From the IMG/VR virus record IMGVR_UViG_2718218397_000005: DNA of 47,888 bases; one strand, written 5' to 3'. The position numbers and the translations under genes were made by a program. This document shows, piece after piece, positions 1 through 47,888 of this stretch (positions within the stretch are counted from its first letter, which is position 1; each line of letters begins with the position of its first letter). The notes under the pieces were generated by a model. It had not been told where the DNA came from. It made no database searches and saw only the letters and a program-made list of their open reading frames with translations. Source of the DNA: a virus. Taxonomy: Duplodnaviria; Heunggongvirae; Uroviricota; Caudoviricetes.

Positions 1-316
1 TATAATAAACTTACTTTTTTATCATTTTTCCACTTTAACAACATTTTGCTCCACTTTTCCACGATCAAACAACTTGAAATCTGGTTAAAATAACACGCAA
101 CACTATTCTTCTTCCTTGAGTCCGCCCGGAACTCGAAAAACAAACCGAGTTAAAGCCATTTTTCACAAAATCGATTTTGGGTCTCACCAAAATTACGGGG
201 TTGCATACGCATTCGTTTATTTTCGAACGTGTACATACAAATATGCACAAAAATAATCAAAATTATTTTCTGAGATGCATTATGATATGAACACCAATTT
301 CGTATAGAGTCTCACT

Positions 317-907
317 ATGTCTCGAATTTTTGCTTACTGTCGGATATCAACGCTGGATCAGACCATCGAAAATCAACGCCGGGAAATCGAAAGTGCAGGT
401 TTTAAAATCAAACCTCAGCAAATAATCGAAGAACACATTAGCGGCTCAGCAGCAACCAGTGAGCGTCCTGGTTTTAACCGGTTGCTTGCTCGCCTGAAAT
501 GTGGTGATCAATTGATTGTGACAAAACTGGATCGCCTTGGTTGTAATGCAATGGATATCAGGAAAACAGTGGAACAACTGACCGAAACAGGTATCAGAGT
601 GCATTGCTTAGCATTGGGGGGCATTGACCTGACCAGTCCAACAGGAAAAATGATGATGCACGTAATTTCAGCAGTCGCTGAATTTGAACGAGACCTTTTA
701 CTTGAACGCACTCATTCCGGGATAGTAAGAGCCCGCGGCGCAGGGAAACGTTTTGGTCGACCACCTGTGTTAAATGAAGAACAGAAACAGGTGGCATTCG
801 AACGAATTAAGTCAGGTGTAAGTATAAGTGCCATTGCCCGGGAATTCAAAACCTCGCGGCAAACCATTTTAAGAGCCAAAGCAAAACTTCAGACACCTGA
901 CATATAA
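317..907 (+). CDS. pin: Serine recombinase, DNA invertase (Pin/Gin/Hin family)
   Basis: 196-aa ORF; N-terminal resolvase catalytic motif YCRISTLDQ with Ser nucleophile; C-terminal HTH ([17 protein letters not shown]); sits beside stf-tfa as in e14/Rac/Qin-type prophages. Confidence 0.85.
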
Positions 908-1004
908 AAAATAATCTCGGTGTGAGATGCTTTACGTCTTCCAAGCCCCCTTCCTTGCCGTAAATGGAAAGATACATCTAATTATAGAATTTATATGTTT
1001 TACC

Positions 1005-1580
1005 CTACGGCAGTGCTGGCCATTCAATATCCTGTGCAGTTGACGTATCAACACGGTTCAGCAACACCCGATACTTTTTCCAGGCTTCCAGCAATGAGGT
1101 TTCTTCCTCCGTTGCGATTTCCAGATCTACAGCATCCTGAAGTGGCGCAATATGCTCACTGGCTACCTGCATCAGGCTGTTTTTTGTTTCTTCCGCCTCT
1201 CGGATCCGGAACAGTTTTTCTGCTTCTGCATCTTTCACCCAGGCTGTGCCGTTCCACTTCTGAAACTCCCCTTCCGGCGATAACCAGGTAACATTTTCCG
1301 GTAACGGACCGAGTTCAGAAATAAATAACGCGTCCCCTGACGCTACGTCATAAACCGTTTTACCCCGATGGTCTTCAACGAGATGCCACGATGCCTTATC
1401 ACTGTTGAAAACAGCCACAAAGCCAGCAGGAATATCTGGTGGTGCAATATCGGTACTGTTTGCTGGCAGACCTGTATGAGGCGGAATATATGCGTCACCT
1501 TCACCAATAAATTCATTAGTTCCGGCCAGCAGATTATAAATTTTTATGGTCCGTGGTTGTTCACTCATTCTGAATGCCAT
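1005..1580 (-). CDS. tfa: Tail fiber assembly protein
   Basis: 191-aa ORF ([24 protein letters not shown]...) resembling lambda Tfa; start overlaps stf stop (ATGA). Confidence 0.85.
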
Positions 1581-4546
1581 TATGCAAGCCTCACAATATA
1601 GTTAAATGCGATGTTTTTGACGGTGTTTTCCGCGTTACCAGCAGCGTTAACGGTGATGGTGTGTCCATGTGAACCAATCGCAACGGAGTGCGTATGAGCA
1701 CCAATACCGACAGTATGCGCGTGTGCACCTGCAGATGCTGCTGTGCCGGACAGTGAATGGCTATGATTACCATCTGTACTGGTATTCGCTAACCACCCCG
1801 TAGACATACCTACTGAGCCTTGTACACCCCAGGTATTTTGACCTGAGCTTGTATAACCATATTGATAAGTATCTTTAAAAACACTGGGGTTAAATCGACG
1901 GCCATCTCTATGGCTGTGATTACCAGCTGCATTCGTGCTGCCACTTAAACTATGGGTATGCGCACCAGTGTTATTCGTGGATTTAGTGCCGTAATCAAAC
2001 GACGATGTGGTTTTCGTCCCCAAATCCGTACTGGATGCGCTGGCGCTGTGGGTATGCGATTTAATGCCGTCCTGTTCCTGAGACAATACGGCCCGACCAC
2101 TGGCAGGTTTGCCCTTAATCGTCCAGCCACGCATATCAGGGATCACGCCTGACGGATAAGCGGCTGCAAGTTTCGGGTATGCAGATTTGTCAAAAGTCTG
2201 CCCCTGCATCAGGGCATAGCCAGACGGAACGGTATCTGATGGCCACGGGATTGGTGCGCCAGGCGGATAAAACTGCTCTGATGGCGTATAGAGTGAATAA
2301 ACTGTACCGTCCGTTAACCCTTCCGGCTTATTAGCAGAATATGCTGGTGACGTATGAATCGTCACGCTGGCATTACTGGTATAATCCCATTGAATATTTA
2401 CACCAGTCGCATAATTTCCGATTGCAACGTAAATATCGTAAGTATCACCAGATGTATTGACCCAGGCAAAATTTGTAAACCCTGTCGATGTGCGCTGCCA
2501 TAACGCACCAGTAATCCCCTTCGGATTACCATTACCTGCACGTAAAACAAGTTCAGATATACCTGCCTGTTGAGGTGACCCCACGTTAAATCCAGCGCCA
2601 CCAATCAACGTAATTGAAACAACAGAACTCGCCTGTGGCATGGTTACCGTTGCTAATTTGAACCAACCAGCACCACCGCTGAATGACATTGTTGTTGAGT
2701 TAAGCGTACCAATATCTTTCGGCGTCAGTGTTATATCCGCTGAAAGCGCCTTACCATTCACCTTACGGGCAGAAGGTACCCGACCATTCGCATTGTCATT
2801 AGCTGCTTTCACTGCTTTCGGTGTCGCAGCAAGCGTTTCAGATGTGCTGTTGGTTGCACTACTGAGCTGGACAATTCCTTTTTGTGCTGTCGTAGCGTCC
2901 TGTGCGGTGTATTTCCCGTTAGCCAGGTCATACGCGGCCTTAACGGCTTTTGGCGTTGCCGCCTGTGACTCGGAAGTGCTGTTAGTCGCACTGCTGAGCT
3001 GAACTATCCCTTTCTGTGCTGTCGTTGCATCCTGTGCGGTGTATTTCCCGTTAGCCAGGTCATTCGCGGCCTTAACGGCTTTTGGCGTTGCCGCCTGTGA
3101 CTCGGAAGTGCTGTTGGTCGCACTGCTGAGCTGTACTATCCCCTTTTTCGTCGTGCTCGCATCCTCAAGCGCCACGGCGGATGCAATATCCTCTGCCCGT
3201 TTTGCTGCTGTCTCGGCGCGCGTTGCCGCGGATTCCGCCGTACTTTTGCTCTGTGCTGCCGCTGCCGCACTGCCAGCAGCCTCTGTCGCCTTCGTGGATG
3301 CCGTCGTGGCGCTGCCCCTCGCTGCTGACGCCTGTCTGGTCGCCTCATCTTTTGAAGCAGACGCAGATGATGCCGATGACGCCGCCGAACTGGCGGACGA
3401 TGCGGCAGCCGTTTTTGAGGATTCTGCGCTGGTTTCCGACGCTTTCGCGTTCGTTTCGGATGTCTTCGCTGCGGAAGCAGACCTCGCTGCTGCGCTGGCC
3501 TGTTCAGTGGCTTCGCCAGCCTTCGTTGTGGCTGTTGAAGCGGATGATGCGGCGCTTTCTGCCGATTTTCCGGCGGCGGTGGCACTGACTGCTGCCTCCT
3601 CTGCCTTAATGGACGCCTCACGGGCCGATGATGCAGCTGCTGTCTCAGAGTCTGCCGCAGCTGAGGCGCTCTGTTCCGCTGCCGTTTCAGAAGACCTGGC
3701 ATTCGTCTCGGACGTTTTTGCCGCCTTCACGGAATTTCCTGCCGCCGTTGCCGAGGAGGCTGCACTGCTGGCGCTTGTGGAGGCGTTCGTTTCTGATGAT
3801 TTTGCCGCCTCTTTGGAGGCCGCCGCATCTCTGGCTGAAGTGGCGGCTTCTGACGCTTTCGTCGTCGCAGTGGATGCAGAAGTGGCTGCTGATTTTTGTG
3901 ACGCTGCAGCATTCGTTTCTGACGTTTTCGCCGCACCGGCACTGGTGGCCGCCGCGCTTTTTGAGGACTCTGCAGCGGCAGCACTTTTTGATGCTTCAGT
4001 GGCCTTTGTTGATGCCGTTCCTGCGCTGGAAGACGCCTCCTGAGCCGAAGTCGCGGCCTGTCCGGCTGACGTGCTGGCTGCACGCGCTGAGCCTGCAGCA
4101 TCAGTCGCATGGGTTGCCGCCTCACGGGCAGATGTGCCGGCATCACTGGCTGACTTCTTCGCGGCTGCCGTGTTCTGTGCCACCGCGGACGCGTTACGCG
4201 TCACCTCTTCCACCATCAGTTCAAAACGGCGCAGAGCCTCCGGACGGGCATCATCCTCCGTCATGGCACCGAGAAAATCATTCAGCGTACCGGGTCGGGA
4301 ATCTTCATACACGGTGATGGTCCCGGCATGTGACGGCGGGAATCCTTCCACCAACAGAATAACGCTGTACTGACCGTACTCAACGTCCATGCTGTAACGC
4401 CCGGCTTCATCCGGATTTTCTGAGGCCAGCGTGTTCACCACCACCGTGGTGCTGTTACGTTTTGCTTTCAGCTGGATTGTGCAGTTCTGTACCGGTTTTC
4501 CTGTGCCGTCTTTCAGTACACCTGAAATCTTTACTGCCATATTCAC
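1580..4546 (-). CDS. stf: Side tail fiber protein
   Basis: 988-aa ORF; N-terminus [26 protein letters not shown]... is lambda Stf-like; long Ala/Ser/Thr-rich region; three ~44-aa tandem repeats; His-rich C-terminal region (HTHS/HSHS). Confidence 0.85.
2785..3180. repeat. Tandem ~132-bp direct repeats (3 copies) inside stf
   Basis: Near-identical 132-bp units at 2917-3048 and 3049-3180 with a more divergent copy at 2785-2916; encode repeated [42 protein letters not shown]. Confidence 0.8.
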
Positions 4547-4551
4547 CCCAC

Positions 4552-4577
4552 AAAAAAGCCCGCCTGAACCGGCGGGC
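4552..4577 (-). terminator. Rho-independent terminator downstream of lom
   Basis: Stem GCCCGCC (4558-4564) / GGCGGGC (4571-4577), 6-nt loop, followed on the minus strand by a T6 tract (A6 at 4552-4557 on plus strand). Confidence 0.6.
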
Positions 4578-4604
4578 TGTCATAACACTGTGTTACCTGG
4601 CTAA

Positions 4605-5204
4605 TCAGAACTTATAACCGACACCCACGATGAAACCGTCAGTGCGCCAGTCGCCACTGCCGGAGCCTTCATAAGCAATATCAATGGCCACGGATTCGGT
4701 CGGGTTAAACTGCACGCCAGCTCCCCACGCCAGAGACGTGTTGCTGTGGCGACCGTCATCACTTCCGGTCAGCACGTCGTGCGTTTTCCCCTTGTTGTCA
4801 GTTACGCGGAGATAATCCCCGGAGAAAGTCGACACACGGCTGTAAGCCACACCCGCCATCGCATACGCGCTGAACCATTCATTCACGCGCACAGACGGCC
4901 CCGCCATTACGCTGAACCAGCGGTTACGAACGGAATCTTCATGCCAGCGAGTATCGCTGTAATGGGTCAGCTGGCGATTCTTGTCTCCTGCATAGCTGAA
5001 TGACGTCACCAGCCCCAGCGTATCCGTAAACTCATAACGGTATTTCACGTTAATCCCGTTCAGATCATCACTGCCGGGAACGTTGGTCCGGGCATGAAGA
5101 TACCCCGCGCTCAGCGTGGACTGATGTTCAGACGCCCATGCAGGCGCACCGGATACGGCCAGACAAATGGCTGCGGACAAAATGGCGGCACAAACTTTAC
5201 GCAT
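4605..5204 (-). CDS. lom: Outer membrane protein Lom (Ail/Lom family)
   Basis: 199-aa ORF with signal peptide (MRKVCAAILSAAICLAVSGAPAWA) and beta-barrel ending in F (..VGVGYKF); sits between J and stf as in lambda. Confidence 0.85.
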   Translation of the reverse strand: MRKVCAAILSAAICLAVSGAPAWASEHQSTLSAGYLHARTNVPGSDDLNGINVKYRYEFTDTLGLVTSFSYAGDKNRQLTHYSDTRWHEDSVRNRWFSVMAGPSVRVNEWFSAYAMAGVAYSRVSTFSGDYLRVTDNKGKTHDVLTGSDDGRHSNTSLAWGAGVQFNPTESVAIDIAYEGSGSGDWRTDGFIVGVGYKF

Positions 5205-5226
5205 AATTACCTCTCGCTTTTCTGCA

Positions 5227-5252
5227 ATAAAAAAGGCGTCATTCCTGACGCC
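5227..5252 (-). terminator. Rho-independent terminator downstream of J
   Basis: Stem GGCGTCA (5235-5241) / TGACGCC (5246-5252), loop TTCC, T-tract on the minus strand (plus-strand TAAAAAAG at 5227-5234). Confidence 0.55.
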
Positions 5253-5274
5253 ATTTATTGGGGTTATAAATATT

Positions 5275-8200
5275 TCAACGAATACTGATGCCGGAAGCCG
5301 CTTTTTTGGTCACAATCACCGTACAGTCGGTGATATTGCCTGCCCCCTGATTGCCTTTCTGGAAAATCTTAAACTCCAGAGTGACGCTACCACCACCACT
5401 AGGCATATCAATAACTGCACTGTAACTACCGGGAATGGCCCCTTTAGTTTCTCTGGATGCGATTAATACGCCGTTTTTGCGAACTTCAAAACCATAACCC
5501 GTGTATCGCGTGCCTCCCGGGTTATTTCCGCTCCCCGGATCGTCATACGCTATACCGTTAAAAATAATGGGCGGAATAATAATCTGGCGGTCAAAGTTAT
5601 GATCATCGCTGATGGTGACTGTAACCGTACCGTTTGGTGTTTCCGTGTTACCCCACGTACCGACTTTTTTCGGGAAGGCTTTTGATACAGCTTTAACGAA
5701 ATCTCCTCTGACCTGGGTCGCCTCCAGCATGCCCTTAATCGTACAGTTCTGGTTAATCGTGACATTGTTGAGCGTTCCTGAGTTCGCATTCACACTGCCA
5801 CTGATATCCGCATTTTTCGCCGTCAGTCTCCCGTCTGATGTCAGGGAAAATGCCGGAGGATTACCGCCGCTGGTAATGGTGGGGGCCGTCAGGCGTTTCA
5901 GGAACACTTCATTCATGAATATCTGATCGCCCTGACCAACAAACATCGGCTTTGTGTTGCCATTCGCAGGATTAATCATCGCAATCCTGTCTGCTGCCAG
6001 CAGCACCTGACTCTGCATGCCGTCAGGGGTGTTCTCAATACCGGCACCGATACCCGCAATATAAAGGCGTCCGTCCTGCATCTGCTGCAGCTTCACTGCC
6101 CACATGCTGTTCAGGTTATTATTTGTATCAACCTGAACCTTCTGTATCTGCTGGATCGCTGCACTCTGGTCTTCCAGTTTCTTATTGACGGTCTGTGTTA
6201 TTTCATTGCTGACATCCGTTATGGACGTCCTGATTTCAGTCAGGTCAGGCGCAAGCTGACCGTTATCAATCTGCGTCCACAGCTCCTGAGCCAGATGGGT
6301 TTTCCCTATCTCGCCTTTGAAAAAATCCAGATAGCCTGATGCATCATCACTCGGCTGACCGACAGCCTCCACGAATGCCGATTTGCCAACGGTGTTCACA
6401 CTGCGAACGTAAAAATAATAATCATGGCCCGGTTTGATATTGATACTGGCGGCTATCCAGTACAGTGCCGTACCAAGATAACGCGCGCTGGTTTCAACCT
6501 GCCTGATATCCGCAATCCGTTTTTCCGAGAACCAGAACTCAAACTGTACCGTCGGGTCATAAACCGCAAGATGCGGCGTGGCGGTTATCTGAAAATAGCC
6601 CGGCGTCAGCTCAATCCGCGACGGCGCTGCCGGTGCGGCAATCCGGAACGATACCGACGCCGGATCGCCCTGCTGCCCCCACGCATTTACTGCCCGGACT
6701 GTCAGCCTGTAGTTCCCCAGAGCCAGTTGTGTGAAGCGGTAAGTGGTTTCCGTCGTCCGGGCCGTGCTGACCAGCCGCTCACGGCCGTCATCTGCTGCCA
6801 CGGTCAGGCGAAGCAGGAAGCTCACGCCCTTCACCACCTTCGGCGTGTCCCAGCGCGCCAGCACCTGGTATTCCCCGCTGTCTGCGGTGACTTCTGCGGT
6901 CAGGTGCTTCACCGCTGGCGGCGTGACACCATTTACCGTGCCGCTCTGGTCGCCGTCAAAGTGCGCCCCGTTATCCACGATGGCCTCTTTTTCCGGTACA
7001 TGCTGCACGGCGGTGATGGCATACGTGCCGTCGTCGTTCTCACGGATACTCACGCAGCGGAACAGGCGCTGGCGCAACGTCGGCAGCTTCAGCCCCCATA
7101 CGCTGTATTCAGCAACGCCGTCAGGAACACGGCTCACTTTCACCTTCACGCCGTCGGTGACGGACTGAACCTCCACGCTGACCGGACTCCCCTGCCCGTC
7201 AACCAGGCTTATCAGCGTGGTGCCGGAAGATGGCAGCGTGATTTCACGGTCGAGCGTCAGCGTCCGGGTCTGGCTGTTTACCGCCAGCACGCGCCCGCCG
7301 GTGCGGATACCGGCATAGTCATCATCGCAGATTTCAATGACATCGCCCGGTACATGGCGAAGCCCTTCGGCACCCACGCTGAAGTCCACGGTCTGCGTTT
7401 CCAGCAGTTCTGTTTTAATCAGCCACAGCCCGGCGCGGTGTGCCTGCCCCCGGCTGGTACAGCCAAAAGCATCCATCTTCGTGACGTTACGACCGTAACG
7501 GGCAATGGCCTGCGTGTCCTCCACAAGCTCTGTCGCCGTCTCCCAGCCGTTATTCGGGTCAATCCAGTTCACCTCAACGGCATTATGGCGGTCCTTCAGG
7601 GCGCTGAAGCTGTAGCGGAACGGCGCACCATCATCCGGCATCACCACATTACTGCGGTTATAGGTCCACACCTTATCCGACGGTCGGTCCTGCACGAACG
7701 TCAGCGTCTGCCCGTTCCATACCGGCATACAGCGCATCGCAGAGCAGAAATCACTGAGCACATCCCACGCCTTGCGCTGTGTGGTCAGGTACGCATTACA
7801 GGTGATGCGCGGCTCCGTGCCGCCAAAACCGTCCGGCACCGACTGATCGCAATGCTGGCCGATGACATACAGCGCCCATTTGTCCACATCCGCCGCACCA
7901 AGACGTTTCCCCATGCCGTAGCGCGGATGGGTCAGCATATCCCACAGACACCAGGCCATGTTGTTGCTGTATGCTGGCTTAAACGTTCCGTCCCAGATAC
8001 CGCTGTATTGCCGCGTCTGCGGGTTATAGTTCGACGGCACCTGCAGAATGCGCCCGCGAAGATGATAATTACGGCTCACCTGCTGGCTGCCGAACTGCTC
8101 CGAATCCACCTGTACGCCGACCAGTGCCGTATTCGGGTAGCACTGTTTCACATCGATGATTTCGGTGTATGACGACCAGAGCGTTTTGTTCTGCAGCTGG

Positions 8201-8772
8201 TCTGTGGTGCTGTCCGGCGTCATCCTGCGCATCCGGATACTGAACGGGCGCGGCGGCAGGTTATCCACCACCACCGAGGCCAGATACTGCGAGGTGGTTT
8301 TGCCCTTAATGGTGATGTCTTTTTCCGTCACCCAGCCACCATTACGCTGTATCTGAACCAGCAGGCGAACTTCCGACGGATTCCGGTCCCCCTTTGAGGT
8401 GGTTTCCACCAGTGCCTGCACACCGAAGGTAAAGCGCAGTCGGTCAATGTTTGCCGACGTGATGGTCCGGGTGATCGGCGTGTCGTATTTCACTTCCGTA
8501 CCCAGCACCGTCTCGGAGCCGGAGGATTCAAATCCCTCCGGCGGTGTCTGCTCCTGCTCACCGGCCCGGAACACCACCGTGACGCCGGAGATGTTGGTAT
8601 TCCCCTCACTGTCCAGCACTGGCGTACTGTTCAGCAGCACGCTTTTTAATCCATCCACCGGACCTTCAACCGGCCCTTCGCTGATGGCATCGATCACACT
8701 CAGCAACTGCGTGGACTTCAGGTTGTCCTTCGTTTCGCGCGGAGTATGCCCCTTACTGCTGCCTTTACCCAT
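5275..8772 (-). CDS. J: Tail tip / host specificity protein J
   Basis: 1165-aa ORF, N-terminus [24 protein letters not shown]... as lambda gpJ; fibronectin-III-like central repeats; 99 nt longer than lambda J as remembered (3399 nt). Confidence 0.9.
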
Positions 8773-8832
8773 TCCTCACGCTCCATAAACGACAAAACCG
8801 CCCGGAAGCGGTTTCACATAAAACGTTTTTCA

Positions 8833-9504
8833 TCAACGACCAATCACCACAACCTGACCACCGTCCCCTTCGTCTGCCGTGCTGATCTCCTGAGAGACCA
8901 CCCGCGACCCCACGCGCATTTCACCGTACAGAACGGGCAGAACATTGCCCTGGGCAACCATGTTATCCAGTGAGGAGAAATAGGTGTTCTGCTTACCGTT
9001 ATCCGTTGTCTGTGTACGGGGAGTTCTGGCTTTCGGTGCCAGCATCTGCGCCACACCACCGAGCACCATACTGGCACCGAGAGAAAACAGGATGCCGGTC
9101 ATACCACCGGCCCCAATGGCTGCCCCCCATGCTGCAAGGGTGGCTCCGGCGGTAAAGAATGATCCGGCAATGGCGGCAGCCCCCAGGACAATCTGGAATA
9201 CGCCACCTGACTTGGCCCCGGCGACTCTGGGAACAATATGAATCACAGCGCCATCAGGCAGAGTCTCATGTAACTGAGCCGTTAACCCGGACGTGCTGAC
9301 GTCCCGCCCGGCAATCCGTACCTGATACCAGCCGTCGCTCAGTTTCTGACGAAACGCCGGGAGCTGTGTGGCCAGTGCCCGGATGGCTTCAGCCCCCGTT
9401 TTCACACGAAGGTCGATGCGGCGACCAAATCGTTGTAAATCCCCGTAAAGGCAGATGCGCGCCATGCCCGGTGACGCCAGAGGGAGTGTGTGCGTCGCTG
9501 CCAT
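8833..9504 (-). CDS. I: Tail assembly protein I
   Basis: 223-aa ORF (MAATHTLPLASPGMARICLYGDLQRFGRR...), lambda gpI-like; 60-nt gap to J and 103-nt overlap with K as in lambda. Confidence 0.85.
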   Translation of the reverse strand: MAATHTLPLASPGMARICLYGDLQRFGRRIDLRVKTGAEAIRALATQLPAFRQKLSDGWYQVRIAGRDVSTSGLTAQLHETLPDGAVIHIVPRVAGAKSGGVFQIVLGAAAIAGSFFTAGATLAAWGAAIGAGGMTGILFSLGASMVLGGVAQMLAPKARTPRTQTTDNGKQNTYFSSLDNMVAQGNVLPVLYGEMRVGSRVVSQEISTADEGDGGQVVVIGR

Positions 9505-10145
9505 TTGTCGGTGTACCTCTCTCGTTTGCTCAGTTGTTCAGGAATATGGTGCAGCAGCTCGCCGTCGCCGCAGTAAATTGCGGCGTGATTCGGCACCGAT
9601 GAACCAAAACAGCACAGCAGCACATCGCCCGGCTGTGCCGCTGACAACGGCACCTGATACAGCCCCGTCGCCTCCAGATTATCCAGATAGAGATTCTGGC
9701 CGTTACGCCACCAGTCATCCTCACGATGAAAGTCCGGCATCTCAATCCCCGCCAGATGATAAGCATCCCGGAACAGTGTGTAACAGTCCGTCACACCGTG
9801 CTCAAAGCGCCGCCCGGTGAGATGCGGCACACAGCGGAACTTATGAATCGTCCCCCGGCAGACCAGCCACCACGGCAAATCACTCTGCACCTGCAGCCGC
9901 CGGTCGGCCTCACTCAGCCAGGGTAGACCACCGGGGTGGCTGTGGACCAGCGCCACAATCTCACCCTGCATTTCTGCCTGCAGCCAGTCTTCCGGCGACA
10001 TACGGAAATACGCCTCCGGCTCACCGGAGATATTCACGCAGGGGAAATATCTTTCCCCCTCCGGCGTGCTTACCACGAAGCCGCACGACTCCGCTGGCGC
10101 ACATCGCCGGGCGTGCGCCAGAATCGCTGATTCTGTCTGTGTCAT
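9402..10145 (-). CDS. K: Tail assembly protein K (JAB/MPN plus NlpC/P60 domains)
   Basis: 247-aa ORF starting 5 nt after L stop; JAMM-like E..HSHP..SEAD motif and later Cys/His of NlpC/P60; lambda-annotated K start corresponds to internal Met49 at 10001. Confidence 0.8.
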   Translation of the reverse strand: MTQTESAILAHARRCAPAESCGFVVSTPEGERYFPCVNISGEPEAYFRMSPEDWLQAEMQGEIVALVHSHPGGLPWLSEADRRLQVQSDLPWWLVCRGTIHKFRCVPHLTGRRFEHGVTDCYTLFRDAYHLAGIEMPDFHREDDWWRNGQNLYLDNLEATGLYQVPLSAAQPGDVLLCCFGSSVPNHAAIYCGDGELLHHIPEQLSKRERYTDKWQRRTHSLWRHRAWRASAFTGIYNDLVAASTFV

Positions 10146-10150
10146 GGGAT

Positions 10151-10849
10151 TTACTGCGAAAGTTTGTTAATGGAAAGGAAGCCGCCAAAGTTGCCGACGT
10201 TATTGCGGAACTTACAACCGCTCAGGCATTTGCTGCATTTATCCTTCGTGATATCGGACGTTGGCTGGTCATATTCATCCGCGACAGCCGGACCGCTATA
10301 ACCGCACTCGTCACCGCGATAGGTCCAGGTGCAGGTGTTGGCCAGCATGATACGTCCCGGAAAAACAGCGCCATCCGTTTCCGTCGGCGTGGACAGTACA
10401 AAGGAGGCACTCACCGCGCTCAGTTCGCTGCACTGCTCAATGCGCCAGCGGCTGATCACCTCCTGCTCCGGATCGGCGTAACTGTTTCCGTTGACGAAGT
10501 TCACCGCATCCAGAAAACGGGCGTAAACCTTACGCCGGACCACCGTTCCGCCGACCAGACTCTGCATATCTTCCGCCATCCCGGTGACCATACCGTACAG
10601 GTTAGAAACCGTCAGCGTGGGGCGCGTACTGGTGCCTTTGCCATTCAGTTCAAAACCGCTCCCCTGAATGGGATACGGCTGATACTGTCGCCCCTGCCAG
10701 GTGACCGGCTCACCTTTTTCGTTCTGCTCATTACAGAAAAAATAACGTTCTCCACCGACCTCTGTCAGGTCGATTTCCCAGAGCACCACGCTGGCCGACT
10801 GCTCCGCACGGGTGCATTCATTCAGTGTTTCCTGCCGGATATCCTGCAT
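10151..10849 (-). CDS. L: Minor tail protein L
   Basis: 232-aa ORF (MQDIRQETLNECTRAEQSASVVLWEIDLTEVGGERYFF...), lambda gpL-like, C-terminal Cys cluster. Confidence 0.9.
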   Translation of the reverse strand: MQDIRQETLNECTRAEQSASVVLWEIDLTEVGGERYFFCNEQNEKGEPVTWQGRQYQPYPIQGSGFELNGKGTSTRPTLTVSNLYGMVTGMAEDMQSLVGGTVVRRKVYARFLDAVNFVNGNSYADPEQEVISRWRIEQCSELSAVSASFVLSTPTETDGAVFPGRIMLANTCTWTYRGDECGYSGPAVADEYDQPTSDITKDKCSKCLSGCKFRNNVGNFGGFLSINKLSQ

Positions 10850-11178
10850 CAGTTCACCACCTGTTCAAACTCTGCGCTGAACTCAACACGCAGCATACTG
10901 ACCCGCGACGACCATTTTGCGCAGGTCACCTTTATCTGCCGCCACTCATAAGGCGGCGTCCACAGAAAGGATTTCCAGCCCCCGTGCTCTTCCAGAAACG
11001 ACTCCAGTACCGTGGCCTCCTCACGGGGGACAGAAAGCGTCACGCTGTACGTTTTCAGGTTGGCATTCAGCCCGGCAGGCGCTCGCTGAGAATAACCATC
11101 ACCAAAGCGCACCTTTCTTACAGAAGGGACCGAAGCCACATCCATACCGGGTTTCACTTTCCAGCGGAAGGTCTTCAT
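10849..11178 (-). CDS. M: Minor tail protein M
   Basis: 109-aa ORF (MKTFRWKVKPGMDVASVPSVRKVRFGDGYSQRA...), lambda gpM-like; start overlaps H stop. Confidence 0.9.
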   Translation of the reverse strand: MKTFRWKVKPGMDVASVPSVRKVRFGDGYSQRAPAGLNANLKTYSVTLSVPREEATVLESFLEEHGGWKSFLWTPPYEWRQIKVTCAKWSSRVSMLRVEFSAEFEQVVN

Positions 11179-13736
11179 CGTCCACCTCCGGAGAACAGGC
11201 CACCATCACGCATCTGTGTCTGAATTTCATCACGGGCACCCTTGCGGGCCATGTCATACACCGCCTTCAGAGCAGCCGGACCTATCTGCCCGTTCGTGCC
11301 GTCGTTGTTAATCACCACATGGTTATTCTGCTCAAACGTCCCGGACGCCTGCGACCGGCTGTCTGCCATGCTGCCCGGTGTACCGACATAACCGCCGGTG
11401 GCATAGCCGCGCATCAGCCGGTAAAGATTCCCCACGCCAATCCGGCTGGTTGCCTCCTTCGTGAAGACAAACTCACCACGGTGAACAATCCCCGCTGGCT
11501 CATATTTGCCGCCGGTTCCCGTAAATCCTCCGGTTGCAAAATGGAATTTCGCCGCAGCGGCCTGAATGGCTGTACCGCCTGACGCGGATGCGCCGCCACC
11601 AACAGCCCCGCCAATGGCGCTGCCGATACTCCCGACAATCCCCACCATTGCCTGCTTAAGCAGAATTTCTGTCATCATGGACAGCACGGAACGGGTGAAG
11701 CTGCGCCAGTTCTGCTCACTGCCGGTCAGCATCGCCGCCATATTCTGTGCAATACCATCAAAGGTCTGCGTGGCTGCACTTTTTACCTGCGACATACTGT
11801 CCGTGGCGCTCTCTTCCCACTCACTCCAGCCGGACTTCAGGCCTGCCATCCAGTTCCCGCGAAGCTGGTCTTCAGCCGCCCAGGTCTTTTTCTGCTCTGA
11901 CATGACGTTATTCAGCGCCAGCGGATTATCGCCATACTGTTCCTTCAGGCGCTGTTCCGTGGCTTCCCGTTCTGCCTGCCGGTCAGTCAGCCCCCGGCTT
12001 TTCGCATCAATGGCGGCCCGTTTTGCCCGTTGCTGCTGTGCGAATTTATCCGCCTGCTGCGCCAGCGCGTTCAGGCGCTCCTGATACGTAACCTTGTCGC
12101 CAAGTGCAGCCAGCTGGCGTTTGTACTCCAGCGTCTCATCTTTATGCGCCAGCAGGGATTTCTCCTGTGCAGACAGCTGGCGACGTTGCGCCGCCTCCTC
12201 CAGTACCGCGAACTGACTCTCCGCCTTCCACAAATCCCGGCGCTGCTGGCTGATTTTCTCATTTGCTCCGGCATGCTTCTCCAGCGTCCGGAGTTCTGCC
12301 TGAAGCGTCAGCAGGGCAGCATGAGCACTGTCTTCCTGACGATCGCCCGCAGACACCTTCACGCCGGACTGTTTCGGCTTTTTCAGCGTCGCTTCATAAT
12401 CCTTTTTCGCCGCCGCCATCAGCGTGTTGTAATCCGCCTGCAGGATTTTCCCGTCTTTCAGTGCCTTGTTCAGTTCTTCCTGACGGGCGGTATATTTCTC
12501 CAGCGGCGTCTGCAGCCGTTCGTAAGCCTTCTGCGCCTCTTCGGTATATTTCAGCCGTGACGCTTCGGTATCGCTCTGCTGCTGCGCATTTTTGTCCTGT
12601 TGAGTCTGCTGCTCAGCCTTCTTTCGGGCGGCTTCAAGCGCAAGACGGGCCTTTTCACGATCATCCCAGTAACGCGCCCGCGCTTCATCGTTAACAAAAT
12701 AATCATCCTTGCGCAGATTCCAGATGTCGTCTGCTTTCTTAAACGCAGCCTCTGCCTTAATCAGCATCTCCTGCGCGGTATCAGGACGACCAATATCCAG
12801 CACCGCATCCCACATGGATTTGAATGCCCGCGCAGTCCTGTCTGCCCAGGTCTCCAGCGTGCCCATGTTCTCTTTCAGGCGGCGGGTCTGGTCATCAAAC
12901 CCTTTCGTTGCGGCCTCGTTCGCCGCCTGCAATGCCCCGGCTTCATCGCCGGAACGCTGCAACTGAGCAACATACGCAATCTGCTCCGTCGTCACGTTAT
13001 GGAACTGGCGTGCCATCGCCGTCAGCCCCGACGTCGGGTCTGTGGTCAGCTTCCCGAAGGCTTCAGCGACCTTGTCCACCTCCACGCCGGATGCAGAGGA
13101 GAAACGCGCCACACTCTGGCTGATGGACGCAATCTGAGCCTCACCGCTTACCCCCGCCTTAACCAGTGCGCTGAGTGACTCGCTGGTCTGGTTAAACGTC
13201 AGCCCTGCCGCCTGCCCGGCTCTGGACAGGACCAGCATACGATCTGCCGTCAGTCCCGCCTGATTGCCGGAAAGGACCAGCGTTTTGTTGAAATCGGACA
13301 GGGTTGAGTTGCCCTGATACCAGGCATACGCCAGCGCACCGGTCGCCACCGCCAGCGAGGTGGCCCCCACCATCGGCAGGGTGATCGCACCGGCAAGCCC
13401 CCTGAACATGGGGATCATCCCGCCGAAGGAGTCCTTCACCTGCCCCCCCTGTTGCAGCAGGATCAGCCACGGACTTTGCCCGCCTGCAAGCTGCGTGGCC
13501 ACGTCGGTGAACTGTGCAGGCAGCATACGCATGGCGGCTTTATACTGCCCGACGGAAATCCCCGCTTTCTGTGCAGCCAGCGCCTGTCGGCTCAGCGACT
13601 GTTCAACGACTGCCGCTGTTTTTTTCGCATCACTTTCCGTACCGGAAAAATGACGCCTGACTCTGGCCATCTGCTCGTCAAATCTGGCCGCATCCAGACT
13701 CAAATCAACGACCAGATCGCCTACCGGTTCAGCCAT
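11175..13736 (-). CDS. H: Tail tape measure protein H
   Basis: 853-aa ORF, coiled-coil-rich, Gly-rich C-terminal segment; lambda gpH-like (MAEPVGDLVVDLSLDAARFDEQ...). Confidence 0.9.
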   Translation of the reverse strand: MAEPVGDLVVDLSLDAARFDEQMARVRRHFSGTESDAKKTAAVVEQSLSRQALAAQKAGISVGQYKAAMRMLPAQFTDVATQLAGGQSPWLILLQQGGQVKDSFGGMIPMFRGLAGAITLPMVGATSLAVATGALAYAWYQGNSTLSDFNKTLVLSGNQAGLTADRMLVLSRAGQAAGLTFNQTSESLSALVKAGVSGEAQIASISQSVARFSSASGVEVDKVAEAFGKLTTDPTSGLTAMARQFHNVTTEQIAYVAQLQRSGDEAGALQAANEAATKGFDDQTRRLKENMGTLETWADRTARAFKSMWDAVLDIGRPDTAQEMLIKAEAAFKKADDIWNLRKDDYFVNDEARARYWDDREKARLALEAARKKAEQQTQQDKNAQQQSDTEASRLKYTEEAQKAYERLQTPLEKYTARQEELNKALKDGKILQADYNTLMAAAKKDYEATLKKPKQSGVKVSAGDRQEDSAHAALLTLQAELRTLEKHAGANEKISQQRRDLWKAESQFAVLEEAAQRRQLSAQEKSLLAHKDETLEYKRQLAALGDKVTYQERLNALAQQADKFAQQQRAKRAAIDAKSRGLTDRQAEREATEQRLKEQYGDNPLALNNVMSEQKKTWAAEDQLRGNWMAGLKSGWSEWEESATDSMSQVKSAATQTFDGIAQNMAAMLTGSEQNWRSFTRSVLSMMTEILLKQAMVGIVGSIGSAIGGAVGGGASASGGTAIQAAAAKFHFATGGFTGTGGKYEPAGIVHRGEFVFTKEATSRIGVGNLYRLMRGYATGGYVGTPGSMADSRSQASGTFEQNNHVVINNDGTNGQIGPAALKAVYDMARKGARDEIQTQMRDGGLFSGGGR

Positions 13737-14169
13737 ACCGGACTCCTCCTGCGATCCCTTCTGATACTGTCATCAGCATTACGTCATCCTCCGTCATGTC
13801 CGCCACATCCGGGGAAGCGGGGATAACTTCATTCCCGTCCGGGCCAAAGCGGACACCTCCGGCAAGCCCTGCCGCTTTCTGCATCAGCACATCATCTTCA
13901 GGCTCTTCGTCAGCCTCGCGCCGGTTCAGCAGACTGAAATCCAGCGGATGCATATCCGGATCGCTGAAAAACAGGCTGAGCACGGTGTACGTCAGCCCGG
14001 AAAAGTGCATATCCAGCAGAACATCATGAAAATAATGGGTACTGTAAAAGCGGTGCCAGTCGGCATACTCCGTGGATGACATCCCGGCAAGCATGGCACG
14101 CCAGTCGGGTCGCCCCATCTCACGCGCCAGTTTCAGGGCAAAACTCAGCTCACCGTCGAACACTTTCCC
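13729..14169 (-). CDS. T: T segment of the G-T tail assembly chaperone, expressed by -1 programmed frameshift from G
   Basis: ORF 13729-14163 in the -1 frame has no independent ATG (begins GTG) and overlaps the 3' end of G; lambda gpT-like sequence (FDGELSFALKLAREMGRPDWRAMLAGMSS...). Confidence 0.8.
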   Translation of the reverse strand, partial: GKVFDGELSFALKLAREMGRPDWRAMLAGMSSTEYADWHRFYSTHYFHDVLLDMHFSGLTYTVLSLFFSDPDMHPLDFSLLNRREADEEPEDDVLMQKAAGLAGGVRFGPDGNEVIPASPDVADMTEDDVMLMTVSEGIAGGVRYG

Positions 14170-14567
14170 GCAGAAACAGGCTCTGCGGGCCCGGCGTCCT
14201 CTGTCTGTTCAGGGGCATTATTCACCACAAACTCATACATACCAGACAGCCGGTACACCACGTTTTCAGCATGAGAAATTGCCTCCGTGGGCCAGGTGGT
14301 AAGCACTTCCTGCTCAATCTGTTTAACGGCTTCATTCATGGACGGCATCTGCGTCTTCTGCGGATGGTTATGCCACAGGGACATCGCCACCAGAAACGCG
14401 CCGGTTCTGATGGCGTCTTCCACAGTAAACTTCCGGTTGCTGTCTGACTCCGCCTGTTCTGCCTGCCGTTTCATCAGGGCGAGATGCTCAATGCGCTGCA
14501 GGGCTGACAGTTCAGAAAGCGTGACGGTCACACCGTTATGTTCAAATGATTCGGTTTTCAGGAACAT
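14145..14567 (-). CDS. G: Tail assembly chaperone G
   Basis: 140-aa ORF (MFLKTESFEHNGVTVTLSELSALQRIEHL...) ending ..AGKCSTVS; contains the slippery heptamer 6 codons before its stop. Confidence 0.9.
   Translation of the reverse strand: MFLKTESFEHNGVTVTLSELSALQRIEHLALMKRQAEQAESDSNRKFTVEDAIRTGAFLVAMSLWHNHPQKTQMPSMNEAVKQIEQEVLTTWPTEAISHAENVVYRLSGMYEFVVNNAPEQTEDAGPAEPVSAGKCSTVS
14163..14169 (-). promoter_or_regulatory. Programmed -1 ribosomal frameshift slippery site G GGA AAG (G to G-T)
   Basis: Minus-strand GGGAAAG (plus-strand CTTTCCC at 14163-14169) placed in the G frame as GCG GGA AAG, exactly where the T frame opens. Confidence 0.8.
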
Positions 14568-14582
14568 CGCTGACTCTCCGGA

Positions 14583-15323
14583 TTAACTGGCGGTGACGGT
14601 AATTTCTGCAACCGCAGCAAACTCACCATTACCGGATACAACCGGAATGTTGACCTTGCCTGCAGCAACGCCGTTCACGGTGATGGTCATACCACTGACC
14701 GACACGGTGGCTTTTGTTTTATCCGCAGACACCGCACGAAAGCTCTTGTCGGTTACGCCCTCCGGCTGGAAGGCCACGGTCAGCGTGGTGCTCTGCCCTT
14801 TCACCACCGAGGTGCTGGCAGGCGTCACGGTCATGCCGGTTGCCGCTGTTACCGTGCTGCGATCTTCTGCCATCGACGGACGTCCCACATTGGTGACTTT
14901 CACCGTGCGGGTGATCACTTCCTTCGCCGTCACCGCCTTACCGATACTGCTGACCCAGCCACGGAACACATCGACCGTGCCGTTCGGGAAGCGGATTTTA
15001 TAGGCACGGGTATCGCCTTCATTAAACCACGCCAGCAGCGCCTGCTGCCCCTGCTCTCCGGGCATCCACGCCAGCGTGAAGCTGGTATCTCCGGCAGATT
15101 TCTGCCCCTGCCCGGTCGCAGTCCAGTCTGCATCTTCATCATCGAGATAGCTGTCGTCATAGGACTCAGCGGTCAGTTCGCCGGGCGTCAGGTCTTTAAC
15201 TTTTGCCAGACGCGACCAGTCAACGTCTGAAAGCGGATTCGCATAAGGGTCACCGCTCCCCTTATAAACCCACAGGGTGGTCCCGGCACCTTTCACCGGC
15301 ATTGTAGGATTTGGTACAGGCAT
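14583..15323 (-). CDS. V: Major tail tube protein V (with C-terminal Ig-like domain)
   Basis: ORF 14583-15353; likely start at Met11 ([27 protein letters not shown]...) giving 246 aa, lambda gpV-like. Confidence 0.9.
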
Positions 15324-15330
15324 AGCGTCC

Positions 15331-15726
15331 TCACATTTCATAGGTAATGACATAAGTCAGATCGGCTGAACTCCACAGGCCCGCATCATCGTCGCGCCGG
15401 TAGTCATAGCCGCTGGCCACCATACTGGTGATCAAATCTGACAGTGCCGGGATATCGCTCATCACCGGATAAATCCGGGACTCCATCCACGCATCCAGCT
15501 CTGAATCCGGCACCTGAGCAGGCAGGAAAACTTCGATATGCAGCTCCGCCTGCCAGGTATCGCTGTCCAGCTCTTCGCCCGTGTATTCAGCGCCGGTGAG
15601 ATAAACGGCAACTGCCGGAAAATCCGCCTCATCAAAAACAGCGGGGCGACCATCAAAAAACGTCGCCCCGGTGTCATGCTTCTCCAGTGCATCCAGTACG
15701 GCTGCACGGAGTTCAGTATGTTTCAT
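15331..15726 (-). CDS. U: Tail terminator protein U
   Basis: 131-aa ORF ([31 protein letters not shown]...), lambda gpU-like. Confidence 0.9.
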
Positions 15727-16301
15727 CGCTTTATTACCATCCTCAGTTGATGCTGCAGCGCATAGCCCAGCTCTTTCGGAAGACGTTCACGCCGTATCCG
15801 CTCAATATTTTGTTTAAACGCCGTGGTCAGCGGCACCGCCATCGGGATTTTCACCACATCAATGGGGTAACGGTTTTTCCCGGCCACACGCTGCATGACA
15901 TGCCACCGGCCATTTTTCAGTTGCTGAATAAACGCGCCGGGAATACGACGGTTACCCACCACAAGCACGCTGCCGCCACCTTTCAGGGATGAACGCTGCC
16001 CCTTTTTACGACGCCTGCGGCGCGAAAGGACAACCCGCGCATTACCCAGCTTGATTACGGGCAAATCCCCCCGGTTAACTTTGATTCTGGCCTGCGGATT
16101 TTTGACCGTGGCCCTTTTCAGCCTGGCCCTTTCCTTTACCAGTTTCCGGCGTACCTTTGTCTCACGGGCAACCTGTGACGCCGACTGCGATATCGCGGAT
16201 GAAGCAACGCGGTTAATGGCCATTGCGGCGGCACCAGGCACCGCCGTTTTGCTGATACGGCTGAGGTTTTCAACGGCCTGCTCAAGACCTTTTATGGCCA
16301 T
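15723..16301 (-). CDS. Z: Tail completion protein Z
   Basis: 192-aa ORF (MAIKGLEQAVENLSRISKTAVPGAAAMAINR...), lambda gpZ-like. Confidence 0.9.
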   Translation of the reverse strand: MAIKGLEQAVENLSRISKTAVPGAAAMAINRVASSAISQSASQVARETKVRRKLVKERARLKRATVKNPQARIKVNRGDLPVIKLGNARVVLSRRRRRKKGQRSSLKGGGSVLVVGNRRIPGAFIQQLKNGRWHVMQRVAGKNRYPIDVVKIPMAVPLTTAFKQNIERIRRERLPKELGYALQHQLRMVIKR

Positions 16302-16312
16302 ACATCCCCCTT

Positions 16313-16666
16313 TCAGCGGCGACGGTTAACGGCAGGCGGTACGCCCCGTCCAAGCCAGAGATGACAACTTCCGCCATCATCCGGCGAAACCCGATCTACC
16401 CAGAAATTTTCCTCACCGATGGTCAGCGTGTCTCCACGCCGCAGCTGCCGCACCTCATCAGTCCGGACAAACAGGGACGGGCTGGAGCCTTCAACGCGCA
16501 CGCCCTGTCCGGCATAGCTGATATTTTCAGGGTCATCAAAAACACCACGTATCACCGCACCTGACTGCTCACCGGATGTAATGGTGGCTGACGTTCCCAT
16601 GTACCCGCGTATCGTTTCATCGGCGCGGGCAATGGCAGCATCGAACAGGTTATCGAAATCAGCCAC
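16313..16666 (-). CDS. FII: Head-tail joining protein FII
   Basis: 117-aa ORF (MADFDNLFDAAIARADETIRGYMGTSATI...), lambda gpFII-like. Confidence 0.9.
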   Translation of the reverse strand: MADFDNLFDAAIARADETIRGYMGTSATITSGEQSGAVIRGVFDDPENISYAGQGVRVEGSSPSLFVRTDEVRQLRRGDTLTIGEENFWVDRVSPDDGGSCHLWLGRGVPPAVNRRR

Positions 16667-16677
16667 AGCGCCTCCCG

Positions 16678-17076
16678 TTATTGCATTCTGGCCAGGCCGC
16701 GCTCTGTCATTTCGGCTGCCACACCGGCAGAGACACGAAACGCCGTTCCCGGCAGCACAAATGCCACAGGTTCATCCCGCGTGGCGTGAAGTGCATCAGT
16801 ATGCAGCTTCACCAGTGCCACGACCGTGACCAGTTCAGACGTATCCAGAATCACGGTATCCGGCTGCGCTGATCCCACCTCATTTTCATGTCCGGTCAGC
16901 ACATTTTCCCGGCTGAGAGGGGTGTCCTGACCGGCAGTTTCATCCGTGTCATCAAGCTCCTCTTCCAGCTCTGCCACACGGAGCGCCAGTTCTTCTTTCG
17001 TCCCCGTCAGGCTGACATCACGGTTCAGTTGTTCACCCAGCGAGCGGAGACGGGCAATCAGTTCATCTTTCGTCAT
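16678..17076 (-). CDS. FI: DNA packaging protein FI
   Basis: ORF 16678-17115; probable start at MTKDELIARLRSLGEQLNRD... (132 aa), lambda gpFI-like. Confidence 0.85.
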   Translation of the reverse strand: MTKDELIARLRSLGEQLNRDVSLTGTKEELALRVAELEEELDDTDETAGQDTPLSRENVLTGHENEVGSAQPDTVILDTSELVTVVALVKLHTDALHATRDEPVAFVLPGTAFRVSAGVAAEMTERGLARMQ

Positions 17077-17117
17077 GGACTCCTCCACAGAGAAACAATG
17101 GCCCCGAAGGGCCATGA

Positions 17118-18143
17118 TTACGCCAGTTGTACGGACACGAACTCATCAGGGTCAGCCAGCAGCATCAGCGGTGCTGACTGAATCATGGTGAACTCACGCG
17201 CCGGATCGCCGGTGGTCACCCAGTTTTTCGGGTAACGGGCAGAGGCGTTAATGCCTTCGCGCTGTGCGTCCGCATCCTGAATGCAGCCATAGGTGCGCAG
17301 ACCGCGTGCCTGAGTGTTCCCCAGCACCATCGTGTTGTCCGGCAGGAAGTTCTTTTTGACGCCGTTTTCCACGTACTGTCCGGAATACACGACGATGGCC
17401 ACATCGCCATACATCCCCTTATAGGACACCGCTTTACCCAGGTCTTTCACCGCTGTCTCCAGCTCGGAATTAGAGCCACGACGGGTATCCAGCTTCTCCT
17501 TGACGGCTTTGAAGGAACGGAACAGCGCCCAGCCTTTCGGATCGAACACGATGATATTCACCACACCGCTGGCGTTCAGCGCGTAGGCTTCGATATCGTC
17601 GGTCGGGTCATACGTGGACTTGTCACGCTTGCTCCACTCCGTGCCGCCGGACTGCGTGATGTTATTCTCCTCACTGCGGCCCATATCCACCTCAACCGGA
17701 TCGAAGGCTTCACCGGTCATGGTGTATTTGCCCTTAAGCACGGCAGAAACTGCCTGCATCTCTTCGACCTGAGCAATAGCCAGCTCTTCGTCACGCATGT
17801 TCTGCATGATGATGCGACGGCGGCGGTAAGCCGGGTCCGCCAGATTCTGCGGATCTTCATCCGGCAGGCGACGCAGGGTCATCTGCGGATTCACTTCATG
17901 CTTCGGCTTGACATATCCCGGCGTAAATTCAGAGGTGGAGCCGCCACGGGAACGGATAACCTCACCGGAAACAATCGGCGAAACGTACAGCGCCATGTTT
18001 ACCAGTCCCGGAATTTGTGAGAGATAGACTTTCTCCGTGGTGAAGGGATAGCTCTCACGGAAAAAGAGACGCAGAAACAGCGGATCAAACTTAAATTTCT
18101 GCTCATTTGCCGCCAGCAGTTGGGCGGTTGTGTACATCGACAT
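17118..18143 (-). CDS. E: Major capsid protein E
   Basis: ORF 17118-18170; probable start MSMYTTAQLLAANEQKFKFDPLFLRLFFRE... (341 aa), lambda gpE-like. Confidence 0.9.
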   Translation of the reverse strand: MSMYTTAQLLAANEQKFKFDPLFLRLFFRESYPFTTEKVYLSQIPGLVNMALYVSPIVSGEVIRSRGGSTSEFTPGYVKPKHEVNPQMTLRRLPDEDPQNLADPAYRRRRIIMQNMRDEELAIAQVEEMQAVSAVLKGKYTMTGEAFDPVEVDMGRSEENNITQSGGTEWSKRDKSTYDPTDDIEAYALNASGVVNIIVFDPKGWALFRSFKAVKEKLDTRRGSNSELETAVKDLGKAVSYKGMYGDVAIVVYSGQYVENGVKKNFLPDNTMVLGNTQARGLRTYGCIQDADAQREGINASARYPKNWVTTGDPAREFTMIQSAPLMLLADPDEFVSVQLA

Positions 18144-18198
18144 AAAAAAATCCCGTAAAAAAAGCCGCACAGGCGGCCTTTAGTGATGAAGGGTAAAG

Positions 18199-18530
18199 TT
18201 AAACGATGCTGATTGCCGTTCCGGCAAACGCGGTCCGTTTTTTCGTCTCGTCGCTGGCAGCCTCCGGCCAGAGCACATCCTCATAACGGAACGTGCCGGA
18301 CTTGTAGAACGTCAGCGTGGTGCTGGTCTGGTCAGCAGCAACCGCAAGAATGCCAACGGCAGCACCGTCGGTGGTGCCATCCCACGCAACCAGCTTACGG
18401 CTGGAGGTGTCCAGCATCAGCGGGGTCATTGCAGGCGCTTTCGCACTCAATCCGCCGGGCGCAGTTGCGGTATGAGCCGGGTCACTGTTGCCTGCGGCTG
18501 GTAATGGGTAAAGGTTTCTTTGCTCGTCAT
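18199..18530 (-). pseudogene. D: Capsid decoration protein D, interrupted by a 1-nt deletion frameshift
   Basis: ATG at 18530 with SD AAGGGA encodes [13 protein letters not shown] then shifts out of frame (stop at 18447-18449); remaining gpD sequence [27 protein letters not shown]...AISIV continues in the adjacent frame to the stop at 18199; span is 332 nt, not a multiple of 3. Confidence 0.75.
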
Positions 18531-18539
18531 AAACATCCC

Positions 18540-19839
18540 TTACACTGGTGTGTTCAGCAAATCGTTAACGGCATCAGATGCCGGGTTACCTGCAGCCAGC
18601 GGTGCCGGTGCCCCCTGCATCAGACGATCCAGCGCAGTGTCACTGCGCGCCTGTGCACTCTGTGGTGCTGCGGCCAGAATGCGGCGGGCCGTTTTCACGG
18701 TCATACCGGGGGTTTCTGCCAGCACGCGTGCCTGTTCTTCGCGTCCGTGAGCCTCCTCACAGTTGAGGATCCCCATAATGCGGCTGTTTTCTGCCGCAAC
18801 CGCTGCGGTGATCTGCGCGTTCACGTCCGGCTGCGCCGCGCTGGCGTTCTCGCCCTCCGTCGCTGGCACCACGTCAGTAACGTCAGCCTGCGAAGCAGTG
18901 GCTGAAACAGTTGTTGATTGAGTCTCTTTGGTCATTCGCCCTCCTGAGAGACGGGATTTACGTGCATCCAGTGCATCACGCATGACGGTGATCGCATCGG
19001 TGCTGTTAACAAGTTCATCAGCCAGTCCGGCATCAATGGCCTCCTGACCGCTGTACACTGCAGCCTCGGTATCCAGCACAGCCTGCACGGACAGGCCGGT
19101 ATATGCCGACACCTTCTGCGCAAACATCCGGCGGGTTGCGTCCATCCGGGACTGCAGTGTCTCCCGGACGTCATCCGGAAGATGGCTGTAGGGGTTGCCA
19201 TCCACCTTATGGCTGCCGCTGTAAATCAGCGTGATTTCCACACCCTGTTTCTCCAGCGCAGCACCGTAATTACTGTGAGCCATCATGACGCCGATGGAGC
19301 CTGTCCGGGCGGTCTGCGTGACCAGACGCCGGGAGGCGGCACTGGCAAGCAACTGACCTGCACTGCAGTTCATGTCGTTGGCAAGCGCCCATACCGGTTT
19401 TATGTCACGCACACGGGCGATGATGTCAGCGCAGTCAAATGCCCCCGCCACCATCCCGCCGGGCGTGTCCATATCGAGCAGAATGCCGTCCACCATCGGA
19501 TCGCTGGCAGCCTGTTGCAGACGGGCGATAATGCCGTTGTAACCGGTCATCCCCGAGTACGGCTGCAGCGCCCGCGTCCGGCTGACCAGCGTGCCGGACA
19601 CCGGCAGCACGGCGATGCCGTTCATGACCTGATAACTGCGGGCCTGTCGTGGTCCGTCATCATCACCGGATAATGCCAGCGTCGCGAGTGCCTCCTGGGC
19701 AGTCAGGCTGTCGCCGGACACCGCATCCGTCAGGCGGCTGATCCCAAGCTGGCCTGCAAGCGCACAAAAGAAAACCCGCGCATAGGCGGGTTCAAGCATC
19801 AGCGGCTCATTAAAGGCCATGCTGGCAATATGCGGGAGA

Positions 19840-19859
<20 letters not shown>
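18540..19859 (-). CDS. C: Prohead protease/scaffold C (S49 peptidase family; Nu3 scaffold is the in-frame C-terminal part)
   Basis: ORF 18540-19994; lambda gpC-like sequence begins at GTG (V)[20 protein letters not shown]... giving 439 aa; 20-nt overlap with B as in lambda. Confidence 0.85.
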
Positions 19860-23540
<3,681 letters not shown>

Positions 23541-23566
<26 letters not shown>

Positions 23567-24086
23567 TCAGCAACCCCGGTATCAGTTCATCCAGCGCGGC
23601 TGCTTTGTTCATGGCTTTGATGATATCCCGTTTCAGGAAATCAACATGTCGGTTTTCCAGTTCCGGAAAACGCCGCTGCACCGACAGGGGGAGCCCGTCG
23701 AGAATACTGGCAATTTCACCTGCGATCCGCGACAACACGAAAGTACAGAATGCGGTTTCCACCACTTCAGCGGAGTCTCTGGCATTCTTCAGTTCCTGTG
23801 CGTCGGCCTGCGCACGCGTAAGTCGATGGCGTTCGTACTCAATAGTTCCTGGCTGGAGATCTGCCTCGCTGGCCTGCCGCAGTTCTTCAACCTCCCGGCG
23901 CAGCTTTTCGTTCTCAATTTCAGCATCCCTTTCGGCATACCATTTTATGACGGCGGCAGAGTCATAAAGCACCTCATTACCCTTGCCACCGCCTCGCAGA
24001 ACGGGCATTCCCTGTTCCTGCCAGTTCTGAATGGTACGGATACTCGCACCGAAAATGTCAGCCAGCTGCTTTTTGTTGACTTCCAT
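23541..24086 (-). CDS. nu1: Terminase small subunit Nu1
   Basis: 181-aa ORF with N-terminal winged HTH (MEVNKKQLADIFGASIRTIQNWQEQGMPV...), lambda Nu1-like. Confidence 0.9.
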
Positions 24087-24263
24087 TGTTCATTCCACGG
24101 CCAAAAACAGAGAAAGGAAACGACAAAGGCCCAAAAGTTCGTTTTCAGCACCTGTCGTTTCCTTTCTTTTCAGGGGGTATTTTAAATAAAAACATTAAGT
24201 TACGACGAAGAAGAACGGAAACGCCTTAAACCGGAAAATTTTCATAAATAGCGAAAACCCGCG

Positions 24264-24275
24264 AGGTCGCCGCCC
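24264..24275. other. cos: cos site (cosN 12-nt cohesive-end sequence)
   Basis: Plus strand AGGTCGCCGCCC at 24264-24275 is the reverse complement of the lambda left cohesive end GGGCGGCGACCT; about 180 bp upstream of Nu1, with cosB-like context. Confidence 0.85.
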
Positions 24276-24474
24276 CGTAACCTGTCGGATCGCCGGAAAG
24301 GACCCGAAAAATGATAATAATTATCATCTACATATCACAACGTGCATCTACGCCATCAAACCACGTCAAATAATCAATTATGACGCAGGTATCGTATTAA
24401 TTGATCTGCATCAACTTAACGTAAAAACAACTTCAGACAATACAAATCAGCGACACTGAATACGGGGCAACCTC

Positions 24475-24669
24475 ATGTCAACTAAGAACAGAACCCGCAG
24501 AACAACAACCCGCAACATCCGCTTTCCTAACCAAATGATTGAACAAATTAACATCGCTCTTGAGCAAAAAGGGTCTGGGAATTTCTCAGCCTGGGTCATT
24601 GAAGCCTGCCGTCGGAGACTAACGTCAGAAAAGAGAGCATATACATCAATCCAAAGTGATGATGAATAA
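24475..24669 (+). CDS. Small basic protein, YlcI-like (DUF3950-type), cos-proximal
   Basis: 64-aa ORF MSTKNRTRRTTTRNIRFPNQMIEQINIALEQKGSGNFSAWVIEACRRRL...; Arg-rich N-terminus with ribbon-helix-helix-like core; position as in DLP12. Confidence 0.6.
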   Translation: MSTKNRTRRTTTRNIRFPNQMIEQINIALEQKGSGNFSAWVIEACRRRLTSEKRAYTSIQSDDE

Positions 24670-25028
24670 ACATCCCGGTTTCTTCCACCATCGCACCGGA
24701 AAAGCGACTATGAGGGTAACCCTGCGTCTGTCAGCACAGTAAAACCCGGTGTGCATCGTTTTTGATTATTCCCGCACACTCACGCAGAAGGAATTCCCCG
24801 TCGGGCTACGGTCATGGTTAATGCGGGAATACGGCGACGATACAGCGCAGCTAAAAGGGTAATGGACAGAAAGAGCGGTTTATTTCATTCCACAGGATTC
24901 TGAGTGCCCCCCTCCTCCAATAGGCTGAGCATCCACCTATATAGTTTTAATTTTCATCAATCCATTTAACTATCGTTTAATTGTTGTCACATAGGATTCT
25001 GCCGTTTTTAACAATGCAGGATAATAAG

Positions 25029-25322
25029 ATGAAAAAAATGTTGTTTTCTGCCGCTCTGGCAATGCTTATTACAGGATGTGCTCAACAGACGTTTACTGTT
25101 GGAAACAAACCGACAGCAGTAACACCAAAGGAAACCATCACCCATCACTTCTTCGTTTCGGGAATTGGACAGGAGAAAACTGTTGATGCAGCCAAAATTT
25201 GTGGCGGCGCAGAAAATGTTGTTAAAACAGAAACCCAGCAAACATTCGTAAATGGATTGCTCGGTTTTATTACTTTAGGCATTTATACTCCGCTGGAAGC
25301 GCGTGTGTATTGCTCACAATAA
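25029..25322 (+). CDS. bor: Bor lipoprotein (serum-resistance-associated)
   Basis: ORF 24981-25322; probable start MKKMLFSAALAMLITGCAQQTFTV... (lipobox LITGC), 97 aa, lambda Bor-like; opposite strand to lysis genes. Confidence 0.85.
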   Translation: MKKMLFSAALAMLITGCAQQTFTVGNKPTAVTPKETITHHFFVSGIGQEKTVDAAKICGGAENVVKTETQQTFVNGLLGFITLGIYTPLEARVYCSQ

Positions 25323-25353
25323 TTGCATGAGTTGCCCATCGATATGGGCAGCT

Positions 25354-25827
25354 CTATCTGCACTGCTCATTAATATACGTCTGGGTTCCTTCCAGTTGTT
25401 TTTGCATAGTGATCAGCCTCTCTCTGAGGGTGAAATAATCCCGTTCAGCGGTGTCTGCCAGTCGGGGGGAGGCTGCATTATCCACGCCGGAGGCGGTGGT
25501 GGCTTCACGCACTGACTGACAGACTGCTTTGATGTGCAACCGACGACGACCAGCGGCAACATCATCACGCAGAGCATCATTTTCAGCTTTCGCATCAGCT
25601 AACTCCTTCGTGTATTTTGCATCGAGCGCAGCAACATCACGCTGACGCATCTGCATGTCAGTAATTGCCGCGTTCGCCAGCTTCAGTTCTCTGGCATTTT
25701 TGTCGCGCTGGGCTTTGTAGGTAATGGCGTTATCACGGTAATGATTAACAGCCCATGACAGGCAGACGATGATGCAGATAACCAGAGCGGAGATAATCGC
25801 GGTTACTCTGTTCATTGCTGACCCCAC
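25354..25827 (-). CDS. Rz: Spanin inner-membrane subunit Rz (i-spanin)
   Basis: 157-aa ORF with N-terminal TM segment ([20 protein letters not shown]) and coiled coil; lambda Rz-like. Confidence 0.85.
25413..25595 (-). CDS. Rz1: Spanin outer-membrane lipoprotein Rz1 (o-spanin), embedded in Rz in +1 frame
   Basis: 60-aa [27 protein letters not shown]...PPPPPAW... with lipobox and Pro-rich segment, fully nested in Rz. Confidence 0.8.
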
Positions 25828-26309
25828 AAACAGATTTCACGCTCAATCTCACGACGAGTCATGAGACCTTTCCATTGCTTACCGCCAGCATATGTCCAGC
25901 GACGTAGCTGATCACATGCGCCTTTGATATCGCCCTGGTTTATTTTGCGAAGAAGCGTCGATGTTCTGAAATTGCCAGCACCCACGTTGTAAACGAATGA
26001 GTAAAGAGCGCCGCGCGTTGTTTCCGGTATATCGACTTCGATGTACGGGTTAATTTGTCTGGCGACAGTGGCAAGGTCTTTATTCAAGAGTGCTTTGCAT
26101 TCTGCTTTGGTATACGTTTTACCGAGCATGATGTCTTTTCCTGTATGCCCGTGACATACAGTCCATACACCAACAATATCTTTGTATGGTATGTAGCTGA
26201 CACCTTCCAGACCATCGTTACCACTTGGGCCAGTGATTAACACTGATGCTATAGCAATTGCTCCGCCACCAATAGCAGCAGCAACGGCTTTTCGTAATGA
26301 TGGAGGCAT
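25812..26309 (-). CDS. R: SAR endolysin (phage 21 R-type lysozyme, T4-lysozyme-like fold)
   Basis: 165-aa ORF; N-terminal signal-anchor-release segment ([23 protein letters not shown]) then lysozyme domain (..[16 protein letters not shown]..); not the lambda R transglycosylase. Confidence 0.85.
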
Positions 26310-26524
26310 TATTCACCTCTCGCAGCCTTGCGCTTATCTTCTTTAATCTTGAAATAAAGGTTTGTCAGGTACGTCAGCAGGCCAAATACCAGGCTACCCA
26401 GCACACCTATTGCTGCCCACTGTGAGGGCGTGACTTTATCGAGCAGCTGTAAAAACCAGTAACCGGCACTACCTGCTGAGGTGCCATAGGCGACACCCGT
26501 TGTTAACTTATCCATGGATTTCAT
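26309..26524 (-). CDS. S: Pinholin S (phage 21 type) with dual-start motif
   Basis: ORF 26309-26569; probable start [30 protein letters not shown]... (71 aa) with Met1/Met4 dual start and two TM segments. Confidence 0.8.
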
Positions 26525-26651
26525 AACCCCACCTCGCAGACAAAGCGGGTGTAAATTGAGGGAATACAACGTATCGCAAAAAAGCAGAAACGTAACAGAC
26601 TCGGAGTCAGTGAATAACTCAGGTATTGGGTTATCAGCTAATATCGAGACT

Positions 26652-26682
26652 CAAAAAATGGAAAAACCCGCTCGACGGCGGG
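26652..26682 (-). terminator. Rho-independent terminator upstream of the lysis cassette (candidate tR'-like site)
   Basis: Stem CCCGC (26667-26671) / GCGGG (26678-26682); minus-strand transcript continues into TTTTTCCATTTTTTG. Confidence 0.55.
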
Positions 26683-27112
26683 TTTAAGCTGTGTGACGAA
26701 GTAACCACTCTTAACAGCATAACCAATTTTTTACGTACGTAAACCACTAAATGATATTTGCGAGAATGCTACCGAGTATTGAAAACACCACTACAAATAC
26801 ATAAGCAAATCTCAACAAATAACCAACAAATAATTTCCAGCGTTATTTTTAGCCGATTTAAATTGAACCTTCAAATTATAGAGCGCTTATAAATAACAGC
26901 CATTAATATAAATTGGCTAATAGATTTATTTTTATTCAGCCAAGAGCCATGAATAGGATTCGATAGAAAAAGTTCAGATAAAAATAGAGATCTACTTCAC
27001 AAATCAAATGAGAAACCAAAACTTACATCTTGAAATAATCACATTGATTAGATGAATATTTATCGCGCAGTGACATCATTTTTTAATAATAGTTCAAAAA
27101 AAAGGGCTCACG

Positions 27113-28195
27113 ATGAAAAAATTAACAGTGGCAATTTCTGCTGTAGCTGCATCAGTACTGATGGCGATGTCTGCTCAGGCAGCTGAAATTTATAATAAAG
27201 ACAGTAACAAGCTGGATCTGTACGGGAAAGTTAATGCTAAGCACTACTTCTCCTCTAATGATGCAGATGATGGTGATACTACTTATGCCCGTCTTGGCTT
27301 CAAAGGTGAAACCCAAATCAACGATCAACTGACTGGTTTCGGTCAGTGGGAATATGAATTCAAAGGCAACCGCGCTGAATCTCAAGGTTCCTCCAAAGAT
27401 AAAACCCGTCTTGCCTTCGCTGGCCTGAAATTCGGTGACTACGGCTCCATCGATTATGGCCGTAACTACGGTGTAGCATACGATATTGGTGCATGGACCG
27501 ACGTTCTGCCAGAATTCGGTGGCGATACCTGGACCCAAACAGATGTATTCATGACTGGTCGCACCACAGGTGTTGCAACTTATCGTAACAATGACTTCTT
27601 TGGTCTGGTTGATGGTCTGAACTTTGCTGCTCAGTATCAGGGTAAAAATGACCGTACTGACGTAACTCAAGCTAATGGTGATGGTTTCGGTTTCTCCACT
27701 ACTTATGAGTATGAAGGTTTCGGCGTAGGTGCAACCTATGCTAAATCTGACCGCACTAATAATCAGGTTATCTACGGTAACAACGGTCTGAATGCTTCTG
27801 GTCAAAATGCTGAAGTATGGGCAGCTGGTCTGAAATATGATGCGAACAACATCTATCTGGCCACCACCTATTCTGAAACCCAGAACATGACTGTTTTTGG
27901 TAATAACCATATTGCCAACAAAGCACAAAACTTCGAAGCTGTTGCACAATATCAGTTCGACTTCGGCCTGCGTCCATCCGTTGCTTACCTGCATTCTAAA
28001 GGAAAAGACTTGGGTGTTTGGGGTGATCAGGACCTGGTTGAATATGTTGATGTAGGTGCAACCTATTACTTCAACAAAAATATGTCCACTTTTGTTGACT
28101 ACAAAATCAACCTGATTGATAAGAGCGATTTCACGAAAGCATCTGGCGTTGCTACCGATGATATCGTTGCTGTAGGTATGGTTTACCAGTTCTAA
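27113..28195 (+). CDS. nmpC: Outer membrane porin, OmpC/OmpF family (phage-borne Lc/NmpC type)
   Basis: 360-aa ORF with signal peptide ([23 protein letters not shown]), porin motifs, C-terminal ..VAVGMVYQF; sits between Q and S on the opposite strand as in DLP12/PA-2. Confidence 0.85.
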
Positions 28196-28219
28196 TTTGA
28201 TTACTAAAAGATATGTTGT

Positions 28220-28236
28220 GGGAGGCTTTGCCTCCC
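28220..28236 (+). terminator. Stem-loop immediately downstream of the porin gene
   Basis: GGGAGGC TTT GCCTCCC, extended imperfectly to 28214-28242; no clear U-tract so factor-independence is uncertain. Confidence 0.4.
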
Positions 28237-28383
28237 CAACATATAAGTGGCTCCCTCAAGCCACTTCCTTTAGAAGCACAACCTTGCTTCTAACTATACA
28301 AACCTTCTGTTATATATTACCCTTTATTTTTGGGGGCGTTTCAACGCCCCATTTTTAATAACTTTTAGTAAATAATTGGCGTA

Positions 28384-28767
28384 TTAATTAGAGTTATTAA
28401 CAACGATATCCATCTCTAACCGGATATCTAATGCCATTAACATCCCTTCAATTATGCCCTCAGCCTTTTGTAACCTTTTCCCGATATAACCATCAGAGCA
28501 GCAATGCTTACCTGCCAGTGACATGAATGTCATACCGACTACATAATAATCTACTAATAAATCGTGCAAATCGCTGTTGTTCTTTTTCAGACGGGCCATG
28601 CACCCGCAAATGATCATCGCGTCATCGTCACAACATTGCGGGCGAGATTTTACTTTTGAAGGAATTAATCCCTTAAAACCGGCGGCAATGGACGACCAGG
28701 TCACATCTTCATGATTATTAGCCGCCCACGCTCCCCAACGCTCAAGAACCATCTGAATATCACGCAT
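28384..28767 (-). CDS. Q: Late-gene antiterminator Q (phage 21/DLP12 QuuD type)
   Basis: ORF 28384-28782; probable start [24 protein letters not shown]...; Cys-rich zinc-binding region ([16 protein letters not shown]...HCC). Confidence 0.8.
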
Positions 28768-28849
28768 CAACTTACTCCACAAAAATCAGACCAGAACGCC
28801 AATTACAAGCAAAAATCAATAAAACAGTATTAGTTGATTGTTATCTCTG

Positions 28850-28990
28850 GCTTCATACTCCTGCTCCTGTCAGGGTTTTGGCGTAATTCTTCAGTATTCG
28901 GTAATCGGTCAAAACAGAACCGGGGAAACGATATAAGCGCAGATGCCCCCAGCGGTGGCGAAGAAGTTCTGCCATATAAAACTCAAACAT
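28850..28990 (-). CDS. Small nin-region protein (YlcG-like)
   Basis: Manually translated 46-aa [48 protein letters not shown]; ATG overlaps rusA stop (ATGA coupling); below the ORF-track length cutoff. Confidence 0.45.
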
Positions 28991-29352
28991 CATTCATTCC
29001 CCATTTCGGTGATGGTCAGTTCCAGCCTCCCACCTTTGGTAACAGGCATCTTCACAACACGGTAATCAACGACCTGAGCATCATCCAGCCAGAAACCTGC
29101 TTTAGTGAGTGCGTCAAAAGCGGCTTTTTGCAGATTATCCAGGTCACGGCGACGGCGATCCGGCATGTGGCACTCAATGCGGATTTTCACAGGCATAGCC
29201 AGGCCGATATCCAGCATTGCGTTTTTAATGATTCGGGCGACGTTATCGCGGTATGCCTGCCCCTCTGCGCTGACGTGCGTGCGCCCGCGATTATGGCGGT
29301 AATAGCGATTATTGCTCGGAGGCCAGGGTAATGTGATGCTGTAGGTATTCAC
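28990..29352 (-). CDS. rusA: Holliday junction resolvase RusA
   Basis: 120-aa [40 protein letters not shown]...; RusA family; nin-region position. Confidence 0.9.
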
Positions 29353-29678
29353 GCCTTAATAACCCCCTCTTTCAGCCAGATAACCTGTGTTCTCGCCATA
29401 CCTTCCAGCGCGCATTCTTTTGCATATGCAGCATCGACAAAATGTGTGCGGCGGTCGATTTCGTCGTGGCAGGCAGAACATGCAATGGTGGCAATCAGGT
29501 CTGGCGGTTTGGTACCGGTGCCGCACAATCCAGTCAGCCGGATATGTGCCAGTACAGACGTTTCAGGGTTGCCATTACATACGCCAGGGATTCTTACCTG
29601 GCATTCCCGACTACGCGCTGCTTTTCTCAAATCAGCCATGATTCCTCCTTGCTGCCAGTCGCAACCATTTTTTATCAA
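29349..29678 (-). CDS. Nin-region protein, YbcO-like (DUF1364), Cys-rich
   Basis: 109-aa ORF with Cys/His cluster (..[31 protein letters not shown]..); start overlaps rusA; true start may be internal Met14. Confidence 0.7.
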
Positions 29679-29743
29679 CCAGGCTGGCGGTATATCCGAG
29701 CAGTGTTGGTATTTCGGAAGGCTTCAGCTCCGGTTTACGCTTA

Positions 29744-31048
<1,305 letters not shown>

Positions 31049-31063
31049 CCACTACAGTAGCCA

Positions 31064-31519
31064 TTACGCCTCCTGCTTGTCGCGGAGCAGCTGGAACTCG
31101 CAGCTCTGCGGAATAGTCAGGTGGCAGCCAATATTCACCGCCCAGGCTTCAACCTTACACAGGAAGACATACATCTCTCCGGTATCAAGATCGGAGGTAT
31201 GGCGTAACGACTGGATAGTGGTGATATCACCGGTTACGACATCAACCAGGTCTTTGGTTTCATAACCGAGATATGTGTGTTTGAGAGCATCTTTTACCCA
31301 AGCTGGAGTAGCGAACGTTTTACCCCTGCTGATGAGGTATTCACTGATTTCGCTGTACCACATGTGGCTGAGTGCATTCTGGGAAAGACTGCGTTTCTCA
31401 CGCCACGGTTTAAGCACCATGCGAAAGCATTTGCCCTCCTCCAGATAAGGCTGGATCTGCCGACCGATAGCGGTGAAGTTACCGCGATGTAATTTGATGC
31501 CATCTTGTGGGAGATTCAC
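31064..31519 (-). CDS. ybcN: Nin-region protein YbcN-like
   Basis: 151-aa ORF (GTG start) [55 protein letters not shown]... Confidence 0.75.
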
Positions 31520-31706
31520 GCTTCACCTCCGCAGAGGTCAAACGCTGGATACAATATATCGCAGGTGCATTTCTGCATCTGTGGAGGGAGAAGAGAGTTT
31601 GGATTGTGTGTGCGCATAAACGTCCCCGTTTAGCGCAGAAGTCACCGGAGTTGTTCAGGCTCCGATGACATGATTATGGCGAGTTGATTATCGCAAATCA
31701 AAGGTT

Positions 31707-32063
31707 TTAATTGTGCTTTATTCCTTCAAGCGTTGCCTTCATACCAACCAAAGAAATGTTTAGCTCTCCAACTTTCTCAGGGCTATATAATTCAGAATGA
31801 AGCCAATATTCTGATTTATCTAAACATCTTTTAGCCAGCTCTCGATCAAAGTCTACGACTTGGGAAGACGCTTCATACCAAAGCCTATAAAGTTTTTCTT
31901 CTTCGTTTGGGTTATTAGGCTCACCACGTTTTAATTTTTCAGTATATAAAATTGTTGAATAAATCGCAGGAGTTAATCCAGTGATTGCCCTCTGCCGCAG
32001 ATCGGATTTGTTTGTTATCCACCCCAACAGACGATCTCCCATCCATGTGATAATTGTATCCAT
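31707..32063 (-). CDS. Hypothetical protein, no recognisable family (accessory)
   Basis: 118-aa ORF MDTIITWMGDRLLGWITNKSDLRQRAITGLTPAIYSTILYTEK...; AT-rich codon usage unlike neighbouring phage core genes. Confidence 0.5.
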   Translation of the reverse strand: MDTIITWMGDRLLGWITNKSDLRQRAITGLTPAIYSTILYTEKLKRGEPNNPNEEEKLYRLWYEASSQVVDFDRELAKRCLDKSEYWLHSELYSPEKVGELNISLVGMKATLEGIKHN

Positions 32064-32524
32064 GCTTTAGCCCTTCTTAGTAAATAGTGTGTAGGGCGAC
32101 TGAAGGACCGAGTTTATGCTTTTTCGCATTGCTTTCAGTTAGTACACCGGTATCGCACCGGAAACAATCCTACGGCAAATTGGTTGTCTGACCTCTCGGT
32201 TTTTCGTGCATTAACCGATACCCACTACAGTCTCGGCGAAAGCTGCACACCCCCAGGGTGTACTGGTAGCACTCGGCACAGCCTAGCACGCCACTTTCTT
32301 CTCACTATCCAGTCTAATTTTATCCCCTAGTCAGACACTCAGATGTAGTGCTCCGCAGCGGCATGCGGGGGAATACAAAAACTCGGACAAAATTGGGCCC
32401 TCCTTTTTGAATCACTCGCGGGGATGTAGTTATTAATACATGGAAAAAGATCTGTTTTCAAATCCAACATTATATGGTTTCAATACCACGGGGTGGCTAT
32501 GTGTTTCTCATTGTTAATTGGAAT

Positions 32525-32848
32525 CTACTGTAATCGATCCGAACGTAAATGCGGCAAAACTCGACTCCACTTATCATCCTGCCACGGCCGGAATTTTACA
32601 TGTGCCGTTTCTCTGGCAAGGATTGCCTGTGCCTTATTGAGTATCTGGGGATATTCTTGCTCGATAGAAGTGAAGCGACCAGCTTCACGATGCTCCGCAA
32701 CCTGAAGAAGAGGAGTAACGTTCTGGTAGGTAATTAACATCACATTCCCTGCTCGCCATAACCAGGCGAGTGTGCAAAGTTCGTTATCAGTGAATTGTTT
32801 TGTGATTGGGTATTGTTGAACTGCTAGAACGAGAACGCCAGCATCCAT
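32525..32848 (-). CDS. Hypothetical protein, no recognisable family (accessory)
   Basis: 107-aa ORF MDAGVLVLAVQQYPITKQFTDNELCTLAWLWRAGNVMLITYQNV...; possible -10 TATAAT upstream on the minus strand. Confidence 0.5.
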   Translation of the reverse strand: MDAGVLVLAVQQYPITKQFTDNELCTLAWLWRAGNVMLITYQNVTPLLQVAEHREAGRFTSIEQEYPQILNKAQAILARETAHVKFRPWQDDKWSRVLPHLRSDRLQ

Positions 32849-32959
32849 TGGCAGTCTCTATAGTAAAACCATAGCTCAGGACGCTTCGTTCAGGATAGAT
32901 AATTTTATTGTACTTACCTAACTTTCTTATTATAGCACGGTTGAAAAAGTGATTATTAC

Positions 32960-34486
32960 TCAAAAATAAACCTCACCATCAACCATATATTTGAGAGTAC
33001 TTATCGCCTGCTGGGCGGATATTGTTTTCATTAAAGGATAGTGTTTAAAAACAATGCCATTCATAAAATAGATATCACAGGTTTTATTATCTGTATTGAT
33101 TATGATTTTTTCGAATGTTTTATAGGCAAGTGTACGACATAGCTCTCGCCCATTTTTACTGGTTAAGTCAATAGCATGAAAATCACCAAGTGAACTCACC
33201 GCTTTACTCTTCAAAGTTTTTAATGATACAGAAGCCCTTCGTAATTCCTTATCTAATACTCTGATTTTTTCTGCTATAGCGGTAACTTCAGGCGCAACAG
33301 ATAATGCAGCAATTAAATTATTAATTTTCATCTGGAGCTCAATAATTTTCAACTCTAAAGTTTCATTAGCATCTTTCTTGTTTTCAACTGGTTGGATTTT
33401 ACTACAATTAAAAAGCAACTCATTAATGATATTATAATCAACCAAATCTCTCTTTATTGATGGCCTGTCACATCGATGCAGTCTTCTCATCGGACAAACA
33501 TAATAGCCATGCAAACTTCCAGATACCGCATGAACAATCATGGTATTACCACAAGCCTCGCACTTCATAACTGTTCGAAGTAGATTTATCAACATAGGAT
33601 TTTTGCTACTATTGCTAATACCAAAAGGTGCCAACCGAATTTCCTGTACAGCGTAAAACAAATCATCTGATATGACTCTGGGATAATAGCCAGCGATTTC
33701 ACTTATTCCTTTACCTCTTGCACGATATGAAGGTACGCATATACCTATCAGAGCTTTATTCGCTAATAATTTTTCAATTACAGAAGGTCCCCATGCACTT
33801 TCTTTTCCTGAGAAATTCTTTACAGCATGATCATTTAAATACTTGGCTATTGCATTCAATGAGCGCCTTTCCATCCTGAGTTTAAAAATTAGCTCAATAG
33901 TTTTCACCCTGTCGGGGTCTGGAACAAAAGCCGTTCTTTTGTCATCTAAGGAGAGCCATCTCGGACAAGACGCCGTCATAATCGTACCTGATTCCAGTGC
34001 ATCCTGCCGTTTTTTCTTCCATGATAATTTAACCCGACTTGACTTTATCTCGCTTTCTTCATTTGCCCTTTGTGCTATAAGTATGGCTTTTATTAATGAA
34101 TATGGCTCATTCAAAGAGTCAATATTATAGACTGTATTGTCGCAAAGAGTTATAACATCAATACCGTGATTCAAAATCAATTTCAGACGTTCAATCGCTT
34201 CACCGACTTTTTCTCTTGAAAGTCTGTCCAGACTTTCAACTAACAATGTAGTTCCTGGCAATATATAACCATGCTCTATAGCATCTAAAAATTCCGAAAA
34301 AGCTCCTGATTGTGCATGCTTTCCTTTGAATGCACTTAATCCTAAATCTTCATATGTTATGGTATCAAGATAATAATCACTATTTACCTTTAACCATTCA
34401 GCAATAAGTCTTCTCTGTCGGTTTAATGAGTCGCCAGACATCTGACCTGGTGATGAAAATCGCATATATGCTATGGCTTTTTTCAT
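32960..34486 (-). CDS. ybcK: Large serine recombinase (YbcK-like)
   Basis: 508-aa ORF; N-terminal resolvase catalytic domain (AIAYMRFSSPGQ..), recombinase domain, zinc-ribbon (CEACGNTMIVH...YYVCPMRRLHRCDRP), C-terminal coiled coil; AT-rich. Confidence 0.8.
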   Translation of the reverse strand: MKKAIAYMRFSSPGQMSGDSLNRQRRLIAEWLKVNSDYYLDTITYEDLGLSAFKGKHAQSGAFSEFLDAIEHGYILPGTTLLVESLDRLSREKVGEAIERLKLILNHGIDVITLCDNTVYNIDSLNEPYSLIKAILIAQRANEESEIKSSRVKLSWKKKRQDALESGTIMTASCPRWLSLDDKRTAFVPDPDRVKTIELIFKLRMERRSLNAIAKYLNDHAVKNFSGKESAWGPSVIEKLLANKALIGICVPSYRARGKGISEIAGYYPRVISDDLFYAVQEIRLAPFGISNSSKNPMLINLLRTVMKCEACGNTMIVHAVSGSLHGYYVCPMRRLHRCDRPSIKRDLVDYNIINELLFNCSKIQPVENKKDANETLELKIIELQMKINNLIAALSVAPEVTAIAEKIRVLDKELRRASVSLKTLKSKAVSSLGDFHAIDLTSKNGRELCRTLAYKTFEKIIINTDNKTCDIYFMNGIVFKHYPLMKTISAQQAISTLKYMVDGEVYF

Positions 34487-34680
34487 GGTGACACCTGCTA
34501 ACGTATGCTTTTATAAACCTTAGTGGTGGGATATAATTTTTGTTTAATTTTTATTTAAAAAGACAATTAAGGTCACATTATCTTGAATATACAACAATAA
34601 TCGTATTGCAATTTTCTTACGCCATAATCTTGAAAGCACAAAAGAATACATAAAAAAATAAAGACATTAACAAAAAGCAT

Positions 34681-34711
34681 AAAACGAGGCTCATATAAAT
34701 ATAAGAGCCTC
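34681..34711 (-). terminator. Rho-independent terminator downstream of emrE
   Basis: Stem GAGGCTC (34686-34692) / GAGCCTC (34705-34711), AT-rich loop, followed on the minus strand by GTTTT. Confidence 0.55.
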
Positions 34712-34742
34712 CATATTTTAGTCGTTTAGAAACAAATTATTT

Positions 34743-35075
34743 TTAATGTGGTGTGCTTCGTGACAATAAATTAATAACCAACACACCGGCACAAATCAAC
34801 ATCATGCCTATAATGGCTGGCAGGTCCAGCCGTTGGCCGAAAAGTCCCCATGACAGTAAGCTAATCAGGACAATACCGACTCCTGACCAGATAGCATAAG
34901 CAATCCCTGTAGGAATATAAGCCAGCGTCTGAGCTAATAACCAGAATGATGCACAATAACAAATAATTGTACCAACAGATGGCCATAACCGTGTAAAACC
35001 TTCTGAAAACTTCATTAAGGTTGTACCAATGACCTCTGCAAGTATTGCACCACCAAGATAAATATAAGGGTTCAT
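34743..35075 (-). CDS. emrE: Small multidrug resistance (SMR) efflux transporter EmrE
   Basis: ORF 34743-35129; probable start MNPYIYLGGAILAEVIGTTLMKFSEGFTRLWPS... (110 aa), four TM helices, conserved Glu14. Confidence 0.9.
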   Translation of the reverse strand: MNPYIYLGGAILAEVIGTTLMKFSEGFTRLWPSVGTIICYCASFWLLAQTLAYIPTGIAYAIWSGVGIVLISLLSWGLFGQRLDLPAIIGMMLICAGVLVINLLSRSTPH

Positions 35076-35142
35076 AGAATATTCTTTCCTGTTCAAACTG
35101 GAGAGAATTGTACTACAGTTTGAACTCAACTCACCTGTTTCA

Positions 35143-35445
35143 TCATTGTGTACCCATTGATGTTCTTTTATATACCCTCAATACCCGTTTCATCGCGGCA
35201 CTCTGGCGACACTCCTTAAAAATCAGATTCGTGCTCACCTTTCCTTCCCGTTCTTCTCTGGTAGCAAACCGGTAATACACCGTTCGCCAGACCTTACCTT
35301 CGATAACCAGAAGACCTGCCCGTGCCATTTTAGCCGCAGCCTGATTTATGCTGGTTACCGTTGCGCCTGTTACCGCGGCAACGTCCTGCGCACAGAATTT
35401 CTTATGAGTCCCCAGGTAATGAATAATTGCCTCTTTGCCCGTCAT
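35143..35445 (-). CDS. ren: Ren protein (Rex exclusion-related)
   Basis: 100-aa ORF MTGKEAIIHYLGTHKKFCAQDVAAVTGATVTSINQAAAKMARAGLLVIEGKVWRT..., lambda Ren-like. Confidence 0.85.
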   Translation of the reverse strand: MTGKEAIIHYLGTHKKFCAQDVAAVTGATVTSINQAAAKMARAGLLVIEGKVWRTVYYRFATREEREGKVSTNLIFKECRQSAAMKRVLRVYKRTSMGTQ

Positions 35446-36143
35446 ACCCTTGCTCCTTTCAGCCCAAACTTAGCTTTGATTTCTGCGATCTTCGCCAGAG
35501 CCTGTGCACGATTTAGAGGTCTACCGCCCATGACAGGAAGTTGTTTTACTGGTTCAGGTATAGCCTCACCACGGTTAATTCGTGCGGTCATACAGGACAG
35601 TTCATCGGCAGCCTTGCGCCGTAATTCCGCGTCAGTCAACGCATTGGCCCGCATGTTCTGATACAGGTTGGTAACCAGCCAGTAGTGCGCGTTTGATTTC
35701 CACGGATAAGACTCTGCATCCGGATACAGCCCGCGCTTCCGGCAATACTCGTAAACCATATCAACCAGCTCGCTGGCGTTTGGCAGCCCGGCGGTAACGG
35801 ATGCTTCTTCCCGGCACCAGGCGACAAACTGCCCGGGTGATGGCAGGAATGGTCGATTCTGCCGACGGGCTACGCGCATTCCAGCGTTAACCTGTTCCAT
35901 TGTGGTGATCCCGTTTTCCCGGAAAGCCAGCACCCACTGGCGGCGGATTTCGTTCAGTTCATTCTGGTCACGGTTAGCCAGGCTCGCCGGGAAAGTTGCC
36001 AGTAACTGGCTGAACACACCATTGATGATCTGCGCTACCTGTTGTACCTGCGGCTTTTCGTCGTACTGTTCCGGCATGTTGTTGGCGATCCGGCGCATCT
36101 GCTCACGGTCAAAGTTAACCATCTGTGCGGCGATGTTTTTCAT
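35442..36143 (-). CDS. P: Replication protein P (DnaB helicase loader)
   Basis: 233-aa ORF MKNIAAQMVNFDREQMRRIANNMPEQYDEKPQVQQVAQIING..., lambda gpP-like. Confidence 0.9.
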   Translation of the reverse strand: MKNIAAQMVNFDREQMRRIANNMPEQYDEKPQVQQVAQIINGVFSQLLATFPASLANRDQNELNEIRRQWVLAFRENGITTMEQVNAGMRVARRQNRPFLPSPGQFVAWCREEASVTAGLPNASELVDMVYEYCRKRGLYPDAESYPWKSNAHYWLVTNLYQNMRANALTDAELRRKAADELSCMTARINRGEAIPEPVKQLPVMGGRPLNRAQALAKIAEIKAKFGLKGARV

Positions 36144-37069
36144 AAATCCACCCCGTAAATCCAGTCAGTGTTTGTCAGGTCGAGTTTTGGTTTGCTGGCT
36201 ATCATGCCTGCCTGTTGCTTGTTACGGTTGATTTCGAGTTGGGTCCACTTGTCGCGGAGTTTGGCCGGACTTAGCACGTTACCGGACCAGAAGTTGTCCT
36301 GGCATGCCCAGCGGAAAAGCACGCACATGTCGCGGTGGTTACGTCCGTCACGTTCACGCATCAGGCGGATATCGTTAGCCCACCCTGCAAAATTCGGTTT
36401 TCTGGCTGATGGTGCGATGGTCTTCACCATGTCAAACATCCACTCTGCGGCGGTCAGGTCTTCTGCTGTCCCCCACTTGCTGCCGCTCTGAATTGCAGCA
36501 TCTGGTTTCACCACAGGAAGATCGTTTTCTGGTTGGTCAGAGGATTCGCCAGAATTCTCGGACGAAAAAGGTTTTATATTGTCTTTTGTTAGTTTGTCTT
36601 TTGTGTTTACCTGATTCGGGTAAACGCCTTTACCTGATTTGGGTAAACTTTTCTTACCTGATTCAGGTAAATTTACCTCTTTCAGGTAAACTTTATTTTT
36701 CTTACCTGATTCGGGTAATGTTGACCATTCACTGACCACATTATTAATACCGATATTCCGCCCGCTCTGAATCAAAATCCCACGCTTTACCAGAACACTT
36801 TTTGCAGCAGAACATTTGTGCGGTAATATCCCGGTCAATCCGGACAGTTGCTCGTTGCTCACCCAATCCAGTTTTTTATTAAAGCCATATGTTTTGCGCA
36901 TGACAGCCAGGAAGACCAGAAGCTGGTGCTGTGTTAATCCGGCCAGCATCACAGCTTCCAGCAACTCATTTGCAATGCGCGTATAACCATCATCGAGATC
37001 TGCCACGCGCGGCTCCTTTTGTGCCGCATCCGGCACTGGAAAATTGAATATCTCAGCAGTGTTTGCCAT
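36140..37069 (-). CDS. O: Replication initiator O
   Basis: ORF 36140-37159; probable start MANTAEIFNFPVPDAAQKEP.. preceded by GGGAGG SD; central LPESGKK repeats encoded by ori iterons; C-terminal P-interaction region. Confidence 0.8.
   Translation of the reverse strand: MANTAEIFNFPVPDAAQKEPRVADLDDGYTRIANELLEAVMLAGLTQHQLLVFLAVMRKTYGFNKKLDWVSNEQLSGLTGILPHKCSAAKSVLVKRGILIQSGRNIGINNVVSEWSTLPESGKKNKVYLKEVNLPESGKKSLPKSGKGVYPNQVNTKDKLTKDNIKPFSSENSGESSDQPENDLPVVKPDAAIQSGSKWGTAEDLTAAEWMFDMVKTIAPSARKPNFAGWANDIRLMRERDGRNHRDMCVLFRWACQDNFWSGNVLSPAKLRDKWTQLEINRNKQQAGMIASKPKLDLTNTDWIYGVDL
36607..36720. other. Origin of replication iterons (ori-lambda type) within O
   Basis: Five ~18-bp iterons TACCTGATTCGGGTAAAC and variants at 36607, 36631, 36655, 36674 and 36703, each an internal inverted repeat; AT-rich stretch follows. 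Confidence 0.8.
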
Positions 37070-37155
37070 AATTCCTCCCGCAATGAGTGTGTTACGATTT
37101 GCACCTGAAAGTCGGTTCTGTTCCCGCAGACCGACTTTCGCCATTTTTGAACCTG

Positions 37156-37701
37156 TCATATTGCCCCCAGCATGGTGGTGACCATCGCCATCAATGGACC
37201 AGCCAGATCCGGGTCCACTCGAAACATCGACACAATGCCTTCACTCATCTCCTTCAGTTTCTGGTGGCGTGGTGCGTTGAGAATGACCGCCTGCTTTGCC
37301 TCACAGAGTTCCTTTTCCATTTCAGCCAGCCGAGCCATGAAGCTATCCTGCTCAACCAGGTGGCCGCGATATTCCAGCGGTAGTACCGCCAGAATTGCCG
37401 GGGTCAGTTCACGCACGTTATTTCGGTATTTTTCAGAATCGAATTTGTTATCGAGGAAGCGGAACAGCTTCTGGCGTGCACGGCTGACATCATCAGGGAA
37501 ATCGATGGTGCCGCCGCCCTGCTCCCGATACTCATTCACAATGAGTGCGGCAACAACATCCTGATTATCTGCAGCCGACCAGGCGCGAACGGCATCACGG
37601 ATTTTTTCGTGGCCTGGCACCTGTTTTATTTGAGAACGATTTATCACCGCAGTCGGGCTAAATCCGCTAGTCTGTTGGTATGTAAGTGGTTGCATAATCA
37701 T
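37156..37701 (-). CDS. YdaT-like protein in the cII position
   Basis: 181-aa ORF; ..NEYREQGGGTIDFPDD.. and ..LTPAILAVLPLEYRGHL.. resemble remembered Rac YdaT segments; directly downstream of cro-like gene. Confidence 0.5.
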   Translation of the reverse strand: MIMQPLTYQQTSGFSPTAVINRSQIKQVPGHEKIRDAVRAWSAADNQDVVAALIVNEYREQGGGTIDFPDDVSRARQKLFRFLDNKFDSEKYRNNVRELTPAILAVLPLEYRGHLVEQDSFMARLAEMEKELCEAKQAVILNAPRHQKLKEMSEGIVSMFRVDPDLAGPLMAMVTTMLGAI

Positions 37702-37725
37702 TGCCTTATCAGTTAACGCCGCAGT

Positions 37726-37959
37726 TTAGGCGGCAGAATTACTCGCGTTAAACAATGGTGCAAGGTCGGGACGAATATCTGCTGGTTTAATCTTTCCACC
37801 AGTGGCTGAGACAATTTTCATTACATAGCGGGCATCAATTCCGCCACCGTGTAGCCAACGCCAAACAGTGGGCTGGGCTACACCGCATAGATCTGCCAGT
37901 CGTTTTTGACTACCTGTAATACTGATTGCGAGTTGAATGGTTTGATTTGTCATTATCAA
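37726..37959 (-). CDS. Cro-like HTH regulator (YdaS/Cro family)
   Basis: 77-aa ORF with HTH (..KRLADLCGVAQPTVWRWLHGGG..); divergent from cI across an operator-rich intergenic region. Confidence 0.75.
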   Translation of the reverse strand: MIMTNQTIQLAISITGSQKRLADLCGVAQPTVWRWLHGGGIDARYVMKIVSATGGKIKPADIRPDLAPLFNASNSAA

Positions 37960-37984
37960 TTCCTATTGGTATTACAATGAATGG

Positions 37985-38063
37985 ATAATAGCAATGCGTA
38001 TTAACCCAATCAATAGCAAAACGTGTTTTGACCATCAATACGCAAGCGTATAAATTAAAACTT
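37985..38063. promoter_or_regulatory. OR operator region with divergent pR / pRM promoters
   Basis: Dyad elements TAATAgcaatgcgTATTA, ATCAATAgcaaaacg and TACGCAAGCGTA; pRM-like -35 TTGACC (38028-38033) and -10 TAAATT (38051-38056) placing the start at the cI ATG (leaderless). Confidence 0.55.
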
Positions 38064-38756
38064 ATGAAAAAAGAAACTCTTGCTGATCGCTTAAACCTAG
38101 CGATGGAACAATCTGGAATGTCTCAAGGCGCTCTTGCAAAGGCGTCTGGCGTAGCTCAACCCACAATCTGGAGACTGACAAGCGGCAACGCACGCGGCTC
38201 AACAAAAATTGTTGAAATAGCTAATGCATTGGGTGTTCGAACAGAGTGGCTCTCATCAGGCATAGGCCCGATGAGAAATGACGGTCAACAATCAGGGAAG
38301 CCTGCTGCCAACCATCCCAAATACTTCAAGATTGACGTTCTTGATATAGAAGTGAGTGCCGGGCCGGGAGTCATCAACCGTGAGTTTGTAGAAGTTCTAC
38401 GCTCGGTTGAGTACTCGTTTGACGATGCTCGTCACATGTTCGATGGCAGGAAGGCAGAAAATATCCGCATCATTAACGTACGCGGTGACAGCATGTCAGG
38501 AACGATCGAACCAGGTGATCTTCTGTTCGTTGATATCACTGTTAAATCTTTCGACGGTGATGGTATCTATGCGTTTCTGTATGACGACACAGCCCATGTT
38601 AAGCGCCTGCAAATGATGAAGGATAAACTGCTGGTTATCTCTGATAACAAGAGCTACTCACCGTGGGACCCAATCGAGAAAGACGAGATGAACCGGGTGT
38701 TTATCTTCGGGAAAGTTATTGGGAGCATGCCGCAAACATACAGGAAACATGGATAA
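38064..38756 (+). CDS. cI: CI-type repressor (HTH_XRE plus S24 LexA-like autoprotease domain)
   Basis: ORF 38028-38756 from TTG; probable start MKKETLADRLNLAMEQSGMSQGALAKASGVAQPTIWRL..; C-terminal peptidase S24 motifs (..RGDSMSGTIEPGDLLFVD.., ..HVKRLQ..). Confidence 0.85.
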   Translation: MKKETLADRLNLAMEQSGMSQGALAKASGVAQPTIWRLTSGNARGSTKIVEIANALGVRTEWLSSGIGPMRNDGQQSGKPAANHPKYFKIDVLDIEVSAGPGVINREFVEVLRSVEYSFDDARHMFDGRKAENIRIINVRGDSMSGTIEPGDLLFVDITVKSFDGDGIYAFLYDDTAHVKRLQMMKDKLLVISDNKSYSPWDPIEKDEMNRVFIFGKVIGSMPQTYRKHG

Positions 38757-38836
38757 TCAATAATAGCCTGATTAGACATTTGGGTGATGAGAGAGGCTGC
38801 AGAAACGCAGCCTGATTCTAAAATGGGATATAAAAA

Positions 38837-39298
38837 ATGAGAATACTAGGTGTTAGGGCGGCGCCCAAAGTTACATCTTTTGTTGTATATTGCACTGATG
38901 AGTCTGCACTCAAATGTGTTGATGTTATTAAAATACCTTCGACCTTAGACACACCAGAAAAATTAAAGTATGTGCGAAATAACATCCTCGACATTCTTAA
39001 TTTATATAATGTTGAATTAGCTGCTATACGCGTTACTGAATCAAACTCTGATAATCTTAGCATTGACCGCCTTTATATAGAAGCTGTTATTCAAGAAGCA
39101 TTTTCAAGCAGTGATGTAAGAAGATATTACACCATTAGAAAATCTGGTATGAAGTCATCATTGAACCTAACAGAGATCGAGTATAAAGAAATATTGAAGT
39201 CACACCGTAATATAAATGGAATCGATAATTCTGGTTTTACAACTGAAACAAATGAAGCTGTTTTGGCTGCACTATCTGCGGAGGTAAGGGGATGCTGA
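38837..39298 (+). CDS. Hypothetical protein, first gene of a cI-linked cassette (rexA position)
   Basis: 153-aa ORF MRILGVRAAPKVTSFVVYCTDESALKCVDVIKIPSTLDT...; AT-rich; 7-nt overlap with the kinase gene. Confidence 0.55.
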   Translation: MRILGVRAAPKVTSFVVYCTDESALKCVDVIKIPSTLDTPEKLKYVRNNILDILNLYNVELAAIRVTESNSDNLSIDRLYIEAVIQEAFSSSDVRRYYTIRKSGMKSSLNLTEIEYKEILKSHRNINGIDNSGFTTETNEAVLAALSAEVRGC

Positions 39299-40338
39299 CT
39301 CCATACAAAAGAGCTGATGTAGCATTCGAATGGATTCGTGATCTAGAAGAACAGGGTTGTTTTTCAAAAGTATATCTGGCTCATGACAGACACCTAGCTC
39401 ATGACTTGGTGATTAAAGAAATAGAAAAAAAAGAAAACATTAACCACGACGACTACTTTAATGAAGCAAGGCTTCTCTATAAACATGCACATCCAAATAT
39501 TGTGCAAGTTCAGTATGCTGCTCAATGTGAGAGCAATATCTATATAGCCATGCCATTTTATCATAATGGTTCGCTAAACCAATTAATAAAAAAGATTAAT
39601 CTTACGAGCAGGGAGATAATACGGTATTCTATTCAATTTTTAAGTGGGCTTTATCATATACACTCAAAAGGTCTTATGCATTTTGATATAAAACCTAATA
39701 ACATCATGATATCAAACAGAAATGAGGCCATGCTATCTGACTTTGGATTGTCTCAGTTAGTCAATGAGGAATCGAGAGCTGCGCCTGAGTTTGGATATCA
39801 TTTTCATGTGCCACCGGAATATTTTTCTTTATCAACAAATGATTATAATTTCACATATGACATATATCAGGCAGGATTAACCATATATAGAATGTGTGTT
39901 GGATATGATAATTTTGAAAGAGAAAGATCTGCATTTAGAACGATTGAACAACTCAGAGAGTCGATAATTAATGGCTCCTATCCATTAAAAGAGTATCCTT
40001 CCCACATACATAAAAAATTGATAACAATAGTAAACAAATGCATTCATGTAGATCCAAATGAAAGATATCAATCCGTACTAGACGTACTAAACGATCTCTC
40101 AGCTATAAGTGATGGCGTTCTTGACTGGCGTCTACAGATGACAAAACCAACTAACGGCACATATGAATGGCAAAAAAAGTCTGGGGACGTTATACTGTCT
40201 ATAGTTTTTGACGCAGAAAATTCGTCTACTACTGGTTTTCGTTTATACGATGGTGGGCGGAAAAGGCGTGCTACGAACTTAACAATATCCTCAGGATGTA
40301 CCCCTACAAAACTGTATAGGTTATTAAAGGATAACTGA
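39292..40338 (+). CDS. stk: Eukaryotic-like (Hanks-type) protein kinase
   Basis: 348-aa ORF with beta3 Lys (LVIKEI), catalytic loop HFDIKPNN, DFG motif (LSDFGLS) and PPEYF activation-segment motif. Confidence 0.8.
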   Translation: MLTPYKRADVAFEWIRDLEEQGCFSKVYLAHDRHLAHDLVIKEIEKKENINHDDYFNEARLLYKHAHPNIVQVQYAAQCESNIYIAMPFYHNGSLNQLIKKINLTSREIIRYSIQFLSGLYHIHSKGLMHFDIKPNNIMISNRNEAMLSDFGLSQLVNEESRAAPEFGYHFHVPPEYFSLSTNDYNFTYDIYQAGLTIYRMCVGYDNFERERSAFRTIEQLRESIINGSYPLKEYPSHIHKKLITIVNKCIHVDPNERYQSVLDVLNDLSAISDGVLDWRLQMTKPTNGTYEWQKKSGDVILSIVFDAENSSTTGFRLYDGGRKRRATNLTISSGCTPTKLYRLLKDN

Positions 40339-40340
40339 TC

Positions 40341-40505
40341 ATGAAAAAGTGCGAGGAAGTAAGTAAGCTGCCTCGCAGACGTGATGCAGCATTAGCGGTT
40401 CCCTACAAAAAAGATGAGTTCATAAGCTCTTCTGATGACAAAAAATTTTCAAAGGCAAAAAATTTTGCATCTACATCTCTAAAAGATAAATACTTTAAGA
40501 TCTAG
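40341..40505 (+). CDS. Small Lys-rich ORF immediately after the kinase (speculative)
   Basis: Manually translated 54-aa ORF MKKCEEVSKLPRRRDAALAVPYKKDEFISSSDDKKFSKAKNFASTSLKDKYFKI; ATG 2 nt after kinase stop, AAGGA 9 nt upstream; stop abuts the terminator. Confidence 0.35.
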   Translation: MKKCEEVSKLPRRRDAALAVPYKKDEFISSSDDKKFSKAKNFASTSLKDKYFKI

Positions 40506-40532
40506 CCCGGCCACCGTGCCGGGTTTTCTTTT
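40506..40532 (+). terminator. Rho-independent terminator ending the cI-kinase operon
   Basis: Stem CCCGGC (40506-40511) / GCCGGG (40518-40523), 6-nt loop, then TTTTCTTTT. Confidence 0.7.
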
Positions 40533-40654
40533 GTCCCCTCCCCTCATCACACAAACCGTTCGAAAAACCACCACAACCTCCCTTCAGTTATCGCTATGCG
40601 ATGCAAGTCACAAAATTAATTCTTTTTGCTATCAAACAGTTAATATCAAAACAC

Positions 40655-40710
40655 ATCAATCAATAGCAATAAGTATTGATACCACCAATAGCAATAGCTA
40701 TTATCACCAT
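40655..40710 (+). promoter_or_regulatory. Putative OL operators and pL promoter
   Basis: Dyad ATCAATAgcaataagTATTGAT (40659-40680) and palindrome AATAGCTATT (40693-40702) share CAATAGCAA with OR; -35 TTGATA (40676-40681), 17-bp spacer, -10 TATTAT (40699-40704). Confidence 0.5.
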
Positions 40711-40777
40711 GTCGCAACAACACAACGATACGGCAACCGCCTGATTCACCGTTGCGATGACCGCTTAGATCCGCAGC

Positions 40778-41188
40778 TTGAATTTCGGCAGGCTCCGGGG
40801 AGTGCGAGGGGTGAAACGGACGCGTGAACGTCGGTGTGACCAGCTGAAATCAACTCAACACCTCATACCTCAGTCGCTTCAACGAGGCGGCTTAGTTATG
40901 ACAACCGGCGGCCATCCACCGCCTGAATACGCGCAGAAGTCTCTATATGTTCAGCAGCCCAGCTTACGGGCAGGAGTTTTTATGGTTCATCAACATTATG
41001 GAACGCAGACCGTTAATCGAGGTGCGGTCATGCCAGGAATGCTGGTCAAACACAAAGATGGTACCTGGACTGCATCAGCTAATTTACGCGGACGGCTTTA
41101 TCTGCATCGCGGCATCGAGCGCACTTATACCCGTGATTTGCTCGTGGAAGTTTTTCTCGACGGACGCGGCAACGGCCTGAATCACTAA
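40778..41188 (+). CDS. Hypothetical protein, first ORF downstream of putative pL (N-like antiterminator candidate)
   Basis: 136-aa ORF; Arg-rich N-terminal segment [12 protein letters not shown] reminiscent of N-family RNA-binding motifs; alternative start Met41 (40898) has a GAGG SD; assignment tentative. Confidence 0.35.
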
Positions 41189-41263
41189 TCCCCTTTCCTG
41201 TTTACCTAATCAGCCCGGCATTTCGCGGGCGATATATTCACAGCCATTTTCAGGAGTTCAGCC

Positions 41264-41560
41264 ATGAACGCTTATTACATTCAGGATCGTCTTGAGGCTC
41301 AGAGCTGGGCGCGTCATTACCAGCAGATTGCCCGTGAAGAGAAAGAGGCAGAACTGGCAGACGACATGGAAAAAGGTCTTCCACAGCACCTGTTTGAATC
41401 ACTCTGCATCGATCATTTGCAACGCCACGGGGCCAGCAAAAAAGCCATTACCCGTGCGTTTGATGACGATGTTGAGTTTCAGGAGCGCATGGCAGAACAC
41501 ATCCGGTACATGGTTGAAACCATTGCTCACCACCAGGTTGATATTGATTCAGAGGTATAA
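41264..41560 (+). CDS. gam: Gam (RecBCD inhibitor), short GamS-length form
   Basis: 98-aa [45 protein letters not shown]...; AGGAG SD 9 nt upstream; in-frame stop 19 codons upstream. Confidence 0.85.
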
Positions 41561-41565
41561 AACGG

Positions 41566-42351
41566 ATGAGTACAGCACTCGCAACGCTGGCAGGGAAGCT
41601 GGCTGAACGTGTCGGCATGGATTCTGTCGACCCACAGGAACTGATCACCACTCTTCGCCAGACGGCATTTAAAGGTGATGCCAGCGATGCGCAGTTCATC
41701 GCATTGTTGATCGTCGCCAACCAGTACGGCCTTAATCCGTGGACGAAAGAAATTTACGCCTTCCCTGATAAGCAGAACGGCATCGTTCCGGTGGTGGGCG
41801 TTGATGGCTGGTCCCGCATCATCAATGAAAACCAGCAGTTTGATGGCATGGACTTTGAGCAGGACAATGAATCCTGTACATGCCGGATTTACCGCAAGGA
41901 CCGTAATCATCCGATCTGCGTTACCGAATGGATGGATGAATGCCGCCGCGAACCATTCAAAACTCGCGAAGGCAGAGAAATCACGGGGCCGTGGCAGTCG
42001 CATCCCAAACGGATGTTACGGCATAAAGCCATGATTCAGTGTGCCCGTCTGGCCTTCGGATTTGCTGGTATCTATGACAAGGATGAAGCCGAGCGCATTG
42101 TCGAAAATACTGCATACACTGCAGAACGTCAGCCAGAACGCGACATCACTCCGGTTAACGATGAAACCATGCAGGAGATTAACACTCTGCTGATCGCCCT
42201 AGATAAAACATGGGATGACGACTTATTGCCGCTCTGTTCCCAGATATTTCGCCGCGACATTCGTGCATCGTCAGAACTGACACAGGCCGAAGCAGTGAAA
42301 GCTCTTGGATTCCTGAAACAAAAAGCCACTGAGCAGAAGGTGGCAGCATGA
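41566..42351 (+). CDS. bet: Bet (Red-beta single-strand annealing recombinase)
   Basis: 261-aa [41 protein letters not shown]..., lambda Bet-like. Confidence 0.9.
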
Positions 42352-43028
42352 CACCGGACATTATCCTGCAGCGTACCGGGATCGACGTGAGAGCTGTCGA
42401 GCAGGGGGATGATGCGTGGCACAAATTACGGCTCGGCGTCATCACAGCTTCAGAAGTTCACAACGTGATAGCAAAACCCCGCTCCGGAAAGAAATGGCCT
42501 GACATGAAAATGTCCTACTTCCACACCCTGCTGGCTGAGGTTTGCACCGGTGTGGCTCCGGAAGTTAATTCTAAGGCGCTGGCCTGGGGAAAACAGTACG
42601 AGAACGACGCCAGAACTCTGTTTGAATTCACTTCCGGCGTGAATGTTACTGAATCCCCGATCATCTATCGCGACGAAAGTATGCGCACCGCCTGCTCTCC
42701 CGATGGTTTATGCAGTGACGGCAATGGCCTTGAGCTGAAATGCCCGTTTACCTCCCGGGATTTCATGAAGTTCCGGCTCGGTGGTTTCGAGGCCATAAAA
42801 TCGGCTTACATGGCCCAGGTGCAGTACAGCATGTGGGTGACACGAAAAGATGCCTGGTACTTTGCCAACTATGACCCGCGCATGAAGCGTGAAGGCCTGC
42901 ATTATGTCGTGATTGAGCGGAATGAAAAGTATATGGCGAGTTTTGACGAGATGGTGCCGGAGTTCATCGAAAAAATGGACGAGGCACTGGCTGAAATTGG
43001 TTTTGTATTTGGGGAGCAATGGCGATGA
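42348..43028 (+). CDS. exo: Exo (lambda exonuclease, Red-alpha)
   Basis: 226-aa [43 protein letters not shown]..., lambda Exo-like. Confidence 0.9.
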
Positions 43029-43183
43029 CGCATCCTCACGATAATATCCGGGTAGGCGCGATCACTTTCGTCTACTCCGTTACAAAGCGAGGCTGGGTAT
43101 TTCCCGGGCTTTCTGTTATCCGAAATCCGCTGAAAGCCCAGCGGCTGGCTGAGGAGATAAATAATAAACGGGAGGCGGTATGA
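43025..43183 (+). CDS. Small hypothetical protein (lambda small-orf-like)
   Basis: Manually translated 52-aa [55 protein letters not shown]; ATG overlaps exo stop, stop overlaps next gene start. Confidence 0.4.
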
Positions 43184-44424
43184 ACGAGGCAGCAATAATT
43201 ATTGTCCCAACAGACATCAGCAAGAAAATTCGCGAAATAGAAGAGTCCTACAACAGATATATAAATGAATTTCGCATCCCTAATGATCATAAGATAATCG
43301 TGAATTATTCAGCAGGAAAAGACAGCACTGCCACACTCGCAGTGGCGCACACATTATTCGGCAAACAGGTACATGCTGTTATGGCAGACACGGATAATGA
43401 GCATAATCTAACTGTCGAATTCGCCAGGAGCATTCATGAGCAGATCGGTTGTAGCCCTGTGCAGGTTGTGAAGCGGATTTACACTGAAGAAGATTTTGCC
43501 AAACGACGAATTTATCTGCAAAAAAACTGGTCTAAACGACAGATGCTCCGCATGGGAGCATACCGTGGCATAGTCATGCCTTCCCTCGCACGTTCTGACA
43601 CCAAATTCGGGCAAGCCTGGAAGCGCACAGCAGAACGCTGGGGAATTGAGTTCGAAACTGCTCTTGATGCTGCGCTTTCCGTTATGCACCCATCCGGTAA
43701 TAGCTTTTTGGATTGCTCCCTTCTGCATGGCAAGTTCCCTATGCTGCGCGACCGATTCTGTACAGACGAACTGAAAATTCAGATAGCTTTCGACGCAGCC
43801 ATAAAGCCGCTCCTTGATGCTGGCGATGTTATCGTACAATGGTCTGGTGTTCGCGCGGATGAGTCCTCTAAGCACGCTGGATATGAGAGGTTTTCCCGCG
43901 ATATGCGCGACGCCGATTTTCTCTACAACTTCCTGCCGCTCCACAAATGGACGGCTGAGGACGTATTCGCAGTTCACAAATATTTCGGAATTAAGCCAAA
44001 TCCACTTTATATGCAAGGTGCGTCTCGTGTTGGCTGCATGAATTGCGTGCTATGCAACAAAGAGGAAATTGCAGAGACGGCTGCGCGCTGGCCAGAGCAC
44101 ATCAAAAAGCACAAACAATGGGAGTTGAAGGTACGCCTTGCTAGTAGATGGGTACACTGGATGAGCGTAGGAGAGATAAGCCAACGCTGGATGAAACAGT
44201 TCAATCTGCCACTTGGTCGAAATATTCAACTTTTTGGGCTAAAACCTGATGTGCAACACATCGACTGGTCAGGATTTTATGGTCCTCGTGGAGATCTTAA
44301 TTCTCCGGGTGTTTATGAAGTCGTAGAGTGGGCAAAAACAGGGCGCGGTGGCAAGGTCTACGATCTTGTAAAAGCAAGTCTCGATATAGAGGTTTGCTCT
44401 TCACGCTACGGTCTGTGCGAATAA
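43180..44424 (+). CDS. PAPS-reductase-like PP-loop ATP pyrophosphatase family protein
   Basis: 414-aa ORF with PP-loop motif (VNYSAGKDST) and later Cys residues (..RVGCMNCVLC..). Confidence 0.7.
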   Translation: MNEAAIIIVPTDISKKIREIEESYNRYINEFRIPNDHKIIVNYSAGKDSTATLAVAHTLFGKQVHAVMADTDNEHNLTVEFARSIHEQIGCSPVQVVKRIYTEEDFAKRRIYLQKNWSKRQMLRMGAYRGIVMPSLARSDTKFGQAWKRTAERWGIEFETALDAALSVMHPSGNSFLDCSLLHGKFPMLRDRFCTDELKIQIAFDAAIKPLLDAGDVIVQWSGVRADESSKHAGYERFSRDMRDADFLYNFLPLHKWTAEDVFAVHKYFGIKPNPLYMQGASRVGCMNCVLCNKEEIAETAARWPEHIKKHKQWELKVRLASRWVHWMSVGEISQRWMKQFNLPLGRNIQLFGLKPDVQHIDWSGFYGPRGDLNSPGVYEVVEWAKTGRGGKVYDLVKASLDIEVCSSRYGLCE

Positions 44425-44435
44425 TACTAAGTTAT

Positions 44436-45038
44436 TTACTCATTATTTTTTGATAATACAACTTTCTGCCAAGTTATCTGGTTACGTTGAAAACTATCTT
44501 TATTTATTGACGTAACTCGCAATGTTTTCAGACCTAACTGAGACGCTAACTCAAGAAGTTCCTCAGTATTAACAACGTTAATGTTTCTATCTGGTTCGGG
44601 AGGTCCTAAGCGCAATGTAATTATCATTCTCCCATTCAATGTTAAAAGATCAGTTAGCGTCTCTAGTGAGATTTTTTGCTCTTTTTTTGAAAGATGCATC
44701 CATACAGCACTGACTAAAATAAGGTCGAACTTTAGATTCATTGCTTTAACACTATGAAGAAAAGGCAATGAATCATCTAACCATATAATATGGTTAGATT
44801 TATAATATGAAGATGCCAAATTTCGCATCTTTTCACTTGGTTCAACAGCTATTACTTTATAACCTAATTCATCTAACGCAGCAGCATCACGGCCGGAACC
44901 TGAACCGACATCCAAAGAGACACCCTTAGATTGTAAAATAAACTCTTCAACATCCTGAAAGATAGAGTAAAAATCAAGTGATATATAATCGGCAAATAAG
45001 CGATCAGCATTATTGTCATAAAACTTCCACGAAGTCAC
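44436..45038 (-). CDS. Class I SAM-dependent methyltransferase (TehB-like architecture)
   Basis: 200-aa ORF with motif I (VSLDVGSGSGRDAAAL) and post-I acidic residue (VIAVEPS); no DPPY/NPPY motif, so probably not an N6/N4 DNA methyltransferase; AT-rich. Confidence 0.7.
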   Translation of the reverse strand: MTSWKFYDNNADRLFADYISLDFYSIFQDVEEFILQSKGVSLDVGSGSGRDAAALDELGYKVIAVEPSEKMRNLASSYYKSNHIIWLDDSLPFLHSVKAMNLKFDLILVSAVWMHLSKKEQKISLETLTDLLTLNGRMIITLRLGPPEPDRNINVVNTEELLELASQLGLKTLRVTSINKDSFQRNQITWQKVVLSKNNE

Positions 45039-45667
45039 TTTGATAATCCTGATTTTGCTTCGATAAATAATCCTGACTCAATATTTTTAATTGTTGCTTT
45101 GTATGTATTATGTGAAATGTCTTTTGAAAACAAGTTTGGATGATATACCCCAGCAATATTAACAAAGAAGCAAACAATAAGCATTACTGCCCAGCACGAC
45201 ACTACTATGTAACCAGTTTCCTTATTATCATAGCTAGAGGGCAATTTAAATCCAGCGTCTCTAGTAATTTCATTTAAAATATAGTTTTTTGAAGGATCTT
45301 CAATGTTTTTTTGTAGTGCTATTTTCGAACCAATTAAAGACCTTAAGCGATAAAGTGTAATCATTGTTGTGAAATCAAACAATGCTAACACTGCAAAGAT
45401 AATCCATAGGGAACTTTCATTTGCCAGTGTTGTTGCATACCACAACCCACCATTGACAGCAATTACGAAACTAGGGATTTGCCACATGAGCTGATTTAAA
45501 GCCCGCATGTGTTGTCCTGCTTCAAGATAAGTAATCTCCTGCAGCTTCTGATACCAACGGATTGCCTCAATTTTTAGATTTTCGTTAATCTGTTGCTGTT
45601 GCTGATTTACCATGTAATCCCTGCTCAACGAACTGAAACTTTTAATGATGCTATCACAACTTATCAA
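45035..45667 (-). CDS. Hypothetical membrane protein co-transcribed with the methyltransferase
   Basis: 210-aa ORF with poly-Gln N-terminus and about 3 hydrophobic segments (e.g. IPSFVIAVNGGLWYATTL, LWIIFAVLALFDFTTMITLY, YIVVSCWAVMLIVCFFVNIAGV); 4-nt overlap with methyltransferase. Confidence 0.55.
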   Translation of the reverse strand: MISCDSIIKSFSSLSRDYMVNQQQQQINENLKIEAIRWYQKLQEITYLEAGQHMRALNQLMWQIPSFVIAVNGGLWYATTLANESSLWIIFAVLALFDFTTMITLYRLRSLIGSKIALQKNIEDPSKNYILNEITRDAGFKLPSSYDNKETGYIVVSCWAVMLIVCFFVNIAGVYHPNLFSKDISHNTYKATIKNIESGLFIEAKSGLSK

Positions 45668-45904
45668 GAAGATGAATTTCGTTATTTAAATTTAATATAT
45701 CGGAGGCTTTTATCAGAACTTATACATAATACAAGCCCGATGGCTGTCACCAGACAGGAGCATCAATAACATTTGCCGTAGCGTACTGAAGAAGCACCGC
45801 GAAACGGTAACGCTGAGGGATTCACACCGACTCATTTAAGCCTGGCGATCGGCATGTTAAACGGCATCTTTAAGGAGCGATGAACATGAAAAGCAAAATC
45901 ATCA

Positions 45905-45928
45905 GGGAGCTACAGGCTCCTTTTTTAT
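45905..45928 (+). terminator. Rho-independent terminator-like hairpin
   Basis: Stem GGAGC (45906-45910) / GCTCC (45916-45920), loop TACA(G), followed by TTTTTTATT. Confidence 0.45.
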
Positions 45929-45981
45929 TATTCGCATTCACCCTCAAGCGTATTAACCAACAATTCAGAGATTAATGGAAG

Positions 45982-46200
45982 ATGGCAGACATCATTGATT
46001 CAGCATCAGAAATCGAAGAATTACAGCGCAATACAGCAATAAAAATGCGTCGTCTGAACCACCAGGCTATATCTGCCACTCATTGTTGTGAGTGTGGCGA
46101 TCCGATAGATGAACGAAGACGCCTGGCCGTTCAGGGTTGTCGGACTTGTGCAAGTTGCCAGGAGGAGATCGAACTTAAGAACAAACAATGGGGACTGTGA
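45982..46200 (+). CDS. TraR/DksA-family C4 zinc-finger protein
   Basis: 72-aa ORF MADIIDSASEIEELQRNTAIKMRRLNHQ... with CxxC-x17-CxxC (CCECGDPID...CRTCASC). Confidence 0.8.
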   Translation: MADIIDSASEIEELQRNTAIKMRRLNHQAISATHCCECGDPIDERRRLAVQGCRTCASCQEEIELKNKQWGL

Positions 46201-46247
46201 TGGCCTCAAAGCAGCAAATTTCAACATCGTCCAATTGAGGTGTAAAA

Positions 46248-46526
46248 ATGTTCAGAATCATTTTTCCTAACACCTGGTACGTCGACCACCACGGCACTCC
46301 CTGCAAAATCCTGCGTTCTACCCACAACAAAGTTCACTACATCCGAAAAGGCAGAACATGTATCGCCAGCATGTTCCGCTTTAATCATGACTTTGAACCT
46401 GTGAATAAAGCTGATGCAGATCGGATAGCAGAAGAGATCGAAACGGCAGAACACATTAAGAAGTTACGTGACATGCGTTCAAAAAGCAGAGGTAACCATG
46501 GAATCATACAGCCTCACACTCGATGA
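46248..46526 (+). CDS. Hypothetical protein
   Basis: 92-aa ORF MFRIIFPNTWYVDHHGTPCKILRSTHNKVHYIRKGRTCIASM...; no recognised family. Confidence 0.5.
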   Translation: MFRIIFPNTWYVDHHGTPCKILRSTHNKVHYIRKGRTCIASMFRFNHDFEPVNKADADRIAEEIETAEHIKKLRDMRSKSRGNHGIIQPHTR

Positions 46527-46869
46527 GGCCTGTCAGTTTCTCAAGATATCCAGACCTACCGCTACCAACTGGATACGAACAGGCCGCCTACAGGCAACAC
46601 GCAAAGACCCCACTAAACCAAAATCTCCTTACCTCACAACGCGACAAGCCTGCATTGCGGCGCTTCAGTCTCCGCTGCATACTGTCCAGGTGAGCGCGGG
46701 TGATGGCATAACAGAGGAAAGAAAATGTCACTCTTCCGCAGAAATGAAATATGGTATGCCTCGTATTCGCTCCCGGGCGGGAAACGAATTAAGGAATCTC
46801 TTGGCACAAAGGACAAGCGGCAAGCTCAGGAGTTGCACGACAAGCGAAAAGCAGAACTCTGGCGAGTAG
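46498..46869 (+). CDS. xis: Excisionase-like (AlpA/Xis-type HTH) protein
   Basis: ORF 46468-46869; probable start [31 protein letters not shown].. after GAGGT SD; reading frame runs 145 nt into int, so the C-terminal part may be non-native. Confidence 0.55.
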
Positions 46870-47888
46870 AAAAGCTAGGGGATTTACCTGATGTCACTTT
46901 TGAAGAGGCCTGCCTAAGATGGCTTGAGGAAAAAGCTGATAAAAAATCTCTCGATTCAGATAAAAGCCGGATTGAGTTCTGGCTTGAACATTTTGAGGGT
47001 ATAAGGCTTAAAGATATCTCGGAGGCAAAGATTTACTCTGCTGTAAGCAGAATGCATAACAGAAAGACGAAAGAAATATGGAAACAGAAAGTTCAGGCCG
47101 CCATCAGGAAAGGTAAAGAACTGCCTGTTTATGAACCAAAGCCAGTATCAACTCAGACAAAGGCAAAGCATCTTGCCATGATAAAGGCCATTCTCCGTGC
47201 TGCAGAACGCGACTGGAAGTGGCTGGAAAAAGCGCCTGTCATCAAGATACCAGCGGTCAGAAACAAGCGAGTCAGATGGCTGGAAAAGGAGGAAGCAAAA
47301 CGCCTTATTGATGAGTGCCCCGAACCACTGAAATCTGTCGTCAAGTTTGCGCTGGCAACTGGTCTGAGAAAGTCGAACATCATAAATCTGGAATGGCAAC
47401 AAATCGACATGCAGCGACGAGTTGCCTGGGTGAATCCAGAAGAGAGCAAATCAAACCGCGCCATTGGTGTGGCGCTGAACGATACCGCCTGTAAAGTGTT
47501 GCGTGATCAAATAGGCAAGCATCACAAATGGGTGTTTGTACATACCAAGGCGGCTAAGCGAGCAGATGGAACATCAACGCCTGCGGTCAGGAAGATGCGC
47601 ATCGACAGCAAGACATCATGGCTATCAGCTTGTCGTCGTGCAGGAATTGAAGATTTCCGTTTCCATGACCTCAGACATACCTGGGCAAGCTGGCTGATTC
47701 AGTCAGGCGTCCCATTATCAGTGCTTCAGGAAATGGGCGGATGGGAGTCCATAGAAATGGTTCGTAGGTATGCTCACCTTGCGCCTAATCATTTGACAGA
47801 GCATGCGAGGAAAATAGACGACATTTTTGGTGATAATGTCCCAAATATGTCCCACTCTGGAATTATGGAGGATATAAAGAAGGCGTAA
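46725..47888 (+). CDS. int: Tyrosine site-specific integrase (DLP12 IntD-like)
   Basis: 387-aa [38 protein letters not shown]...; C-terminal catalytic residues (..[11 protein letters not shown].., ..[15 protein letters not shown]); window ends at its stop codon. Confidence 0.9.

Follow-up and report, generated by a model that had tools for sequence, protein, structure and literature searches.

The small serine recombinases PinR (Rac prophage, b1374) and PinQ (Qin prophage, b1545) of Escherichia coli K-12 have been annotated as "putative DNA invertases" for decades. Their genes are found next to those of a side tail fibre and its assembly chaperone (stfR/tfaR and stfQ/tfaQ, respectively), in the common order stf-tfa-pin-ydfK/ynaE-ynaM/ynfT. 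The invertases of the Din family (PinE with the P segment of prophage e14, Gin with the G segment of phage Mu, Cin of phage P1, and Hin) are likewise serine recombinases of about 190 residues encoded beside fibre and tfa genes. Two other systems are close to parts of the locus described here. Phage lambda (Ur-lambda) carries stf and tfa after J and lom, and a group of TnpR resolvases from Tn3-family transposons (P0135, P0224, P0205 and P0193; enterobacterial plasmids, Hafnia, Klebsiella and Shewanella) has the same recognition helix in its helix-turn-helix motif as the Pin protein of this locus.

The window analysed here, a stretch of 47,888 nucleotides from a tailed phage, shows the Rac/Qin gene order at one end:

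1-316, plus strand: ydfK-pin intergenic region; the window begins right after the ydfK stop codon
317-907, plus strand: pin, PinR/PinQ-type small serine recombinase, 196 residues (Pfam Resolvase and HTH_7)
908-1004, no strand: pin-tfa spacer of 97 bp, between convergent genes
1005-1580, minus strand: tfa, tail fibre assembly chaperone (Caudo_TAP), 95% identical to lambda Tfa
1580-4540, minus strand: stf, lambda-type side tail fibre, 986 residues from the RefSeq start (ATG 4540); the frame is open to GTG 4546
4605-5204, minus strand: lom (Ail/Lom outer-membrane protein), context gene
5275-8772, minus strand: J, tail tip host-specificity protein, context gene

This gene set is how the right arm of lambdoid prophages of the Rac/Qin/DLP12 type normally ends. 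The prophage of the window is of the DLP12 type, intact and located at the argU site, and it differs in this from K-12 Rac and Qin. J, lom, stf and tfa can be assigned with confidence as late genes of this prophage. Downstream of them, pin, ydfK and ynaM form a cargo cassette, convergent with tfa, at the position of the b-region of lambda, where that phage has ea47, ea31 and ea59 at the spot occupied by pin-ydfK in the window. The features listed by the first-pass annotation are real, apart from small errors in coordinates and one in orientation. The pin gene had been described as divergent from tfa/stf, but pin and tfa are convergent, with their 3′ ends facing each other across a gap that had been rightly estimated at about 100 bp.

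The gene order and spacing are identical in Rac and Qin (both with the 97-bp and 316-bp spacers), in eight further Escherichia/Shigella loci, and in three strains with an intact prophage of the DLP12 type (KSC207, SE11 and 2015C-3905). The pin gene of SE11 is an exact match to that of the window while its stf differs, and many strains match at 99.9%. The sequence of the 316-bp region is almost invariant across the Rac, Qin and DLP12-type copies. Of 5426 complete E. coli genomes, 2749-2864 (about half) carry the module, J-lom-stf-tfa facing pin-ydfK-ynaM, as do about 11 isolated lambdoid phages; pin is kept in plaque-forming phages. It is already known from Rac, Qin and intact DLP12-type lambdoid prophages. 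As it is found in K-12 and in thousands of genomes, the present account is a re-description of this module, with nothing new in its composition. The best overall explanation, which we consider probable, is that a lambda-type fibre module stands beside a stranded, tnpR-derived pin gene that has no substrate in cis.

The Pin protein is 98% identical to K-12 PinR and 97% identical to PinQ over 196 residues; residue 115 is His in the window and Gln in K-12. In comparison, its identity is only 38% to PinE, a true invertase, and about 40% to Gin. No close relationship to Gin, Hin, Cin or PinE was found, and the closest proteins beyond PinR and PinQ are instead the putative TnpR resolvases of Tn3-family transposons, with 77-83% amino acid identity (77-78% for the relatives from Hafnia, Klebsiella and Shewanella). 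The recognition helix, SRQTILR, is that of the TnpR relatives and not the STLYK/R of PinE and Gin. The label "Pin-type invertase" used by the first-pass annotation is therefore not appropriate. In HMM scores, Pin is somewhat closer to Gin (E value 4e-30) than to gamma-delta resolvase (3e-22), and the distinction between resolvase and invertase is therefore not clear-cut at long range. Pin was probably never a tail-fibre invertase, and its "orphan" status is thus the normal state, long known in Rac and Qin.

More distant homologues, with 60-69% identity, are found in Mycoavidus, Oxalobacteraceae, Sulfitobacter and Parasedimentitalea. Their genes adjoin IS elements, a group II intron or ordinary genes, and in these four taxa never tail fibre genes. 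Such neighbourhoods show no link to fibres and are otherwise uninformative.

The nucleotide sequence also speaks to the origin of the gene. The features that bear on it are:

237-946, plus strand: tnpR-derived cassette, starting 80 bp before pin and ending 39 bp after its stop codon
205-316, plus strand: what is left, on the tnpR side, of a Tn3-family res/promoter region, with degenerate half-sites
221, 267 and 298: starts of the degenerate half-sites TTTCGAACG, TTTCTGAGA and TTTCGTATA, respectively
Related Tn3-family element, for comparison: intact res, with the pairs TGACCGAAA-N8-TTTCGGACA and TGTCCGAAA-N14-TTTCGGATA

Rather than belonging to the Gin/Hin/Pin family of invertases, pin is a tnpR (resolvase) gene from a Tn3-family transposon that is left stranded in the phage, with the transposase missing and the res site reduced to a degenerate remnant. 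Positions 237-946 have 82% nucleotide identity to plasmid-borne Tn3-family tnpR genes, and the homology takes in pin, 39 bp downstream, and about 80-110 bp upstream. In the relatives from plasmids, Hafnia, Klebsiella and Shewanella, a divergent gene for a 994-residue transposase (DUF4158 and DDE_Tnp_Tn3) is located 159-160 bp away, an arrangement seen in at least nine loci among those listed. There is no DDE_Tnp_Tn3 gene beside pin, which is flanked by ydfK upstream and tfa downstream. Three related transposon elements have inverted pairs of half-sites, with the family consensus TGTCCGAAA, at fixed places (intergenic positions 46-71 and 86-117). In the window the half-sites are degenerate, with 5 mismatches in 18, and no half-site pair with three or fewer mismatches was found anywhere in the window (0.10 expected). 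A res-like pair with four mismatches inside gene J was rejected as a binding target, as such pairs are at chance level (1.83 expected). Compared to the TnpR group, Pin lacks an adjacent transposase, its res is degenerate, its catalytic Arg has become Cys, and selection on it is relaxed.

The classical host-range inversion switch is absent in cis, as the first-pass annotation had proposed: there are no crossover sites, no long inverted repeat, and no second tfa/stf. A tblastn search of the 47.9-kb window finds one tfa and one stf, in agreement with the claim that there is no inverted alternative copy, and no second pin either. Over the whole window, there are no long inverted repeats, no matches to the Din crossover sequence TTCTCCCAAACCAA at two or fewer mismatches, and none to the degenerate 26-bp Din consensus at three or fewer. 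Neither a crossover-flanked segment nor an inverted alternative fibre C-terminus or tfa was found. The Din systems have these elements, and their organization also differs. In e14, pinE and stfP share one reading direction, and pinE comes after the inverted tfaE-stfE′ copy, while pin in the window is convergent with tfa. Pin would appear to lack a substrate in cis and to leave the fibre of its phage unswitched, which would explain why an invertible segment is absent from every copy. In related genomes a tfa fragment, "tfaX", lies about 1.9 kb beyond pin. It was rejected as an alternative cassette, being in direct orientation and sharing only 132 nucleotides at 86% identity; it is the remnant of an older prophage.

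A local switch had nonetheless been suggested, with crossovers at a dyad upstream of pin and at an 8-bp motif, ACCGAGTT, inside tfa. The dyad had been placed at 139-160 and the motif at 1306-1313; the latter stands at 1308-1315, and the former is

130-151, no strand: dyad AACTCG-N10-CGAGTT

This reading is scarcely credible. In its favour, one copy of the dyad is present in the window where chance would give 0.03. There is no second copy in the window, however. The dyad has only the 8-mer in common with the motif at 1308-1315, and the three occurrences of ACCGAGTT in the window are not a significant excess over the 0.94 that chance predicts. The dyad lies outside the tnpR-derived cassette and has no likeness to the Din sites or to the res half-sites of the family, and in three diverged copies (L011, L018 and L019) mutations disrupt its arms with no compensating change. 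An inversion between the two sites would moreover cut tfa. Neither junction of pin is seen reversed in about 2800 genomes: 2762 of 2802 genomes have an uninterrupted ydfK-pin junction, here with near-complete coverage, and at the pin-tfa junction the sampled matches all show one orientation. Inversions in Rac and Qin were also not found by the authors of a recent study of e14 (PMC12529663). Other roles for the dyad fared no better. It does not fold better than shuffled sequences (z-score -0.7), no terminator-like site was found in positions 1-1004, and neither the single dyad nor the 8-mer behaves as a repeated site. The pin-tfa spacer has no significant structure.

Pin also differs from its transposon relatives at a catalytic residue:

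542-544, plus strand: Cys76 codon, TGT, at the catalytic Arg position (R71 of Tn3 and gamma-delta resolvases)

The motif KLDRLGRN of the relatives is KLDRLGCN in Pin, and as the relatives carry CGT here, TGT is a single C-to-T change. Position 76 is Arg in 115 of the 120 cluster representatives and Cys only in the five clusters of the PinR/PinQ lineage. The Arg was thus replaced by one C-to-T change in the lineage of almost all E. coli copies, including both PinR and PinQ of K-12. The equivalents of Y6, R8, S10, Q14, Q19, R45, D67 and R68 match the family consensus (Pin keeps Y7, R9, S11 and R73); at the D36 position, all scored members of the family have Glu (E39 in Pin). The catalytic core as defined in Tn3 resolvase (Y6, R8, S10, D36, R68 and R71) is therefore incomplete, with Cys76 in place of R71. 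The R71A and R71K mutants show no recombination, and cleavage is at least 1000-fold slower (PMC2794168), the importance of this Arg having been measured in Tn3 resolvase and not in Pin.

Selection on the gene has also changed. Within the Cys lineage dN/dS is 0.39, a value based on just 26 synonymous and 36 non-synonymous differences, while it is 0.03-0.08 among transposon tnpR genes, a 5-10-fold increase. The 196-codon frame is unbroken in both Cys lineages across a dS of 0.22, and frameshifted pin copies exist as well (L018 and L019). From sequence comparison, the view that Pin is catalytically crippled, and that its gene is still selected, though less strictly, for a role in trans that is weak or non-catalytic, seems to us about evenly balanced. 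Candidate roles would be DNA binding or the modulation of another recombinase. More specifically, PinR and PinQ could be a domesticated Tn3-family resolvase that has lost its res site and catalytic Arg and can no longer exchange strands. It would persist in half of all E. coli genomes by binding DNA or modulating recombinases, for example via PinE. This proposal is tentative.

Alternatively, pin could be a decaying, functionless relic that hitch-hikes beside ydfK at the prophage end. The loss of the catalytic Arg, the degenerate res, the missing transposase, the elevated dN/dS and the two frameshifted copies would all fit this. However, dN/dS still stands at 0.39, the reading frame has been kept over the divergence noted above, plaque-forming phages retain the gene, and phenotypes have been reported for its deletion (PMC12529663). 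We regard a simple relic as improbable.

Kirigo et al. (2025) have read PinQ as an active invertase (PMC12529663). According to this published view, PinR/PinQ are fully active in trans and flip the pix-flanked P segment of prophage e14 at its separate chromosomal site. This yields a chimera, StfE2, that keeps phage T2 from adsorbing, and the system would be a defence switch encoded by a prophage. Cells that survive T2 carry a 1797-bp inversion, the P segment is inverted in 88% with PinQ overproduced and in 26-30% in the controls, pinQ/pinR are induced 14-fold by T2, and deletion of pinQ lowers survival and sensitizes the cells to T2 (PMC12529663). That viable phages and about 2750 genomes keep the reading frame unbroken is consistent with an active protein. 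If the effect of PinQ on e14 is direct, Cys76 must be tolerated. On the other hand, every PinQ experiment was performed in pinE+ cells, and in a pinE deletion mutant that was still pinQ+ pinR+ the segment was locked (PMC12529663). The Cys in place of the catalytic Arg, the TnpR-like recognition helix, and the transposon resolvases as nearest relatives also argue against this view. Moreover, PinR/PinQ-type genes are present in about 2750-2860 genomes, compared to 1366 for pinE with the adjacent pix region (at least 80% coverage); from these marginal counts, at least half of the carriers lack that target. On balance we find direct inversion of e14 by PinR/PinQ unlikely. If instead Pin is crippled, and likewise if PinR/PinQ are a domesticated resolvase, the published PinQ-dependent inversion of the P segment would be indirect. 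A stranded tnpR gene with a Cys for its catalytic Arg therefore bears on how the 2025 defence model, in which PinQ inverts e14, is to be tested.

The fibre genes on the other side of the spacer are of the lambda type. The open reading frame at 1580-4546 (minus strand), annotated earlier as 988 residues, is real, and the RefSeq start gives a protein of 986 residues. Its domains are:

4133-4540, minus strand: N-terminal tail-attachment domain (PF08400; PDB 9e7m, E value 1.4e-51)
3161-4132, minus strand: residues 137-460, Ala/Ser/Thr-rich heptad-repeat (coiled-coil-type) shaft
2784-3179, minus strand: three tandem 132-bp units, which are three 44-residue Pfam Phage_fiber_2 repeats
1583-2305, minus strand: residues 746-986, collar domain and T4 gp37-like receptor-binding tip (PF07484, 2XGF)

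The lambda-like N-terminus noted earlier is confirmed by PF08400 and by 80% identity to residues 1-352 of lambda Stf. The His-rich tip is likewise real, with seven HxH motifs and homology to the T4 gp37 tip (2XGF, E value 2.8e-85), and is 71% identical to that of lambda. With the Caudo_TAP gene downstream, and J and lom before it, Stf has all the features of the lambda type. The Ala/Ser/Thr-rich segment, previously called low-complexity, is in fact a strict heptad repeat. Its self-identity is 0.38-0.42 at offsets of 7, 14 and so on to 42, and 0.13-0.25 at other offsets, and the repeat spacings in the DNA are mostly multiples of 21 nucleotides. Stf and Tfa together make a four-part side tail fibre, with attachment domain, heptad shaft, Phage_fiber_2 repeats and HxH tip, an architecture well established by these matches. 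Compared to lambda Stf (774 residues), the protein is longer, with a longer shaft and three Phage_fiber_2 units instead of one; K-12 StfR also has one.

The three 132-bp repeats had been described at 2785-3180, and are present at 2784-3179. Two of them share about 97% identity across some 115 bp. Related prophages do differ in the number of units, as had been expected: Stf proteins that are collinear in other respects have one unit at 898 residues, two at 942-944 and three at 986, with the alleles taken from protein clusters and record spans. One Stf of 898 residues shows an exact deletion of 88 residues and is 100% identical elsewhere. The number of units probably changes by unequal recombination or slippage between the near-identical copies, and the length of the fibre would therefore shift in steps of 44 residues. 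The clean alleles with one, two and three units provide a natural series for testing any effect of fibre length on adsorption.

The left end of the window carries pin, tfa and stf, followed by lom and J, as identified from the ORF listing and a Pfam scan:

317-907 (+): pin, a small serine recombinase of 196 aa (Resolvase, HTH_7)
1005-1580 (-): tfa, the side tail fibre chaperone (Caudo_TAP)
1580-4546 (-): stf, the side tail fibre (phage_tail_N, three Phage_fiber_2, Collar)
4605-5204 (-): lom
5275-8772 (-): J

In RefSeq copies, the start codon of stf is the ATG at 4540, and the protein has 986 aa. The pin and tfa genes are convergent, not divergent as the first-pass annotation described them, and are separated by a 97-bp gap. 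A full-length Rfam match to IS009 (RF02111, 226.7 bits) is located at 1039-1237 (-) and lies entirely inside tfa, in the 3′ part of its reading frame. This 'RNA family' match may simply be the conserved C-terminal coding block of tfa.

The pin-tfa-stf module is real, but it is an ordinary one that was already known. Positions 1-4700 have matches covering at least 80% of this stretch in 827 complete E. coli genomes, many of them at 99.9%; the annotations there read tail fibre, tail fibre assembly protein and pinR/pinQ recombinase. The Rac and Qin prophages of K-12 have the same order as here (stf-tfa-pin-ynaE/ydfK-ynaM/ynfT), with equal spacers of 97 and 316 bp, and this order is also found in further Escherichia and Shigella loci. 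The pin cassette is present in 2749-2864 of 5426 complete E. coli genomes and in about 11 isolated lambdoid phages (PhiR42_1, Turner, mEp460, 2H10 and Tritos, for example). The window itself is an intact prophage of the DLP12 type, located at argU and carrying intD, ybcK, rusA, quuD, an nmpC-type porin, essD and rrrD. In lambda, the homology to tfa runs about 10 bp beyond its stop codon before the sequences diverge, and pin-ydfK is therefore at the position of the lambda b region, whose genes are convergent with tfa, as pin is here. The window starts directly after ydfK. Just 3′ of this gene, at 28-62, a TCCAC(TTT) motif occurs three times in close spacing, and it is kept in all aligned Rac, Qin and DLP12-type copies.

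Pin shares 98% identity with PinR and 97% with PinQ of K-12, but only 38% with PinE of the e14 prophage. As its nearest kin are transposon TnpR proteins, its reading as an invertase is not supported. A search of 5.8 billion proteins finds many relatives at 75-85% identity. On E. coli plasmids and in Hafnia, Klebsiella and Shewanella, such relatives have a divergent transposase 159-160 bp away (994 aa, DUF4158 and DDE_Tnp_Tn3), which is the classic tnpA-res-tnpR layout of Tn3-family transposons. The nucleotide identity to the plasmid genes is 82% over 237-946, and weaker homology reaches upstream to about position 205 in a global alignment. Inverted TGTCCGAAA half-site pairs are located at fixed positions in three independent elements (26-bp and 32-bp sites). 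The equivalent half-sites in the window are degenerate, and no TGTCCGAAA pair with three or fewer mismatches is found anywhere in the 47.9 kb. The tnpA-linked relatives, the nucleotide identity and the degenerate half-sites together indicate that pin is a tnpR gene stranded without a transposase or a working res site. This origin accounts for the fact that no invertible segment ever adjoins pin.

The catalytic arginine of the family is replaced by Cys in Pin (CGT to TGT, 542-544). The motif KLDRLGCN is common to Pin, PinR, PinQ and a second prophage lineage (locus L024, 83% protein identity), whereas PinE, Gin, γδ resolvase and all transposon relatives have KLDRLGR(N/S/D). Arg is found at this position in 115 of 120 cluster representatives. 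The five clusters with Cys are the PinR/PinQ lineage, with about 3950 member sequences together, and the remaining catalytic positions agree with the family consensus. When the equivalent arginine of Tn3 resolvase is mutated (R71A, R71K), recombination is lost and cleavage becomes at least 1000-fold slower (PMC2794168). Comparison of the two Cys lineages gives a dN/dS ratio of 0.39, as against 0.03-0.08 among transposon tnpR genes; by this measure the constraint on pin is relaxed, yet not absent. At residue 115 (659-661) Pin has His, as do PinE and Gin at the aligned position, whereas Gln is the rule in the family (119 of 120 representatives, K-12 PinR and PinQ among them). This position is the site of Fis-independent Gin/Hin mutants.

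Arg-bearing pin copies exist in prophage context, and are rare. One of them, in an E. coli chromosome (L025, 6001-6591), is in the usual ynaE-pin-tfa context. Its near-identity to a plasmid transposon tnpR (dS 0.039) suggests recent gene conversion between plasmid transposon and prophage. An IS66 element splits the tfa gene next to this pin.

The first-pass annotation saw no inverted alternative tfa/stf, and indeed there is neither a second copy of tfa, stf or pin nor a long inverted repeat in the window. The e14 pix core and a degenerate Din-family 26-bp consensus have no match in it. Of the 2802 genomes matching the ydfK-pin junction, 2762 have it intact. The pin-tfa junction has one orientation in every sampled row, its partial matches being mosaic boundaries within tfa. 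BLAST searches with Rac and Qin by Kirigo et al. gave inversions in e14 only (PMC12529663). The dyad upstream of pin, proposed as a crossover site, is present at 130-151 (rather than 139-160), but this role is unsupported: in diverged copies the arms carry uncompensated mutations, and folding is no better than that of shuffled sequences. The ACCGAGTT motif is likewise present, at 1308-1315 instead of 1306-1313. In a related locus (L001, 6189-6401), about 1.9 kb past pin and outside the window, a truncated, 'tfaX'-like pseudogene in the orientation of tfa follows a SAM-methyltransferase gene. It has 132 nt in common with tfa at 86%, and seems to be left over from an older prophage at the DLP12 site.

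PinQ has been reported to invert the e14 P segment in trans, blocking T2 adsorption (PMC12529663). However, a direct catalytic role is unproven and appears doubtful, because PinQ was overproduced in pinE+ cells only and the segment is stated to be locked in the pinE deletion mutant (PMC12529663), the Arg is missing, the recognition helix of PinR/PinQ is TnpR-type, and an e14-type pinE region is possible in at most half of the pinR/Q carriers. An indirect or regulatory role is an alternative that we only infer.

The three tandem 132-bp repeats of stf are confirmed (2784-3179, as against 2785-3180 in the first-pass annotation), and, as anticipated there, their number varies among related prophages. 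Lambda and StfR have one unit, PhiR42_1 two and the window three. Database Stf forms of 898 aa (19 clusters) have an exact 88-aa deletion relative to Stf here, and one of these proteins (P0009) is 100% identical outside it; forms of 942-944 aa have an exact 44-aa deletion. In complete genomes, the record spans are 604 bp for the 3-unit allele and 472 or 391 bp for 2-unit alleles. Two of the units share about 97% identity along some 115 bp, ample for unequal recombination.

The N-terminus of Stf is lambda-like as described, with 80% identity to lambda Stf over residues 1-352; the identity is 71% over the tip, and 95% between the two Tfa proteins. The Ala/Ser/Thr-rich stretch (residues 137-460), earlier called low-complexity, is present; its period is strictly 7 residues, which fits a coiled-coil shaft. 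The tip is His-rich, with seven HxH motifs, and matches the needle domain of T4 gp37 (2XGF, E 3e-85). In the related prophage L024, stf and tfa are separated by an inserted macro-domain protein gene (9343-10245); cargo is unusual at this position.

Elsewhere in the prophage, besides the tyrosine integrase intD at its end, there is a second serine recombinase, the 508-aa large type (32960-34486 (-); Resolvase, Recombinase and Zn_ribbon_recom), which corresponds to ybcK of DLP12. The cargo genes (39292-40338 (+), 27113-28195 (+) and 43180-44424 (+)) comprise a eukaryote-like Ser/Thr protein kinase adjoining the repressor gene, an nmpC-type porin and a PAPS-reductase-domain protein. The Hfq-binding sRNA isrC (RF01387) is matched over its full length at 29867-29989 (+), with 150 bits, near the nin/Q region by comparison with an annotated DLP12-type prophage.

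Follow-up and report, generated by a model that had tools for sequence, protein, structure and literature searches.

A lambda-type head decoration gene, D (FORC41_RS18470), lies on the minus strand at 18199-18530 of the window, by which we mean the whole stretch of 47,888 nucleotides that was analysed. Its upstream neighbour is C, the S49 protease/scaffold gene (18540-19859), and its downstream neighbour is E, the gene of the major capsid protein (17118-18143). Both neighbours are intact, are found on the same strand and are 99.8% identical to their lambda counterparts, and the position of D between C/Nu3 and E fits the gene order of the D family. Members of this family bind as trimers at the three-fold sites of the capsid and stabilise the expanded head. 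According to both the PGAP annotation and the alignment to lambda D, the gene is frameshifted in the record.

The start of the gene is the same as in lambda, with an ATG at 18530 preceded by the Shine-Dalgarno-like sequence AAGGGA (18541-18536). From this ATG the first 13 residues of gpD are read, followed by 14 out-of-frame codons and a premature TGA at 18449-18447, which closes an N-terminal frame of 27 codons in total. The rest of gpD, ending in AISIV, continues in the neighbouring frame to a TAA at 18199, and the 13 N-terminal and the 97 remaining codons are thus in different frames. The neighbouring frame is open from 18564. It had been predicted to lack a start codon, which is true upstream of the junction, where there is no ATG, GTG or TTG, but not further down, where there are an internal TTG at 18450 and ATG codons at 18429 and 18417. 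The TTG opens an ORF of 83 codons (18199-18450, minus strand) corresponding to gpD residues 28-110, and the 83-residue product matches the Pfam family PF02924 (HDPD) with an E-value of 5.3e-17 over profile positions 29-113 of 116.

The original prediction, made from the letters of the DNA, had correctly identified which gene is hit, where, and by what type of change, and had proposed an alignment to lambda D as a check. The alignment bears it out: a single gap and a single substitution separate the two sequences, which agree at 331 of 333 nucleotide positions (99.4% DNA identity). The gap is one G lost from a GGG at Gln13-Gly14, so that lambda has CAG-GGC and the window CAG-GC on the minus strand; on the plus strand this is seen as CC at 18491-18492 instead of the CCC found in lambda and in all other E. 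coli copies. The start-to-stop length is 332 nt as compared to 333 nt in lambda, and the start codon, the Shine-Dalgarno sequence, the 13 and 14 codons and the TGA are also as predicted. The substitution, ACC to ACT at 18463, is synonymous (Thr) in the D frame, is located 28 bp from the deletion and is private to FORC_041, the strain from which the record comes. An uninterrupted ORF of about 110 codons, with the N-terminal capsid-binding arm, is absent from the record and present only after one G is restored, and the protein translated from the repaired gene is 100% identical to lambda gpD. Judged from its sequence, D of this prophage is an ordinary gene of the lambda type.

The prophage and its setting

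The window is identical to positions 3509182-3557069 of the chromosome of E. coli FORC_041 (NZ_CP016628.1), a food isolate from Seoul. In RefSeq, PGAP lists D as a pseudogene, "head decoration protein, frameshifted", and the lesion is therefore already on public record. The prophage is located at the tRNA-Arg/intD site. Its early and lysis region is of the DLP12 type, with emrE, ybcK, ybcN, rusA, quuD, essD, rrrD and nohD, and adjoins a head-tail module nearly identical to that of lambda. The borders of the element are 47-bp direct repeats of the 3' end of the tRNA-Arg gene (att), which flank the window at record positions 3504094-3504140 (L007:44913-44959) and 3557083-3557129 (L005:14-60). 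There are 52,989 bp between them, including ompT and a tail-fibre-assembly remnant. As measured between the att repeats, the prophage of about 53 kb has about 109% of the lambda length, which reaches or exceeds what lambda can package.

All other head and tail genes had been predicted to keep the length of their lambda counterparts. This holds for the genes from Nu1 to I, which are 98.7-100% identical to lambda without any indel in a coding sequence, but not for J, lom or the side tail fibre genes, whose sequences depart from lambda, and the annotated K exceeds that of lambda by 144 nt.

Several lesions are shared with E. coli JNE082640 (NZ_AP027206.1), which carries a near-identical sister prophage. 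An IS3-family element sits in the 5' part of ninE (29779-31064) in both, and in the window the NinE profile match starts only at position 25 and is below the Pfam cutoff. Upstream of intD there is a xis-like HTH ORF (46468-46869) which matches HTH_17 only at positions 2-32 of 51, is called incomplete by PGAP and is common to both strains. The frameshifted ylcJ (34544-34694), a frameshifted ZapA-like gene (45699-45883) and a frameshifted sfmD (L005:2516-5124) are also identical in FORC_041 and JNE082640; by this comparison they are pseudogenes inherited by both strains or products of the annotation, and not specific to one assembly.

Some further features of the element were observed. The IS3 element is placed upstream of quuD, which codes for the Q-like antiterminator, within the nin region, and it may have a polar effect on the expression of the late genes. 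With its incomplete xis-like ORF the prophage may be excision-defective, like DLP12 of K-12. In the immunity region a serine/threonine kinase gene (39292-40338) is found at the place of rex in lambda, and it is followed by 640 bp without an annotated gene (40339-40982), where an N-like antiterminator would be expected.

Distribution of the lesion and of other one-base indels

D copies are carried by 3,042 of the 5,426 complete E. coli genomes, 4,280 copies altogether, and the 61-mer that spans the junction occurs in only one of them, which is FORC_041 itself. No IMG/VR contig carries the 61-mer. Neither in the complete E. coli genomes, nor in IMG/VR, nor in look-ups of the exact protein in public assemblies was there a second occurrence of the D lesion. 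The sister prophage in JNE082640, including its IS3 insertion, can be compared with the window over 47.9 kb and differs by 10 substitutions and one indel, which is the D deletion; its own D gene is a single intact ORF (WP_001297109.1). Among 4,276 copies, none is as much as 99% identical to a repaired 78-mer with both ACT and GGG, and no record has the ACT at 18463 together with an intact GGG. Given 10 substitutions in 47.9 kb, the probability that this private C to T change would lie within 28 bp of the deletion by chance is roughly 1%.

The exact-protein look-ups, made with the truncated products, did reveal other disrupted D genes in public assemblies. The changes are +C at 36, +T at 22, delC31, +ATTA at 30, delG72, delC78 and delA93, and some of the disruptions are N-gaps or contig ends. 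A mutational hotspot or a phase-variable run at the GGG was considered and rejected, since these lesions differ from the one in the window and from each other in position, and are scattered. The indels, at nucleotides 22-93 of lambda-type D genes, come from several draft, metagenome and Logan assemblies (L010, L015-L019, L021). In some of them the portal or protease genes are broken up as well, a hint that these assemblies are error-prone.

A general excess of indels inside the window, as a sign of a poor assembly, was not seen; over 47.9 kb the D deletion is the only one relative to JNE082640. Because the window alone looked clean in this way, the comparison of FORC_041 and JNE082640 was widened to eight blocks with 397,889 aligned bp. 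Over this length the two chromosomes differ by 49 substitutions, of which 31 are transitions, and by eight one-base indels. Six of the eight indels frameshift a gene in FORC_041 only, and no gene was frameshifted only in JNE082640 across the same aligned length.

The six genes are D, a DUF1778 antitoxin-like gene, a TPR gene, lacI, lacZ and chiP, and all of those outside the prophage are intact in JNE082640. The DUF1778 gene has an additional A at record position 3668550 (L027:11481) and the TPR gene one at 3669589 (L027:12520); lacI lacks a C at 3747481 (L031:40412), lacZ lacks a G at 3749427 (L031:42358), and chiP has an additional A at 3371157 (L033:11976). The uniqueness of the FORC_041 allele was tested for four of these genes, and in all four it was found in a single genome: one of 1,369 for the DUF1778 gene, one of 1,296 for the TPR gene, one of 4,737 for lacI and one of 5,342 for lacZ. 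The two remaining indels do not break a gene in FORC_041 only. One is a T missing from an intergenic T-run in FORC_041, an allele present in two of 3,288 genomes, and the other is an AA/AAA difference in a prophage remnant where FORC_041 has the common allele (AA, 2,486 of 3,447 records) and JNE082640 is the variant.

All three insertions in FORC_041, in the DUF1778, TPR and chiP genes, change GAAC to GAAAC, and the deletions are in runs of G, C or T. The GAAC/GAAAC context may reflect a systematic, perhaps methylation-related, sequencing artefact. The indel for which JNE082640 is the variant (L007:48406) has the same GAAC/GAAAC context with reversed polarity.

The frameshift in the DUF1778 gene would cut its protein at codon 73 of 103, with the loss of the last 31 residues, and the adjacent GNAT gene is intact. 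Pairs of DUF1778 and GNAT genes are known as toxin-antitoxin systems. If this pair is an active one, it is unlikely that a truncated DUF1778 protein together with an intact GNAT protein would be tolerated.

Outside the prophage, FORC_041 has unique indels of one base that break a gene at a rate of about 1.5 per 100 kb. At this rate roughly 0.8 such artefacts would be predicted in a prophage of 53 kb, and real indels, as estimated from the few substitutions specific to the lineage there, should be no more numerous.

Origin of the D frameshift

We consider it probable that the deletion in D is an uncorrected consensus error in the FORC_041 record. The loss of one G from the GGG would then have arisen in the sequencing or assembly of FORC_041 and be absent from the DNA of the strain, the real prophage would encode a normal gpD of 110 residues, and no biological mechanism would lie behind the frameshift. 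This reading is favoured because no assembly but this one has the lesion, not even that of the near-identical sister, and because equally unique one-base indels break conserved genes in the same assembly and none in JNE082640. The truncated DUF1778 gene beside an intact GNAT gene points the same way, provided that the pair is an active toxin-antitoxin system. The pattern of the changes, with GAAC to GAAAC insertions and deletions in G, C or T runs, also looks systematic, and we infer that the other one-base indels found only in FORC_041 come, like that in D, from sequencing or assembly. There is circumstantial evidence for an error in the sibling genome FORC_014, produced by the same centre in the same year: PacBio RS II was its only platform and HGAP3 its assembler, and no short reads were used (PMC5114773). 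No publication or reads for FORC_041 (CP016628) were found in a literature search, and the error is thus one that we infer from the comparisons above.

The case resembles the residual indel errors of bacterial assemblies made from long reads only, which PGAP reports as "frameshifted", in being a single-base change in a short run, confined to one assembly and accompanied by other unique indels. It differs from them in the run of only three bases and in the private substitution 28 bp away, and a long-read platform is suggested by the sibling genome. The original prediction had itself named a sequencing error as the alternative to a real lesion, and it is this alternative that the evidence favours, but the homopolymer in which it had placed the error is not a classic long one, and the shortness of the run weakens the case for an error. 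The main counterpoint is the private transition: consensus sequences from long reads seldom contain substitution errors, and its pairing with the deletion could instead stem from a genuine clustered mutation. The ratio of indels to substitutions, 8:49, is furthermore not far from the raw mutational input, and a prophage gene is a place where a real inactivating indel can be tolerated.

These points leave some room for a real deletion, which we regard as possible though rather unlikely. It would be a recent loss of function in D, private to the lineage, and would have struck a prophage already in decay. Translation would stop after 27 codons, there would be no functional gpD, the expanded capsids holding about 53 kb of DNA would not be stabilised, and no stable infectious particles would be formed. 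The phenotype of D loss of function has been known since the 1970s. The lesions which the prophage has in common with JNE082640, in ninE (IS3), the xis-like ORF, ylcJ and the ZapA-like gene, suggest that selection on D is probably relaxed, and so does the length of the element between the att sites. Independent D lesions in other public assemblies are also in line with a real loss, and the transition 28 bp from the deletion would fit one clustered mutational event. On the other hand, no second genome has the lesion, unique one-base indels of the same assembly affect lacI, lacZ, chiP and the DUF1778 and TPR genes where the sister has none, and the number of artefacts expected in the prophage is no smaller than that of real indels.

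The consequences of a D null are well documented in lambda: gpD is needed for full-length genomes, and phages deficient in D cannot package more than 82% of the genome length and are sensitive to EDTA (PMC3745828). A real deletion would be comparable to Dam15, the laboratory amber null used in display systems, as another null by premature termination with the same expected phenotype (PMC3745828). Dam15, however, is an amber codon at residue 68 which is rescued by host suppressors, while the lesion in the window shifts the frame at codon 14, is not known to have any route of suppression and is seen in one assembly. The original prediction that this prophage would be unable to make stable particles therefore agrees with lambda genetics as far as a real D null is concerned (PMC3745828), but drawing that conclusion from this D gene is probably unwarranted, the lesion and the other indels being unique to the assembly. 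A real deletion would be a plain null allele of D and one further step of ordinary prophage decay.

It is also conceivable that the deletion is real and D is rescued in translation, either by a -1 slip at CAG-G, giving wild-type gpD, or by termination and reinitiation at the TTG at 18450 or the ATG at 18429, giving an N-truncated but still working gpD. We find this very improbable. The arrangement has some features that would suit reinitiation, as the premature TGA overlaps the TTG of the D frame as TTGA, with the ATG 18 nt downstream, and as PF02924 is still recognised in the 83-residue product. Neither of these internal starts, however, has a well-spaced Shine-Dalgarno sequence, and a product from residue 28 would lack the N-terminal arm and the start of the beta-tulip core (PMC5701804; bioRxiv 10.1101/216911). 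On the capsid this arm forms a beta-strand that staples neighbouring gpE subunits (PMC5701804; bioRxiv 10.1101/216911), and a functional truncated gpD from either start is, with the gpE-binding arm missing, unlikely.

As for a slip, the overlap zone of 118 nt in which it would have to take place contains no X XXY YYZ heptamer, no XXXYYY and no homopolymer of five or more. Nor is the lesion conserved in any relative, as the two-frame arrangement occurs in one record of the 4,280 D copies and the sister has a single ORF. A programmed -1 frameshift in D was rejected on these grounds, the lack of a slippery heptamer or long run and the lack of conservation. The late operon of lambda does contain a programmed -1 frameshift, in G/GT, and the two cases are alike in having a structural gene in two overlapping frames. 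The G/GT site, however, has the slippery heptamer GGGAAAG, which is conserved across lambdoid phages and is present here at 14169-14163, and the D site has neither slippery sequence nor conservation. A true rescue would be a case from nature in which translation restores the function of an essential capsid gene, and in a weaker version the strain would be a natural D-null lysogen of the lambda type with Mg-dependent, EDTA-sensitive particles.

Taken together, an assembly artefact is the most likely cause of the D frameshift, with an ordinary pseudogene as the alternative, and nothing points to a new mechanism. The lesion has little biological weight either way, and its value is one of caution. 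Because the record appears to carry about 1.5 unique gene-breaking indels per 100 kb, lacZ and lacI included, genes called frameshifted in FORC_041 should not be read as biology without confirmation at the level of reads.

One-base changes in other lambda genes

There is a precedent in lambda for a real one-base frameshift that inactivates a structural gene in a single lineage. Hendrix and Duda reportedly described in 1992 that a one-base deletion in stf of lambda PaPa divides the gene for the side tail fibre into two ORFs, orf-401 and orf-314. The lambda record shows this division, and the window has a single tail fibre gene of 2,961 nt. The stf lesion differs from that in D in being experimentally verified, and it is tolerated as the side fibres are dispensable, whereas the putative lesion here affects a gene that a phage with a full-length genome requires.

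A one-base difference was also observed in K, where the alignment of 9402-10145 of the window to lambda (L002:14133-14875) shows an extra G in the prophage at lambda position 14267. K is here an ORF of 744 nt that starts just after L, and the lambda annotation has 600 nt and a gap of 148 nt. On this alignment, either lambda PaPa or its reference sequence from 1982 is frameshifted. Upstream of Nu1 there is one further difference of 1 nt from lambda, at lambda position 139.

Follow-up and report, generated by a model that had tools for sequence, protein, structure and literature searches.

Gene content of the late-control and lysis region

The window analysed here is a stretch of DNA of 47,888 nucleotides (IMG/VR record IMGVR_UViG_2718218397_000005), and it is classified as a complete DLP12-like lambdoid prophage. 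In the matching genome (strain JNE082640, 99.97% identical, 1-bp offset) intD lies at the window end, beside tRNA-Arg. The 3.5-kb block studied here represents the module for late control and lysis in DLP12/qsr'-type E. coli prophages, with an intact NmpC-type porin gene. Its features, listed with two further outer-membrane genes of the prophage, are as follows.

28384-28767, minus strand: late antiterminator Q of the QuuD type, 127 aa (Pfam PF06530 match)
28196-28356, plus strand: porin 3'UTR, an ipeX-like structured RNA with four stem-loops, ending in an intrinsic terminator
27113-28195, plus strand: intact general porin of the NmpC/Lc type, 360 aa (PF00267), convergent with Q and divergent from S
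26914-27112, plus strand: inferred porin promoter region (K-12 deletion data; conservation)
26716-26743, minus strand: candidate late promoter pR' (homology to the annotated 933W pR'; conservation)
26701-26713, minus strand: conserved initial transcribed block TAAGAGTGGTTAC, near-identical in the window, 933W and the Stx2a phage WGPS2
26654-26685, minus strand: tR', an intrinsic terminator (hairpin followed by TTCCATTTTT) homologous to the annotated 933W tR' (6645-6670)
26309-26524, minus strand: S, a pinholin/antiholin of the S21 type (class II holin), 71 aa (PF04971 'Bacteriophage P21 holin S', E 2e-35)
25812-26309, minus strand: R, a SAR endolysin of the R21/RrrD type, GH24 (PF00959; PDB 4zpu, 3hde)
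25354-25815, minus strand: Rz i-spanin (PF03245, E 5e-54; 97.4% identical to phage 21)
25413-25595, minus strand: Rz1 o-spanin, embedded in Rz (PF06085, E 3e-20; 100% identical to phage 21)
25029-25322, plus strand: bor/iss outer-membrane lipoprotein (PF06291, E 6e-31), antisense to the late transcript
4605-5204, minus strand: lom, an Ail/Lom outer-membrane protein (PF06316, E 2e-123, full length; RefSeq annotation), downstream of J

The S protein begins with MKSMDK, which gives S71 from Met1 (26524) and S68 from Met4 (26515), and the annotations of phages 21 and 434B list dual-start products of this kind. It is identical to the DLP12 copy at all 71 residues and to phage 21 S at 61 of them (86%), and it would form small membrane-depolarising holes without itself releasing the endolysin. 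R is identical at 163 of 165 positions both to RrrD (4zpu) and to phage 21 R (98.8%), and it matches PDB 3hde with E 9.6e-111. Besides the lysozyme domain it possesses a Gly/Ala-rich N-terminal signal-anchor-release segment (residues 8-27), and the catalytic residues Glu35, Asp44 and Thr50 could be read from the sequence. Bor is identical to phage 21 Bor at 96 of 97 positions (99%), and its gene carries the annotation iss in the matching genome. The prophage retains a full lambda-type head and tail gene set, and positions 5200-24200 are 98–99% identical to the morphogenesis genes of lambda/434. A sequence-only reading of this DNA had proposed a pinholin with a Met1/Met4 dual start, a SAR lysozyme system of the phage 21 type, a complete 360-aa OmpC-family porin antisense between Q and S, the presence of lom, bor and the porin in one prophage, and the joining of the late region to lambda-type packaging and morphogenesis genes; all of these were borne out. 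Many isolated lambdoid phages have the junction that it called mosaic as their standard layout.

The antiterminator Q and the porin cassette

The start of Q is placed at the QuuD-like ATG at 28767, and the end at 28782 reported earlier corresponds to an upstream TTG. Membership of PF06530 was decided by the curated cut-off of 26 bits, and Q matches the profile with 181 bits over model positions 1-118 of 118. Q is identical to the DLP12-derived Q of phage 434B (QuuD) at 126 of 127 positions, to H-19B Q at 105/127 and to 933W Q at 101/127 (80–83% over residues 1-120 for these two Stx phages), whereas identity to phage 21 Q falls to 39/127 (31%, global alignment). Residues 8-87 match the solved Q21 chains 6jnx and 6p18 (E 7.6e-8). 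Of the earlier assignment to a '21/DLP12 type', the DLP12 part stands, and the phage 21 part stands at the level of the family: Q is best regarded as the DLP12/H-19B/933W allele within the same Pfam family, and its identification as the phage 21 allele was rejected at 31% identity. The Q21/Q933W family (PF06530) and its Q regulatory cassette have been described (10.1101/651190). In the window a 933W-like pR'-terminator cassette of this family precedes the late genes, 1.69 kb downstream of Q and beyond the porin. The subsites of the phage 21 QBE (ATTGAGCA and AATGAGCA, between -35 and -10) were not found in the corresponding spacer, which reads TACGTAAAAAATTGGT.

The porin contains the complete 16-strand domain of PF00267 (507 bits, model positions 1-337 of 337), and residues 24-360 align to solved chains of OmpC, OmpK36, OmpK37 and PhoE with E ~1e-135. 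It has a signal peptide cleavage site between AQA and AE, a PEFGGD motif and a C-terminal VYQF. The comparison with the DLP12 nmpC region that the sequence-only reading had proposed gives the same gene order and a porin gene that is here undisrupted and without IS5; its product is identical to the reconstructed K-12 NmpC at 330 of 365 aligned positions (90%), with the differences in clustered patches. The protein is assigned on sequence to the NmpC/Lc/OmpD group of general bacterial porins (PF00267), and the labels OmpC (PGAP) and OmpD (phage records) were set aside in favour of the NmpC type.

The promoter of this gene is expected in the 199 bp upstream of it. In K-12, PnmpC is active, and it loses its activity when the segment -199 to -1 in front of nmpC is deleted (PMC11677980). 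Among six phages, the 170 bp closest to the porin start hardly vary. A CRP-like site at 26986-27001 with 2 mismatches was given no weight, as 19 such sites occur in the window against 23 expected by chance. In NCM3722, a strain with intact nmpC, NmpC amounts to ~2% of the proteome (PMC8144880). Downstream, four consecutive stem-loops (z -5.8 and -6.1 against shuffles) lie between the porin stop codon and a terminator formed by a hairpin at 28333-28350 and a T run on the plus strand, which is the location given for ipeX in reviews. This 3'UTR is 97% identical to that of the DLP12 copy from K-12 present in 434B; a search for ipeX in Rfam, which holds no ipeX model, gave no match. The ipeX-like RNA had not figured in the sequence-only reading. 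We infer that the porin and ipeX are expressed in this strain.

Probable location of the late promoter and its terminator

Two segments of the window match the late-control region of Stx phages in blastn. Positions 28769-28435 match the genes for Q in 933W and H-19B, and positions 26744-26662 on the minus strand match the 933W pR' (6587-6612, annotated as 'promoter, homologous to pR'') together with tR' (6645-6670; Y10775.2). The two matches are separated by 1.69 kb in the window and by 88 bp in 933W. The pR'-tR' element is 77–78% identical to that of 933W/H-19B, with an identical core, and ~300 phage records, mostly of Stx phages, match the window only at this element of ~55–83 bp. In the annotated records examined (933W, H-19B and other Stx phages) the element is found at the end of Q or overlapping it. 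Nothing else in the window is homologous to a known pR'-tR' cassette, and here the element is placed downstream of the porin in the late direction, ~25 nt before the terminator hairpin.

The candidate pR' consists of a -35 hexamer TTTACG (26743-26738), a 16-nt spacer and a -10 hexamer TATGCT (26721-26716), and transcription is predicted to start near 26709-26712 on the minus strand. Both hexamers are weak, matching the consensus at 4/6 positions each, and a consensus promoter scan with a threshold of 9 hexamer matches did not call the site, which has 8 of 12. From 26743 to ~26630, six diverged phages that carry the porin show no variation except at one stem base, whereas the sequence directly upstream is variable. 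The block TAAGAGTGGTTAC is present once in the window, and 933W has a single difference from it (GATAAGAG against GTTAAGAG). A role as a pause or Q-loading region is proposed for this block on the model of the sigma-dependent pause element (SDPE) in pR'21. The tR' stem (26685-26664, minus strand) comprises 8 bp with 5 G-C pairs, is followed by TTCCATTTTT, and is present in the minimum-free-energy fold. An Rfam search of the leader gave no match except a sub-threshold one to Trp_leader (E 0.46), which reflects the terminator-like hairpin. The Q-S interval contains no tRNA genes, which sets it apart from phage 21 and 933W. In the Stx2a phage WGPS2, two reverse-oriented genes separate Q from the same pR' element.

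The position of the pR'-tR' homologue at 26744-26662 and its invariance among diverged phages make it most likely that the late promoter sits between the porin gene and S. Published work on K-12 supports this placement: the DLP12 SRRz/Rz1 operon was cloned with a regulatory region of its own (-121 to +650) and reportedly responds to a Q-type antiterminator (PMC7918800), Genomic SELEX located binding of RpoS-containing RNA polymerase holoenzyme in the insH-essD spacer (PMC5493296), and the nmpC-essD spacer is listed as holding a 'promoter island' (PMC3661553). With pR' downstream of the porin, the terminator would be the tR' of a short late leader RNA of ~54 nt, and the porin cassette would lie upstream of the late transcription unit. 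That a terminator precedes the lysis genes and has to be read through had been recognised in the sequence-only reading, and it agrees with the stem and the TTCCATTTTT after it seen here. Its further claim, an obligatory antisense passage of Q-dependent late transcripts across the porin gene, is not supported: the pR'-tR' homologue lies downstream of the porin, and the Q-porin spacer holds no promoter-like site.

Comparison with known lambdoid phages

The closest known system is DLP12 (qsr') of E. coli K-12, which has the same order and orientations (quuD-nmpC-essD-rrrD-rzpD-borD). In the K-12 copy carried by 434B, R (163/165), Rz (146/153), Rz1 (59/60) and Bor (96/97) are nearly identical to the window proteins, and the DLP12 neighbours intD, emrE, ybcK, ybcN, ninE, ybcO, rusA and ylcG are also matched here. 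Several features differ. The full set of lambda-type head and tail genes kept by this prophage has been lost from K-12 DLP12; K-12 nmpC holds IS5 whereas the porin gene here does not; the tR'-S interval here is 17 bp longer than in the K-12 copy; and this prophage has an IS3-family element in ninE.

Phage 21 (OL657228.1) follows a common logic of pR', short leader, terminator and S, and its lysis genes are nearly the same. Its order is -35, -10, start site, pause element, terminator ending near +50, S, R and Rz, without a porin; its pR' and QBE sequences are unrelated to those of the window, and two tRNA genes follow tR'. In the Stx phages 933W/H-19B, the gene for a 144-aa Q extends at its 3' end into pR', while Q of the window has 127 aa. 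Their cargo (tRNAs, stx) lies downstream of tR' and is Q-dependent, whereas the porin here lies upstream of pR' and would be Q-independent. Phage PA-2 carries the lc porin of a lambdoid phage with an ipeX 3'UTR, which takes the place of host porins on lysogeny; this likeness is taken from literature description, namely reviews of ipeX and Blasband et al. 1986 as cited in PMC11677980. Work of Castillo-Keller et al. in 2006 is said to concern the same porin and ipeX.

A model of late transcription and its alternatives

We consider the region to be a standard Q cassette with a porin cargo insert, the porin lying outside the Q-dependent late transcript, and we give this reading a probability of roughly 85%. 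In this model the early rightward operon would lead to synthesis of Q. RNA polymerase would start at pR' (~26743-26716, minus strand) and be held in the conserved initial transcribed region, where Q would load; the exact start is a prediction, and the loading of Q at the pR' element is drawn by analogy. Q would then allow readthrough of tR' (26685-26654), where without Q a leader RNA of ~54 nt would end, and readthrough would supply S (pinholin S68 and antiholin S71), R (the SAR endolysin) and Rz/Rz1. Late transcription would next proceed to the lambda-type packaging and morphogenesis genes, and on this course it runs antisense through bor/iss and a ylcI-like gene. The lambda late transcript likewise runs antisense through bor. 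The porin cassette (its own promoter, the 360-aa NmpC-type porin, the ipeX-like 3'UTR and terminator) would be an independently transcribed insert flanked by the 3' end of Q and by pR', and this position places it outside the Q-dependent late transcript. A lysogen would express the cassette and gain a new porin, and ipeX would probably lower OmpC and OmpF. Early transcripts that pass Q, if antiterminated, may enter the porin antisense, so some antisense transcription of the porin may occur in lytic growth. The gene identities, and the homology, position and conservation of the pR'-tR' element, are direct observations.

The arrangement in the sequence-only reading, with a late promoter directly after Q and polymerase running antisense through the porin cassette and the terminator at 26654-26685 to reach S, would resemble the canonical cassette, in which pR' directly follows Q (in phage 21 it starts 7 bp past the Q stop codon), and a Q-modified polymerase could pass hairpins and 1.6 kb of antisense sequence. 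We nevertheless regard it as very unlikely. The Q-porin spacer of 188 bp (28196-28383) is filled by four stem-loops that form part of the porin 3'UTR and terminator; nothing in it resembles a pR', and it yielded no sigma-70-like site. Moreover, the homologue of the pR'-tR' with which 80%-identical Q proteins work is located beyond the porin, on its downstream side, and is strongly conserved. Still less probable, in our judgement, is that the pR'-like element is a relic and that the lysis genes are mainly under host promoters (sigma-E/sigma-S) in the porin-S spacer, serving biofilm or outer-membrane vesicle roles as reported for the defective DLP12. Control of the DLP12 lysis cassette by RpoE and Hha, with vesicle and biofilm effects, has been reported, but the same work also lists control by a Q-type antiterminator (PMC7918800). 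In K-12, the spacer between insH (IS5 in nmpC) and essD is bound by RpoS-containing RNA polymerase holoenzyme in Genomic SELEX (PMC5493296). The IS element upstream of Q may also weaken the phage programme in this prophage. Against such a relic stand the invariance of the pR' element in the viable isolated phages ev099, ev207, 4A7 and ev017, and in 434B (K-12 copy), and the complete lambda-type morphogenesis gene set that the prophage keeps. Host-promoter control and Q control of the lysis genes are not mutually exclusive.

Returning to the porin cassette as an insert outside the late transcript, its placement between Q and pR' could be regulatory design rather than a tolerated insertion, although we hold this to be unlikely. 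Conceivably, early transcripts that pass Q meet porin/ipeX transcription convergently on induction and switch the conversion genes off. It is likewise conceivable that the back-to-back porin promoter and pR' share inputs from carbon limitation/CRP, sigma-S and sigma-E, in which case nutrient state would be coupled to leaky expression of the lysis cassette. The reverse-oriented cargo at the same spot in WGPS2 hints that this slot has been used repeatedly.

Occurrence and implications

The 3.5-kb block is carried at a coverage of at least 80% by 2184 of 5426 complete E. coli genomes (~40%) and by 34 phage records. The arrangement is thus common among E. coli genomes, and the order Q-nmpC-S-R dates to work of the 1980s on qsr'/DLP12 and PA-2, so the module itself has little weight as a discovery. 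What changes is the annotation: the porin and its ipeX 3'UTR belong outside the Q-dependent late operon, unlike stx, and their expression is for this reason expected in the lysogen, independently of prophage induction. The IS3-family element, which lies within ninE upstream of Q, may reduce Q expression in this prophage. As an intact allele whose differences from K-12 NmpC are clustered in loops, the porin may also bear on variation in phage and colicin receptors.

Composition of the prophage and its late region

The window constitutes a complete lambdoid prophage. It matches E. coli JNE082640 (NZ_AP027206.1, about 4309116-4357004) at 99.97% identity, and in that genome the last window gene, intD, adjoins tRNA-Arg and fimZ. 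Its further genes include emrE, ybcK, ybcN, ninE, ybcO, rusA, ylcG and quuD, the porin, essD, rrrD, rzpD, iss/bor, ylcI and nohD, and after these come a full lambda-type head and tail gene set, lom and tail fibre genes. From this gene content and the full head and tail set, the prophage is therefore an undegraded relative of DLP12 (qsr'), the cryptic prophage of K-12. The junction of lambda-type morphogenesis genes to the lysis block, proposed from the sequence alone, holds (98-99% identity to lambda/434 over window 5200-24200), and the claimed pinholin (S), SAR endolysin (R), bor/iss and lom are all present, as are the spanins (Rz/Rz1). Compared with phage 21 (OL657228.1), identity is 86% for S, 98.8% for R, 97.4% for Rz, 100% for Rz1 and 99% for Bor.

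Features of the window discussed in the text
4605-5204, minus strand: lom, presence confirmed
25029-25322, plus strand: bor/iss, presence confirmed
25812-26309, minus strand: R, 163/165 identical to RrrD (4zpu) and phage 21 R
26309-26524, minus strand: S, N-terminus MKSMDK, PF04971 'P21 holin S' match
26685-26664, minus strand: terminator-like site from a terminator scan, a stem and then TTCCATTTTT
26721-26716, minus strand: candidate -10 of the late promoter pR', TATGCT, suggested by alignment, 16-nt spacer from the -35
26743-26738, minus strand: candidate pR' -35, TTTACG, suggested by alignment
27113-28195, plus strand: porin, 360 aa
28333-28350, plus strand: porin terminator hairpin
28384-28767, minus strand: late antiterminator gene Q, 127 aa, PF06530 match, 181 bits
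29835-30182 and 30302-31048, plus strand: transposase ORFs of an IS3-family element

The Q gene had been called 21/DLP12-type. Q21 and Q933W are grouped in one family, PF06530 (Yin et al., 10.1101/651190), yet the window Q is only 31% identical to phage 21 Q (OL657228.1), and therefore '21-type' is valid for the family and not for the allele. A phage 21 allele is excluded by this value. The window Q matches DLP12 Q (the copy in phage 434B) at 126/127 residues. H-19B Q (105/127) and 933W Q (101/127) are also similar, their likeness stopping near residue 120.

Position of the late promoter

When the spacer between the porin and S was used as query against phage records, about 300 of them, mostly Stx phages, matched only at query 372-454 (window 26744-26662, minus strand) or a shorter part of it. 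In 933W (Y10775.2) this match coincides with the annotated 'promoter, homologous to pR'' (6587-6612) and 'terminator, homologous to tR'' (6645-6670). Direct blastn likewise aligned window 28769-28435 with the Q coding sequence of 933W and H-19B, and window 26744-26662 with pR'-tR'; the two matches lie 1.69 kb apart in the window but 88 bp apart in 933W, where the pR' and tR' features overlap the end of Q. A block, TAAGAGTGGTTAC, lies 3' of the candidate -10 in the window, 933W and the Stx2a phage WGPS2 with one difference, in 933W; its core occurs once in the window, and the terminator hairpin comes next after it. Six diverged phages that carry the porin agree at every position from 26743 to about 26630 save one stem base; the 200 bp upstream vary. 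The candidate hexamers are weak, and a consensus promoter scan passed over them; in the spacer between Q and the porin (28196-28383) such a scan found no promoter-like site and blastn no similarity to any pR'.

Because of this homology and conservation, pR' most likely belongs in the porin-S spacer, and the terminator near 26652-26682 ahead of the lysis genes, correctly noticed in the sequence-only reading, would be tR', the terminator of the short late leader RNA. From the alignment, transcription would begin near 26709-26712, about 185 nt before S, and yield a leader of about 54 nt. Phage 21 shows this same arrangement of -35, Q-binding element, -10, start site, pause element and terminator ending at +50. 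With pR' there, the porin would precede the late transcription unit, and late transcripts would not have to cross it; the main mechanistic inference of the sequence-only reading, that Q-dependent transcripts must run antisense through the porin, is not supported. Late transcripts do cross bor/iss and a ylcI-like gene antisense, and early transcripts passing Q may enter the porin antisense.

In WGPS2 (AP012537.1, 3221-5280), two genes in reverse orientation separate Q, of 113 aa, from a pR'-tR' element 88% identical to that of the window. Since both carry reverse genes here, the slot between Q and pR' appears to have been used repeatedly for cargo, WGPS2 being the second case. A stretch of 17 bp between tR' and S (window 26570-26586, minus strand), present in the window and four other phages, is missing from the K-12-derived copy in 434B.

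The porin and its 3' untranslated region

The porin is intact, as had been claimed: it is full length by PF00267, aligns end to end with solved OmpC, OmpK36 and PhoE chains (E about 1e-135), and has a signal peptide, a PEFGGD motif and a C-terminal YQF. It shares 330/365 positions with reconstructed K-12 NmpC, and the 35 differences, two short indels included, cluster at residues about 182-190, 219-236, 268-272 and 340-353, a pattern expected of surface-exposed loops under diversifying selection. The 160 nt between its stop codon and terminator fold into four strong, consecutive stem-loops (z about -6), and the 3'UTR (28196-28356, plus strand) shares 97% identity with the K-12 DLP12 copy. On sequence and position it corresponds to ipeX, a 167-nt RNA of DLP12 whose described position matches and which is a published repressor of the host porins OmpC and OmpF. 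The original description of ipeX is reportedly that of Castillo-Keller et al. in 2006. This 3'UTR was absent from the sequence-only account.

In NCM3722, which has the intact allele type, NmpC makes up about 2% of the proteome and is a major porin when carbon is limiting (PMC8144880); in K-12, PnmpC is active (PMC11677980). At 26986-27001 (plus strand), about 112 bp ahead of the porin start codon, lies a CRP-like site with 2 mismatches. It would agree with the published up-regulation of NmpC under carbon limitation, but sites of this kind occur in the window no more often than expected by chance.

Prevalence of the module and other observations

The late-control and lysis module with its porin is already known, and its features are real. 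Of 5426 complete E. coli genomes, 2184 contain the 3.5-kb block at a coverage of at least 80%, as do 34 phage records, many of which also share lambda-type morphogenesis genes. Earlier literature covers nmpC within qsr' (Highton 1985) and lc and nmpC of lambdoid phages (Blasband 1986). The DLP12 lysis cassette is reported to be under Q, RpoE and Hha control (PMC7918800), and for the K-12 nmpC-essD spacer RNA polymerase binding (PMC5493296) and promoter-like signals (PMC3661553) have been reported.

An IS3-family element (IS911-like orfA/orfB, about 29800-31050) interrupts ninE, with the replication genes on one side and Q on the other, and runs counter to the early rightward operon. The element could have a polar effect on Q expression and may impair the prophage. 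An Rfam isrC match (29867-29989) falls within the element. The expected site of a lambdoid N gene, from the serine/threonine kinase gene to kil (about 40338-40982, plus strand), shows neither an annotated gene nor a clear N-like ORF. Rfam also gives a strong IS009 match (227 bits; 1039-1237, minus strand) at the tail-fibre-assembly end, close to a recombinase (invertase-like) gene. The annotation of JNE082640 shows extra cargo at about 34740-35080, 39290-40340 and 43180-44430, comprising the emrE efflux pump, a serine/threonine kinase beside the repressor, and a PAPS-reductase-family gene beside two methyltransferase-like genes.

What the first reader, a model, noticed from the sequence alone, without database searches (positions are those of the whole stretch)
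31520..32959. Variable accessory segment between ybcN and the serine recombinase holds two unrecognised small proteins
Between the nin-region gene ybcN and the large serine recombinase, where K-12 DLP12 carries ybcL/ybcM/ylcH as I recall, this element has different content: two minus-strand ORFs of 118 aa and 107 aa with AT-rich codon usage and no motifs I can place. Variable cargo slots inside otherwise conserved prophage backbones are common sites for defence, anti-defence or toxin genes.
Basis: partly seen in the sequence, partly recalled or inferred. Interest (0 to 1): 0.55.

Follow-up and report, generated by a model that had tools for sequence, protein, structure and literature searches.

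The report
Hidden structured RNA in prophage cargo slot
The supposedly protein-only gap in this E. coli prophage holds a dead fragment of an antirepressor gene, a real but uncharacterised small protein, and between them a 331-base, intricately folded RNA that matches no catalogued RNA family and sits where related prophages carry anti-phage defence genes.

Summary
Both ORFs exist as described, and K-12 does carry ybcL/ybcM in their place (ylcH is retained here). The 107-aa ORF is recognisable. It is the C-terminal P22AR_C half of a 202-aa Bro-N/P22AR_C "Rha" antirepressor-type gene, cut off where the emrE-ybcK module joins, and it shows relaxed constraint. It is a remnant.

The 118-aa ORF is a genuine gene (dN/dS 0.07-0.25). 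It is predicted to be a four-helix bundle and has no Pfam, PDB or PADLOC match. It belongs to a wider family of about 350 clusters, some of whose members fuse this domain to a TIR domain or to transmembrane segments.

The main result lies in the 461-nt "intergenic" gap. It contains a 331-nt RNA (32095-32425, minus strand) with strong covariation, a candidate pseudoknot, constant length and no open frame. It gave no Rfam hit even at E<=10, was unannotated in every one of the 60 records listed out of 158 E. coli genomes that carry it, and is absent from the searchable literature.

The RNA always lies 31-54 nt upstream of one of several unrelated small proteins, usually with an intrinsic terminator between them. 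The RNA-ORF118 unit is conserved across genera. The same slot carries BstA in another strain, and a related phage without ybcK carries PD-Lambda-1 between ren and rha.

Function is inferred. The best fit is an RNA-led accessory (conflict-type) cassette.

The parts
31516..31617 (-). ylcH homologue (33 aa) overlapping the ybcN start; the conserved downstream boundary of the variable slot
   Evidence: RefSeq CDS on identical DNA. Homology to K-12, PhiR26_1 and IdasGreatGrand resumes at 31702-31705. A second ylcH-like copy lies upstream of rha in L003 and L004.
31707..32063 (-). ORF118: real protein-coding gene; predicted four-helix-bundle protein of unknown function (phrog_12412)
32064..32094 (-). 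31-nt spacer with a Shine-Dalgarno-like GAAGGG 7 nt before the ORF118 ATG; it sits where other variants of the RNA carry an intrinsic terminator
   Evidence: Sequence read directly; comparison of variants.
32095..32425 (-). 331-nt structured non-coding RNA (candidate new family): 18 helices plus a candidate 6-bp pseudoknot
   Evidence: Covariance model R1 gives 373.8 bits, E 3e-114, a single copy in the window. 97.7% of cells paired against 34-47% in slid controls; 18 pairs with compensatory changes against 3-7. Pseudoknot pairs 100% paired, with one compensatory change. All six frames are closed in at least some variants, indels break frame, and there is no 3-nt periodicity. No Rfam match at E<=10.
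32433..32461 (-). Promoter-like element TTGAAA-17 nt-TATTAA ending 7 nt before the RNA 5' end (uncertain)
   Evidence: The geometry is conserved in all clades (TTGAAA/TTGTAT, 17 nt, TTTAAT/TTAAAT/TTATAT) by inspection. It fails the tool's sigma-70 criteria.
32525..32848 (-). ORF107 = dRha: the C-terminal P22AR_C half of a Bro-N/P22AR_C antirepressor-type gene; truncated remnant
   Evidence: Pfam P22_AR_C 1.1e-15. PHROG anti-repressor Ant families. Intact 202-aa homologues in IdasGreatGrand and PhiR26_1 carry Bro-N plus P22AR_C. DNA homology begins at 32835, i.e. codon 5. Omega is 0.25-0.33 against 0.07 between intact copies.
32849..32959 (-). Junction sequence downstream of the ybcK stop; it travels with the ybcK module
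   Evidence: Not homologous to K-12 beyond 32951 nor to IdasGreatGrand before 32835. Found at >=95% identity in 347 E. coli genomes, and at 85% downstream of ybcK in a strain with different cargo.
32960..34486 (-). ybcK large serine recombinase (context; upstream boundary of the slot)
   Evidence: Pfam Resolvase, Recombinase and Zn_ribbon_recom; RefSeq ybcK.

Best explanation
The interval is a mosaic accessory slot in the early-right operon of a DLP12-type lambdoid (pro)phage. It holds three unrelated items. (1) ORF107 is an inert remnant: the C-terminal domain of a Bro-N/P22AR_C 'Rha' antirepressor-type gene whose 5' half was lost where the emrE-ylcJ-ybcK module joins. (2) A 331-nt, multi-helix RNA with a candidate pseudoknot. 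(3) ORF118, a small four-helix-bundle protein whose start codon lies 31 nt after the RNA's 3' end. Items 2 and 3 form one cassette. The RNA serves as the structured leader or partner of the downstream small protein, and the pair is an accessory module of the phage-host/phage-phage conflict type (toxin-antitoxin-like, abortive-infection-like or counter-defence). Shown: the anatomy, the truncation, purifying selection on ORF118, the RNA's structure and non-coding nature, its fixed position upstream of small accessory genes, and the defence cargo in the same slot of relatives. Inferred: transcription of the RNA, any RNA-protein interaction, and the biological role.
For: ORF107 remnant. ORF118 is a real gene: conserved at 118 aa down to 51% identity, omega 0.07-0.25, confident helical model. 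RNA: conserved at 77-83% identity among E. coli, Klebsiella and metagenomic prophages with different neighbours. Its length is 329-331 nt in all 30 full-length unique variants. Covariation is far above the slid and shuffled controls. It is non-coding. It has one CM hit in the window and none in K-12 DLP12 or PhiR26_1. Coupling: in nearly all of 36 distinct flank contexts (two exceptions listed under evidence against), the next start codon is 31-54 nt after the RNA. The downstream gene belongs to one of five unrelated small-protein families: ORF118, a 178-aa 2-TM protein, a 183-aa protein with an Rx4H-like motif, a 177-aa protein and a 95-aa protein. Most contexts whose partner is not ORF118 have an intrinsic terminator in that spacer. 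Every ORF118 homologue of >=69% identity tested (E. coli, Enterobacter bugandensis, Obesumbacterium proteus, two IMG/VR prophages) is preceded by the RNA at the same spacing, although the outer flanks differ. The RNA-183aa unit is likewise shared by Klebsiella, E. coli and Citrobacter. Slot context: BstA occupies the same position in another strain, and PD-Lambda-1 lies between ren and rha in a related phage. Remote ORF118-family members fuse the domain to TIR (PADLOC ThsB/SAVED-TIR hits) or to 1-4 C-terminal TM segments (11 of the 148 representatives examined). Precedent for a prophage ncRNA acting in cis and in trans on the downstream Abi toxin: RCd22-AbiF (PMC12373285).
Against: One conserved RNA paired with five unrelated proteins is hard to reconcile with a specific RNA-protein partnership. 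ORF118 homologues of <=51% identity (L031-L039, L151) and distant members of the 183-aa family (Pantoea, Superficieibacter) lack the RNA, so neither protein needs it. In about 55 E. coli genomes ORF118 is truncated to 60-66 aa while the RNA stays 98-99% identical. Two contexts (L048, L117) have the RNA and its terminator but no close-coupled small gene. The putative promoter fails standard sigma-70 criteria. There are no expression data. ORF118 has no PADLOC, Pfam or PDB relative, and its fold match is generic. Tight spacing is normal in phage genomes and may simply reflect packing.
Confidence: 0.45

Rival explanations
1. The RNA is an autonomous 'RNA moron': a self-contained, trans-acting structured RNA gene with its own promoter and terminator, inserted between backbone genes and expressed from the prophage. 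ORF118 is an unrelated early accessory gene that happens to lie next to it through mosaic recombination.
For: The RNA keeps its sequence while both neighbours change. It stands alone before backbone genes in L048 and L117. A terminator follows 3-5 nt after the core in most variants. ORF118 and the 183-aa family exist without it. The RNA is retained where ORF118 is truncated. Many invariant unpaired nucleotides and a candidate pseudoknot suggest a tertiary fold that binds a factor rather than a simple leader.
Against: The RNA-ORF118 junction has no terminator and is conserved across three genera while synonymous sites in ORF118 are saturated. The downstream gene is almost always a small non-backbone protein starting 31-54 nt away. 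The promoter is sub-consensus.
Confidence: 0.3
2. One reading: both small ORFs are functional cargo proteins (defence, anti-defence or toxin), with ORF107 working as a stand-alone P22AR_C-domain protein.
For: ORF107 keeps an open frame with an ATG and is annotated in RefSeq. It has its own PHROG, phrog_7640. Its omega of 0.25-0.33 is still below 1. The ybcK-dRha junction is common, at >=95% identity in 347 genomes. The slot carries defence genes in relatives.
Against: The first four codons come from junction DNA and the Bro-N domain is missing. Constraint is 3-4-fold weaker than between intact copies. There is only a weak ribosome-binding sequence (by eye). No PADLOC hit. Copies are nearly identical, so the open frame may simply be young.
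Confidence: 0.1
3. The conserved 331-nt element acts at the DNA level (a recombination, replication or protein-binding site) or is an unrecognised protein-coding gene on either strand.
For: ORFs of 100-179 aa are open on the opposite strand in some variants. It lies next to a serine recombinase in the window.
Against: Each frame is closed in at least some variants. There are 1- and 2-nt indels and no codon periodicity. Compensatory changes keep 97-98% of pairs intact, which a double-stranded DNA site would not require. Many pairs are G-U on this strand. Most copies have no recombinase nearby.
Confidence: 0.05

Closest known systems
Rha/Ant-type antirepressor proteins (Bro-N + P22AR_C), e.g. 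the 202-aa 'Rha protein' of Escherichia phages PhiR26_1 and IdasGreatGrand
   Same: ORF107 aligns to residues ~100-202 of these proteins at 80-85% identity and matches Pfam P22_AR_C.
   Different: The N-terminal Bro-N domain and the native start are missing. Four junction-derived codons replace them, and constraint is relaxed. It is a fragment, not a member with the family's architecture.
Type III toxin-antitoxin / Abi modules with an upstream RNA (ToxIN; prophage AbiF with ncRNA RCd22, PMC12373285)
   Same: An RNA gene lies directly upstream of a small protein gene on the same strand, in a prophage accessory region. Most variants have an intrinsic terminator between RNA and ORF.
   Different: The RNA is a single 331-nt complex fold, not tandem repeats or short abiF motifs, and has no Rfam match. 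The window copy has no terminator before ORF118. The partners are five unrelated proteins, none matching ToxN or Abi_2 models. No toxicity data exist.
Morons and defence hotspots of lambdoid prophages (BstA; PD-Lambda-1)
   Same: The position is the same: BstA replaces RNA+ORF118 between dRha and ylcH in strain AR Bank #0349, and PD-Lambda-1 sits between ren and rha in PhiR26_1. The cassette is absent from otherwise collinear relatives.
   Different: Neither ORF118 nor the RNA resembles any catalogued defence component. The main product here is an RNA.
Orphan large structured RNAs associated with phages (ROOL, GOLLD; from my own knowledge, both are in Rfam)
   Same: A long, multi-helix RNA with conserved unpaired nucleotides, located in prophages, function unknown.
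   Different: No similarity to any Rfam model at E<=10. It is smaller (331 nt), found in Enterobacteriaceae lambdoid prophages, and tightly coupled to a downstream small ORF.
K-12 DLP12 ybcL-ybcM cargo
   Same: Same slot, bounded by ybcK and ylcH-ybcN.
   Different: No sequence relationship; homology breaks at 32951 and 31702.

Membership tests
Bro-N/P22AR_C antirepressor-type (Rha/Ant) proteins - ORF107 | C-terminal P22AR_C domain | tested here: met
   Pfam PF10548, E 1.1e-15, residues 15-85.
Bro-N/P22AR_C antirepressor-type (Rha/Ant) proteins - ORF107 | N-terminal DNA-binding domain (Bro-N) and full length of about 200 aa | tested here: not met
   Intact homologues have Bro-N at residues 17-100. 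ORF107 starts at the equivalent of residue ~100, and DNA homology begins at codon 5.
Catalogued anti-phage defence systems (PADLOC-DB 2.0) - ORF118, ORF107, ybcK | Profile match to a defence-system component | tested here: not met
   No family at E<=1. As a positive control, BstA and PD-Lambda-1 were detected in the same slot of relatives.
Any Rfam 15 RNA family - the 331-nt RNA | Covariance-model match | tested here: not met
   No match at E<=1 over 4.5 kb or at E<=10 over 441 nt. No tRNA or tmRNA found.
Type III toxin-antitoxin (ToxIN-like) | RNA gene immediately upstream of the protein gene on the same strand | tested here: met
   The RNA 3' end is 31 nt before the ORF118 ATG, and 31-54 nt before the start codon in nearly all of 36 contexts.
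Type III toxin-antitoxin (ToxIN-like) | Antitoxin RNA built of tandem direct repeats processed by the toxin | tested here: not met
   No direct repeats inside 32095-32425. The RNA is a single complex fold.
Type III toxin-antitoxin (ToxIN-like) | Terminator between RNA and toxin gene | tested here: not met
   Absent in the window and in all ORF118-linked copies. Present in most copies linked to other proteins.
Type III toxin-antitoxin (ToxIN-like) | Protein is toxic and is neutralised by the RNA | not testable with these tools
   Needs expression and rescue experiments.
Riboswitch / cis-regulatory leader | A consistent functional class of downstream genes | tested here: not met
   Five unrelated downstream protein families.
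Moron (autonomous transcription unit inserted in a phage operon) | Own promoter | tested here: inconclusive
   TTGAAA-17-T(A/T)T(T/A)A(A/T) is conserved by eye, but the scans found no site meeting sigma-70 criteria.
Moron (autonomous transcription unit inserted in a phage operon) | Present or absent between otherwise collinear backbone genes | tested here: met
   Absent from K-12 DLP12, PhiR26_1, L138 and L139.
HPt / CheA-P1 phosphotransfer four-helix bundles - ORF118 | Four-helix-bundle fold | tested here: met
   [not shown]
HPt / CheA-P1 phosphotransfer four-helix bundles - ORF118 | Conserved phospho-accepting histidine | tested here: not met
   Family-wide invariant residues are T37, W62, K83 and W87; no histidine is conserved.
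HEPN RNases - ORF118 | Rx4-6H motif | tested here: not met
   No such conserved motif in alignments A1-A3.
PHROG phrog_12412 - ORF118 | Full-length profile match | tested here: met
   E 4.9e-71, residues 1-118 of 118; the family has no known function.

The most novel reading that the evidence does not exclude
The 331-nt RNA defines a new class of RNA-gated conflict module in lambdoid prophage hotspots. One conserved, tertiary-folded RNA acts as a common sensor, antitoxin or antitermination leader. It controls interchangeable small effectors: the ORF118 four-helix bundle (whose relatives are fused to TIR or membrane-spanning domains), a 2-TM protein, an Rx4H-motif protein and others. This would resemble the way retrons or CBASS combine a constant sensing part with variable effectors.
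Probability: 0.2. Interest if true: 0.85.

Novelty: new variant of a known kind. Interest (0 to 1): 0.66.

Why it matters
E. coli prophages are among the most closely read DNA there is. Even so, a 331-nt RNA with a complex, covariation-supported fold sits unannotated in about 3% of complete E. coli genomes, in Klebsiella, Citrobacter, Enterobacter and Obesumbacterium prophages, and in plaque-forming phages. It matches no Rfam family. Large structured RNAs of unknown function are rare, and those studied have often turned out to be ribozymes, ribonucleoprotein scaffolds or regulators.

This RNA lies in a slot that elsewhere holds BstA, and a related phage has PD-Lambda-1 in the corresponding region. 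It is always followed by a small orphan protein. That makes a directly testable candidate for an RNA-based component of phage-host or phage-phage conflict.

The work also has practical lessons. It shows that 'P22AR C-terminal domain-containing protein' annotations next to ybcK are gene fragments. It also shows that ORF118 belongs to an unnamed domain family that recurs fused to TIR and membrane modules.

Tried and rejected
- Pfam, NCBIfam, PADLOC and PDB sequence searches for ORF118 and its 75-member alignment gave nothing.
- The search for related loci with the broad alignment failed because it had no conserved stretch. The genome-contig scan with A3 confirmed no relative of ORF118.
- The genome-contig scan with an RNA motif gave one chance hit inside a dapB-like coding region.
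- Literature searches by sequence strings, by topic and by phage names found nothing relevant. The Pas sRNA preprint concerns other, small RNAs.
- An obligatory link between the RNA and ORF118 or the 183-aa family was rejected, because distant homologues lack the RNA.
- A coding reading of the RNA on either strand was rejected.
- No inverted or direct repeats suggest an att site for ybcK at the junction.
Full report
**Setting.** The window is a DLP12-type lambdoid (pro)phage whose early-right operon runs on the minus strand. In transcription order it reads: replication gene P, a ren-like gene, emrE, ylcJ, ybcK (large serine recombinase, 32960-34486), the finding's interval, ylcH (31516-31617), ybcN (31064-31519), an IS3 copy, ybcO, rusA and quuD. 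The identical 1440 bp occurs in 94 of 5426 complete E. coli genomes. It also occurs in the plaque-forming phage Turner, which matches the window at 98.7% from P to ybcN.

**Observation.** Both ORFs are present as described. K-12 carries ybcL, ybcM and ylcH between ybcK and ybcN. Homology to K-12 ends at 32951 and resumes at 31702, so ylcH is retained and only ybcL/ybcM are replaced. GC is 0.39-0.41 over ORF118 and 0.45-0.46 over ORF107.

**ORF107 is a gene fragment.**
- It matches Pfam P22_AR_C (E 1.1e-15) and PHROG anti-repressor families.
- Phages IdasGreatGrand and PhiR26_1 carry a 202-aa gene at the same place, annotated 'Rha protein' in PhiR26_1 and 'hypothetical protein' in IdasGreatGrand. 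Its C-terminal 103 residues are 80-85% identical to ORF107. The IdasGreatGrand copy was scanned and has Bro-N plus P22AR_C.
- DNA homology to these phages starts at window 32835, which is codon 5 of ORF107. The N-terminal domain and native start were therefore lost at the junction with the ybcK module.
- dN/dS of ORF107 against the intact genes is 0.25-0.33. The same segment compared between the two intact genes gives 0.07. This fits relaxed constraint.
- The ybcK-dRha junction is widespread, at >=95% identity in 347 genomes. It is followed by different cargo in different strains.

**ORF118 is a real but uncharacterised gene.**
- It matches only PHROG families of unknown function, chiefly phrog_12412.
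- Close homologues keep exactly 118 aa down to 51% identity. dN/dS is 0.07-0.25 with synonymous sites near saturation.
- A full HMMER scan of 1.84 billion representatives with the family profile found 351 clusters at E<=0.001. Of the 148 listed representatives I examined, 114 are stand-alone proteins of <=140 aa and 23 are longer than 180 aa.
- Among the longer ones, the domain is N-terminal to a TIR domain in P0073 (Pfam TIR_2 at 3.8e-18; PADLOC ThsB/SAVED-TIR hits). It is N-terminal to a PDC-S60-like region in P0054. It is followed by 1-4 C-terminal transmembrane segments in 11 proteins.
- None of 75 members hits a common Pfam family, and the profile hits nothing in the PDB.
- Homologues of 43-50% identity sit in early operons of other prophages, next to RecT and orphan Dam, Dcm or MT-A70 methylases.

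**The 'spacer' is a structured RNA.**
- The 461 nt between the two ORFs (32064-32524) is unannotated in RefSeq but conserved independently of its neighbours. It is 95-96% identical in genomes where a VasI-like gene replaces rha. It is 83% identical in E. coli 3426 and 78% in Klebsiella phage Kp4856-1, each with different genes on both sides.
- Motif scans and nhmmer recovered 125 copies (41 unique) from IMG/VR, metagenomes and genomes. All 30 full-length unique variants are 329-331 nt.
- RNAalifold on 23 distinct sequences predicts 84 pairs. On that structure, 97.7% of cells are standard pairs against 34-47% when partners are slid by 1-3 columns. Eighteen pairs show compensatory double changes against 3-7 in the slid controls. 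The covariation score is 0.224 against 0.044-0.064. No shuffle out of 500 reached the observed values for four of the five measures.
- A 6-bp long-range pairing (GUCUGA.../...UCAGAC) is 100% maintained. One compensatory C-G to U-A change in the most divergent clade favours this pairing over a competing local hairpin. I treat this pseudoknot as a candidate only.
- The element is not coding. Each of the six frames is closed in at least some variants, there are 1- and 2-nt indels, and variable columns show no 3-nt periodicity.
- A covariance model built from the alignment finds one copy in the window, at 32095-32425 on the minus strand (373.8 bits). It finds none in K-12 DLP12, PhiR26_1 or the other slot variants.
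- Rfam 15 gives no match at E<=1 over 4.5 kb or at E<=10 over the element alone. ARAGORN finds nothing. No searchable paper contains its sequence.
- In E. coli it is present once in each of 158 of 5426 complete genomes, and it is unannotated in all 60 records listed.

**Ends of the RNA.**
- Conservation starts abruptly at ATCCCC (32425).
- Upstream, all clades keep TTGAAA (or TTGTAT), a 17-nt spacer, an A/T-rich hexamer and 6-7 nt before the RNA start. The hexamer is sub-consensus and the promoter scan does not call it. An own promoter is therefore plausible but unproven.
- Downstream, most variants have a strong intrinsic terminator 3-5 nt after the core, for example L095 11318-11335.
- In the window and in every ORF118-linked copy the terminator is replaced by a 31-nt spacer carrying the ORF118 ribosome-binding sequence.

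**Relation between the RNA and its downstream gene.**
- In nearly all of 36 distinct flank contexts, the next start codon is 31-54 nt after the RNA. It belongs to one of five unrelated small proteins: ORF118, a 178-aa protein with N- and C-terminal TM segments, a 183-aa protein with an invariant RLRHNLLHANKYE motif, a 177-aa protein and a 95-aa protein.
- Two contexts (L048, L117) have the RNA and terminator followed only by a more distant ORF, NinB-like in L048.
- All ORF118 homologues of >=69% identity that I examined carry the RNA at the same spacing with different outer flanks. These are E. coli, two IMG/VR prophages, Enterobacter bugandensis and Obesumbacterium proteus. Homologues of <=51% identity do not carry it.
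- The 183-aa family behaves the same way. The RNA is present in Klebsiella, E. coli and Citrobacter, and absent in Superficieibacter and Pantoea.
- In about 55 E. coli genomes ORF118 is truncated to 60-66 aa while the RNA remains 98-99% identical.
- The RNA and its downstream gene thus travel as a unit over moderate evolutionary distances, but neither partner strictly needs the other.

**The slot.** With ybcK upstream, the position before ylcH-ybcN carries different cargo in related elements:
- ybcL+ybcM in K-12;
- dRha plus BstA (PADLOC 3.6e-121) in AR Bank #0349;
- a reverse-strand BD-FAE hydrolase in KC-Dl-1.

Without ybcK, the corresponding ren-to-ylcH interval holds:
- PD-Lambda-1 (PADLOC 1.9e-198) followed by rha and a 169-aa ORF in PhiR26_1;
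- a VasI-like gene plus the RNA plus truncated ORF118 in strain 204446.

**Interpretation.**
- I am confident of the anatomy: a remnant, an RNA and a real small gene.
- For function I favour an RNA-led accessory cassette, in which the RNA is the structured leader or partner of the downstream small protein and the pair serves phage-host or phage-phage conflict (confidence 0.45). The grounds are the fixed close coupling, the terminator architecture in sister cassettes, the cross-genus conservation of the units, the hotspot location, the TIR and TM fusions of ORF118 relatives, and the precedent of prophage AbiF with its cis- and trans-acting ncRNA RCd22 (PMC12373285).
- The main rival (0.3) is that the RNA is an autonomous trans-acting 'RNA moron' and its adjacency to ORF118 is mosaic chance.
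- The data do not decide between the two. Transcript mapping and toxicity/rescue tests would.

**Limits.**
- There are no expression data.
- The promoter is uncertain.
- The pseudoknot rests on one compensatory event.
- The sequences are phylogenetically related, so shuffle controls overstate significance. The slid controls are the fairer comparison and are still far below the observed values.
- Rfam and open-access literature being negative does not prove the RNA has never been described.

Noticed in passing
window 29799-31056: A 1258-bp IS3-family element (orfA/orfB on the plus strand) is inserted between ybcN and ybcO, where relatives carry ninE. Phage Turner and K-12 are continuous across this point.
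   Followed up: partly
window 31540-31676; L003 3657-3794; L004 3700-3803: The ylcH-containing ~105-138-bp stretch just upstream of ybcN has a second copy (82-88% identity) upstream of rha in IdasGreatGrand and PhiR26_1. Direct repeats therefore flank the rha-RNA-ORF118 cassette there. They may act as a recombination linker for cassette exchange.
   Followed up: no
window ~32340-32400 (minus strand, inside the RNA 5' domain): A perfect Shine-Dalgarno sequence (AAGGAGG), then 7 nt, then TTG opens a 19-codon mini-ORF ((M)SEFLYSPACRCGALHLSV). It ends at the UGA inside the pseudoknot strand GUCUGAC. It is present in most variants and frameshifted in the L118 clade. Nucleotides are invariant at all codon positions, so the constraint is at RNA level. 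I read this by eye.
   Followed up: partly
L028 4371-5627 (equivalent to window ~32435): One IMG/VR prophage has a 1.25-kb insertion exactly at the putative -10/-35 region of the RNA, which replaces the upstream promoter-like sequence.
   Followed up: no
[not shown]
   Followed up: partly
L095 11366-11902; L118 8432-8968: A 178-aa protein with N- and C-terminal transmembrane segments is the commonest non-ORF118 partner downstream of the RNA terminator. It has no family match.
   Followed up: partly
L139 3634-4563 (E. coli AR Bank #0349); L004 1889-3391 (phage PhiR26_1): Known defence genes occupy the same slot in relatives. BstA lies directly after the same dRha fragment, and PD-Lambda-1 lies between ren and rha.
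   Followed up: yes
L041 ~3950-4170, and about 55 E. coli genomes: ORF118 is truncated to 60-66 aa (phrog_8527-type) by an internal deletion or frameshift, while the upstream RNA stays 98-99% identical.
   Followed up: partly
window 32960-35129: The emrE-ylcJ-ybcK block is markedly AT-rich (GC 0.27-0.43) compared with the flanking phage backbone (about 0.50-0.57 on the P/ren side and 0.48-0.50 at ybcN). The plaque-forming phage Turner carries it, so an efflux-pump gene and a large serine recombinase travel on an active phage.
   Followed up: no
P0073, P0054, P0066, P0074, P0082, P0097, P0107, P0116, P0122 (remote ORF118 relatives): The ORF118-type four-helix domain recurs at the N-terminus of proteins with TIR, PDC-S60-like or multi-TM C-terminal modules. 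It is an unnamed domain family that appears linked to conflict systems.
   Followed up: partly

Follow-up and report, generated by a model that had tools for sequence, protein, structure and literature searches.

The window, by which we mean the whole stretch of DNA analysed (47,888 nucleotides; IMG/VR virus record IMGVR_UViG_2718218397_000005), is an Escherichia coli lambdoid phage or prophage of the DLP12-like type. Along its minus strand, emrE is followed by ybcK, a 107-aa open reading frame (ORF), a gap of 461 bp, a 118-aa ORF, the 'ylcH' spacer and ninB/ybcN, at the following positions.

34743-35129, minus strand: emrE.
32960-34486, minus strand: ybcK, encoding a serine recombinase.
32525-32848, minus strand: the 107-aa ORF.
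32064-32524: the gap.
31707-32063, minus strand: the 118-aa accessory ORF, a predicted four-helix bundle, whose ATG lies 34 nt after the last helix of the RNA described below.
31520-31706, minus strand: the 'ylcH' spacer, between the 118-aa ORF and ninB/ybcN.
31064-31519, minus strand: ninB/ybcN.

Several features of the neighbourhood were observed alongside the gap. The 107-aa ORF contains only the C-terminal domain of the P22 antirepressor and corresponds to the 3' half of a 202-aa antirepressor-like gene. Locus L058 and phage IdasGreatGrand have this gene complete in the corresponding place, so the window copy has lost its 5' part beside ybcK. An IS3-family insertion sequence (orfA and orfB; ~29835-31048, plus strand) lies right after the ninB stop and interrupts the nin operon, and an Rfam isrC match (29867-29989, 150 bits) falls inside the 5' end of its orfA. 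Distant from the gap is a full-length match to Rfam IS009 (1039-1237, minus strand, 227 bits). The 'ylcH' spacer, upstream of ninB/ybcN, holds a second conserved non-coding block of ~165 nt that is 77-100% identical in many loci. In this block a promoter-like TTGATT-N17-CATAAT (31701-31673) is followed by three hairpins with compensatory changes, among them CGGAG-CCUGAACAA-CUCCG, which varies to CACCGG/CCGGUG or GUCAG/CUGAC. Copies of the block were found on both sides of the RNA-plus-cargo module in L073, L093, L106 and L116, and it may represent a leader resembling nut or put, or else a joint of recombination.

The gap had previously been described from its letters alone as free of ORFs, richer in GC than its flanks and hairpin-dense, and had been read as a structured non-coding RNA, a 5' leader or a decayed gene, with no strand given. 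We found that indeed neither strand has an ORF reaching 60 codons that overlaps 32064-32492, where the longest ones are 48, 43, 39, 34 and 31 aa, and that a 70-aa plus-strand ORF begins at 32493. Across 32100-32399 the GC content is 0.515-0.52; within the 118-aa gene it is 0.365-0.405 and on the opposite flank 0.405-0.47, in agreement with the earlier description. Tandem repeats and tRNA-like elements, which that description had also failed to find, were absent from our searches as well: TRF returned no repeats in the gap even at score 30, and ARAGORN returned neither tRNA nor tmRNA in 31500-33000. Nor did the gap contain any RNA at gathering score in a covariance-model search with the 4227 models of Rfam 15, matching the earlier failure to recognize a known RNA; when both strands of 31600-33000 were searched at E<=10, the sole match was snoR127 (E=8), which lies outside the element.

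The hairpin density, on the other hand, did not hold up. The minimum free energy differed from that of dinucleotide shuffles by a z score of only -0.46 for the minus and -0.81 for the plus strand, and since the single-sequence fold is no better than that of the shuffles, the density is not significant by itself. Of the two stem-loops that had been singled out, CCGGT/ACCGG (32147-32161) proved to be helix 16 of the conserved fold presented below, where it covaries; CCGCA/TGCGG (32352-32367) is not kept in relatives, and its bases fall in two other helices. What raises the region above chance is not single-sequence folding but the comparison with the homologous interval in relatives, which revealed a sharply bounded conserved block with covariation. 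The limits given earlier to the interval bracket this feature well, as the conserved block spans ~32095-32436 and the promoter-like block extends the unit to ~32480.

The gap was present in 158 of 5426 complete E. coli genomes and in 4 of 50,697 phage records, two of which are Klebsiella phages at 78% identity. RefSeq chromosomes of E. coli carry identical DNA, and so do the isolated phages Turner and IdasGreatGrand; strains NCTC9966, NCTC11121 and NCTC9699 are among the E. coli with an identical copy. Relatives are also present on about 100 viral or metagenome contigs, and the neighbouring genes differ. Additional copies, down to 71% identity, were recovered by pattern scans of IMG/VR, of a collection with one genome per species and of metagenomes. 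The conserved-core pattern yielded 6 loci in the one-genome-per-species scan, only 2 of them true (Enterobacter pasteurii and Escherichia sp.), and the metagenome scan yielded 33 loci, ~28 of them true. The relatives range from 71 to 100% identity, and the copies derive from E. coli, Klebsiella, Enterobacter, Escherichia sp. and Obesumbacterium; PLSDB plasmids held no copy of the element, and the collections searched contained no relative outside Enterobacterales. The family resides in the accessory region that extends from the replication genes to ninB (the 'nin' region) of Enterobacterales lambdoid phages and prophages.

In every locus the homology covers the same interval, ~32095-32436, and ends abruptly; the flanking genes vary, and the element sits at mosaic junctions. 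The core of the window copy is 80-82% identical to copies from other genera, which equals the conservation of the first and second codon positions (80-87%) in the adjacent, co-inherited 118-aa gene, where the third positions are only 47-56% identical. The excess of core identity over that of third positions indicates purifying selection on non-coding sequence. The block 32360-32407 is invariant among the window, the Ec3426 prophage copy and the Klebsiella phage copy.

This conservation did not have the signature of a protein-coding gene. Substitutions among the three main types of the element were spread over the three codon phases without periodicity (21/22/25, 22/28/27 and 18/25/15), and every frame is interrupted in at least one variant. 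Among all variants, the longest ORF has 108 aa and lies on the plus strand in L002; its translation matched no Pfam family and gave one spurious 61-aa call among 5.8 billion proteins. The translations of the element likewise matched neither Pfam nor any real protein family among 5.8 billion sequences. This result, the even distribution over codon positions and a conservation as high as at the first and second codon positions of the neighbouring gene all tell against the decayed gene proposed earlier.

Small ORFs were considered separately. A 19-aa candidate (UUG-MSEFLYSPAC...) that follows a perfect AAGGAGG (32398-32404) was rejected: L073 and L074 carry a frameshift in its C-terminal part, changes elsewhere are non-synonymous, and the invariant block is devoid of third-position wobble. 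A second candidate, AUG-MPLRS..., has a stop in L072. Phage annotations also place 39-aa and 43-aa 'hypothetical proteins' within the RNA element (23250-23369 and 23419-23550 in IdasGreatGrand, L122; 4107-4226 and 4276-4407 in Turner, L004); neither ORF is kept in relatives, and both calls are probably spurious.

To describe the fold, an alignment of 20 diverse copies was used. For the minus strand, RNAalifold returned a fold of 84 pairs, 17 of them compensatory, at -71.6 kcal/mol; the plus-strand fold had 59 pairs, 11 of them compensatory, at -37.5 kcal/mol. In the refined minus-strand model, two weak helices (RNAalifold helices 15 and 16, UUGC with loop GCGA) were replaced by a CCGGA/UCCGG hairpin, which was preferred with two compensatory events, and a pseudoknot was added. 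The model comprises the following parts.

32098-32425, minus strand: structured RNA core of ~328 nt, with 17 helices and 91 modelled pairs, 90 of which form in the window copy.
32322-32425, minus strand: 5' domain, in which helix 1 closes a long H2-H3-H4 arm and the hairpin H5.
32098-32314, minus strand: 3' domain, in which helix 7 (32309-32314 with 32098-32103) closes the multi-branched H8-H17.
32329-32336, minus strand: 5' arm of a proposed inter-domain pseudoknot, GUCUGACU (written GUCUGACC in the pairing), 8 bp with 32186-32193.
32186-32193, minus strand: 3' arm of the proposed pseudoknot, GGUCAGAC.

Pairing was observed in 96.8% of the 1814 cells of the refined model, compared with 33-46% when the partners were slid by 1-3 columns. 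Changes on both sides of a pair were found in 21 pairs, drawn from about 6-7 lineages of one bacterial order and most abundant in helices H8-H10, H12, H14 and H16, and none of 500 shuffles reached this level of covariation. In the model there are 254 G-U cells versus 3 A-C cells, and the same model on the opposite strand is only 81.8% paired. This asymmetry, together with the lower pairing on the plus strand, identifies the minus-strand transcript as the folded molecule; a plus-strand RNA, with half the alifold energy, was rejected. The RNA thus has the same sense as the flanking genes, and the promoter-like block and the terminator of relatives face the minus direction too, which supplies the strand missing from the sequence-only reading. 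With the covariance model built for the family (R1), the window copy scores 389 bits. In the pseudoknot, 99.4% of the cells are paired versus 22-42% with the partner slid, and there is a single compensatory CG-to-UA change in one clade; with one such event the support is thin and the pseudoknot is plausible, and it would probably tie the two multi-helix domains together. Long invariant single-stranded and junction stretches are also present in the RNA.

On either side of the structured core, three further features were recognized.

32462-32480, minus strand: imperfect inverted repeat, AAACCATAT...TGG, abutting the -35 hexamer and marking the left edge of the conserved unit.
32432-32461, minus strand: promoter-like block, with -35 TTGAAA at 32456-32461, a 17-nt spacer and -10 TATTAA at 32433-32438.
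32064-32097, minus strand: linker from the last helix to the ATG of the 118-aa ORF, with the ribosome-binding site AAGAAGGG; it occupies the place of the intrinsic terminator seen in most relatives.

The predicted start is A32425, the first base of helix 1, and an alternative -10 is ATTAAT at 32432-32437. The pattern TTGAAA-N17-T(A/T)(A/T)(A/T)A(A/T), followed by 6-7 nt to helix 1, was found in 42 of 45 unique variants. Hexamers and spacer length are kept and the sequence of the spacer varies freely, a combination characteristic of a promoter. A generic promoter scan made no call at this block, and the -10 of most relatives (TTTAAT) is without the consensus A at position 2. On the strength of the sequence pattern, we consider it reasonably probable that the unit has its own sigma-70-type promoter, TTGAAA-N17-TATTAA with its start at A32425, which would allow expression from a repressed prophage. 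At the left edge, the inverted repeat takes the form ACCATA-N5-TATGGT in relatives, and it is there that homology between loci with different upstream genes begins; the repeat may serve as an operator or mark where the upstream transcript ends.

At the other end, an intrinsic terminator with a stem of 7-8 bp, a 4-nt loop and a run of 7-8 U was found 5-10 nt past the conserved core in 22 of the 27 variants that are not of the window type and have enough flank. Its stem shows compensatory changes from CCGCC/GGCGG to CCACC/GGUGG, and the terminator in L075 was confirmed by a scan tool. In the relatives bearing it, the downstream ORF starts 25-60 nt later, which leaves no room for a promoter of its own. 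A terminator scan of the linker in the window detected no terminator-like site, and the terminator is absent from the window subtype and from every locus with the 118-aa gene. In the window, where there is no terminator, the RNA would continue into the 118-aa ORF as its 5' leader, and the ORF would be co-transcribed with the RNA.

Taken together, these observations make it very probable that the gap holds a conserved, selected minus-strand RNA structure, not a gene remnant, which in the window is physically the 5' leader of the 118-aa ORF. Of the three readings offered at the outset, two apply at once in the window: the non-coding RNA, in view of the conserved, covarying and pseudoknotted minus-strand fold, and the 5' leader, in view of the promoter-like block before the RNA and the lack of a terminator before the 118-aa ORF 34 nt downstream. 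The decayed gene is the one that falls away.

Comparisons of the downstream genes showed that the RNA is associated with varied cargo. The AlphaFold model of the 118-aa protein has a pLDDT of 80 and no PDB match better than E=0.29; the protein matches PHROG 12412, listed as of unknown function, and bears no toxin signature. All its homologues with at least 69% identity, which belong to prophages of Enterobacter and Obesumbacterium, follow directly on the RNA without a terminator in between, an arrangement thus seen in three genera, and a 51%-identical homologue (L121) has no RNA. In E. coli copies of the L032 type (for example L032, L049 and L035), a frameshift cuts the 118-aa gene to 66 aa, and the RNA is 98-99% identical with scores equal to those of intact loci, which suggests that the RNA is maintained without the protein. 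The genes found behind the RNA or its terminator are unrelated to one another and encode the 118-aa protein, a two-TM protein of 178-191 aa, a 95-aa ORF or a 177-aa ORF, with at least five unrelated proteins overall; in some loci there is no cargo, and ninB or a DUF1367 gene comes directly after. Loci without cargo keep an intact RNA (L072, 378 bits; L055, 388 bits), the type of cargo is independent of the RNA subtype, and the RxxxxH cargo family was found without the RNA in L123-L125. Neither Pfam nor PADLOC gave a match for the cargo proteins; four of the five scanned against PHROGs match families of unknown function, and the two-TM protein has no match there.

The element was also compared with known classes of RNA. 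Literature searches with sequence strings and keywords returned no description of it, and the element is judged, from sequence comparisons, to be a new family of large structured RNA with no catalogued match. A reverse transcriptase neighbour, as expected for a retron msr-msd, DRT or DGR, occurs neither in the window nor in any other locus, and no TnpB, IscB or IS110-type gene is adjacent, as expected for omega RNA, reRNA or bridge RNA. YbcK, a serine recombinase, is a neighbour of the element in the DLP12-type context alone; other loci do not have it. Hammerhead and other ribozymes were rejected for lack of an Rfam match.

Our best explanation as a whole, which we regard as somewhat favoured, is that of an uncatalogued ~330-nt minus-strand RNA family with a gating mechanism. 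The gating itself, that is, that the RNA is a gate for a small accessory transcription unit, is proposed tentatively. As its 5' module, the RNA would head a small transcription unit of the 'moron' type and would set the amount of transcription or translation that reaches the small accessory gene behind it. In most relatives the gating would operate via the strong intrinsic terminator 5-10 nt after the core, and in the window subtype via the leader fold itself. Terminating riboswitches and leaders share with the element a complex conserved fold at the 5' end of a transcription unit, and in most relatives also a terminator within 5-10 nt followed by promoterless ORFs; a covarying conserved fold in the position of a 5' leader was indeed found. 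Unlike riboswitches, however, the element belongs to no Rfam aptamer class, is at ~330 nt larger than almost all of them, precedes genes unrelated to one another and in the window lacks the terminator. Gating is further weakened because no alternative antiterminator pairing was found: inspection for an antiterminator to the terminator of relatives identified only a weak GUCGCC/GGCGGU pairing, unable to compete. It is also weakened because the heterogeneous downstream genes do not track the RNA subtype, because the RNA stays intact without cargo in L072 and L055, and because the RxxxxH family also occurs without the RNA (L123-L125) and the 51%-identical homologue of the 118-aa protein has none. 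A more specific version, which we consider unlikely, is a new class of large sensor RNA (ligand-, protein- or infection-responsive, possibly catalytic) acting as the front end for interchangeable toxic or anti-phage effectors, which would be the two-TM protein, a HEPN-like protein and the 118-aa protein of the window.

Nearly as likely as the gate, though doubtful in its own right, is a stand-alone RNA gene acting in trans (a sequestering RNA or RNP scaffold, a ribozyme or a decoy), where the downstream genes merely occupy a recombination hot spot and borrow the promoter. The order of promoter, RNA and strong terminator in most relatives is the layout of an RNA gene, and the same observations that weaken gating, namely the intact cargo-less copies, the independence of cargo type from RNA subtype and the existence of cargo families without the RNA, argue for it; the long stretches of invariant sequence in single strands and junctions are suggestive of a conserved binding partner. 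Whichever reading is taken, the element recalls ROOL, GOLLD, OLE and raiA, which are likewise large, multi-domain, highly conserved and prophage-borne, with a function not known; of the known RNAs, ROOL, GOLLD and OLE come nearest to it in character. It matches the Rfam model of none of the four, is smaller than the first three (~330 nt as opposed to 500-800 nt), occurs in Enterobacterales lambdoid phages and is clearly linked to a downstream ORF, a terminator and a promoter-like block. Against action in trans, the window subtype has no terminator in three genera, and no discrete RNA would be made there unless it were processed. Complementarity to the rest of the phage was not above chance, with matches of <=14 nt only, the best of which lie in the variable parts of the RNA. 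A CsrB-like sponge was rejected by our own reading of the sequence, in which GGA motifs are too few.

An Hfq-type prophage sRNA is about 50-250 nt long, with a single-stranded seed and a terminator U-tail. The E. coli prophage sRNAs DicF, IpeX, StxS and Pas resemble the element in their intergenic location in a lambdoid prophage and, as regards the relatives, in ending with a Rho-independent terminator and a U tail. The element differs from them in that it is several times longer, almost entirely paired and pseudoknotted, with no seed or target complementarity found in the phage. Pas sRNAs adjoin capsid and tail genes (bioRxiv 10.64898/2026.05.13.724894), as opposed to the nin region in which the element lies.

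We consider it very unlikely that RNA and downstream protein form a type III-like toxin-antitoxin or abortive-infection pair, in which the RNA would be the antitoxin and the protein the toxin. ToxIN loci consist of a promoter, an RNA, a terminator and a small ORF without its own promoter, and this order is found in most relatives, though not in the window, where the terminator is missing; a mobile element as the carrier and toxin-like features of some downstream proteins are further points of likeness. The tandem-repeat array of ToxI, however, is absent, and in place of a specific pairing of one RNA with one toxin, one RNA family stands before at least five unrelated proteins or none. The RxxxxH protein also occurs without the RNA, and the cargo has no PADLOC match.

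Still less probable is a cis-acting RNA for processive antitermination like HK022 put, which would permit read-through of the terminators of the nin region. The element shares with put a place in the lambdoid early-right operon between a promoter and terminators, being located straight after the promoter-like block and straight before the terminator. Neither sequence nor structure is shared, though, as put consists of two short hairpins in ~70 nt (PMC9378689) as opposed to ~330 nt of another architecture, and the element lies in the nin region and not directly after pL or pR. Moreover, read-through towards Q from a promoter active in the lysogen would be harmful, and the window has no terminator to overcome ahead of the next gene. 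Equally remote is a decayed protein gene or a DNA-level site (a recombination, replication or ssDNA signal) in place of an RNA, to which the 108-aa ORF spanning the element in L002, the same frame broken in the window by one frameshift and one stop in our own reading, and the position at mosaic junctions would be suited, but against which stand the missing codon periodicity and protein family, the absence of iterons or repeats, the compensatory changes that keep the pairing, and the G-U versus A-C asymmetry of a single transcribed strand.

The preferred reading is a new RNA family, tentatively a gate before small accessory genes. Bacterial RNAs of more than 300 nt with complex, conserved and pseudoknotted folds are rare, and historically they have been ribozymes, riboswitch-like sensors or unusual RNPs. 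That an uncatalogued one is found in lambdoid phages of E. coli and Klebsiella, which are among the most studied genomes, indicates that annotation still misses RNA genes, and the covariance model R1 permits the correct annotation of this interval in several hundred genomes. Identical copies are available in culture-collection strains and isolated phages, so the element is directly testable. An RNA ahead of swappable accessory genes could show how prophages control their 'moron' or defence genes at the RNA level, and the sensor reading, if true, would make the element an RNA counterpart of the protein defence design in which a conserved sensor is joined to variable effectors.

Follow-up and report, generated by a model that had tools for sequence, protein, structure and literature searches.

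emrE and ybcK, two neighbouring genes of a DLP12-type lambdoid prophage, are on balance probably two separate single-gene passengers in a cargo hotspot between ren and ninB (here ybcN), with YbcK being a cargo recombinase that acts elsewhere. Both are already named genes of E. coli K-12, so that their finding as such is already known, and their position in DLP12-type phages, already annotated across thousands of genomes and several isolated phages, matters little. Of modest use are the distribution of emrE and the observation that YbcK is an intact, strongly conserved homologue of the serine integrases and is found in a quarter of E. coli genomes.

emrE and ybcK occupy a variable region between ren and ybcN

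The window, that is, the whole stretch of 47,888 nucleotides analysed, corresponds to an intact lambdoid prophage of the DLP12 type, located at argU. The 5.2 kb compared (31000–36200) are 100% identical to E. coli JNE082640, whose annotation carries the names ybcK and emrE, and intD beside argU. On the minus strand, a cro-like gene, a YdaT/cII-like gene, O, P, ren, emrE and ybcK precede the downstream cargo, a 107-aa P22_AR_C fragment and a 118-aa hypothetical ORF, after which come ybcN (NinB-like), an IS3-family insertion sequence, ninE, ybcO, rusA and Q. In the ORF listing, ybcK spans 32960–34486 (minus strand, 508 aa) and emrE spans 34743–35075 (minus strand, 110 aa from ATG). They are flanked by a ren-like gene annotated Ren (35143–35445, minus strand) and by ybcN (NinB/Orf-like; 31064–31519, minus strand), the first conserved nin gene past the hotspot, which bears out the position between ren and the nin genes that had been read from the sequence alone. 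Likewise, both genes are indeed AT-rich relative to the flanking phage genes, with a GC content of 0.31–0.40 across 32800–35000 versus 0.50–0.58 in P and O. Rfam gives no match in the region.

Sister phages share with the window only 31057–31702 and the sequence from 35179 onward. The right boundary of the hotspot lies within the 3′ end of the ren-like gene, at ~35179, and homology with phages that carry neither emrE nor ybcK resumes at 35179–35200. The left boundary is an 18-bp palindrome (TTGATTAT-CG-CAAATCAA; 31684–31701), which sister phages preserve through compensatory changes in its arms, whether or not they carry ybcK. Between these boundaries, sister phages hold PD-lambda-1 with Rha, an acyltransferase with a lipoprotein, or emrE-ybcK with other cargo. 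emrE and ybcK thus show the replacement by unrelated genes in sister phages and the atypical base composition that characterize moron or cargo genes.

In the window, the variable cargo downstream of ybcK (31703–32950, minus strand) comprises the P22_AR_C antirepressor fragment (32525–32848) and the 118-aa hypothetical ORF (31707–32063), and the 80 viral contigs present at least six alternative layouts of this segment. We propose that these downstream genes arose by ordinary mosaic exchange in the hotspot. Similarity to the other layouts fades over ~45–75 nt past the ybcK stop codon, and the layout breakpoints all cluster ~10–75 bp from it. Such clustering is also expected if a recombination site lies at the 3′ end of the gene.

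YbcK looks like a complete and functional large serine recombinase

YbcK matches the Pfam families Resolvase (PF00239, 7.7e-19), Recombinase (PF07508, 2.3e-14) and Zn_ribbon_recom (PF13408, 8.2e-08), in agreement with the large serine recombinase with catalytic, recombinase and zinc-ribbon domains that had been proposed for this ORF. Specifically, the catalytic domain extends over residues ~4–161, followed by the recombinase domain (191–284), the zinc ribbon (302–357), a coiled coil (~368–430), which appears as long helices at 368–430 in the AF2 model (mean pLDDT 79.9), and a conserved C-terminal beta/alpha domain (444–508). The residues R9, S11, D47, D87, R88, R91 and E144 are invariant in 22 relatives of 41–61% identity, as are the zinc cysteines C309, C312, C331 and C339. 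Ser11, at which the sequence-only reading had allowed for an inactivating substitution, is therefore intact and conserved along with the other catalytic residues.

In line with the domain layout, the best Foldseek matches to YbcK are SPbeta SprA (4.6e-19), PhiC31 (1.5e-15), Bxb1 (3.4e-14) and A118 (4.1e-11), all with near full-length alignments, and its PHROG match is phrog_95, 'integrase'. A PDB sequence profile search returns weak SprA matches only, so that placing the protein needed the fold search. YbcK thereby has everything that defines the large serine recombinase superfamily, namely the catalytic domain, the recombinase domain with zinc ribbon and coiled coil, and the fold. Judged by its residues and predicted structure, YbcK is a complete large serine recombinase of the integrase type and looks functional. 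Additionally, the dN/dS of ybcK is 0.05–0.11, and this strong purifying selection argues that the gene has a real function, which our best explanation leaves unnamed. The literature searched holds no study of recombination by YbcK; only Rho termination and a sabinene-tolerance phenotype turned up.

emrE, its hairpin and the ybcK leader

The emrE product matches Pfam Multi_Drug_Res (PF00893, 3e-35) and the NCBIfam EmrE model NF042984 (239.6 bits against a cut-off of 226), which confirms a complete 110-aa EmrE-type transporter. Its sequence, MNPYIYLGGAILAE, has a glutamate at position 14; the membrane-embedded Glu14 is essential to the way EmrE couples protons and drug. A single residue, L78F, separates the protein from the K-12-type allele, and dN/dS is 0.01–0.02 versus the 92% allele. 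By its sequence, then, emrE is the well-known EmrE efflux pump, an SMR transporter of multiple drugs and quaternary cations.

Just past the emrE stop codon, at 34671–34712 on the minus strand, lies a terminator-like hairpin with a U-rich tract. The hairpin has a 7-bp G+C stem and a 12-nt loop (GAGGCTC-N12-GAGCCTC, 34686–34711) and is followed by GTTTTATGCTTTTTG on the minus strand; a simple terminator scan missed it because of the 12-nt loop. As an att site it was rejected, being present in a single copy in the window with no partner. The sequence-only reading had assigned this terminator to emrE itself. The hairpin and U-tract do stand after emrE, but they sit at the 5′ edge of a 2083-bp indel that contains ybcK and are absent after emrE in the emrE-ybcL-ybcM locus without ybcK, so that the hairpin belongs with the ybcK segment. 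The spacer between the two genes is an AT-rich 256-nt leader of ybcK (34487–34742, minus strand; fold z = -2.0), within which RefSeq annotates a frameshifted small ORF, ylcJ, at ~34544–34694. On the other side of emrE, a perfect 10-bp inverted repeat (GTTCAAACTG-N15-CAGTTTGAAC; 35091–35125) in the ren-emrE spacer travels with emrE, lying inside the ~76 bp upstream of emrE that are common to the emrE-only allele, and it may be an operator or a 5′-UTR hairpin.

Published LF82 transcriptomes show that, in the lysogen, the sister phage Perceval transcribes its emrE (PMC9928086), and the Perceval ybcK homologue rises from log2 ~3.1 in LB to ~5.8 in macrophages (log2FC 3.65, q 5e-19; PMC9928086 S4 Table). 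In the same table, the ybcK homologue ranges over log2 2.9–5.8 and emrE over 4.4–7.4, with the adjacent P at 2.3–2.9 throughout, and macrophage induction is common to many AT-rich foreign genes. The published LF82 data thus place transcription of the emrE and ybcK homologues apart from the lytic operons, as is expected of morons. In K-12, ybcK is low in LB and limited by Rho, and its untranslated leader holds a Rho/NusG-dependent terminator (PMC4150792). We propose that the hairpin terminator and the Rho-dependent terminator in the leader keep ybcK low in LB and that, in some conditions, its transcription can be uncoupled from that of the phage replication genes. In lytic growth, N antitermination from pR would also read through ybcK.

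Gene order around ybcK is collinear in all phages compared

The sequence-only reading had proposed that YbcK inverts or excises itself together with the variable cargo (~31520–35130) through paired sites at the edges. The high variability of the cargo just downstream of ybcK, with its six or more layouts and its breakpoints near the stop codon, would suit this model, as would the apparently active enzyme, judging from its residues. However, the best direct or inverted flank repeat around 31520–35130 is at chance level, and so are all repeats across 31000–35600 and the matches between both flanks when scanned window by window against shuffled sequence, although such searches are low-powered for the att sites of large serine recombinases, which are short (40–50 bp) imperfect dyads with attL/attR pairs that share little sequence. 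An inverted match between the two hotspot edges (50 nt, 30/50; 7/60 shuffles) was discarded as absent from four sister phages. Additionally, all 80 viral contigs with ybcK and 12 isolated phages are collinear, with the single orientation P-ren-emrE-leader-ybcK-(variable cargo)-ybcN, and no inverted or excised isoform occurs among these or in 1398 E. coli genomes. The hotspot is equally variable in phages without ybcK, and ybcL-ybcM also stands beside emrE where ybcK is missing. We therefore consider rearrangement of the neighbouring cargo by YbcK highly improbable. Of the two findings that the sequence-only reading had named together as refuting it, the lack of sites or isoforms is observed, and an inactivated catalytic serine is not. 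With one orientation in every contig and phage and no inverted repeats above chance, the locus does not behave as a switch of the Gin/Hin/Pin type; the window's own Gin/Cin/Pin/Hin-type DNA invertase lies at 317–907.

emrE also occurs without ybcK, and ybcK relatives occur alone

emrE is present in 3692 and ybcK in 1429 of 5426 genomes, and ~2284 genomes have emrE-ybcL-ybcM without ybcK. Cargo regions of lambdoid prophages have thus brought emrE into about two thirds of the complete E. coli genomes, including a fossil emrE-ybcL-ybcM locus beside fliE. Relative to the K-12 layout, emrE-ybcL-ybcM differs by the single 2083-bp indel, which contains only ybcK and its flanks. Relatives of YbcK are found in nin regions, prophage tail ends, plasmids and an ICE-like element, and DNA homology between different ybcK contexts is limited in most pairs to the ORF with 8–223 bp upstream and 0–80 bp downstream. 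The tail-end relatives include those of Atlantibacter DHIB01000016, Erwinia JAGGMP010000001 and Ewingella JALCNN010000002.

These features raise the possibility that ybcK is a selfish element able to move itself, a minimal TnpX/TndX-like serine transposon that consists of the recombinase alone and enters the cargo regions of phages and plasmids. Its relatives stand by themselves in many unrelated contexts, between which homology does not extend beyond the gene, the presence/absence polymorphism in E. coli is clean and holds only ybcK, and in Atlantibacter the same lineage (78% DNA identity) is found at a tail end as well as in a nin region. Nevertheless, the indel, which provides a natural empty site, has no target duplication, terminal repeats, terminal inverted repeats or conserved end sequences, and the length of the shared flanks is inconsistent (-8 to -223 upstream, 0 to +400 downstream). 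All E. coli copies share one context, with ybcK adjoining the emrE end in 1398 of the 1429 genomes and the other 31 giving partial matches. The module of one relative, L102, is bounded by a 181-nt repeat that is only 86% identical, which argues for homologous exchange between phages. A transposon in the manner of Tn4451 or Tn5397 is thus poorly matched by the single E. coli context, the variable shared flanks and the lack of terminal repeats and target duplication at the indel, and we regard self-mobility as quite improbable. Two 94%-identical copies in two contexts (L025 and L035) have gradual boundaries and are uninformative. The word TTCACA is enriched upstream of ybcK relatives (7/21 versus ~2 expected); we rejected it as a binding site, as it looks like the -35 hexamer of a promoter belonging to the gene itself, for example TTCACA-N19-TATAAT in L101.

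YbcK as an integrase or a conflict factor

YbcK is distinct from the tyrosine integrase of the prophage, as had been stated earlier. The prophage's own integrase is of the IntD type (46725–47888, plus strand; PF00589, 5e-47) and lies at the prophage end, where it adjoins argU in the source genome. ybcK, by its position between ren and ybcN, is an internal gene, and a role for YbcK as the integrase of the prophage was rejected on these grounds. Alternatively, YbcK could be a second integrase, using an attP-like site in the conserved leader or just past the gene to enter an alternative chromosomal attB if argU is unavailable, and a plasmid carrying a relative could integrate likewise. The architecture and predicted fold are those of phage serine integrases, and the up to ~220 bp upstream and 80 bp downstream that travel with the gene in most pairs leave room for one attP. 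Additionally, several relatives are the last or near-last prophage gene close to host DNA, as in Atlantibacter, 540 bp from ssrA. On the other hand, no prophage permuted at ybcK is seen, since 1398 of 1429 genomes and 80 of 80 contigs keep the emrE junction. A tyrosine integrase is present in every case where the end of the element is visible, namely in the window, an O157 prophage at icd, a Pantoea locus (L012) and an Ewingella locus (L022). Three Ewingella relatives of 88% DNA identity have three unrelated downstream flanks; they have the gene and 400 bp in common, and their homology stops where a 67-aa gene ends, at its stop codon, not at an attB-like sequence shared by all three. One of these loci has a tyrosine integrase 1.7 kb away, and the tail-end relatives were likewise rejected as prophage integrases. 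Taken together, the alternative integration route, for phage and plasmid alike, appears unlikely.

YbcK might also be a lysogen-expressed conflict or host-modifying factor that recombines or cleaves the DNA of competing phages or plasmids, or flips a host locus, in trans. In a sister phage the hotspot carries PD-lambda-1, a named defence gene, L102 has a SIR2-domain gene in the same region, and ybcK is under purifying selection, with a transcription that is independent of O and P and rises in macrophages (PMC9928086). That induction, however, is shared with many AT-rich foreign genes in the same table (PMC9928086). YbcK has no conserved partner gene, and PADLOC matches none of YbcK, EmrE, ren or the two small cargo ORFs. 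We know of no serine recombinase that serves as a defence effector. A conflict role is accordingly improbable in our estimation.

Discussion

We propose that YbcK is a stand-alone, conditionally expressed cargo recombinase that would be neither the integrase of its prophage nor an enzyme acting on the DNA around it. It would perform conservative site-specific recombination at sites other than the local cargo flanks; candidates are a single site in its own ~250-bp leader, which would pair with a site on a second replicon, or sites that lie entirely elsewhere. That YbcK acts elsewhere is an argument from absence, because no substrate site was identified near ybcK.

In a wider and rather unlikely reading, YbcK-type enzymes would form an Enterobacterales-restricted clade of stand-alone cargo serine integrases that hop as single genes between large plasmids and two lambdoid hotspots, the nin region and the post-tail-fibre end, act in trans outside their own element, evolve under strong purifying selection and are turned on in stressed lysogens. 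If so, YbcK could rearrange the chromosome of its host or a rival mobile element, or give its carrier replicon a second integration route. Finding the target sites of YbcK could explain the selected function of a 'cryptic' prophage gene and could provide genome engineering with a further tool, a Gram-negative serine integrase.

Among known systems, the phage serine integrases (SPbeta SprA, PhiC31, Bxb1 and A118/LI) are the best structural matches to YbcK (Foldseek E 5e-19 to 4e-11) and share with it the three-domain architecture, the coiled coil and the catalytic Ser/Arg residues. Unlike these, with which its sequence identity is only 14–19%, YbcK has no known attP/attB and no identified directionality factor, its gene lies away from the prophage end, and its phage already has a tyrosine integrase. 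The Gin/Cin/Pin/Hin invertases use the same serine recombinase chemistry, and some YbcK relatives follow directly after tail-fibre and tail-fibre-assembly genes, the usual site of an invertase. Invertases, however, are ~190 aa with a C-terminal HTH, whereas YbcK has 508 aa and a zinc ribbon, and the searches at ybcK gave neither an invertible segment nor inverted repeats. At the general family level, YbcK can be likened to TnpX/TndX of Tn4451/Tn5397, large serine recombinases that also move with little DNA and occur in many contexts; unlike them, ybcK lacks defined element ends and does not occupy several insertion sites within one species.

The closest relative of the locus is DLP12 of E. coli K-12, which has the same order, ren-emrE-(ylcJ)-ybcK, and the same attachment site beside intD/argU, with a YbcK protein 98–99% identical (cluster P0001, 6144 members) and an MG1655 DNA match of 97.4%. 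In contrast to the defective K-12 DLP12, the prophage described here is full-length, with O, P, and head and tail genes; it carries the P22_AR_C fragment and the 118-aa ORF where K-12 has ybcL-ybcM, and an IS3-family insertion before ybcN. Coliphages Turner, Perceval (the LF82 prophage), 4A7, Lambda_4C10, 1W/3W/D2 and several PhiR phages likewise carry emrE-ybcK at 95–99% identity between ren and ybcN. These isolated lambda-like coliphages differ downstream of ybcK, where they have an alpha/beta hydrolase, ybcL-ybcM or none, and in Perceval the ybcK gene is annotated 'Large serine recombinase'.

Structure and integrity of ybcK and emrE

Between ren and the NinB-like gene ybcN, the minus strand of the window carries ybcK (32960-34486), a 508-aa ORF with Pfam Resolvase, Recombinase and Zn_ribbon_recom domains, and emrE (34743-35075), a Multi_Drug_Res gene of 110 aa counted from the ATG, whose product scores 239.6 bits with the NCBI curated EmrE model (cut-off 226) and so passes it. 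The GC content is 0.31-0.40 across the ybcK/emrE region, whereas P and O reach 0.50-0.58, and 3' of emrE lies a hairpin (34671-34712) with a 7-bp G+C stem and a 12-nt loop followed by a U-rich tail. Because ORF coordinates, domains, AT-richness and the terminator-like hairpin are all as described, the sequence-only observation of this gene pair is confirmed in full by the ORF list, Pfam, GC content and sequence. Additionally, a perfect 10-bp inverted repeat, GTTCAAACTG-N15-CAGTTTGAAC (35091-35125), sits within the 67-bp ren-emrE spacer, inside a stretch that also goes with the emrE-only allele, and could serve emrE as an operator or form a hairpin in its 5' UTR.

Across 22 relatives of YbcK, the most distant at 29% identity, residues R9, S11, D47, D87, R88, R91 and E144 and the four zinc-ribbon cysteines are invariant, and dN/dS is 0.05-0.11 among E. 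coli ybcK alleles with dS of 0.10-0.17. The closest structural matches to the AlphaFold model (mean pLDDT 79.9) are SprA, PhiC31, Bxb1 and A118, all full-length serine integrases, and PHROGs places YbcK in the class "integrase". Judged by invariant residues, dN/dS and predicted fold, YbcK looks functional.

A cargo hotspot without sign of local rearrangement

Sister phages lacking emrE and ybcK share homology with the window only at 31057-31702, a block comprising ybcN plus 180 bp that stops at a conserved 18-bp palindrome, and from 35179 onward, within the 3' end of ren. In between they hold PD-lambda-1 and Rha, or an acyltransferase and a lipoprotein, or many small ORFs. In ybcK carriers the DNA is constant from the emrE side to just beyond the ybcK stop and variable downstream, where at least six layouts were counted among 80 IMG/VR contigs: a P22_AR_C fragment alone, this fragment with a 118-aa ORF (the present window), ybcL-ybcM, an alpha/beta hydrolase, a P22_AR_C fragment with an alpha/beta hydrolase, or nothing. 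Similarity among the layouts fades over 45-75 nt past the stop codon, with no single sharp breakpoint.

The evidence does not support the earlier idea of inversion or excision of this neighbouring cargo by the recombinase. Searching for repeats, and scanning the two flanks in windows with shuffled sequence as control, gave chance-level matches; the best inverted match joined the two hotspot edges, but four sister phages do not show it. The emrE-side hairpin is single-copy in the window, gene order and orientation are identical in 80/80 contigs, and of the 1429 genomes with ybcK, 1398 have it next to the emrE end. Phages without ybcK are equally variable in this interval. Local rearrangement by YbcK is very improbable.

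The palindrome, TTGATTNT-N2-ANAATCAA (31684-31701), forms the ybcN-side edge in every sister phage, and its arms show compensatory changes (AT..AT versus TT..AA). A copy with one mismatch overlaps the start of a cro-like gene (37942-37959), giving two matches against 0.22 expected; the palindrome may be a protein-binding site. An IS3-family insertion sequence (~29871-31048, plus strand) with two ORFs and a programmed frameshift lies between ninE and ybcN, matches Rfam isrC at 29867-29989 and is missing from the sister phages.

ybcK and emrE travel independently

Among 5426 complete E. coli genomes, emrE occurs in 3692 and ybcK in 1429. About 2284 carry a fossil locus, fliE-emrE-ybcL-ybcM-porin-yedK, that lacks ybcK and has an emrE allele 92% identical; the fliE-yedK interval of E. 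coli UPEC_U013 exemplifies such a prophage fragment, and LF82 holds both emrE copies, one in the fossil locus and one in its prophage Perceval. A single 2083-bp indel, made up of ybcK, a 247-bp leader that includes the hairpin, and a 3' flank of 309 bp, sets the K-12-type layout apart from the fossil locus, and neither target duplication nor terminal repeats were found at its edges. The hairpin thus belongs to the ybcK unit rather than to emrE, and the two genes are independent passengers.

Full-length YbcK relatives (38-61% identity) are limited to Enterobacterales. They lie in nin regions of lambdoid prophages (Pantoea, Atlantibacter), as last genes past the tail fibre and tail-fibre assembly genes at prophage ends (Atlantibacter, Yersinia, Erwinia, Ewingella, Pantoea), on large plasmids and, once, in an ICE-like element. 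That YbcK offers a second integration route, as its integrase-like fold could imply, is unlikely; a tyrosine integrase is also present wherever an element end is visible. For most pairs, DNA homology across contexts extends beyond the gene by only 8-223 bp upstream and 0-80 bp downstream, the exception being an Ewingella trio with ~400 bp in common downstream. This confinement indicates that the ybcK-type gene moves as a single unit without constant ends. That it is a selfish recombinase-only element is improbable. The reading we favour, with moderate confidence, is that YbcK is a self-standing cargo recombinase of serine-integrase type, kept by selection, which would act on a substrate away from the local cargo.

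Prophage-end relatives often adjoin an 80-aa phrog_3893 gene and a UmuD'-like gene whose product begins (MGFPSPA...) where UmuD is cleaved, or a full umuDC pair (loci L004, 7092-7684; L008, 10207-10772; L013, 9212-9845; L098, 9325-9890; L022/L023, 8148-9865); in three loci the phrog_3893/UmuD'-like pair is found upstream of the recombinase gene, and in one it follows downstream. dinI is found near the relative in L099 and in L102, an Atlantibacter-like lambdoid contig with a 60% relative. In L102 a recombinase-KGG-dinI module lies between 181-nt direct repeats (9671-9851 and 12651-12831), each corresponding to a DUF1367 gene's 5' end; at only 86% identity they are a signature of homologous exchange among phages. 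The nin region of L102 also encodes a 646-aa SIR2_2 protein (5755-7695).

Expression

A Rho/NusG-dependent terminator lies in the ybcK leader of K-12, where mutation of Rho or NusG increases ybcK mRNA (PMC4150792). LF82 is a lysogen of Perceval; its ybcK homologue lies close to background in LB (log2 ~3.1) and reaches log2 ~5.8 in macrophages (log2FC 3.65, q 5e-19), with the neighbouring P gene at 2.3-2.9 throughout and emrE expressed at 4.4-7.4 (PMC9928086 S4 Table). Transcription of either gene can thus proceed without the lytic early operon; judging by gene order, N antitermination would also let transcripts from pR extend through them. Overexpression of ybcK in BL21(DE3) raised sabinene tolerance (PMC7181518), so ybcK is not toxic, though this does not inform its mechanism. 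YbcK matches none of the PADLOC defence models, and a role as a conflict or host-modifying factor appears quite unlikely.

Other genes of the prophage

A third site-specific recombinase, a 196-aa Pin/Gin-type small serine invertase (317-907, plus strand; Resolvase and HTH_7), lies just beyond the tail-fibre assembly (1005-1580) and tail-fibre (1580-4546) genes, both on the minus strand; no convincing inverted repeats bounding an invertible segment were found within 1-5300. Rfam IS009 matches inside the assembly gene (1039-1237, minus strand; 226.7 bits, gathering score 117). In a rexAB-like position beside the cI-like repressor (38028-38756), a 153-aa ORF without matches (38837-39298, plus strand) precedes a 348-aa Ser/Thr kinase (39292-40338, plus strand) with hits to two PADLOC models, PD-T4-6 and mad6 (E-values as low as 8e-49); the kinase is probably a prophage defence gene. 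In the early-left region, a PAPS-reductase-like protein with weak SspD/BrxP/DndC similarity (43180-44424, plus strand), a mad2-like SAM methyltransferase (44436-45038, minus strand; 7e-15) and a 210-aa ORF (45035-45667, minus strand) may form a DNA-modification module. Further lysogenic-conversion cargo lies between Q and the lysis genes: an iss/bor-type serum-survival lipoprotein (~25029-25322, plus strand; iss in the source annotation) and an NmpC/OmpC-type porin (27113-28195, plus strand).

Comparison with known prophages

The 5.2 kb at 31000-36200 are 100% identical to E. coli JNE082640, whose annotation places ybcK, a frameshifted ylcJ and emrE in a full-length lambdoid prophage with intD at its end, adjoining tRNA-Arg. 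This prophage type is the intact counterpart of the defective K-12 prophage DLP12. The K-12 copy matches at 97.4%, YbcK occurs at ≥98% protein identity in 12 isolated coliphage records, including Turner, Perceval, 4A7, Lambda_4C10, 1W/3W/D2 and several PhiR phages, and the Perceval copy is already annotated "Large serine recombinase"; the finding is thus already known. Taken together, it is real but ordinary: a pair of known cargo genes, in a part of a DLP12-type phage whose variability is also known.

Follow-up and report, generated by a model that had tools for sequence, protein, structure and literature searches.

The Stk cassette of phage 933W, in near-identical form, behind another repressor in a non-Stx lambdoid prophage

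Three co-oriented genes lie downstream of the repressor in the window, that is, in the whole 47,888-nucleotide stretch of viral DNA analysed here. Judged by its sequence, this cassette is a near-identical copy of the known Stk module of phage 933W (Tyler & Friedman 2004; Friedman et al. 2011), and not a new system. It is thus very likely that the region represents an allele of the 933W Stk abortive-infection cassette, carried as exchangeable AT-rich cargo between the repressor and the terminator of the pRM transcript in a lambdoid prophage of different immunity. The 933W Stk cassette is the known part of this picture, while the strict pairing of a RuvC-like protein with the kinase, together with the recurrence of a small basic reading frame behind them, was not found described. 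The features on which the analysis rests are as follows.

38009-38019, plus strand: operator-like motif ATCAATAGCAA between the cro and cI genes, on the oR side (exact-copy search)
38013-37985, minus strand: pR-like promoter (promoter scan)
38064-38756, plus strand: cI-type repressor with HTH_3 and Peptidase_S24 domains (Pfam); start of the TTG reading frame at 38028
38774-40531, plus strand: AT-rich cargo segment corresponding to 933W L0083-stk-L0081-tM (megablast/blastn)
38794-38815, plus strand: small hairpin GGCTGC-agaaac-GCAGCC in the cassette leader, with no T-run (read from the sequence)
38837-39298, plus strand: gene for a RuvC-fold protein of 153 aa, homologue of 933W L0083 and phi24B 'res'
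39292-40338, plus strand: gene for a Hanks-type protein kinase of 348 aa, allele of 933W Stk
40341-40505, plus strand: gene for a basic peptide of 54 aa (pI 9.8), third gene of the operon, homologue of 933W L0081
40504-40534, plus strand: intrinsic terminator ending the cI-cassette transcript (terminator scan; matches the 933W annotation tM)
40659-40704, plus strand: operator-like repeats at 40659, 40684 and 40690, overlapping the pL-like promoter
40676-40704, plus strand: pL-like promoter TTGATA-17-TATTAT (promoter scan)

The list of open reading frames and the sequence itself place three translationally coupled genes at 38837-40505, all on the plus strand and closed by the terminator. The first-pass annotation of this DNA had proposed three co-oriented reading frames and a terminator at these coordinates, and both the frames and the terminator stem (40504-40525, 8 bp with 6 G-C pairs, followed by TTCTTTTG) were found there. 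The overlap that it had noted between the 153-aa frame and the kinase frame is equally real and amounts to 7 nt (ATGCTGA), and the 54-aa frame starts 2 nt past the kinase stop. Between the end of cI and the first cassette gene, the promoter scan listed nothing promoter-like on the plus strand, and the terminator scan left the hairpin at 38794-38815 unflagged. The G+C content of the cargo segment is 35.8%, as against 50.3% for the window.

By megablast/blastn the cargo segment is 96.9% identical at the DNA level, over 1758 bp including the terminator, to the L0083-stk-L0081-tM region of 933W, whose annotated tM coincides with the terminator of the window. The corresponding protein identities are 98.7% for L0083, 96.6% for Stk and 92.6% for L0081. 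The kinase shares 336 of 348 residues with 933W Stk without gaps, and none of the 12 substitutions falls in a catalytic motif; the two genes differ by 12 nonsynonymous and 12 synonymous codons. Because of these 12 amino-acid changes, the exclusion specificity of this allele could differ from that of 933W. Gene order, spacing, terminator and the co-oriented place after the repressor are common to both modules; however, 933W carries L0084 (DUF3024) and an unrelated repressor, whereas L0084 is missing here, so that the first cassette gene directly follows cI. The first-pass annotation had suggested an exclusion cassette resembling 933W Stk. The assignment to this kind of system was supported, but the region is not an analogue: it is the 933W cassette itself. 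Its exclusion activity and its trigger are extrapolated from 933W. The cassette is carried by 473 of 5426 complete E. coli genomes (~9%).

Papers citing Friedman 2011 state that Stk of 933W shares a transcript with cI and that it aborts infection by HK97 (PMC3564112, PMC3681748). Although its catalytic loop is of the Ser/Thr type, Stk is described in these and related accounts as a tyrosine kinase that HK97 infection switches on (PMC3564112, PMC3681748, PMC6356687). In phi24B lysogens, stk is reported to be expressed from pRM during stable lysogeny only (PMC3430580), and 'res', the homologue of L0083, is reported to be expressed in lysogens (PMC4651098). Two products of genes downstream of cI identified by 2D-PAGE are described as having lysogen-restricted transcripts (PMC3342100), and from this description we infer that res is one of the two.

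The repressor upstream of the cassette matches Peptidase_S24 (1.5e-18) and HTH_3 (1.5e-06) and shares 19% identity with 933W CI, that is, the two are unrelated; in an identical E. coli locus it is annotated as an 'XRE family transcriptional regulator'. Mechanical calling starts its frame at TTG 38028, while the RefSeq annotation uses the ATG equivalent to 38064. From its end at 38756 there are 80 nt to the first cassette gene, which lies downstream in the same orientation. The whole window has just two exact copies of ATCAATAGCAA, one in the cro-cI gap (38009) and one downstream of the terminator (40659). The cassette is thus located inside the immunity region, with operator-like repeats on either side, and gam, bet and exo lie beyond pL. 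The proposal of a rexAB-like position, after cI and on the same strand, was confirmed by this arrangement. The carrier is a YdaS/YdaT-type lambdoid, non-Stx prophage, whereas 933W is a short-tailed Stx phage.

Sister prophages with the same backbone have other genes in the slot that runs from the end of cI to the terminator, namely SIR2, a HipA-like gene with DUF3037, or a hypothetical gene with ASCH. The right-hand recombination joint is the terminator: from 40503/40506 onwards, the sister prophages with different cargo are homologous again. The slot behaves as a hotspot for defence cargo, and the presence of the cassette behind a different repressor in a non-Stx lambdoid prophage shows that all of it is transferred together from one immunity region to another. 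The joints of this movement are the cI stop and the terminator. For the window, the outcome is one of annotation: the known 933W Stk module, combined with a different repressor in a lambdoid prophage that is not of the Stx type.

The kinase scores 158.6 bits against Pfam Pkinase (PF00069; cut-off 31.7), and its Hanks-type apparatus is complete. The beta3 Lys (K42, in VIKE), the alphaC Glu (E58), the catalytic loop H130-F-D132-I-K134-P-N-N137, D150-F-G and P174-P-E-Y177 are all present, in accordance with the first-pass reading of the beta3 Lys, HFDIKPNN, DFG and PPEY motifs, and the catalytic residues are invariant in 47 homologues. A kinase domain (residues ~12-275) is followed by a small beta/alpha C-terminal domain (276-348). 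PADLOC returned matches to mad6 (7.9e-49) and PD-T4-6 (4.6e-36) over residues ~20-290; the best PD-T4-6 model reaches 122.9 bits on the kinase domain only, in a collection with no curated cut-off here. In NCBIfam the protein stays below both relevant cut-offs (MAD6, 113.4 bits against 460; PglW, 41.7 against 990). MAD6 and PglW were rejected as identities of this kinase, since the PADLOC and NCBIfam matches are confined to the kinase domain.

The 153-aa protein had been described as belonging to no recognisable family, which proved wrong: it matches phrog_3875 (E 1.9e-90), it is named 'RuvC family protein' in one RefSeq record, and a RuvC/RNase H-like fold was found in it. Against Pfam RuvC (PF02075) it scores 13.6 bits, under the cut-off of 22.2 (E 0.062), and against RuvC the hhalign probability is 1.5%, with an identity of 12-15%. 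The acidic catalytic tetrad of RuvC (D7, E66, D/H138 and D141 in E. coli) is absent. The catalytic Asp7 aligns with an Arg7 that is invariant in the 153-aa family. Positions 2-4 of the tetrad were mapped via secondary structure and not by superposition; in this mapping E66 falls, by strand topology, at the nearly invariant Arg65, with E68 three residues on, the equivalent of residue 138 is variable, and E140 is the only conserved acid at the last helix. Since Asp7 is replaced by an invariant Arg7, the protein is a probable pseudonuclease, acting as a partner of the kinase. Several records annotate it as 'res' or 'RuvC-like Holliday junction resolvase', and on such a reading it would be an active resolvase that serves phage recombination and stands next to the kinase by chance. 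We consider this highly improbable, as the arginines at the Asp7 and E66 sites and the Pfam score below cut-off argue against it. Moreover, the family has a median pI of 5.6, and such acidity is uncommon in resolvases that bind junctions, the gene sits in the lysogenic cI transcript, away from the gam/bet/exo recombination genes, and the kinase comes next in every locus in which the protein was found, many of these loci not being phage-like. Arg7, acidity and the constant place before a kinase are what sets the family apart from the RuvC resolvases.

The 54-aa peptide matches phrog_4063 over its full length (3.4e-38). Six full-length representative clusters were found, with identity down to 52%, and the homologues (50-55 aa) are conserved end to end. 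It has no Pfam, NCBIfam or PADLOC family, and neither partner of the kinase is represented in PADLOC or NCBIfam or matches any of their models at a meaningful score. The earlier remark that both of these products are uncharacterised agrees with the searched literature and databases. A lack of known families would also be expected if the frame were no gene at all and merely an untranslated 3' stretch ahead of the terminator that is open by chance; RefSeq PGAP leaves it unannotated in several identical E. coli loci, and compared with 933W it shows 4 nonsynonymous and 3 synonymous codon differences. This is nevertheless very unlikely, considering the start just past the kinase stop, preceded by AAGGA at a distance of 10 nt, the full-length cover by phrog_4063 and the conservation among homologues. 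Independent gene callers place frames of 53-59 aa at this site in Klebsiella and Proteus prophages. In 52 of 58 distant loci a frame of 45-75 aa directly adjoins the stop of the kinase gene, as against 8.7% of control stops (43 of 493), and 48 of these 52 are sequence-linked to each other.

Treated as a gene, the 54-aa frame has sequence links to enterobacterial, Proteus and Xenorhabdus homologues only. The matches form a graded chain from Proteus (1e-6) through Xenorhabdus (7.8e-4 and 0.013) to Tatumella (0.23), and the iterative search from the peptide stalls at Proteus. A profile HMM of 54 distant peptides fails on the peptide of the window (E > 10), and hhalign against the distant small frames gives a probability of 7%. 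As only a graded chain was obtained, we call the distant frames positional equivalents and not proven homologues.

Searches with the RuvC-like protein gave 66 loci, and in every one of them a Stk-like kinase gene comes directly after the RuvC-like gene; the loci belong to Alpha-, Beta- and Gammaproteobacteria, a cyanobacterium, Polyangium and Fodinibius. The two genes overlap by 1-8 nt in 57 of 62 loci, and the pairwise identities of the RuvC-like protein are correlated with those of the kinase (r = 0.895). Kinase clusters number ~536 in all, and sampling from the kinase side, in Elizabethkingia and P. aeruginosa, led to the same partners. The small frames abutting the kinase stop are basic, with motifs of Arg/Ser and of aromatic residues (Tyr/Phe) that are conserved. 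Among 142 neighbours, clustering and Pfam counts gave no fourth conserved gene; there were scattered HTH and S24 regulators (8 and 4), the rest being unrelated genes, and some loci adjoin restriction genes. Given the invariable kinase linkage and the frequency of the small frame, Stk looks like part of a conserved three-gene module. Such strict linkage shows co-inheritance, and not physical or regulatory interaction.

Nothing relevant to a defence system of a RuvC-like protein and a kinase was found in the searched literature, and a tripartite module was not found described in PADLOC, NCBIfam or that literature. We tentatively put forward, as a reading with a little less than an even chance of being right, that Stk may be the effector of a tripartite defence module spread over at least four phyla, in which the kinase would be held off until a phage trigger appears, with the pseudonuclease and the peptide serving as a sensor and an inhibitor (or pseudosubstrate). 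Its parts would be a RuvC-fold pseudonuclease with an invariant Arg in place of the metal-binding Asp, a Hanks-type kinase whose C-terminal domain is private to it, and a basic peptide of 45-75 aa that evolves fast.

In a lysogen, the three coupled genes would be read through from the repressor promoter to the terminator. By orthology with 933W, the kinase would be present but nearly silent, until a product of a superinfecting heterologous phage (HK97 in the case of 933W) switches it on; runaway protein phosphorylation would then abort the infection, with the loss of the infected cell. Conservation suggests that the RuvC-like protein and the small peptide may be obligate subunits, most likely holding the kinase off and/or sensing the trigger. 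With an acidic RuvC-like scaffold bearing Arg in its former active site, and a basic peptide with conserved aromatic/Tyr motifs, the peptide is a candidate pseudosubstrate or antitoxin. The 933W genetics are said to have been done on the stk gene; if stk alone is sufficient, the partners may be dispensable for HK97 exclusion. HK97 orf41 is reportedly the trigger of Stk, which we do not use as evidence.

In combining a potentially toxic kinase with small partner genes that overlap, the arrangement also resembles a toxin-antitoxin locus, and in sister prophages the slot holds a pair with a HipA-family kinase. The cassette could then be mainly an addiction or lysogenic-conversion module, whose kinase reprogrammes host physiology or stabilises the prophage, with exclusion as a side effect. 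This we regard as unlikely, since the 933W orthologue is reported to abort HK97 infection and to have little activity in uninfected cells (PMC3564112, PMC3681748, PMC6356687), and deletion of stk is reported to have left the tested virulence phenotype unchanged (PMC3681748). Furthermore, SIR2 fills the same slot, and restriction genes adjoin other loci of the module. Toxin-antitoxin behaviour and abortive infection are not mutually exclusive.

The 'Stk' phenotype is classically credited to one gene. The linkage of the partners, seen from E. coli prophages to Elizabethkingia, cyanobacterial and myxobacterial genomes, offers a testable lead of wider value. If the partners do act as sensor and regulator, this would explain both the silence of the kinase in lysogens and the specificity of its trigger. 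In that case annotation tools, in which the first gene is labelled a resolvase and the kinase probably falls under generic kinase-defence labels, would need correcting.

Hanks-type kinase domains are likewise used in anti-phage defence by PD-T4-6 (E. coli), Stk2 (Staphylococcus), MAD6 of MADS and PglW of BREX. These are, however, single-gene kinase defences, whereas the module of the window has three genes and a generic kinase-domain likeness only. HipA-type toxin modules also combine a kinase with a small co-translated partner, and a pair of HipA-family kinase and DUF3037 fills the identical slot in sister prophages, but they belong to a different kinase branch (HipA versus Hanks/ePK) and have other partners, as compared by Pfam labels only. 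Lambda RexA/RexB is a positional parallel: no Rex family was among the Pfam, PHROGs and PADLOC matches of the three proteins, and the likeness is one of position. According to the account in PMC3564112, the rex genes are accessory genes that lie between cI and oL/pL on the pRM transcript; they are active in lysogens and responsible for abortive exclusion of heterologous phages. In lambda Rex the effector is a membrane ion channel, whereas in the cassette of the window it would be a protein kinase.

The region around the repressor (window 38028-40534, + strand) holds four genes and one terminator, listed below with the two copies of an operator-like 11-mer.

Features of the repressor-cassette region (window positions)
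38009: copy of ATCAATAGCAA between cro and cI
stop at 38756, +: repressor with HTH_3 and Peptidase_S24 domains (Pfam)
38837-39298, +: 153-aa ORF, RuvC-like
39292-40338, +: 348-aa ORF, kinase, overlapping the 153-aa ORF by 7 nt (ATGCTGA)
40341-40505, +: 54-aa ORF, starting 2 nt past the kinase stop
40504-40525, +: terminator hairpin of 8 bp, 6 of them GC, with a T-run directly after (terminator scan)
40659: copy of ATCAATAGCAA adjoining a pL-like promoter at 40676-40704

The ORFs, their co-orientation with the repressor and the closing terminator, all claimed in the first-pass annotation, are present at 38837-40525 on the + strand, and so are all the kinase motifs it had named (K42, H130-FD132-IK134-PNN137, D150FG and P174PEY) together with E58. 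Exact copies of the 11-mer occur only at the two positions listed. With Cro-, YdaT-, O- and P-like genes to its left on the opposite strand and kil, gam, bet and exo to its right, the cassette occupies the place of rexAB in lambda; by position, it falls within the repressor transcript unit.

The surrounding prophage has several further features. A YdaT_toxin-domain protein (2.6e-29) stands at the cII position beside a Cro/YdaS-like HTH gene (37156-37701 and 37726-37959, both -), and the stretch from pL to kil/gam shows no obvious N-like antiterminator ORF; these traits make the immunity region Rac/YdaS-YdaT-like and not lambda-like. Just beyond the replication genes is a large serine recombinase of 508 aa (Resolvase, Recombinase and Zn_ribbon_recom domains; 32960-34486, -), possibly the sign of a nested element or of another integration system in addition to the tyrosine integrase found at 46725-47888. 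In the early-left region past exo, a 414-aa PAPS-reductase-domain protein (43180-44424, +) and a convergent SAM-dependent methyltransferase (44436-45038, -) may be DNA-modification or anti-restriction cargo. The prophage also carries a general porin (Porin_1, 3.5e-152; 27113-28195, +), an IS3-type transposase fragment (rve; 30302-31048, +) and a Pin/Gin-like invertase adjoining the tail-fibre genes (317-907, +).

We compared the locus with sister E. coli prophages whose repressor and downstream kil-gam-bet backbone are the same as here.

Cargo between repressor and terminator in three sister prophages
L070: 534-aa SIR2-family protein
L071: hypothetical protein and ASCH-domain protein
L072: HipA-family kinase and DUF3037

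Homology to the window breaks off at 38755-38764, that is, at the cI stop. In L070 it picks up again at 40745, and in the other two loci at the terminator foot (40503-40506). Because homology ends at the slot borders, the sisters carry other genes there, and the G+C content of the cassette is low (35.8%, versus 50.3% for the window), the Stk cassette is one alternative among several cargoes that are swapped at the cI stop and, for two of three sisters, at the terminator. DUF6932 and other hypothetical genes were also seen in the same slot (38757-40503) in further matches. SIR2-domain proteins and HipA-type kinases are recurrent parts of defence and toxin systems, and their presence as exchangeable cargoes in the cI-terminator interval supports the earlier reasoning from the rexAB position.

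We scanned one genome per species, by pattern and tblastn, for relatives of the 153-aa protein and obtained 66 loci, in Proteus, Tatumella, Xenorhabdus, Psychromonas, Marinobacter, Haemophilus, Acinetobacter, Pseudomonas, Methylobacterium, Bradyrhizobium, Paraburkholderia, Scytolyngbya (a cyanobacterium), Polyangium and Fodinibius. The next same-strand ORF was a full-length Stk relative in all 66 (phmmer E 1e-131 to 1e-19, the weakest values coming from truncated contigs). In 57 of the 62 loci that allowed both genes to be delimited, the start of the kinase overlapped the RuvC-like stop, by 8 nt (41 loci), 4 nt (7) or 1 nt (9), and pairwise identities of the two proteins were correlated (r = 0.895). 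In the reverse direction, each of two sampled kinase homologues, from Elizabethkingia anophelis and P. aeruginosa, had a RuvC-like ORF upstream that matched the profile of the 153-aa family (3.5e-48 and 9.4e-52, respectively) with Arg at position 7. Thus, the RuvC-like partner and the kinase are inseparable, in the reverse direction in the two cases sampled. In E. anophelis (Bacteroidota; locus L079, 1-4691) the trio directly follows an AAA_5 and RE_LlaJI (McrBC-type) restriction pair, with ArdA and serine recombinases downstream, a setting that resembles an integrative element bearing a defence island. When neighbours were clustered and the Pfam domains of 142 flanking proteins were tallied, no fourth conserved gene emerged: HTH regulators (8/142) and S24 repressors (4/142) were scattered, and the others included housekeeping genes, restriction-type helicases and a small number of structural genes of phages. 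What is inherited as a unit is the cassette of three genes.

The 153-aa protein has a RuvC fold without the RuvC active site. At the sequence level the fold is hardly visible: the protein scored 13.6 bits against Pfam RuvC, below the threshold of 22.2, and hhalign of its family against RuvC gave a probability of 1.5%. The N-terminal part of that alignment places an invariant Arg7 opposite the catalytic Asp7 of RuvC. As mapped from secondary structure, the place of RuvC Glu66 (end of beta4, by strand order) is taken by a nearly invariant Arg65, with an invariant Glu68 three residues on, and at the start of the last helix Glu140 alone is kept. The family is acidic (median pI 5.6). The phi24B record labels this gene 'res, resolvase'; the two arginines, the single retained Glu140 and the acidic pI lead us to argue for a pseudonuclease serving as scaffold or sensor and to disfavour a working Holliday-junction resolvase.

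The 348-aa protein matched Pfam Pkinase at 158.6 bits and its catalytic residues are invariant among 47-58 homologues; the family is predicted to consist of active enzymes and not pseudokinases. The catalytic loop reads HFDIKPNN, a Ser/Thr-type sequence, and tyrosine specificity has been reported for Stk of the Shiga-toxin phage 933W. As no match aligns over more than 266 residues, the C-terminal domain is private to this kinase family. It is confidently modelled as four beta-strands (290-326) and a helix (338-347), and has a mean identity of 23%, versus 44% for the kinase domain, with W279 and W293 invariant.

The 54-aa gene, formerly listed as possible, proved real and conserved. It matches phrog_4063 end to end, and a search of 1.8 billion proteins gave six representative clusters (50-55 aa, identities as low as 52%), each aligned over the full length. 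Independent gene calls place a 53-aa ORF in a Proteus prophage and a 59-aa ORF in a Klebsiella prophage directly 3' of the kinase, the trio again lying downstream of a repressor. Of 58 distant loci, 52 had an ORF of 45-75 aa starting -6 to +10 nt from the kinase stop; among the stops of other long ORFs in those loci, 43 of 493 were followed by one. The distant peptides are basic (median pI 10.05), with an N-terminal pattern M-x-K-I-K-N-x(3)-Y-x-x-R-S-x-L and a C-terminal aromatic motif (Y/F-hydrophobic-x-F/W), and 48 of them are joined by phmmer at E <= 0.1. The window peptide has the same build (MKK...PRRRDAAL...KYFKI); it was undetected by the profile of the distant peptides, and its own sequence chain reaches only Proteus (1e-6), Xenorhabdus (7.8e-4 and 0.013) and Tatumella (0.23), the best four of 10,692 six-frame ORFs, all in the post-kinase position. 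We class the distant ORFs as positional equivalents of the window peptide and, probably, its fast-evolving homologues.

By megablast against phage records, 55 of them, Stx-converting phages almost throughout, matched window 38774-40531 at about 97% identity. The 933W record (L001) labels this interval L0083, stk ('serine/threonine kinase'), L0081 and 'tM; putative terminator for pM transcript'. Identity is 98.7% to L0083 (2 changes), 96.6% to Stk (12 changes, none in catalytic motifs) and 92.6% to L0081 (4 changes). With 12 nonsynonymous and 12 synonymous codon differences in the kinase gene, and 2 and 8 in the RuvC-like gene, the kinase may be under relaxed or diversifying selection, the numbers being small. 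Of 5426 complete E. coli genomes, 473 carry the cassette; its identity to the window sequence is 99% or more in 251 records and 95-99% in 223. In 933W, unlike the window, L0084 (113 aa, DUF3024; vb_24B_13c in phi24B) lies between cI and L0083 (L001 2653-2994, compared with window 38757-38836), and this gene is therefore outside the conserved module.

In papers citing the primary 933W work, Stk of 933W is reported to be quiet in lysogens and activated by HK97 infection, leading to abortive infection (PMC3564112, PMC3681748, PMC6356687). In phi24B, stk is said to be under pRM control and to be expressed in stable lysogeny alone (PMC3430580), and res is given as 'previously shown to be expressed in lysogens' (PMC4651098). 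P2 and P3, products of genes downstream of cI identified by 2D-PAGE, are reported to have lysogen-restricted transcripts at levels far above those of cI (PMC3342100); joining the two latter papers, we infer that they are vb_24B_13c and res. A 6-bp, GC-rich leader hairpin without a T-run (GGCTGC-agaaac-GCAGCC, window 38794-38815), also present in 933W, might be a processing or stabilising element and would then bear on this abundance. The literature searched does not say what L0083/res or L0081 does.

The three products presumably act together. In our preferred model, the kinase would be the toxic effector, kept off or coupled to the trigger by the acidic RuvC-fold protein, the basic peptide or both. 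Candidate determinants of specificity are the peptide, which evolves fast, and the kinase's variable C-terminal domain. Since the Tyr/Phe motifs of the peptide are conserved, a pseudosubstrate role of the peptide toward a tyrosine-phosphorylating kinase is plausible.

The first-pass proposal of a phage-exclusion system was thus right in kind, and the system is in fact already known: judged by sequence, the cassette is an allele of the 933W Stk system in a different immunity region, the window repressor being unrelated to 933W CI (19% identity). Neither the RuvC-like partner nor the small peptide is represented in PADLOC or NCBIfam, and we found no description of a three-gene Stk module across phyla in the literature searched. 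What is added to the known 933W system is that Stk is embedded in such a module, whose first gene encodes a probable pseudonuclease of RuvC fold, which offers a useful and testable lead.
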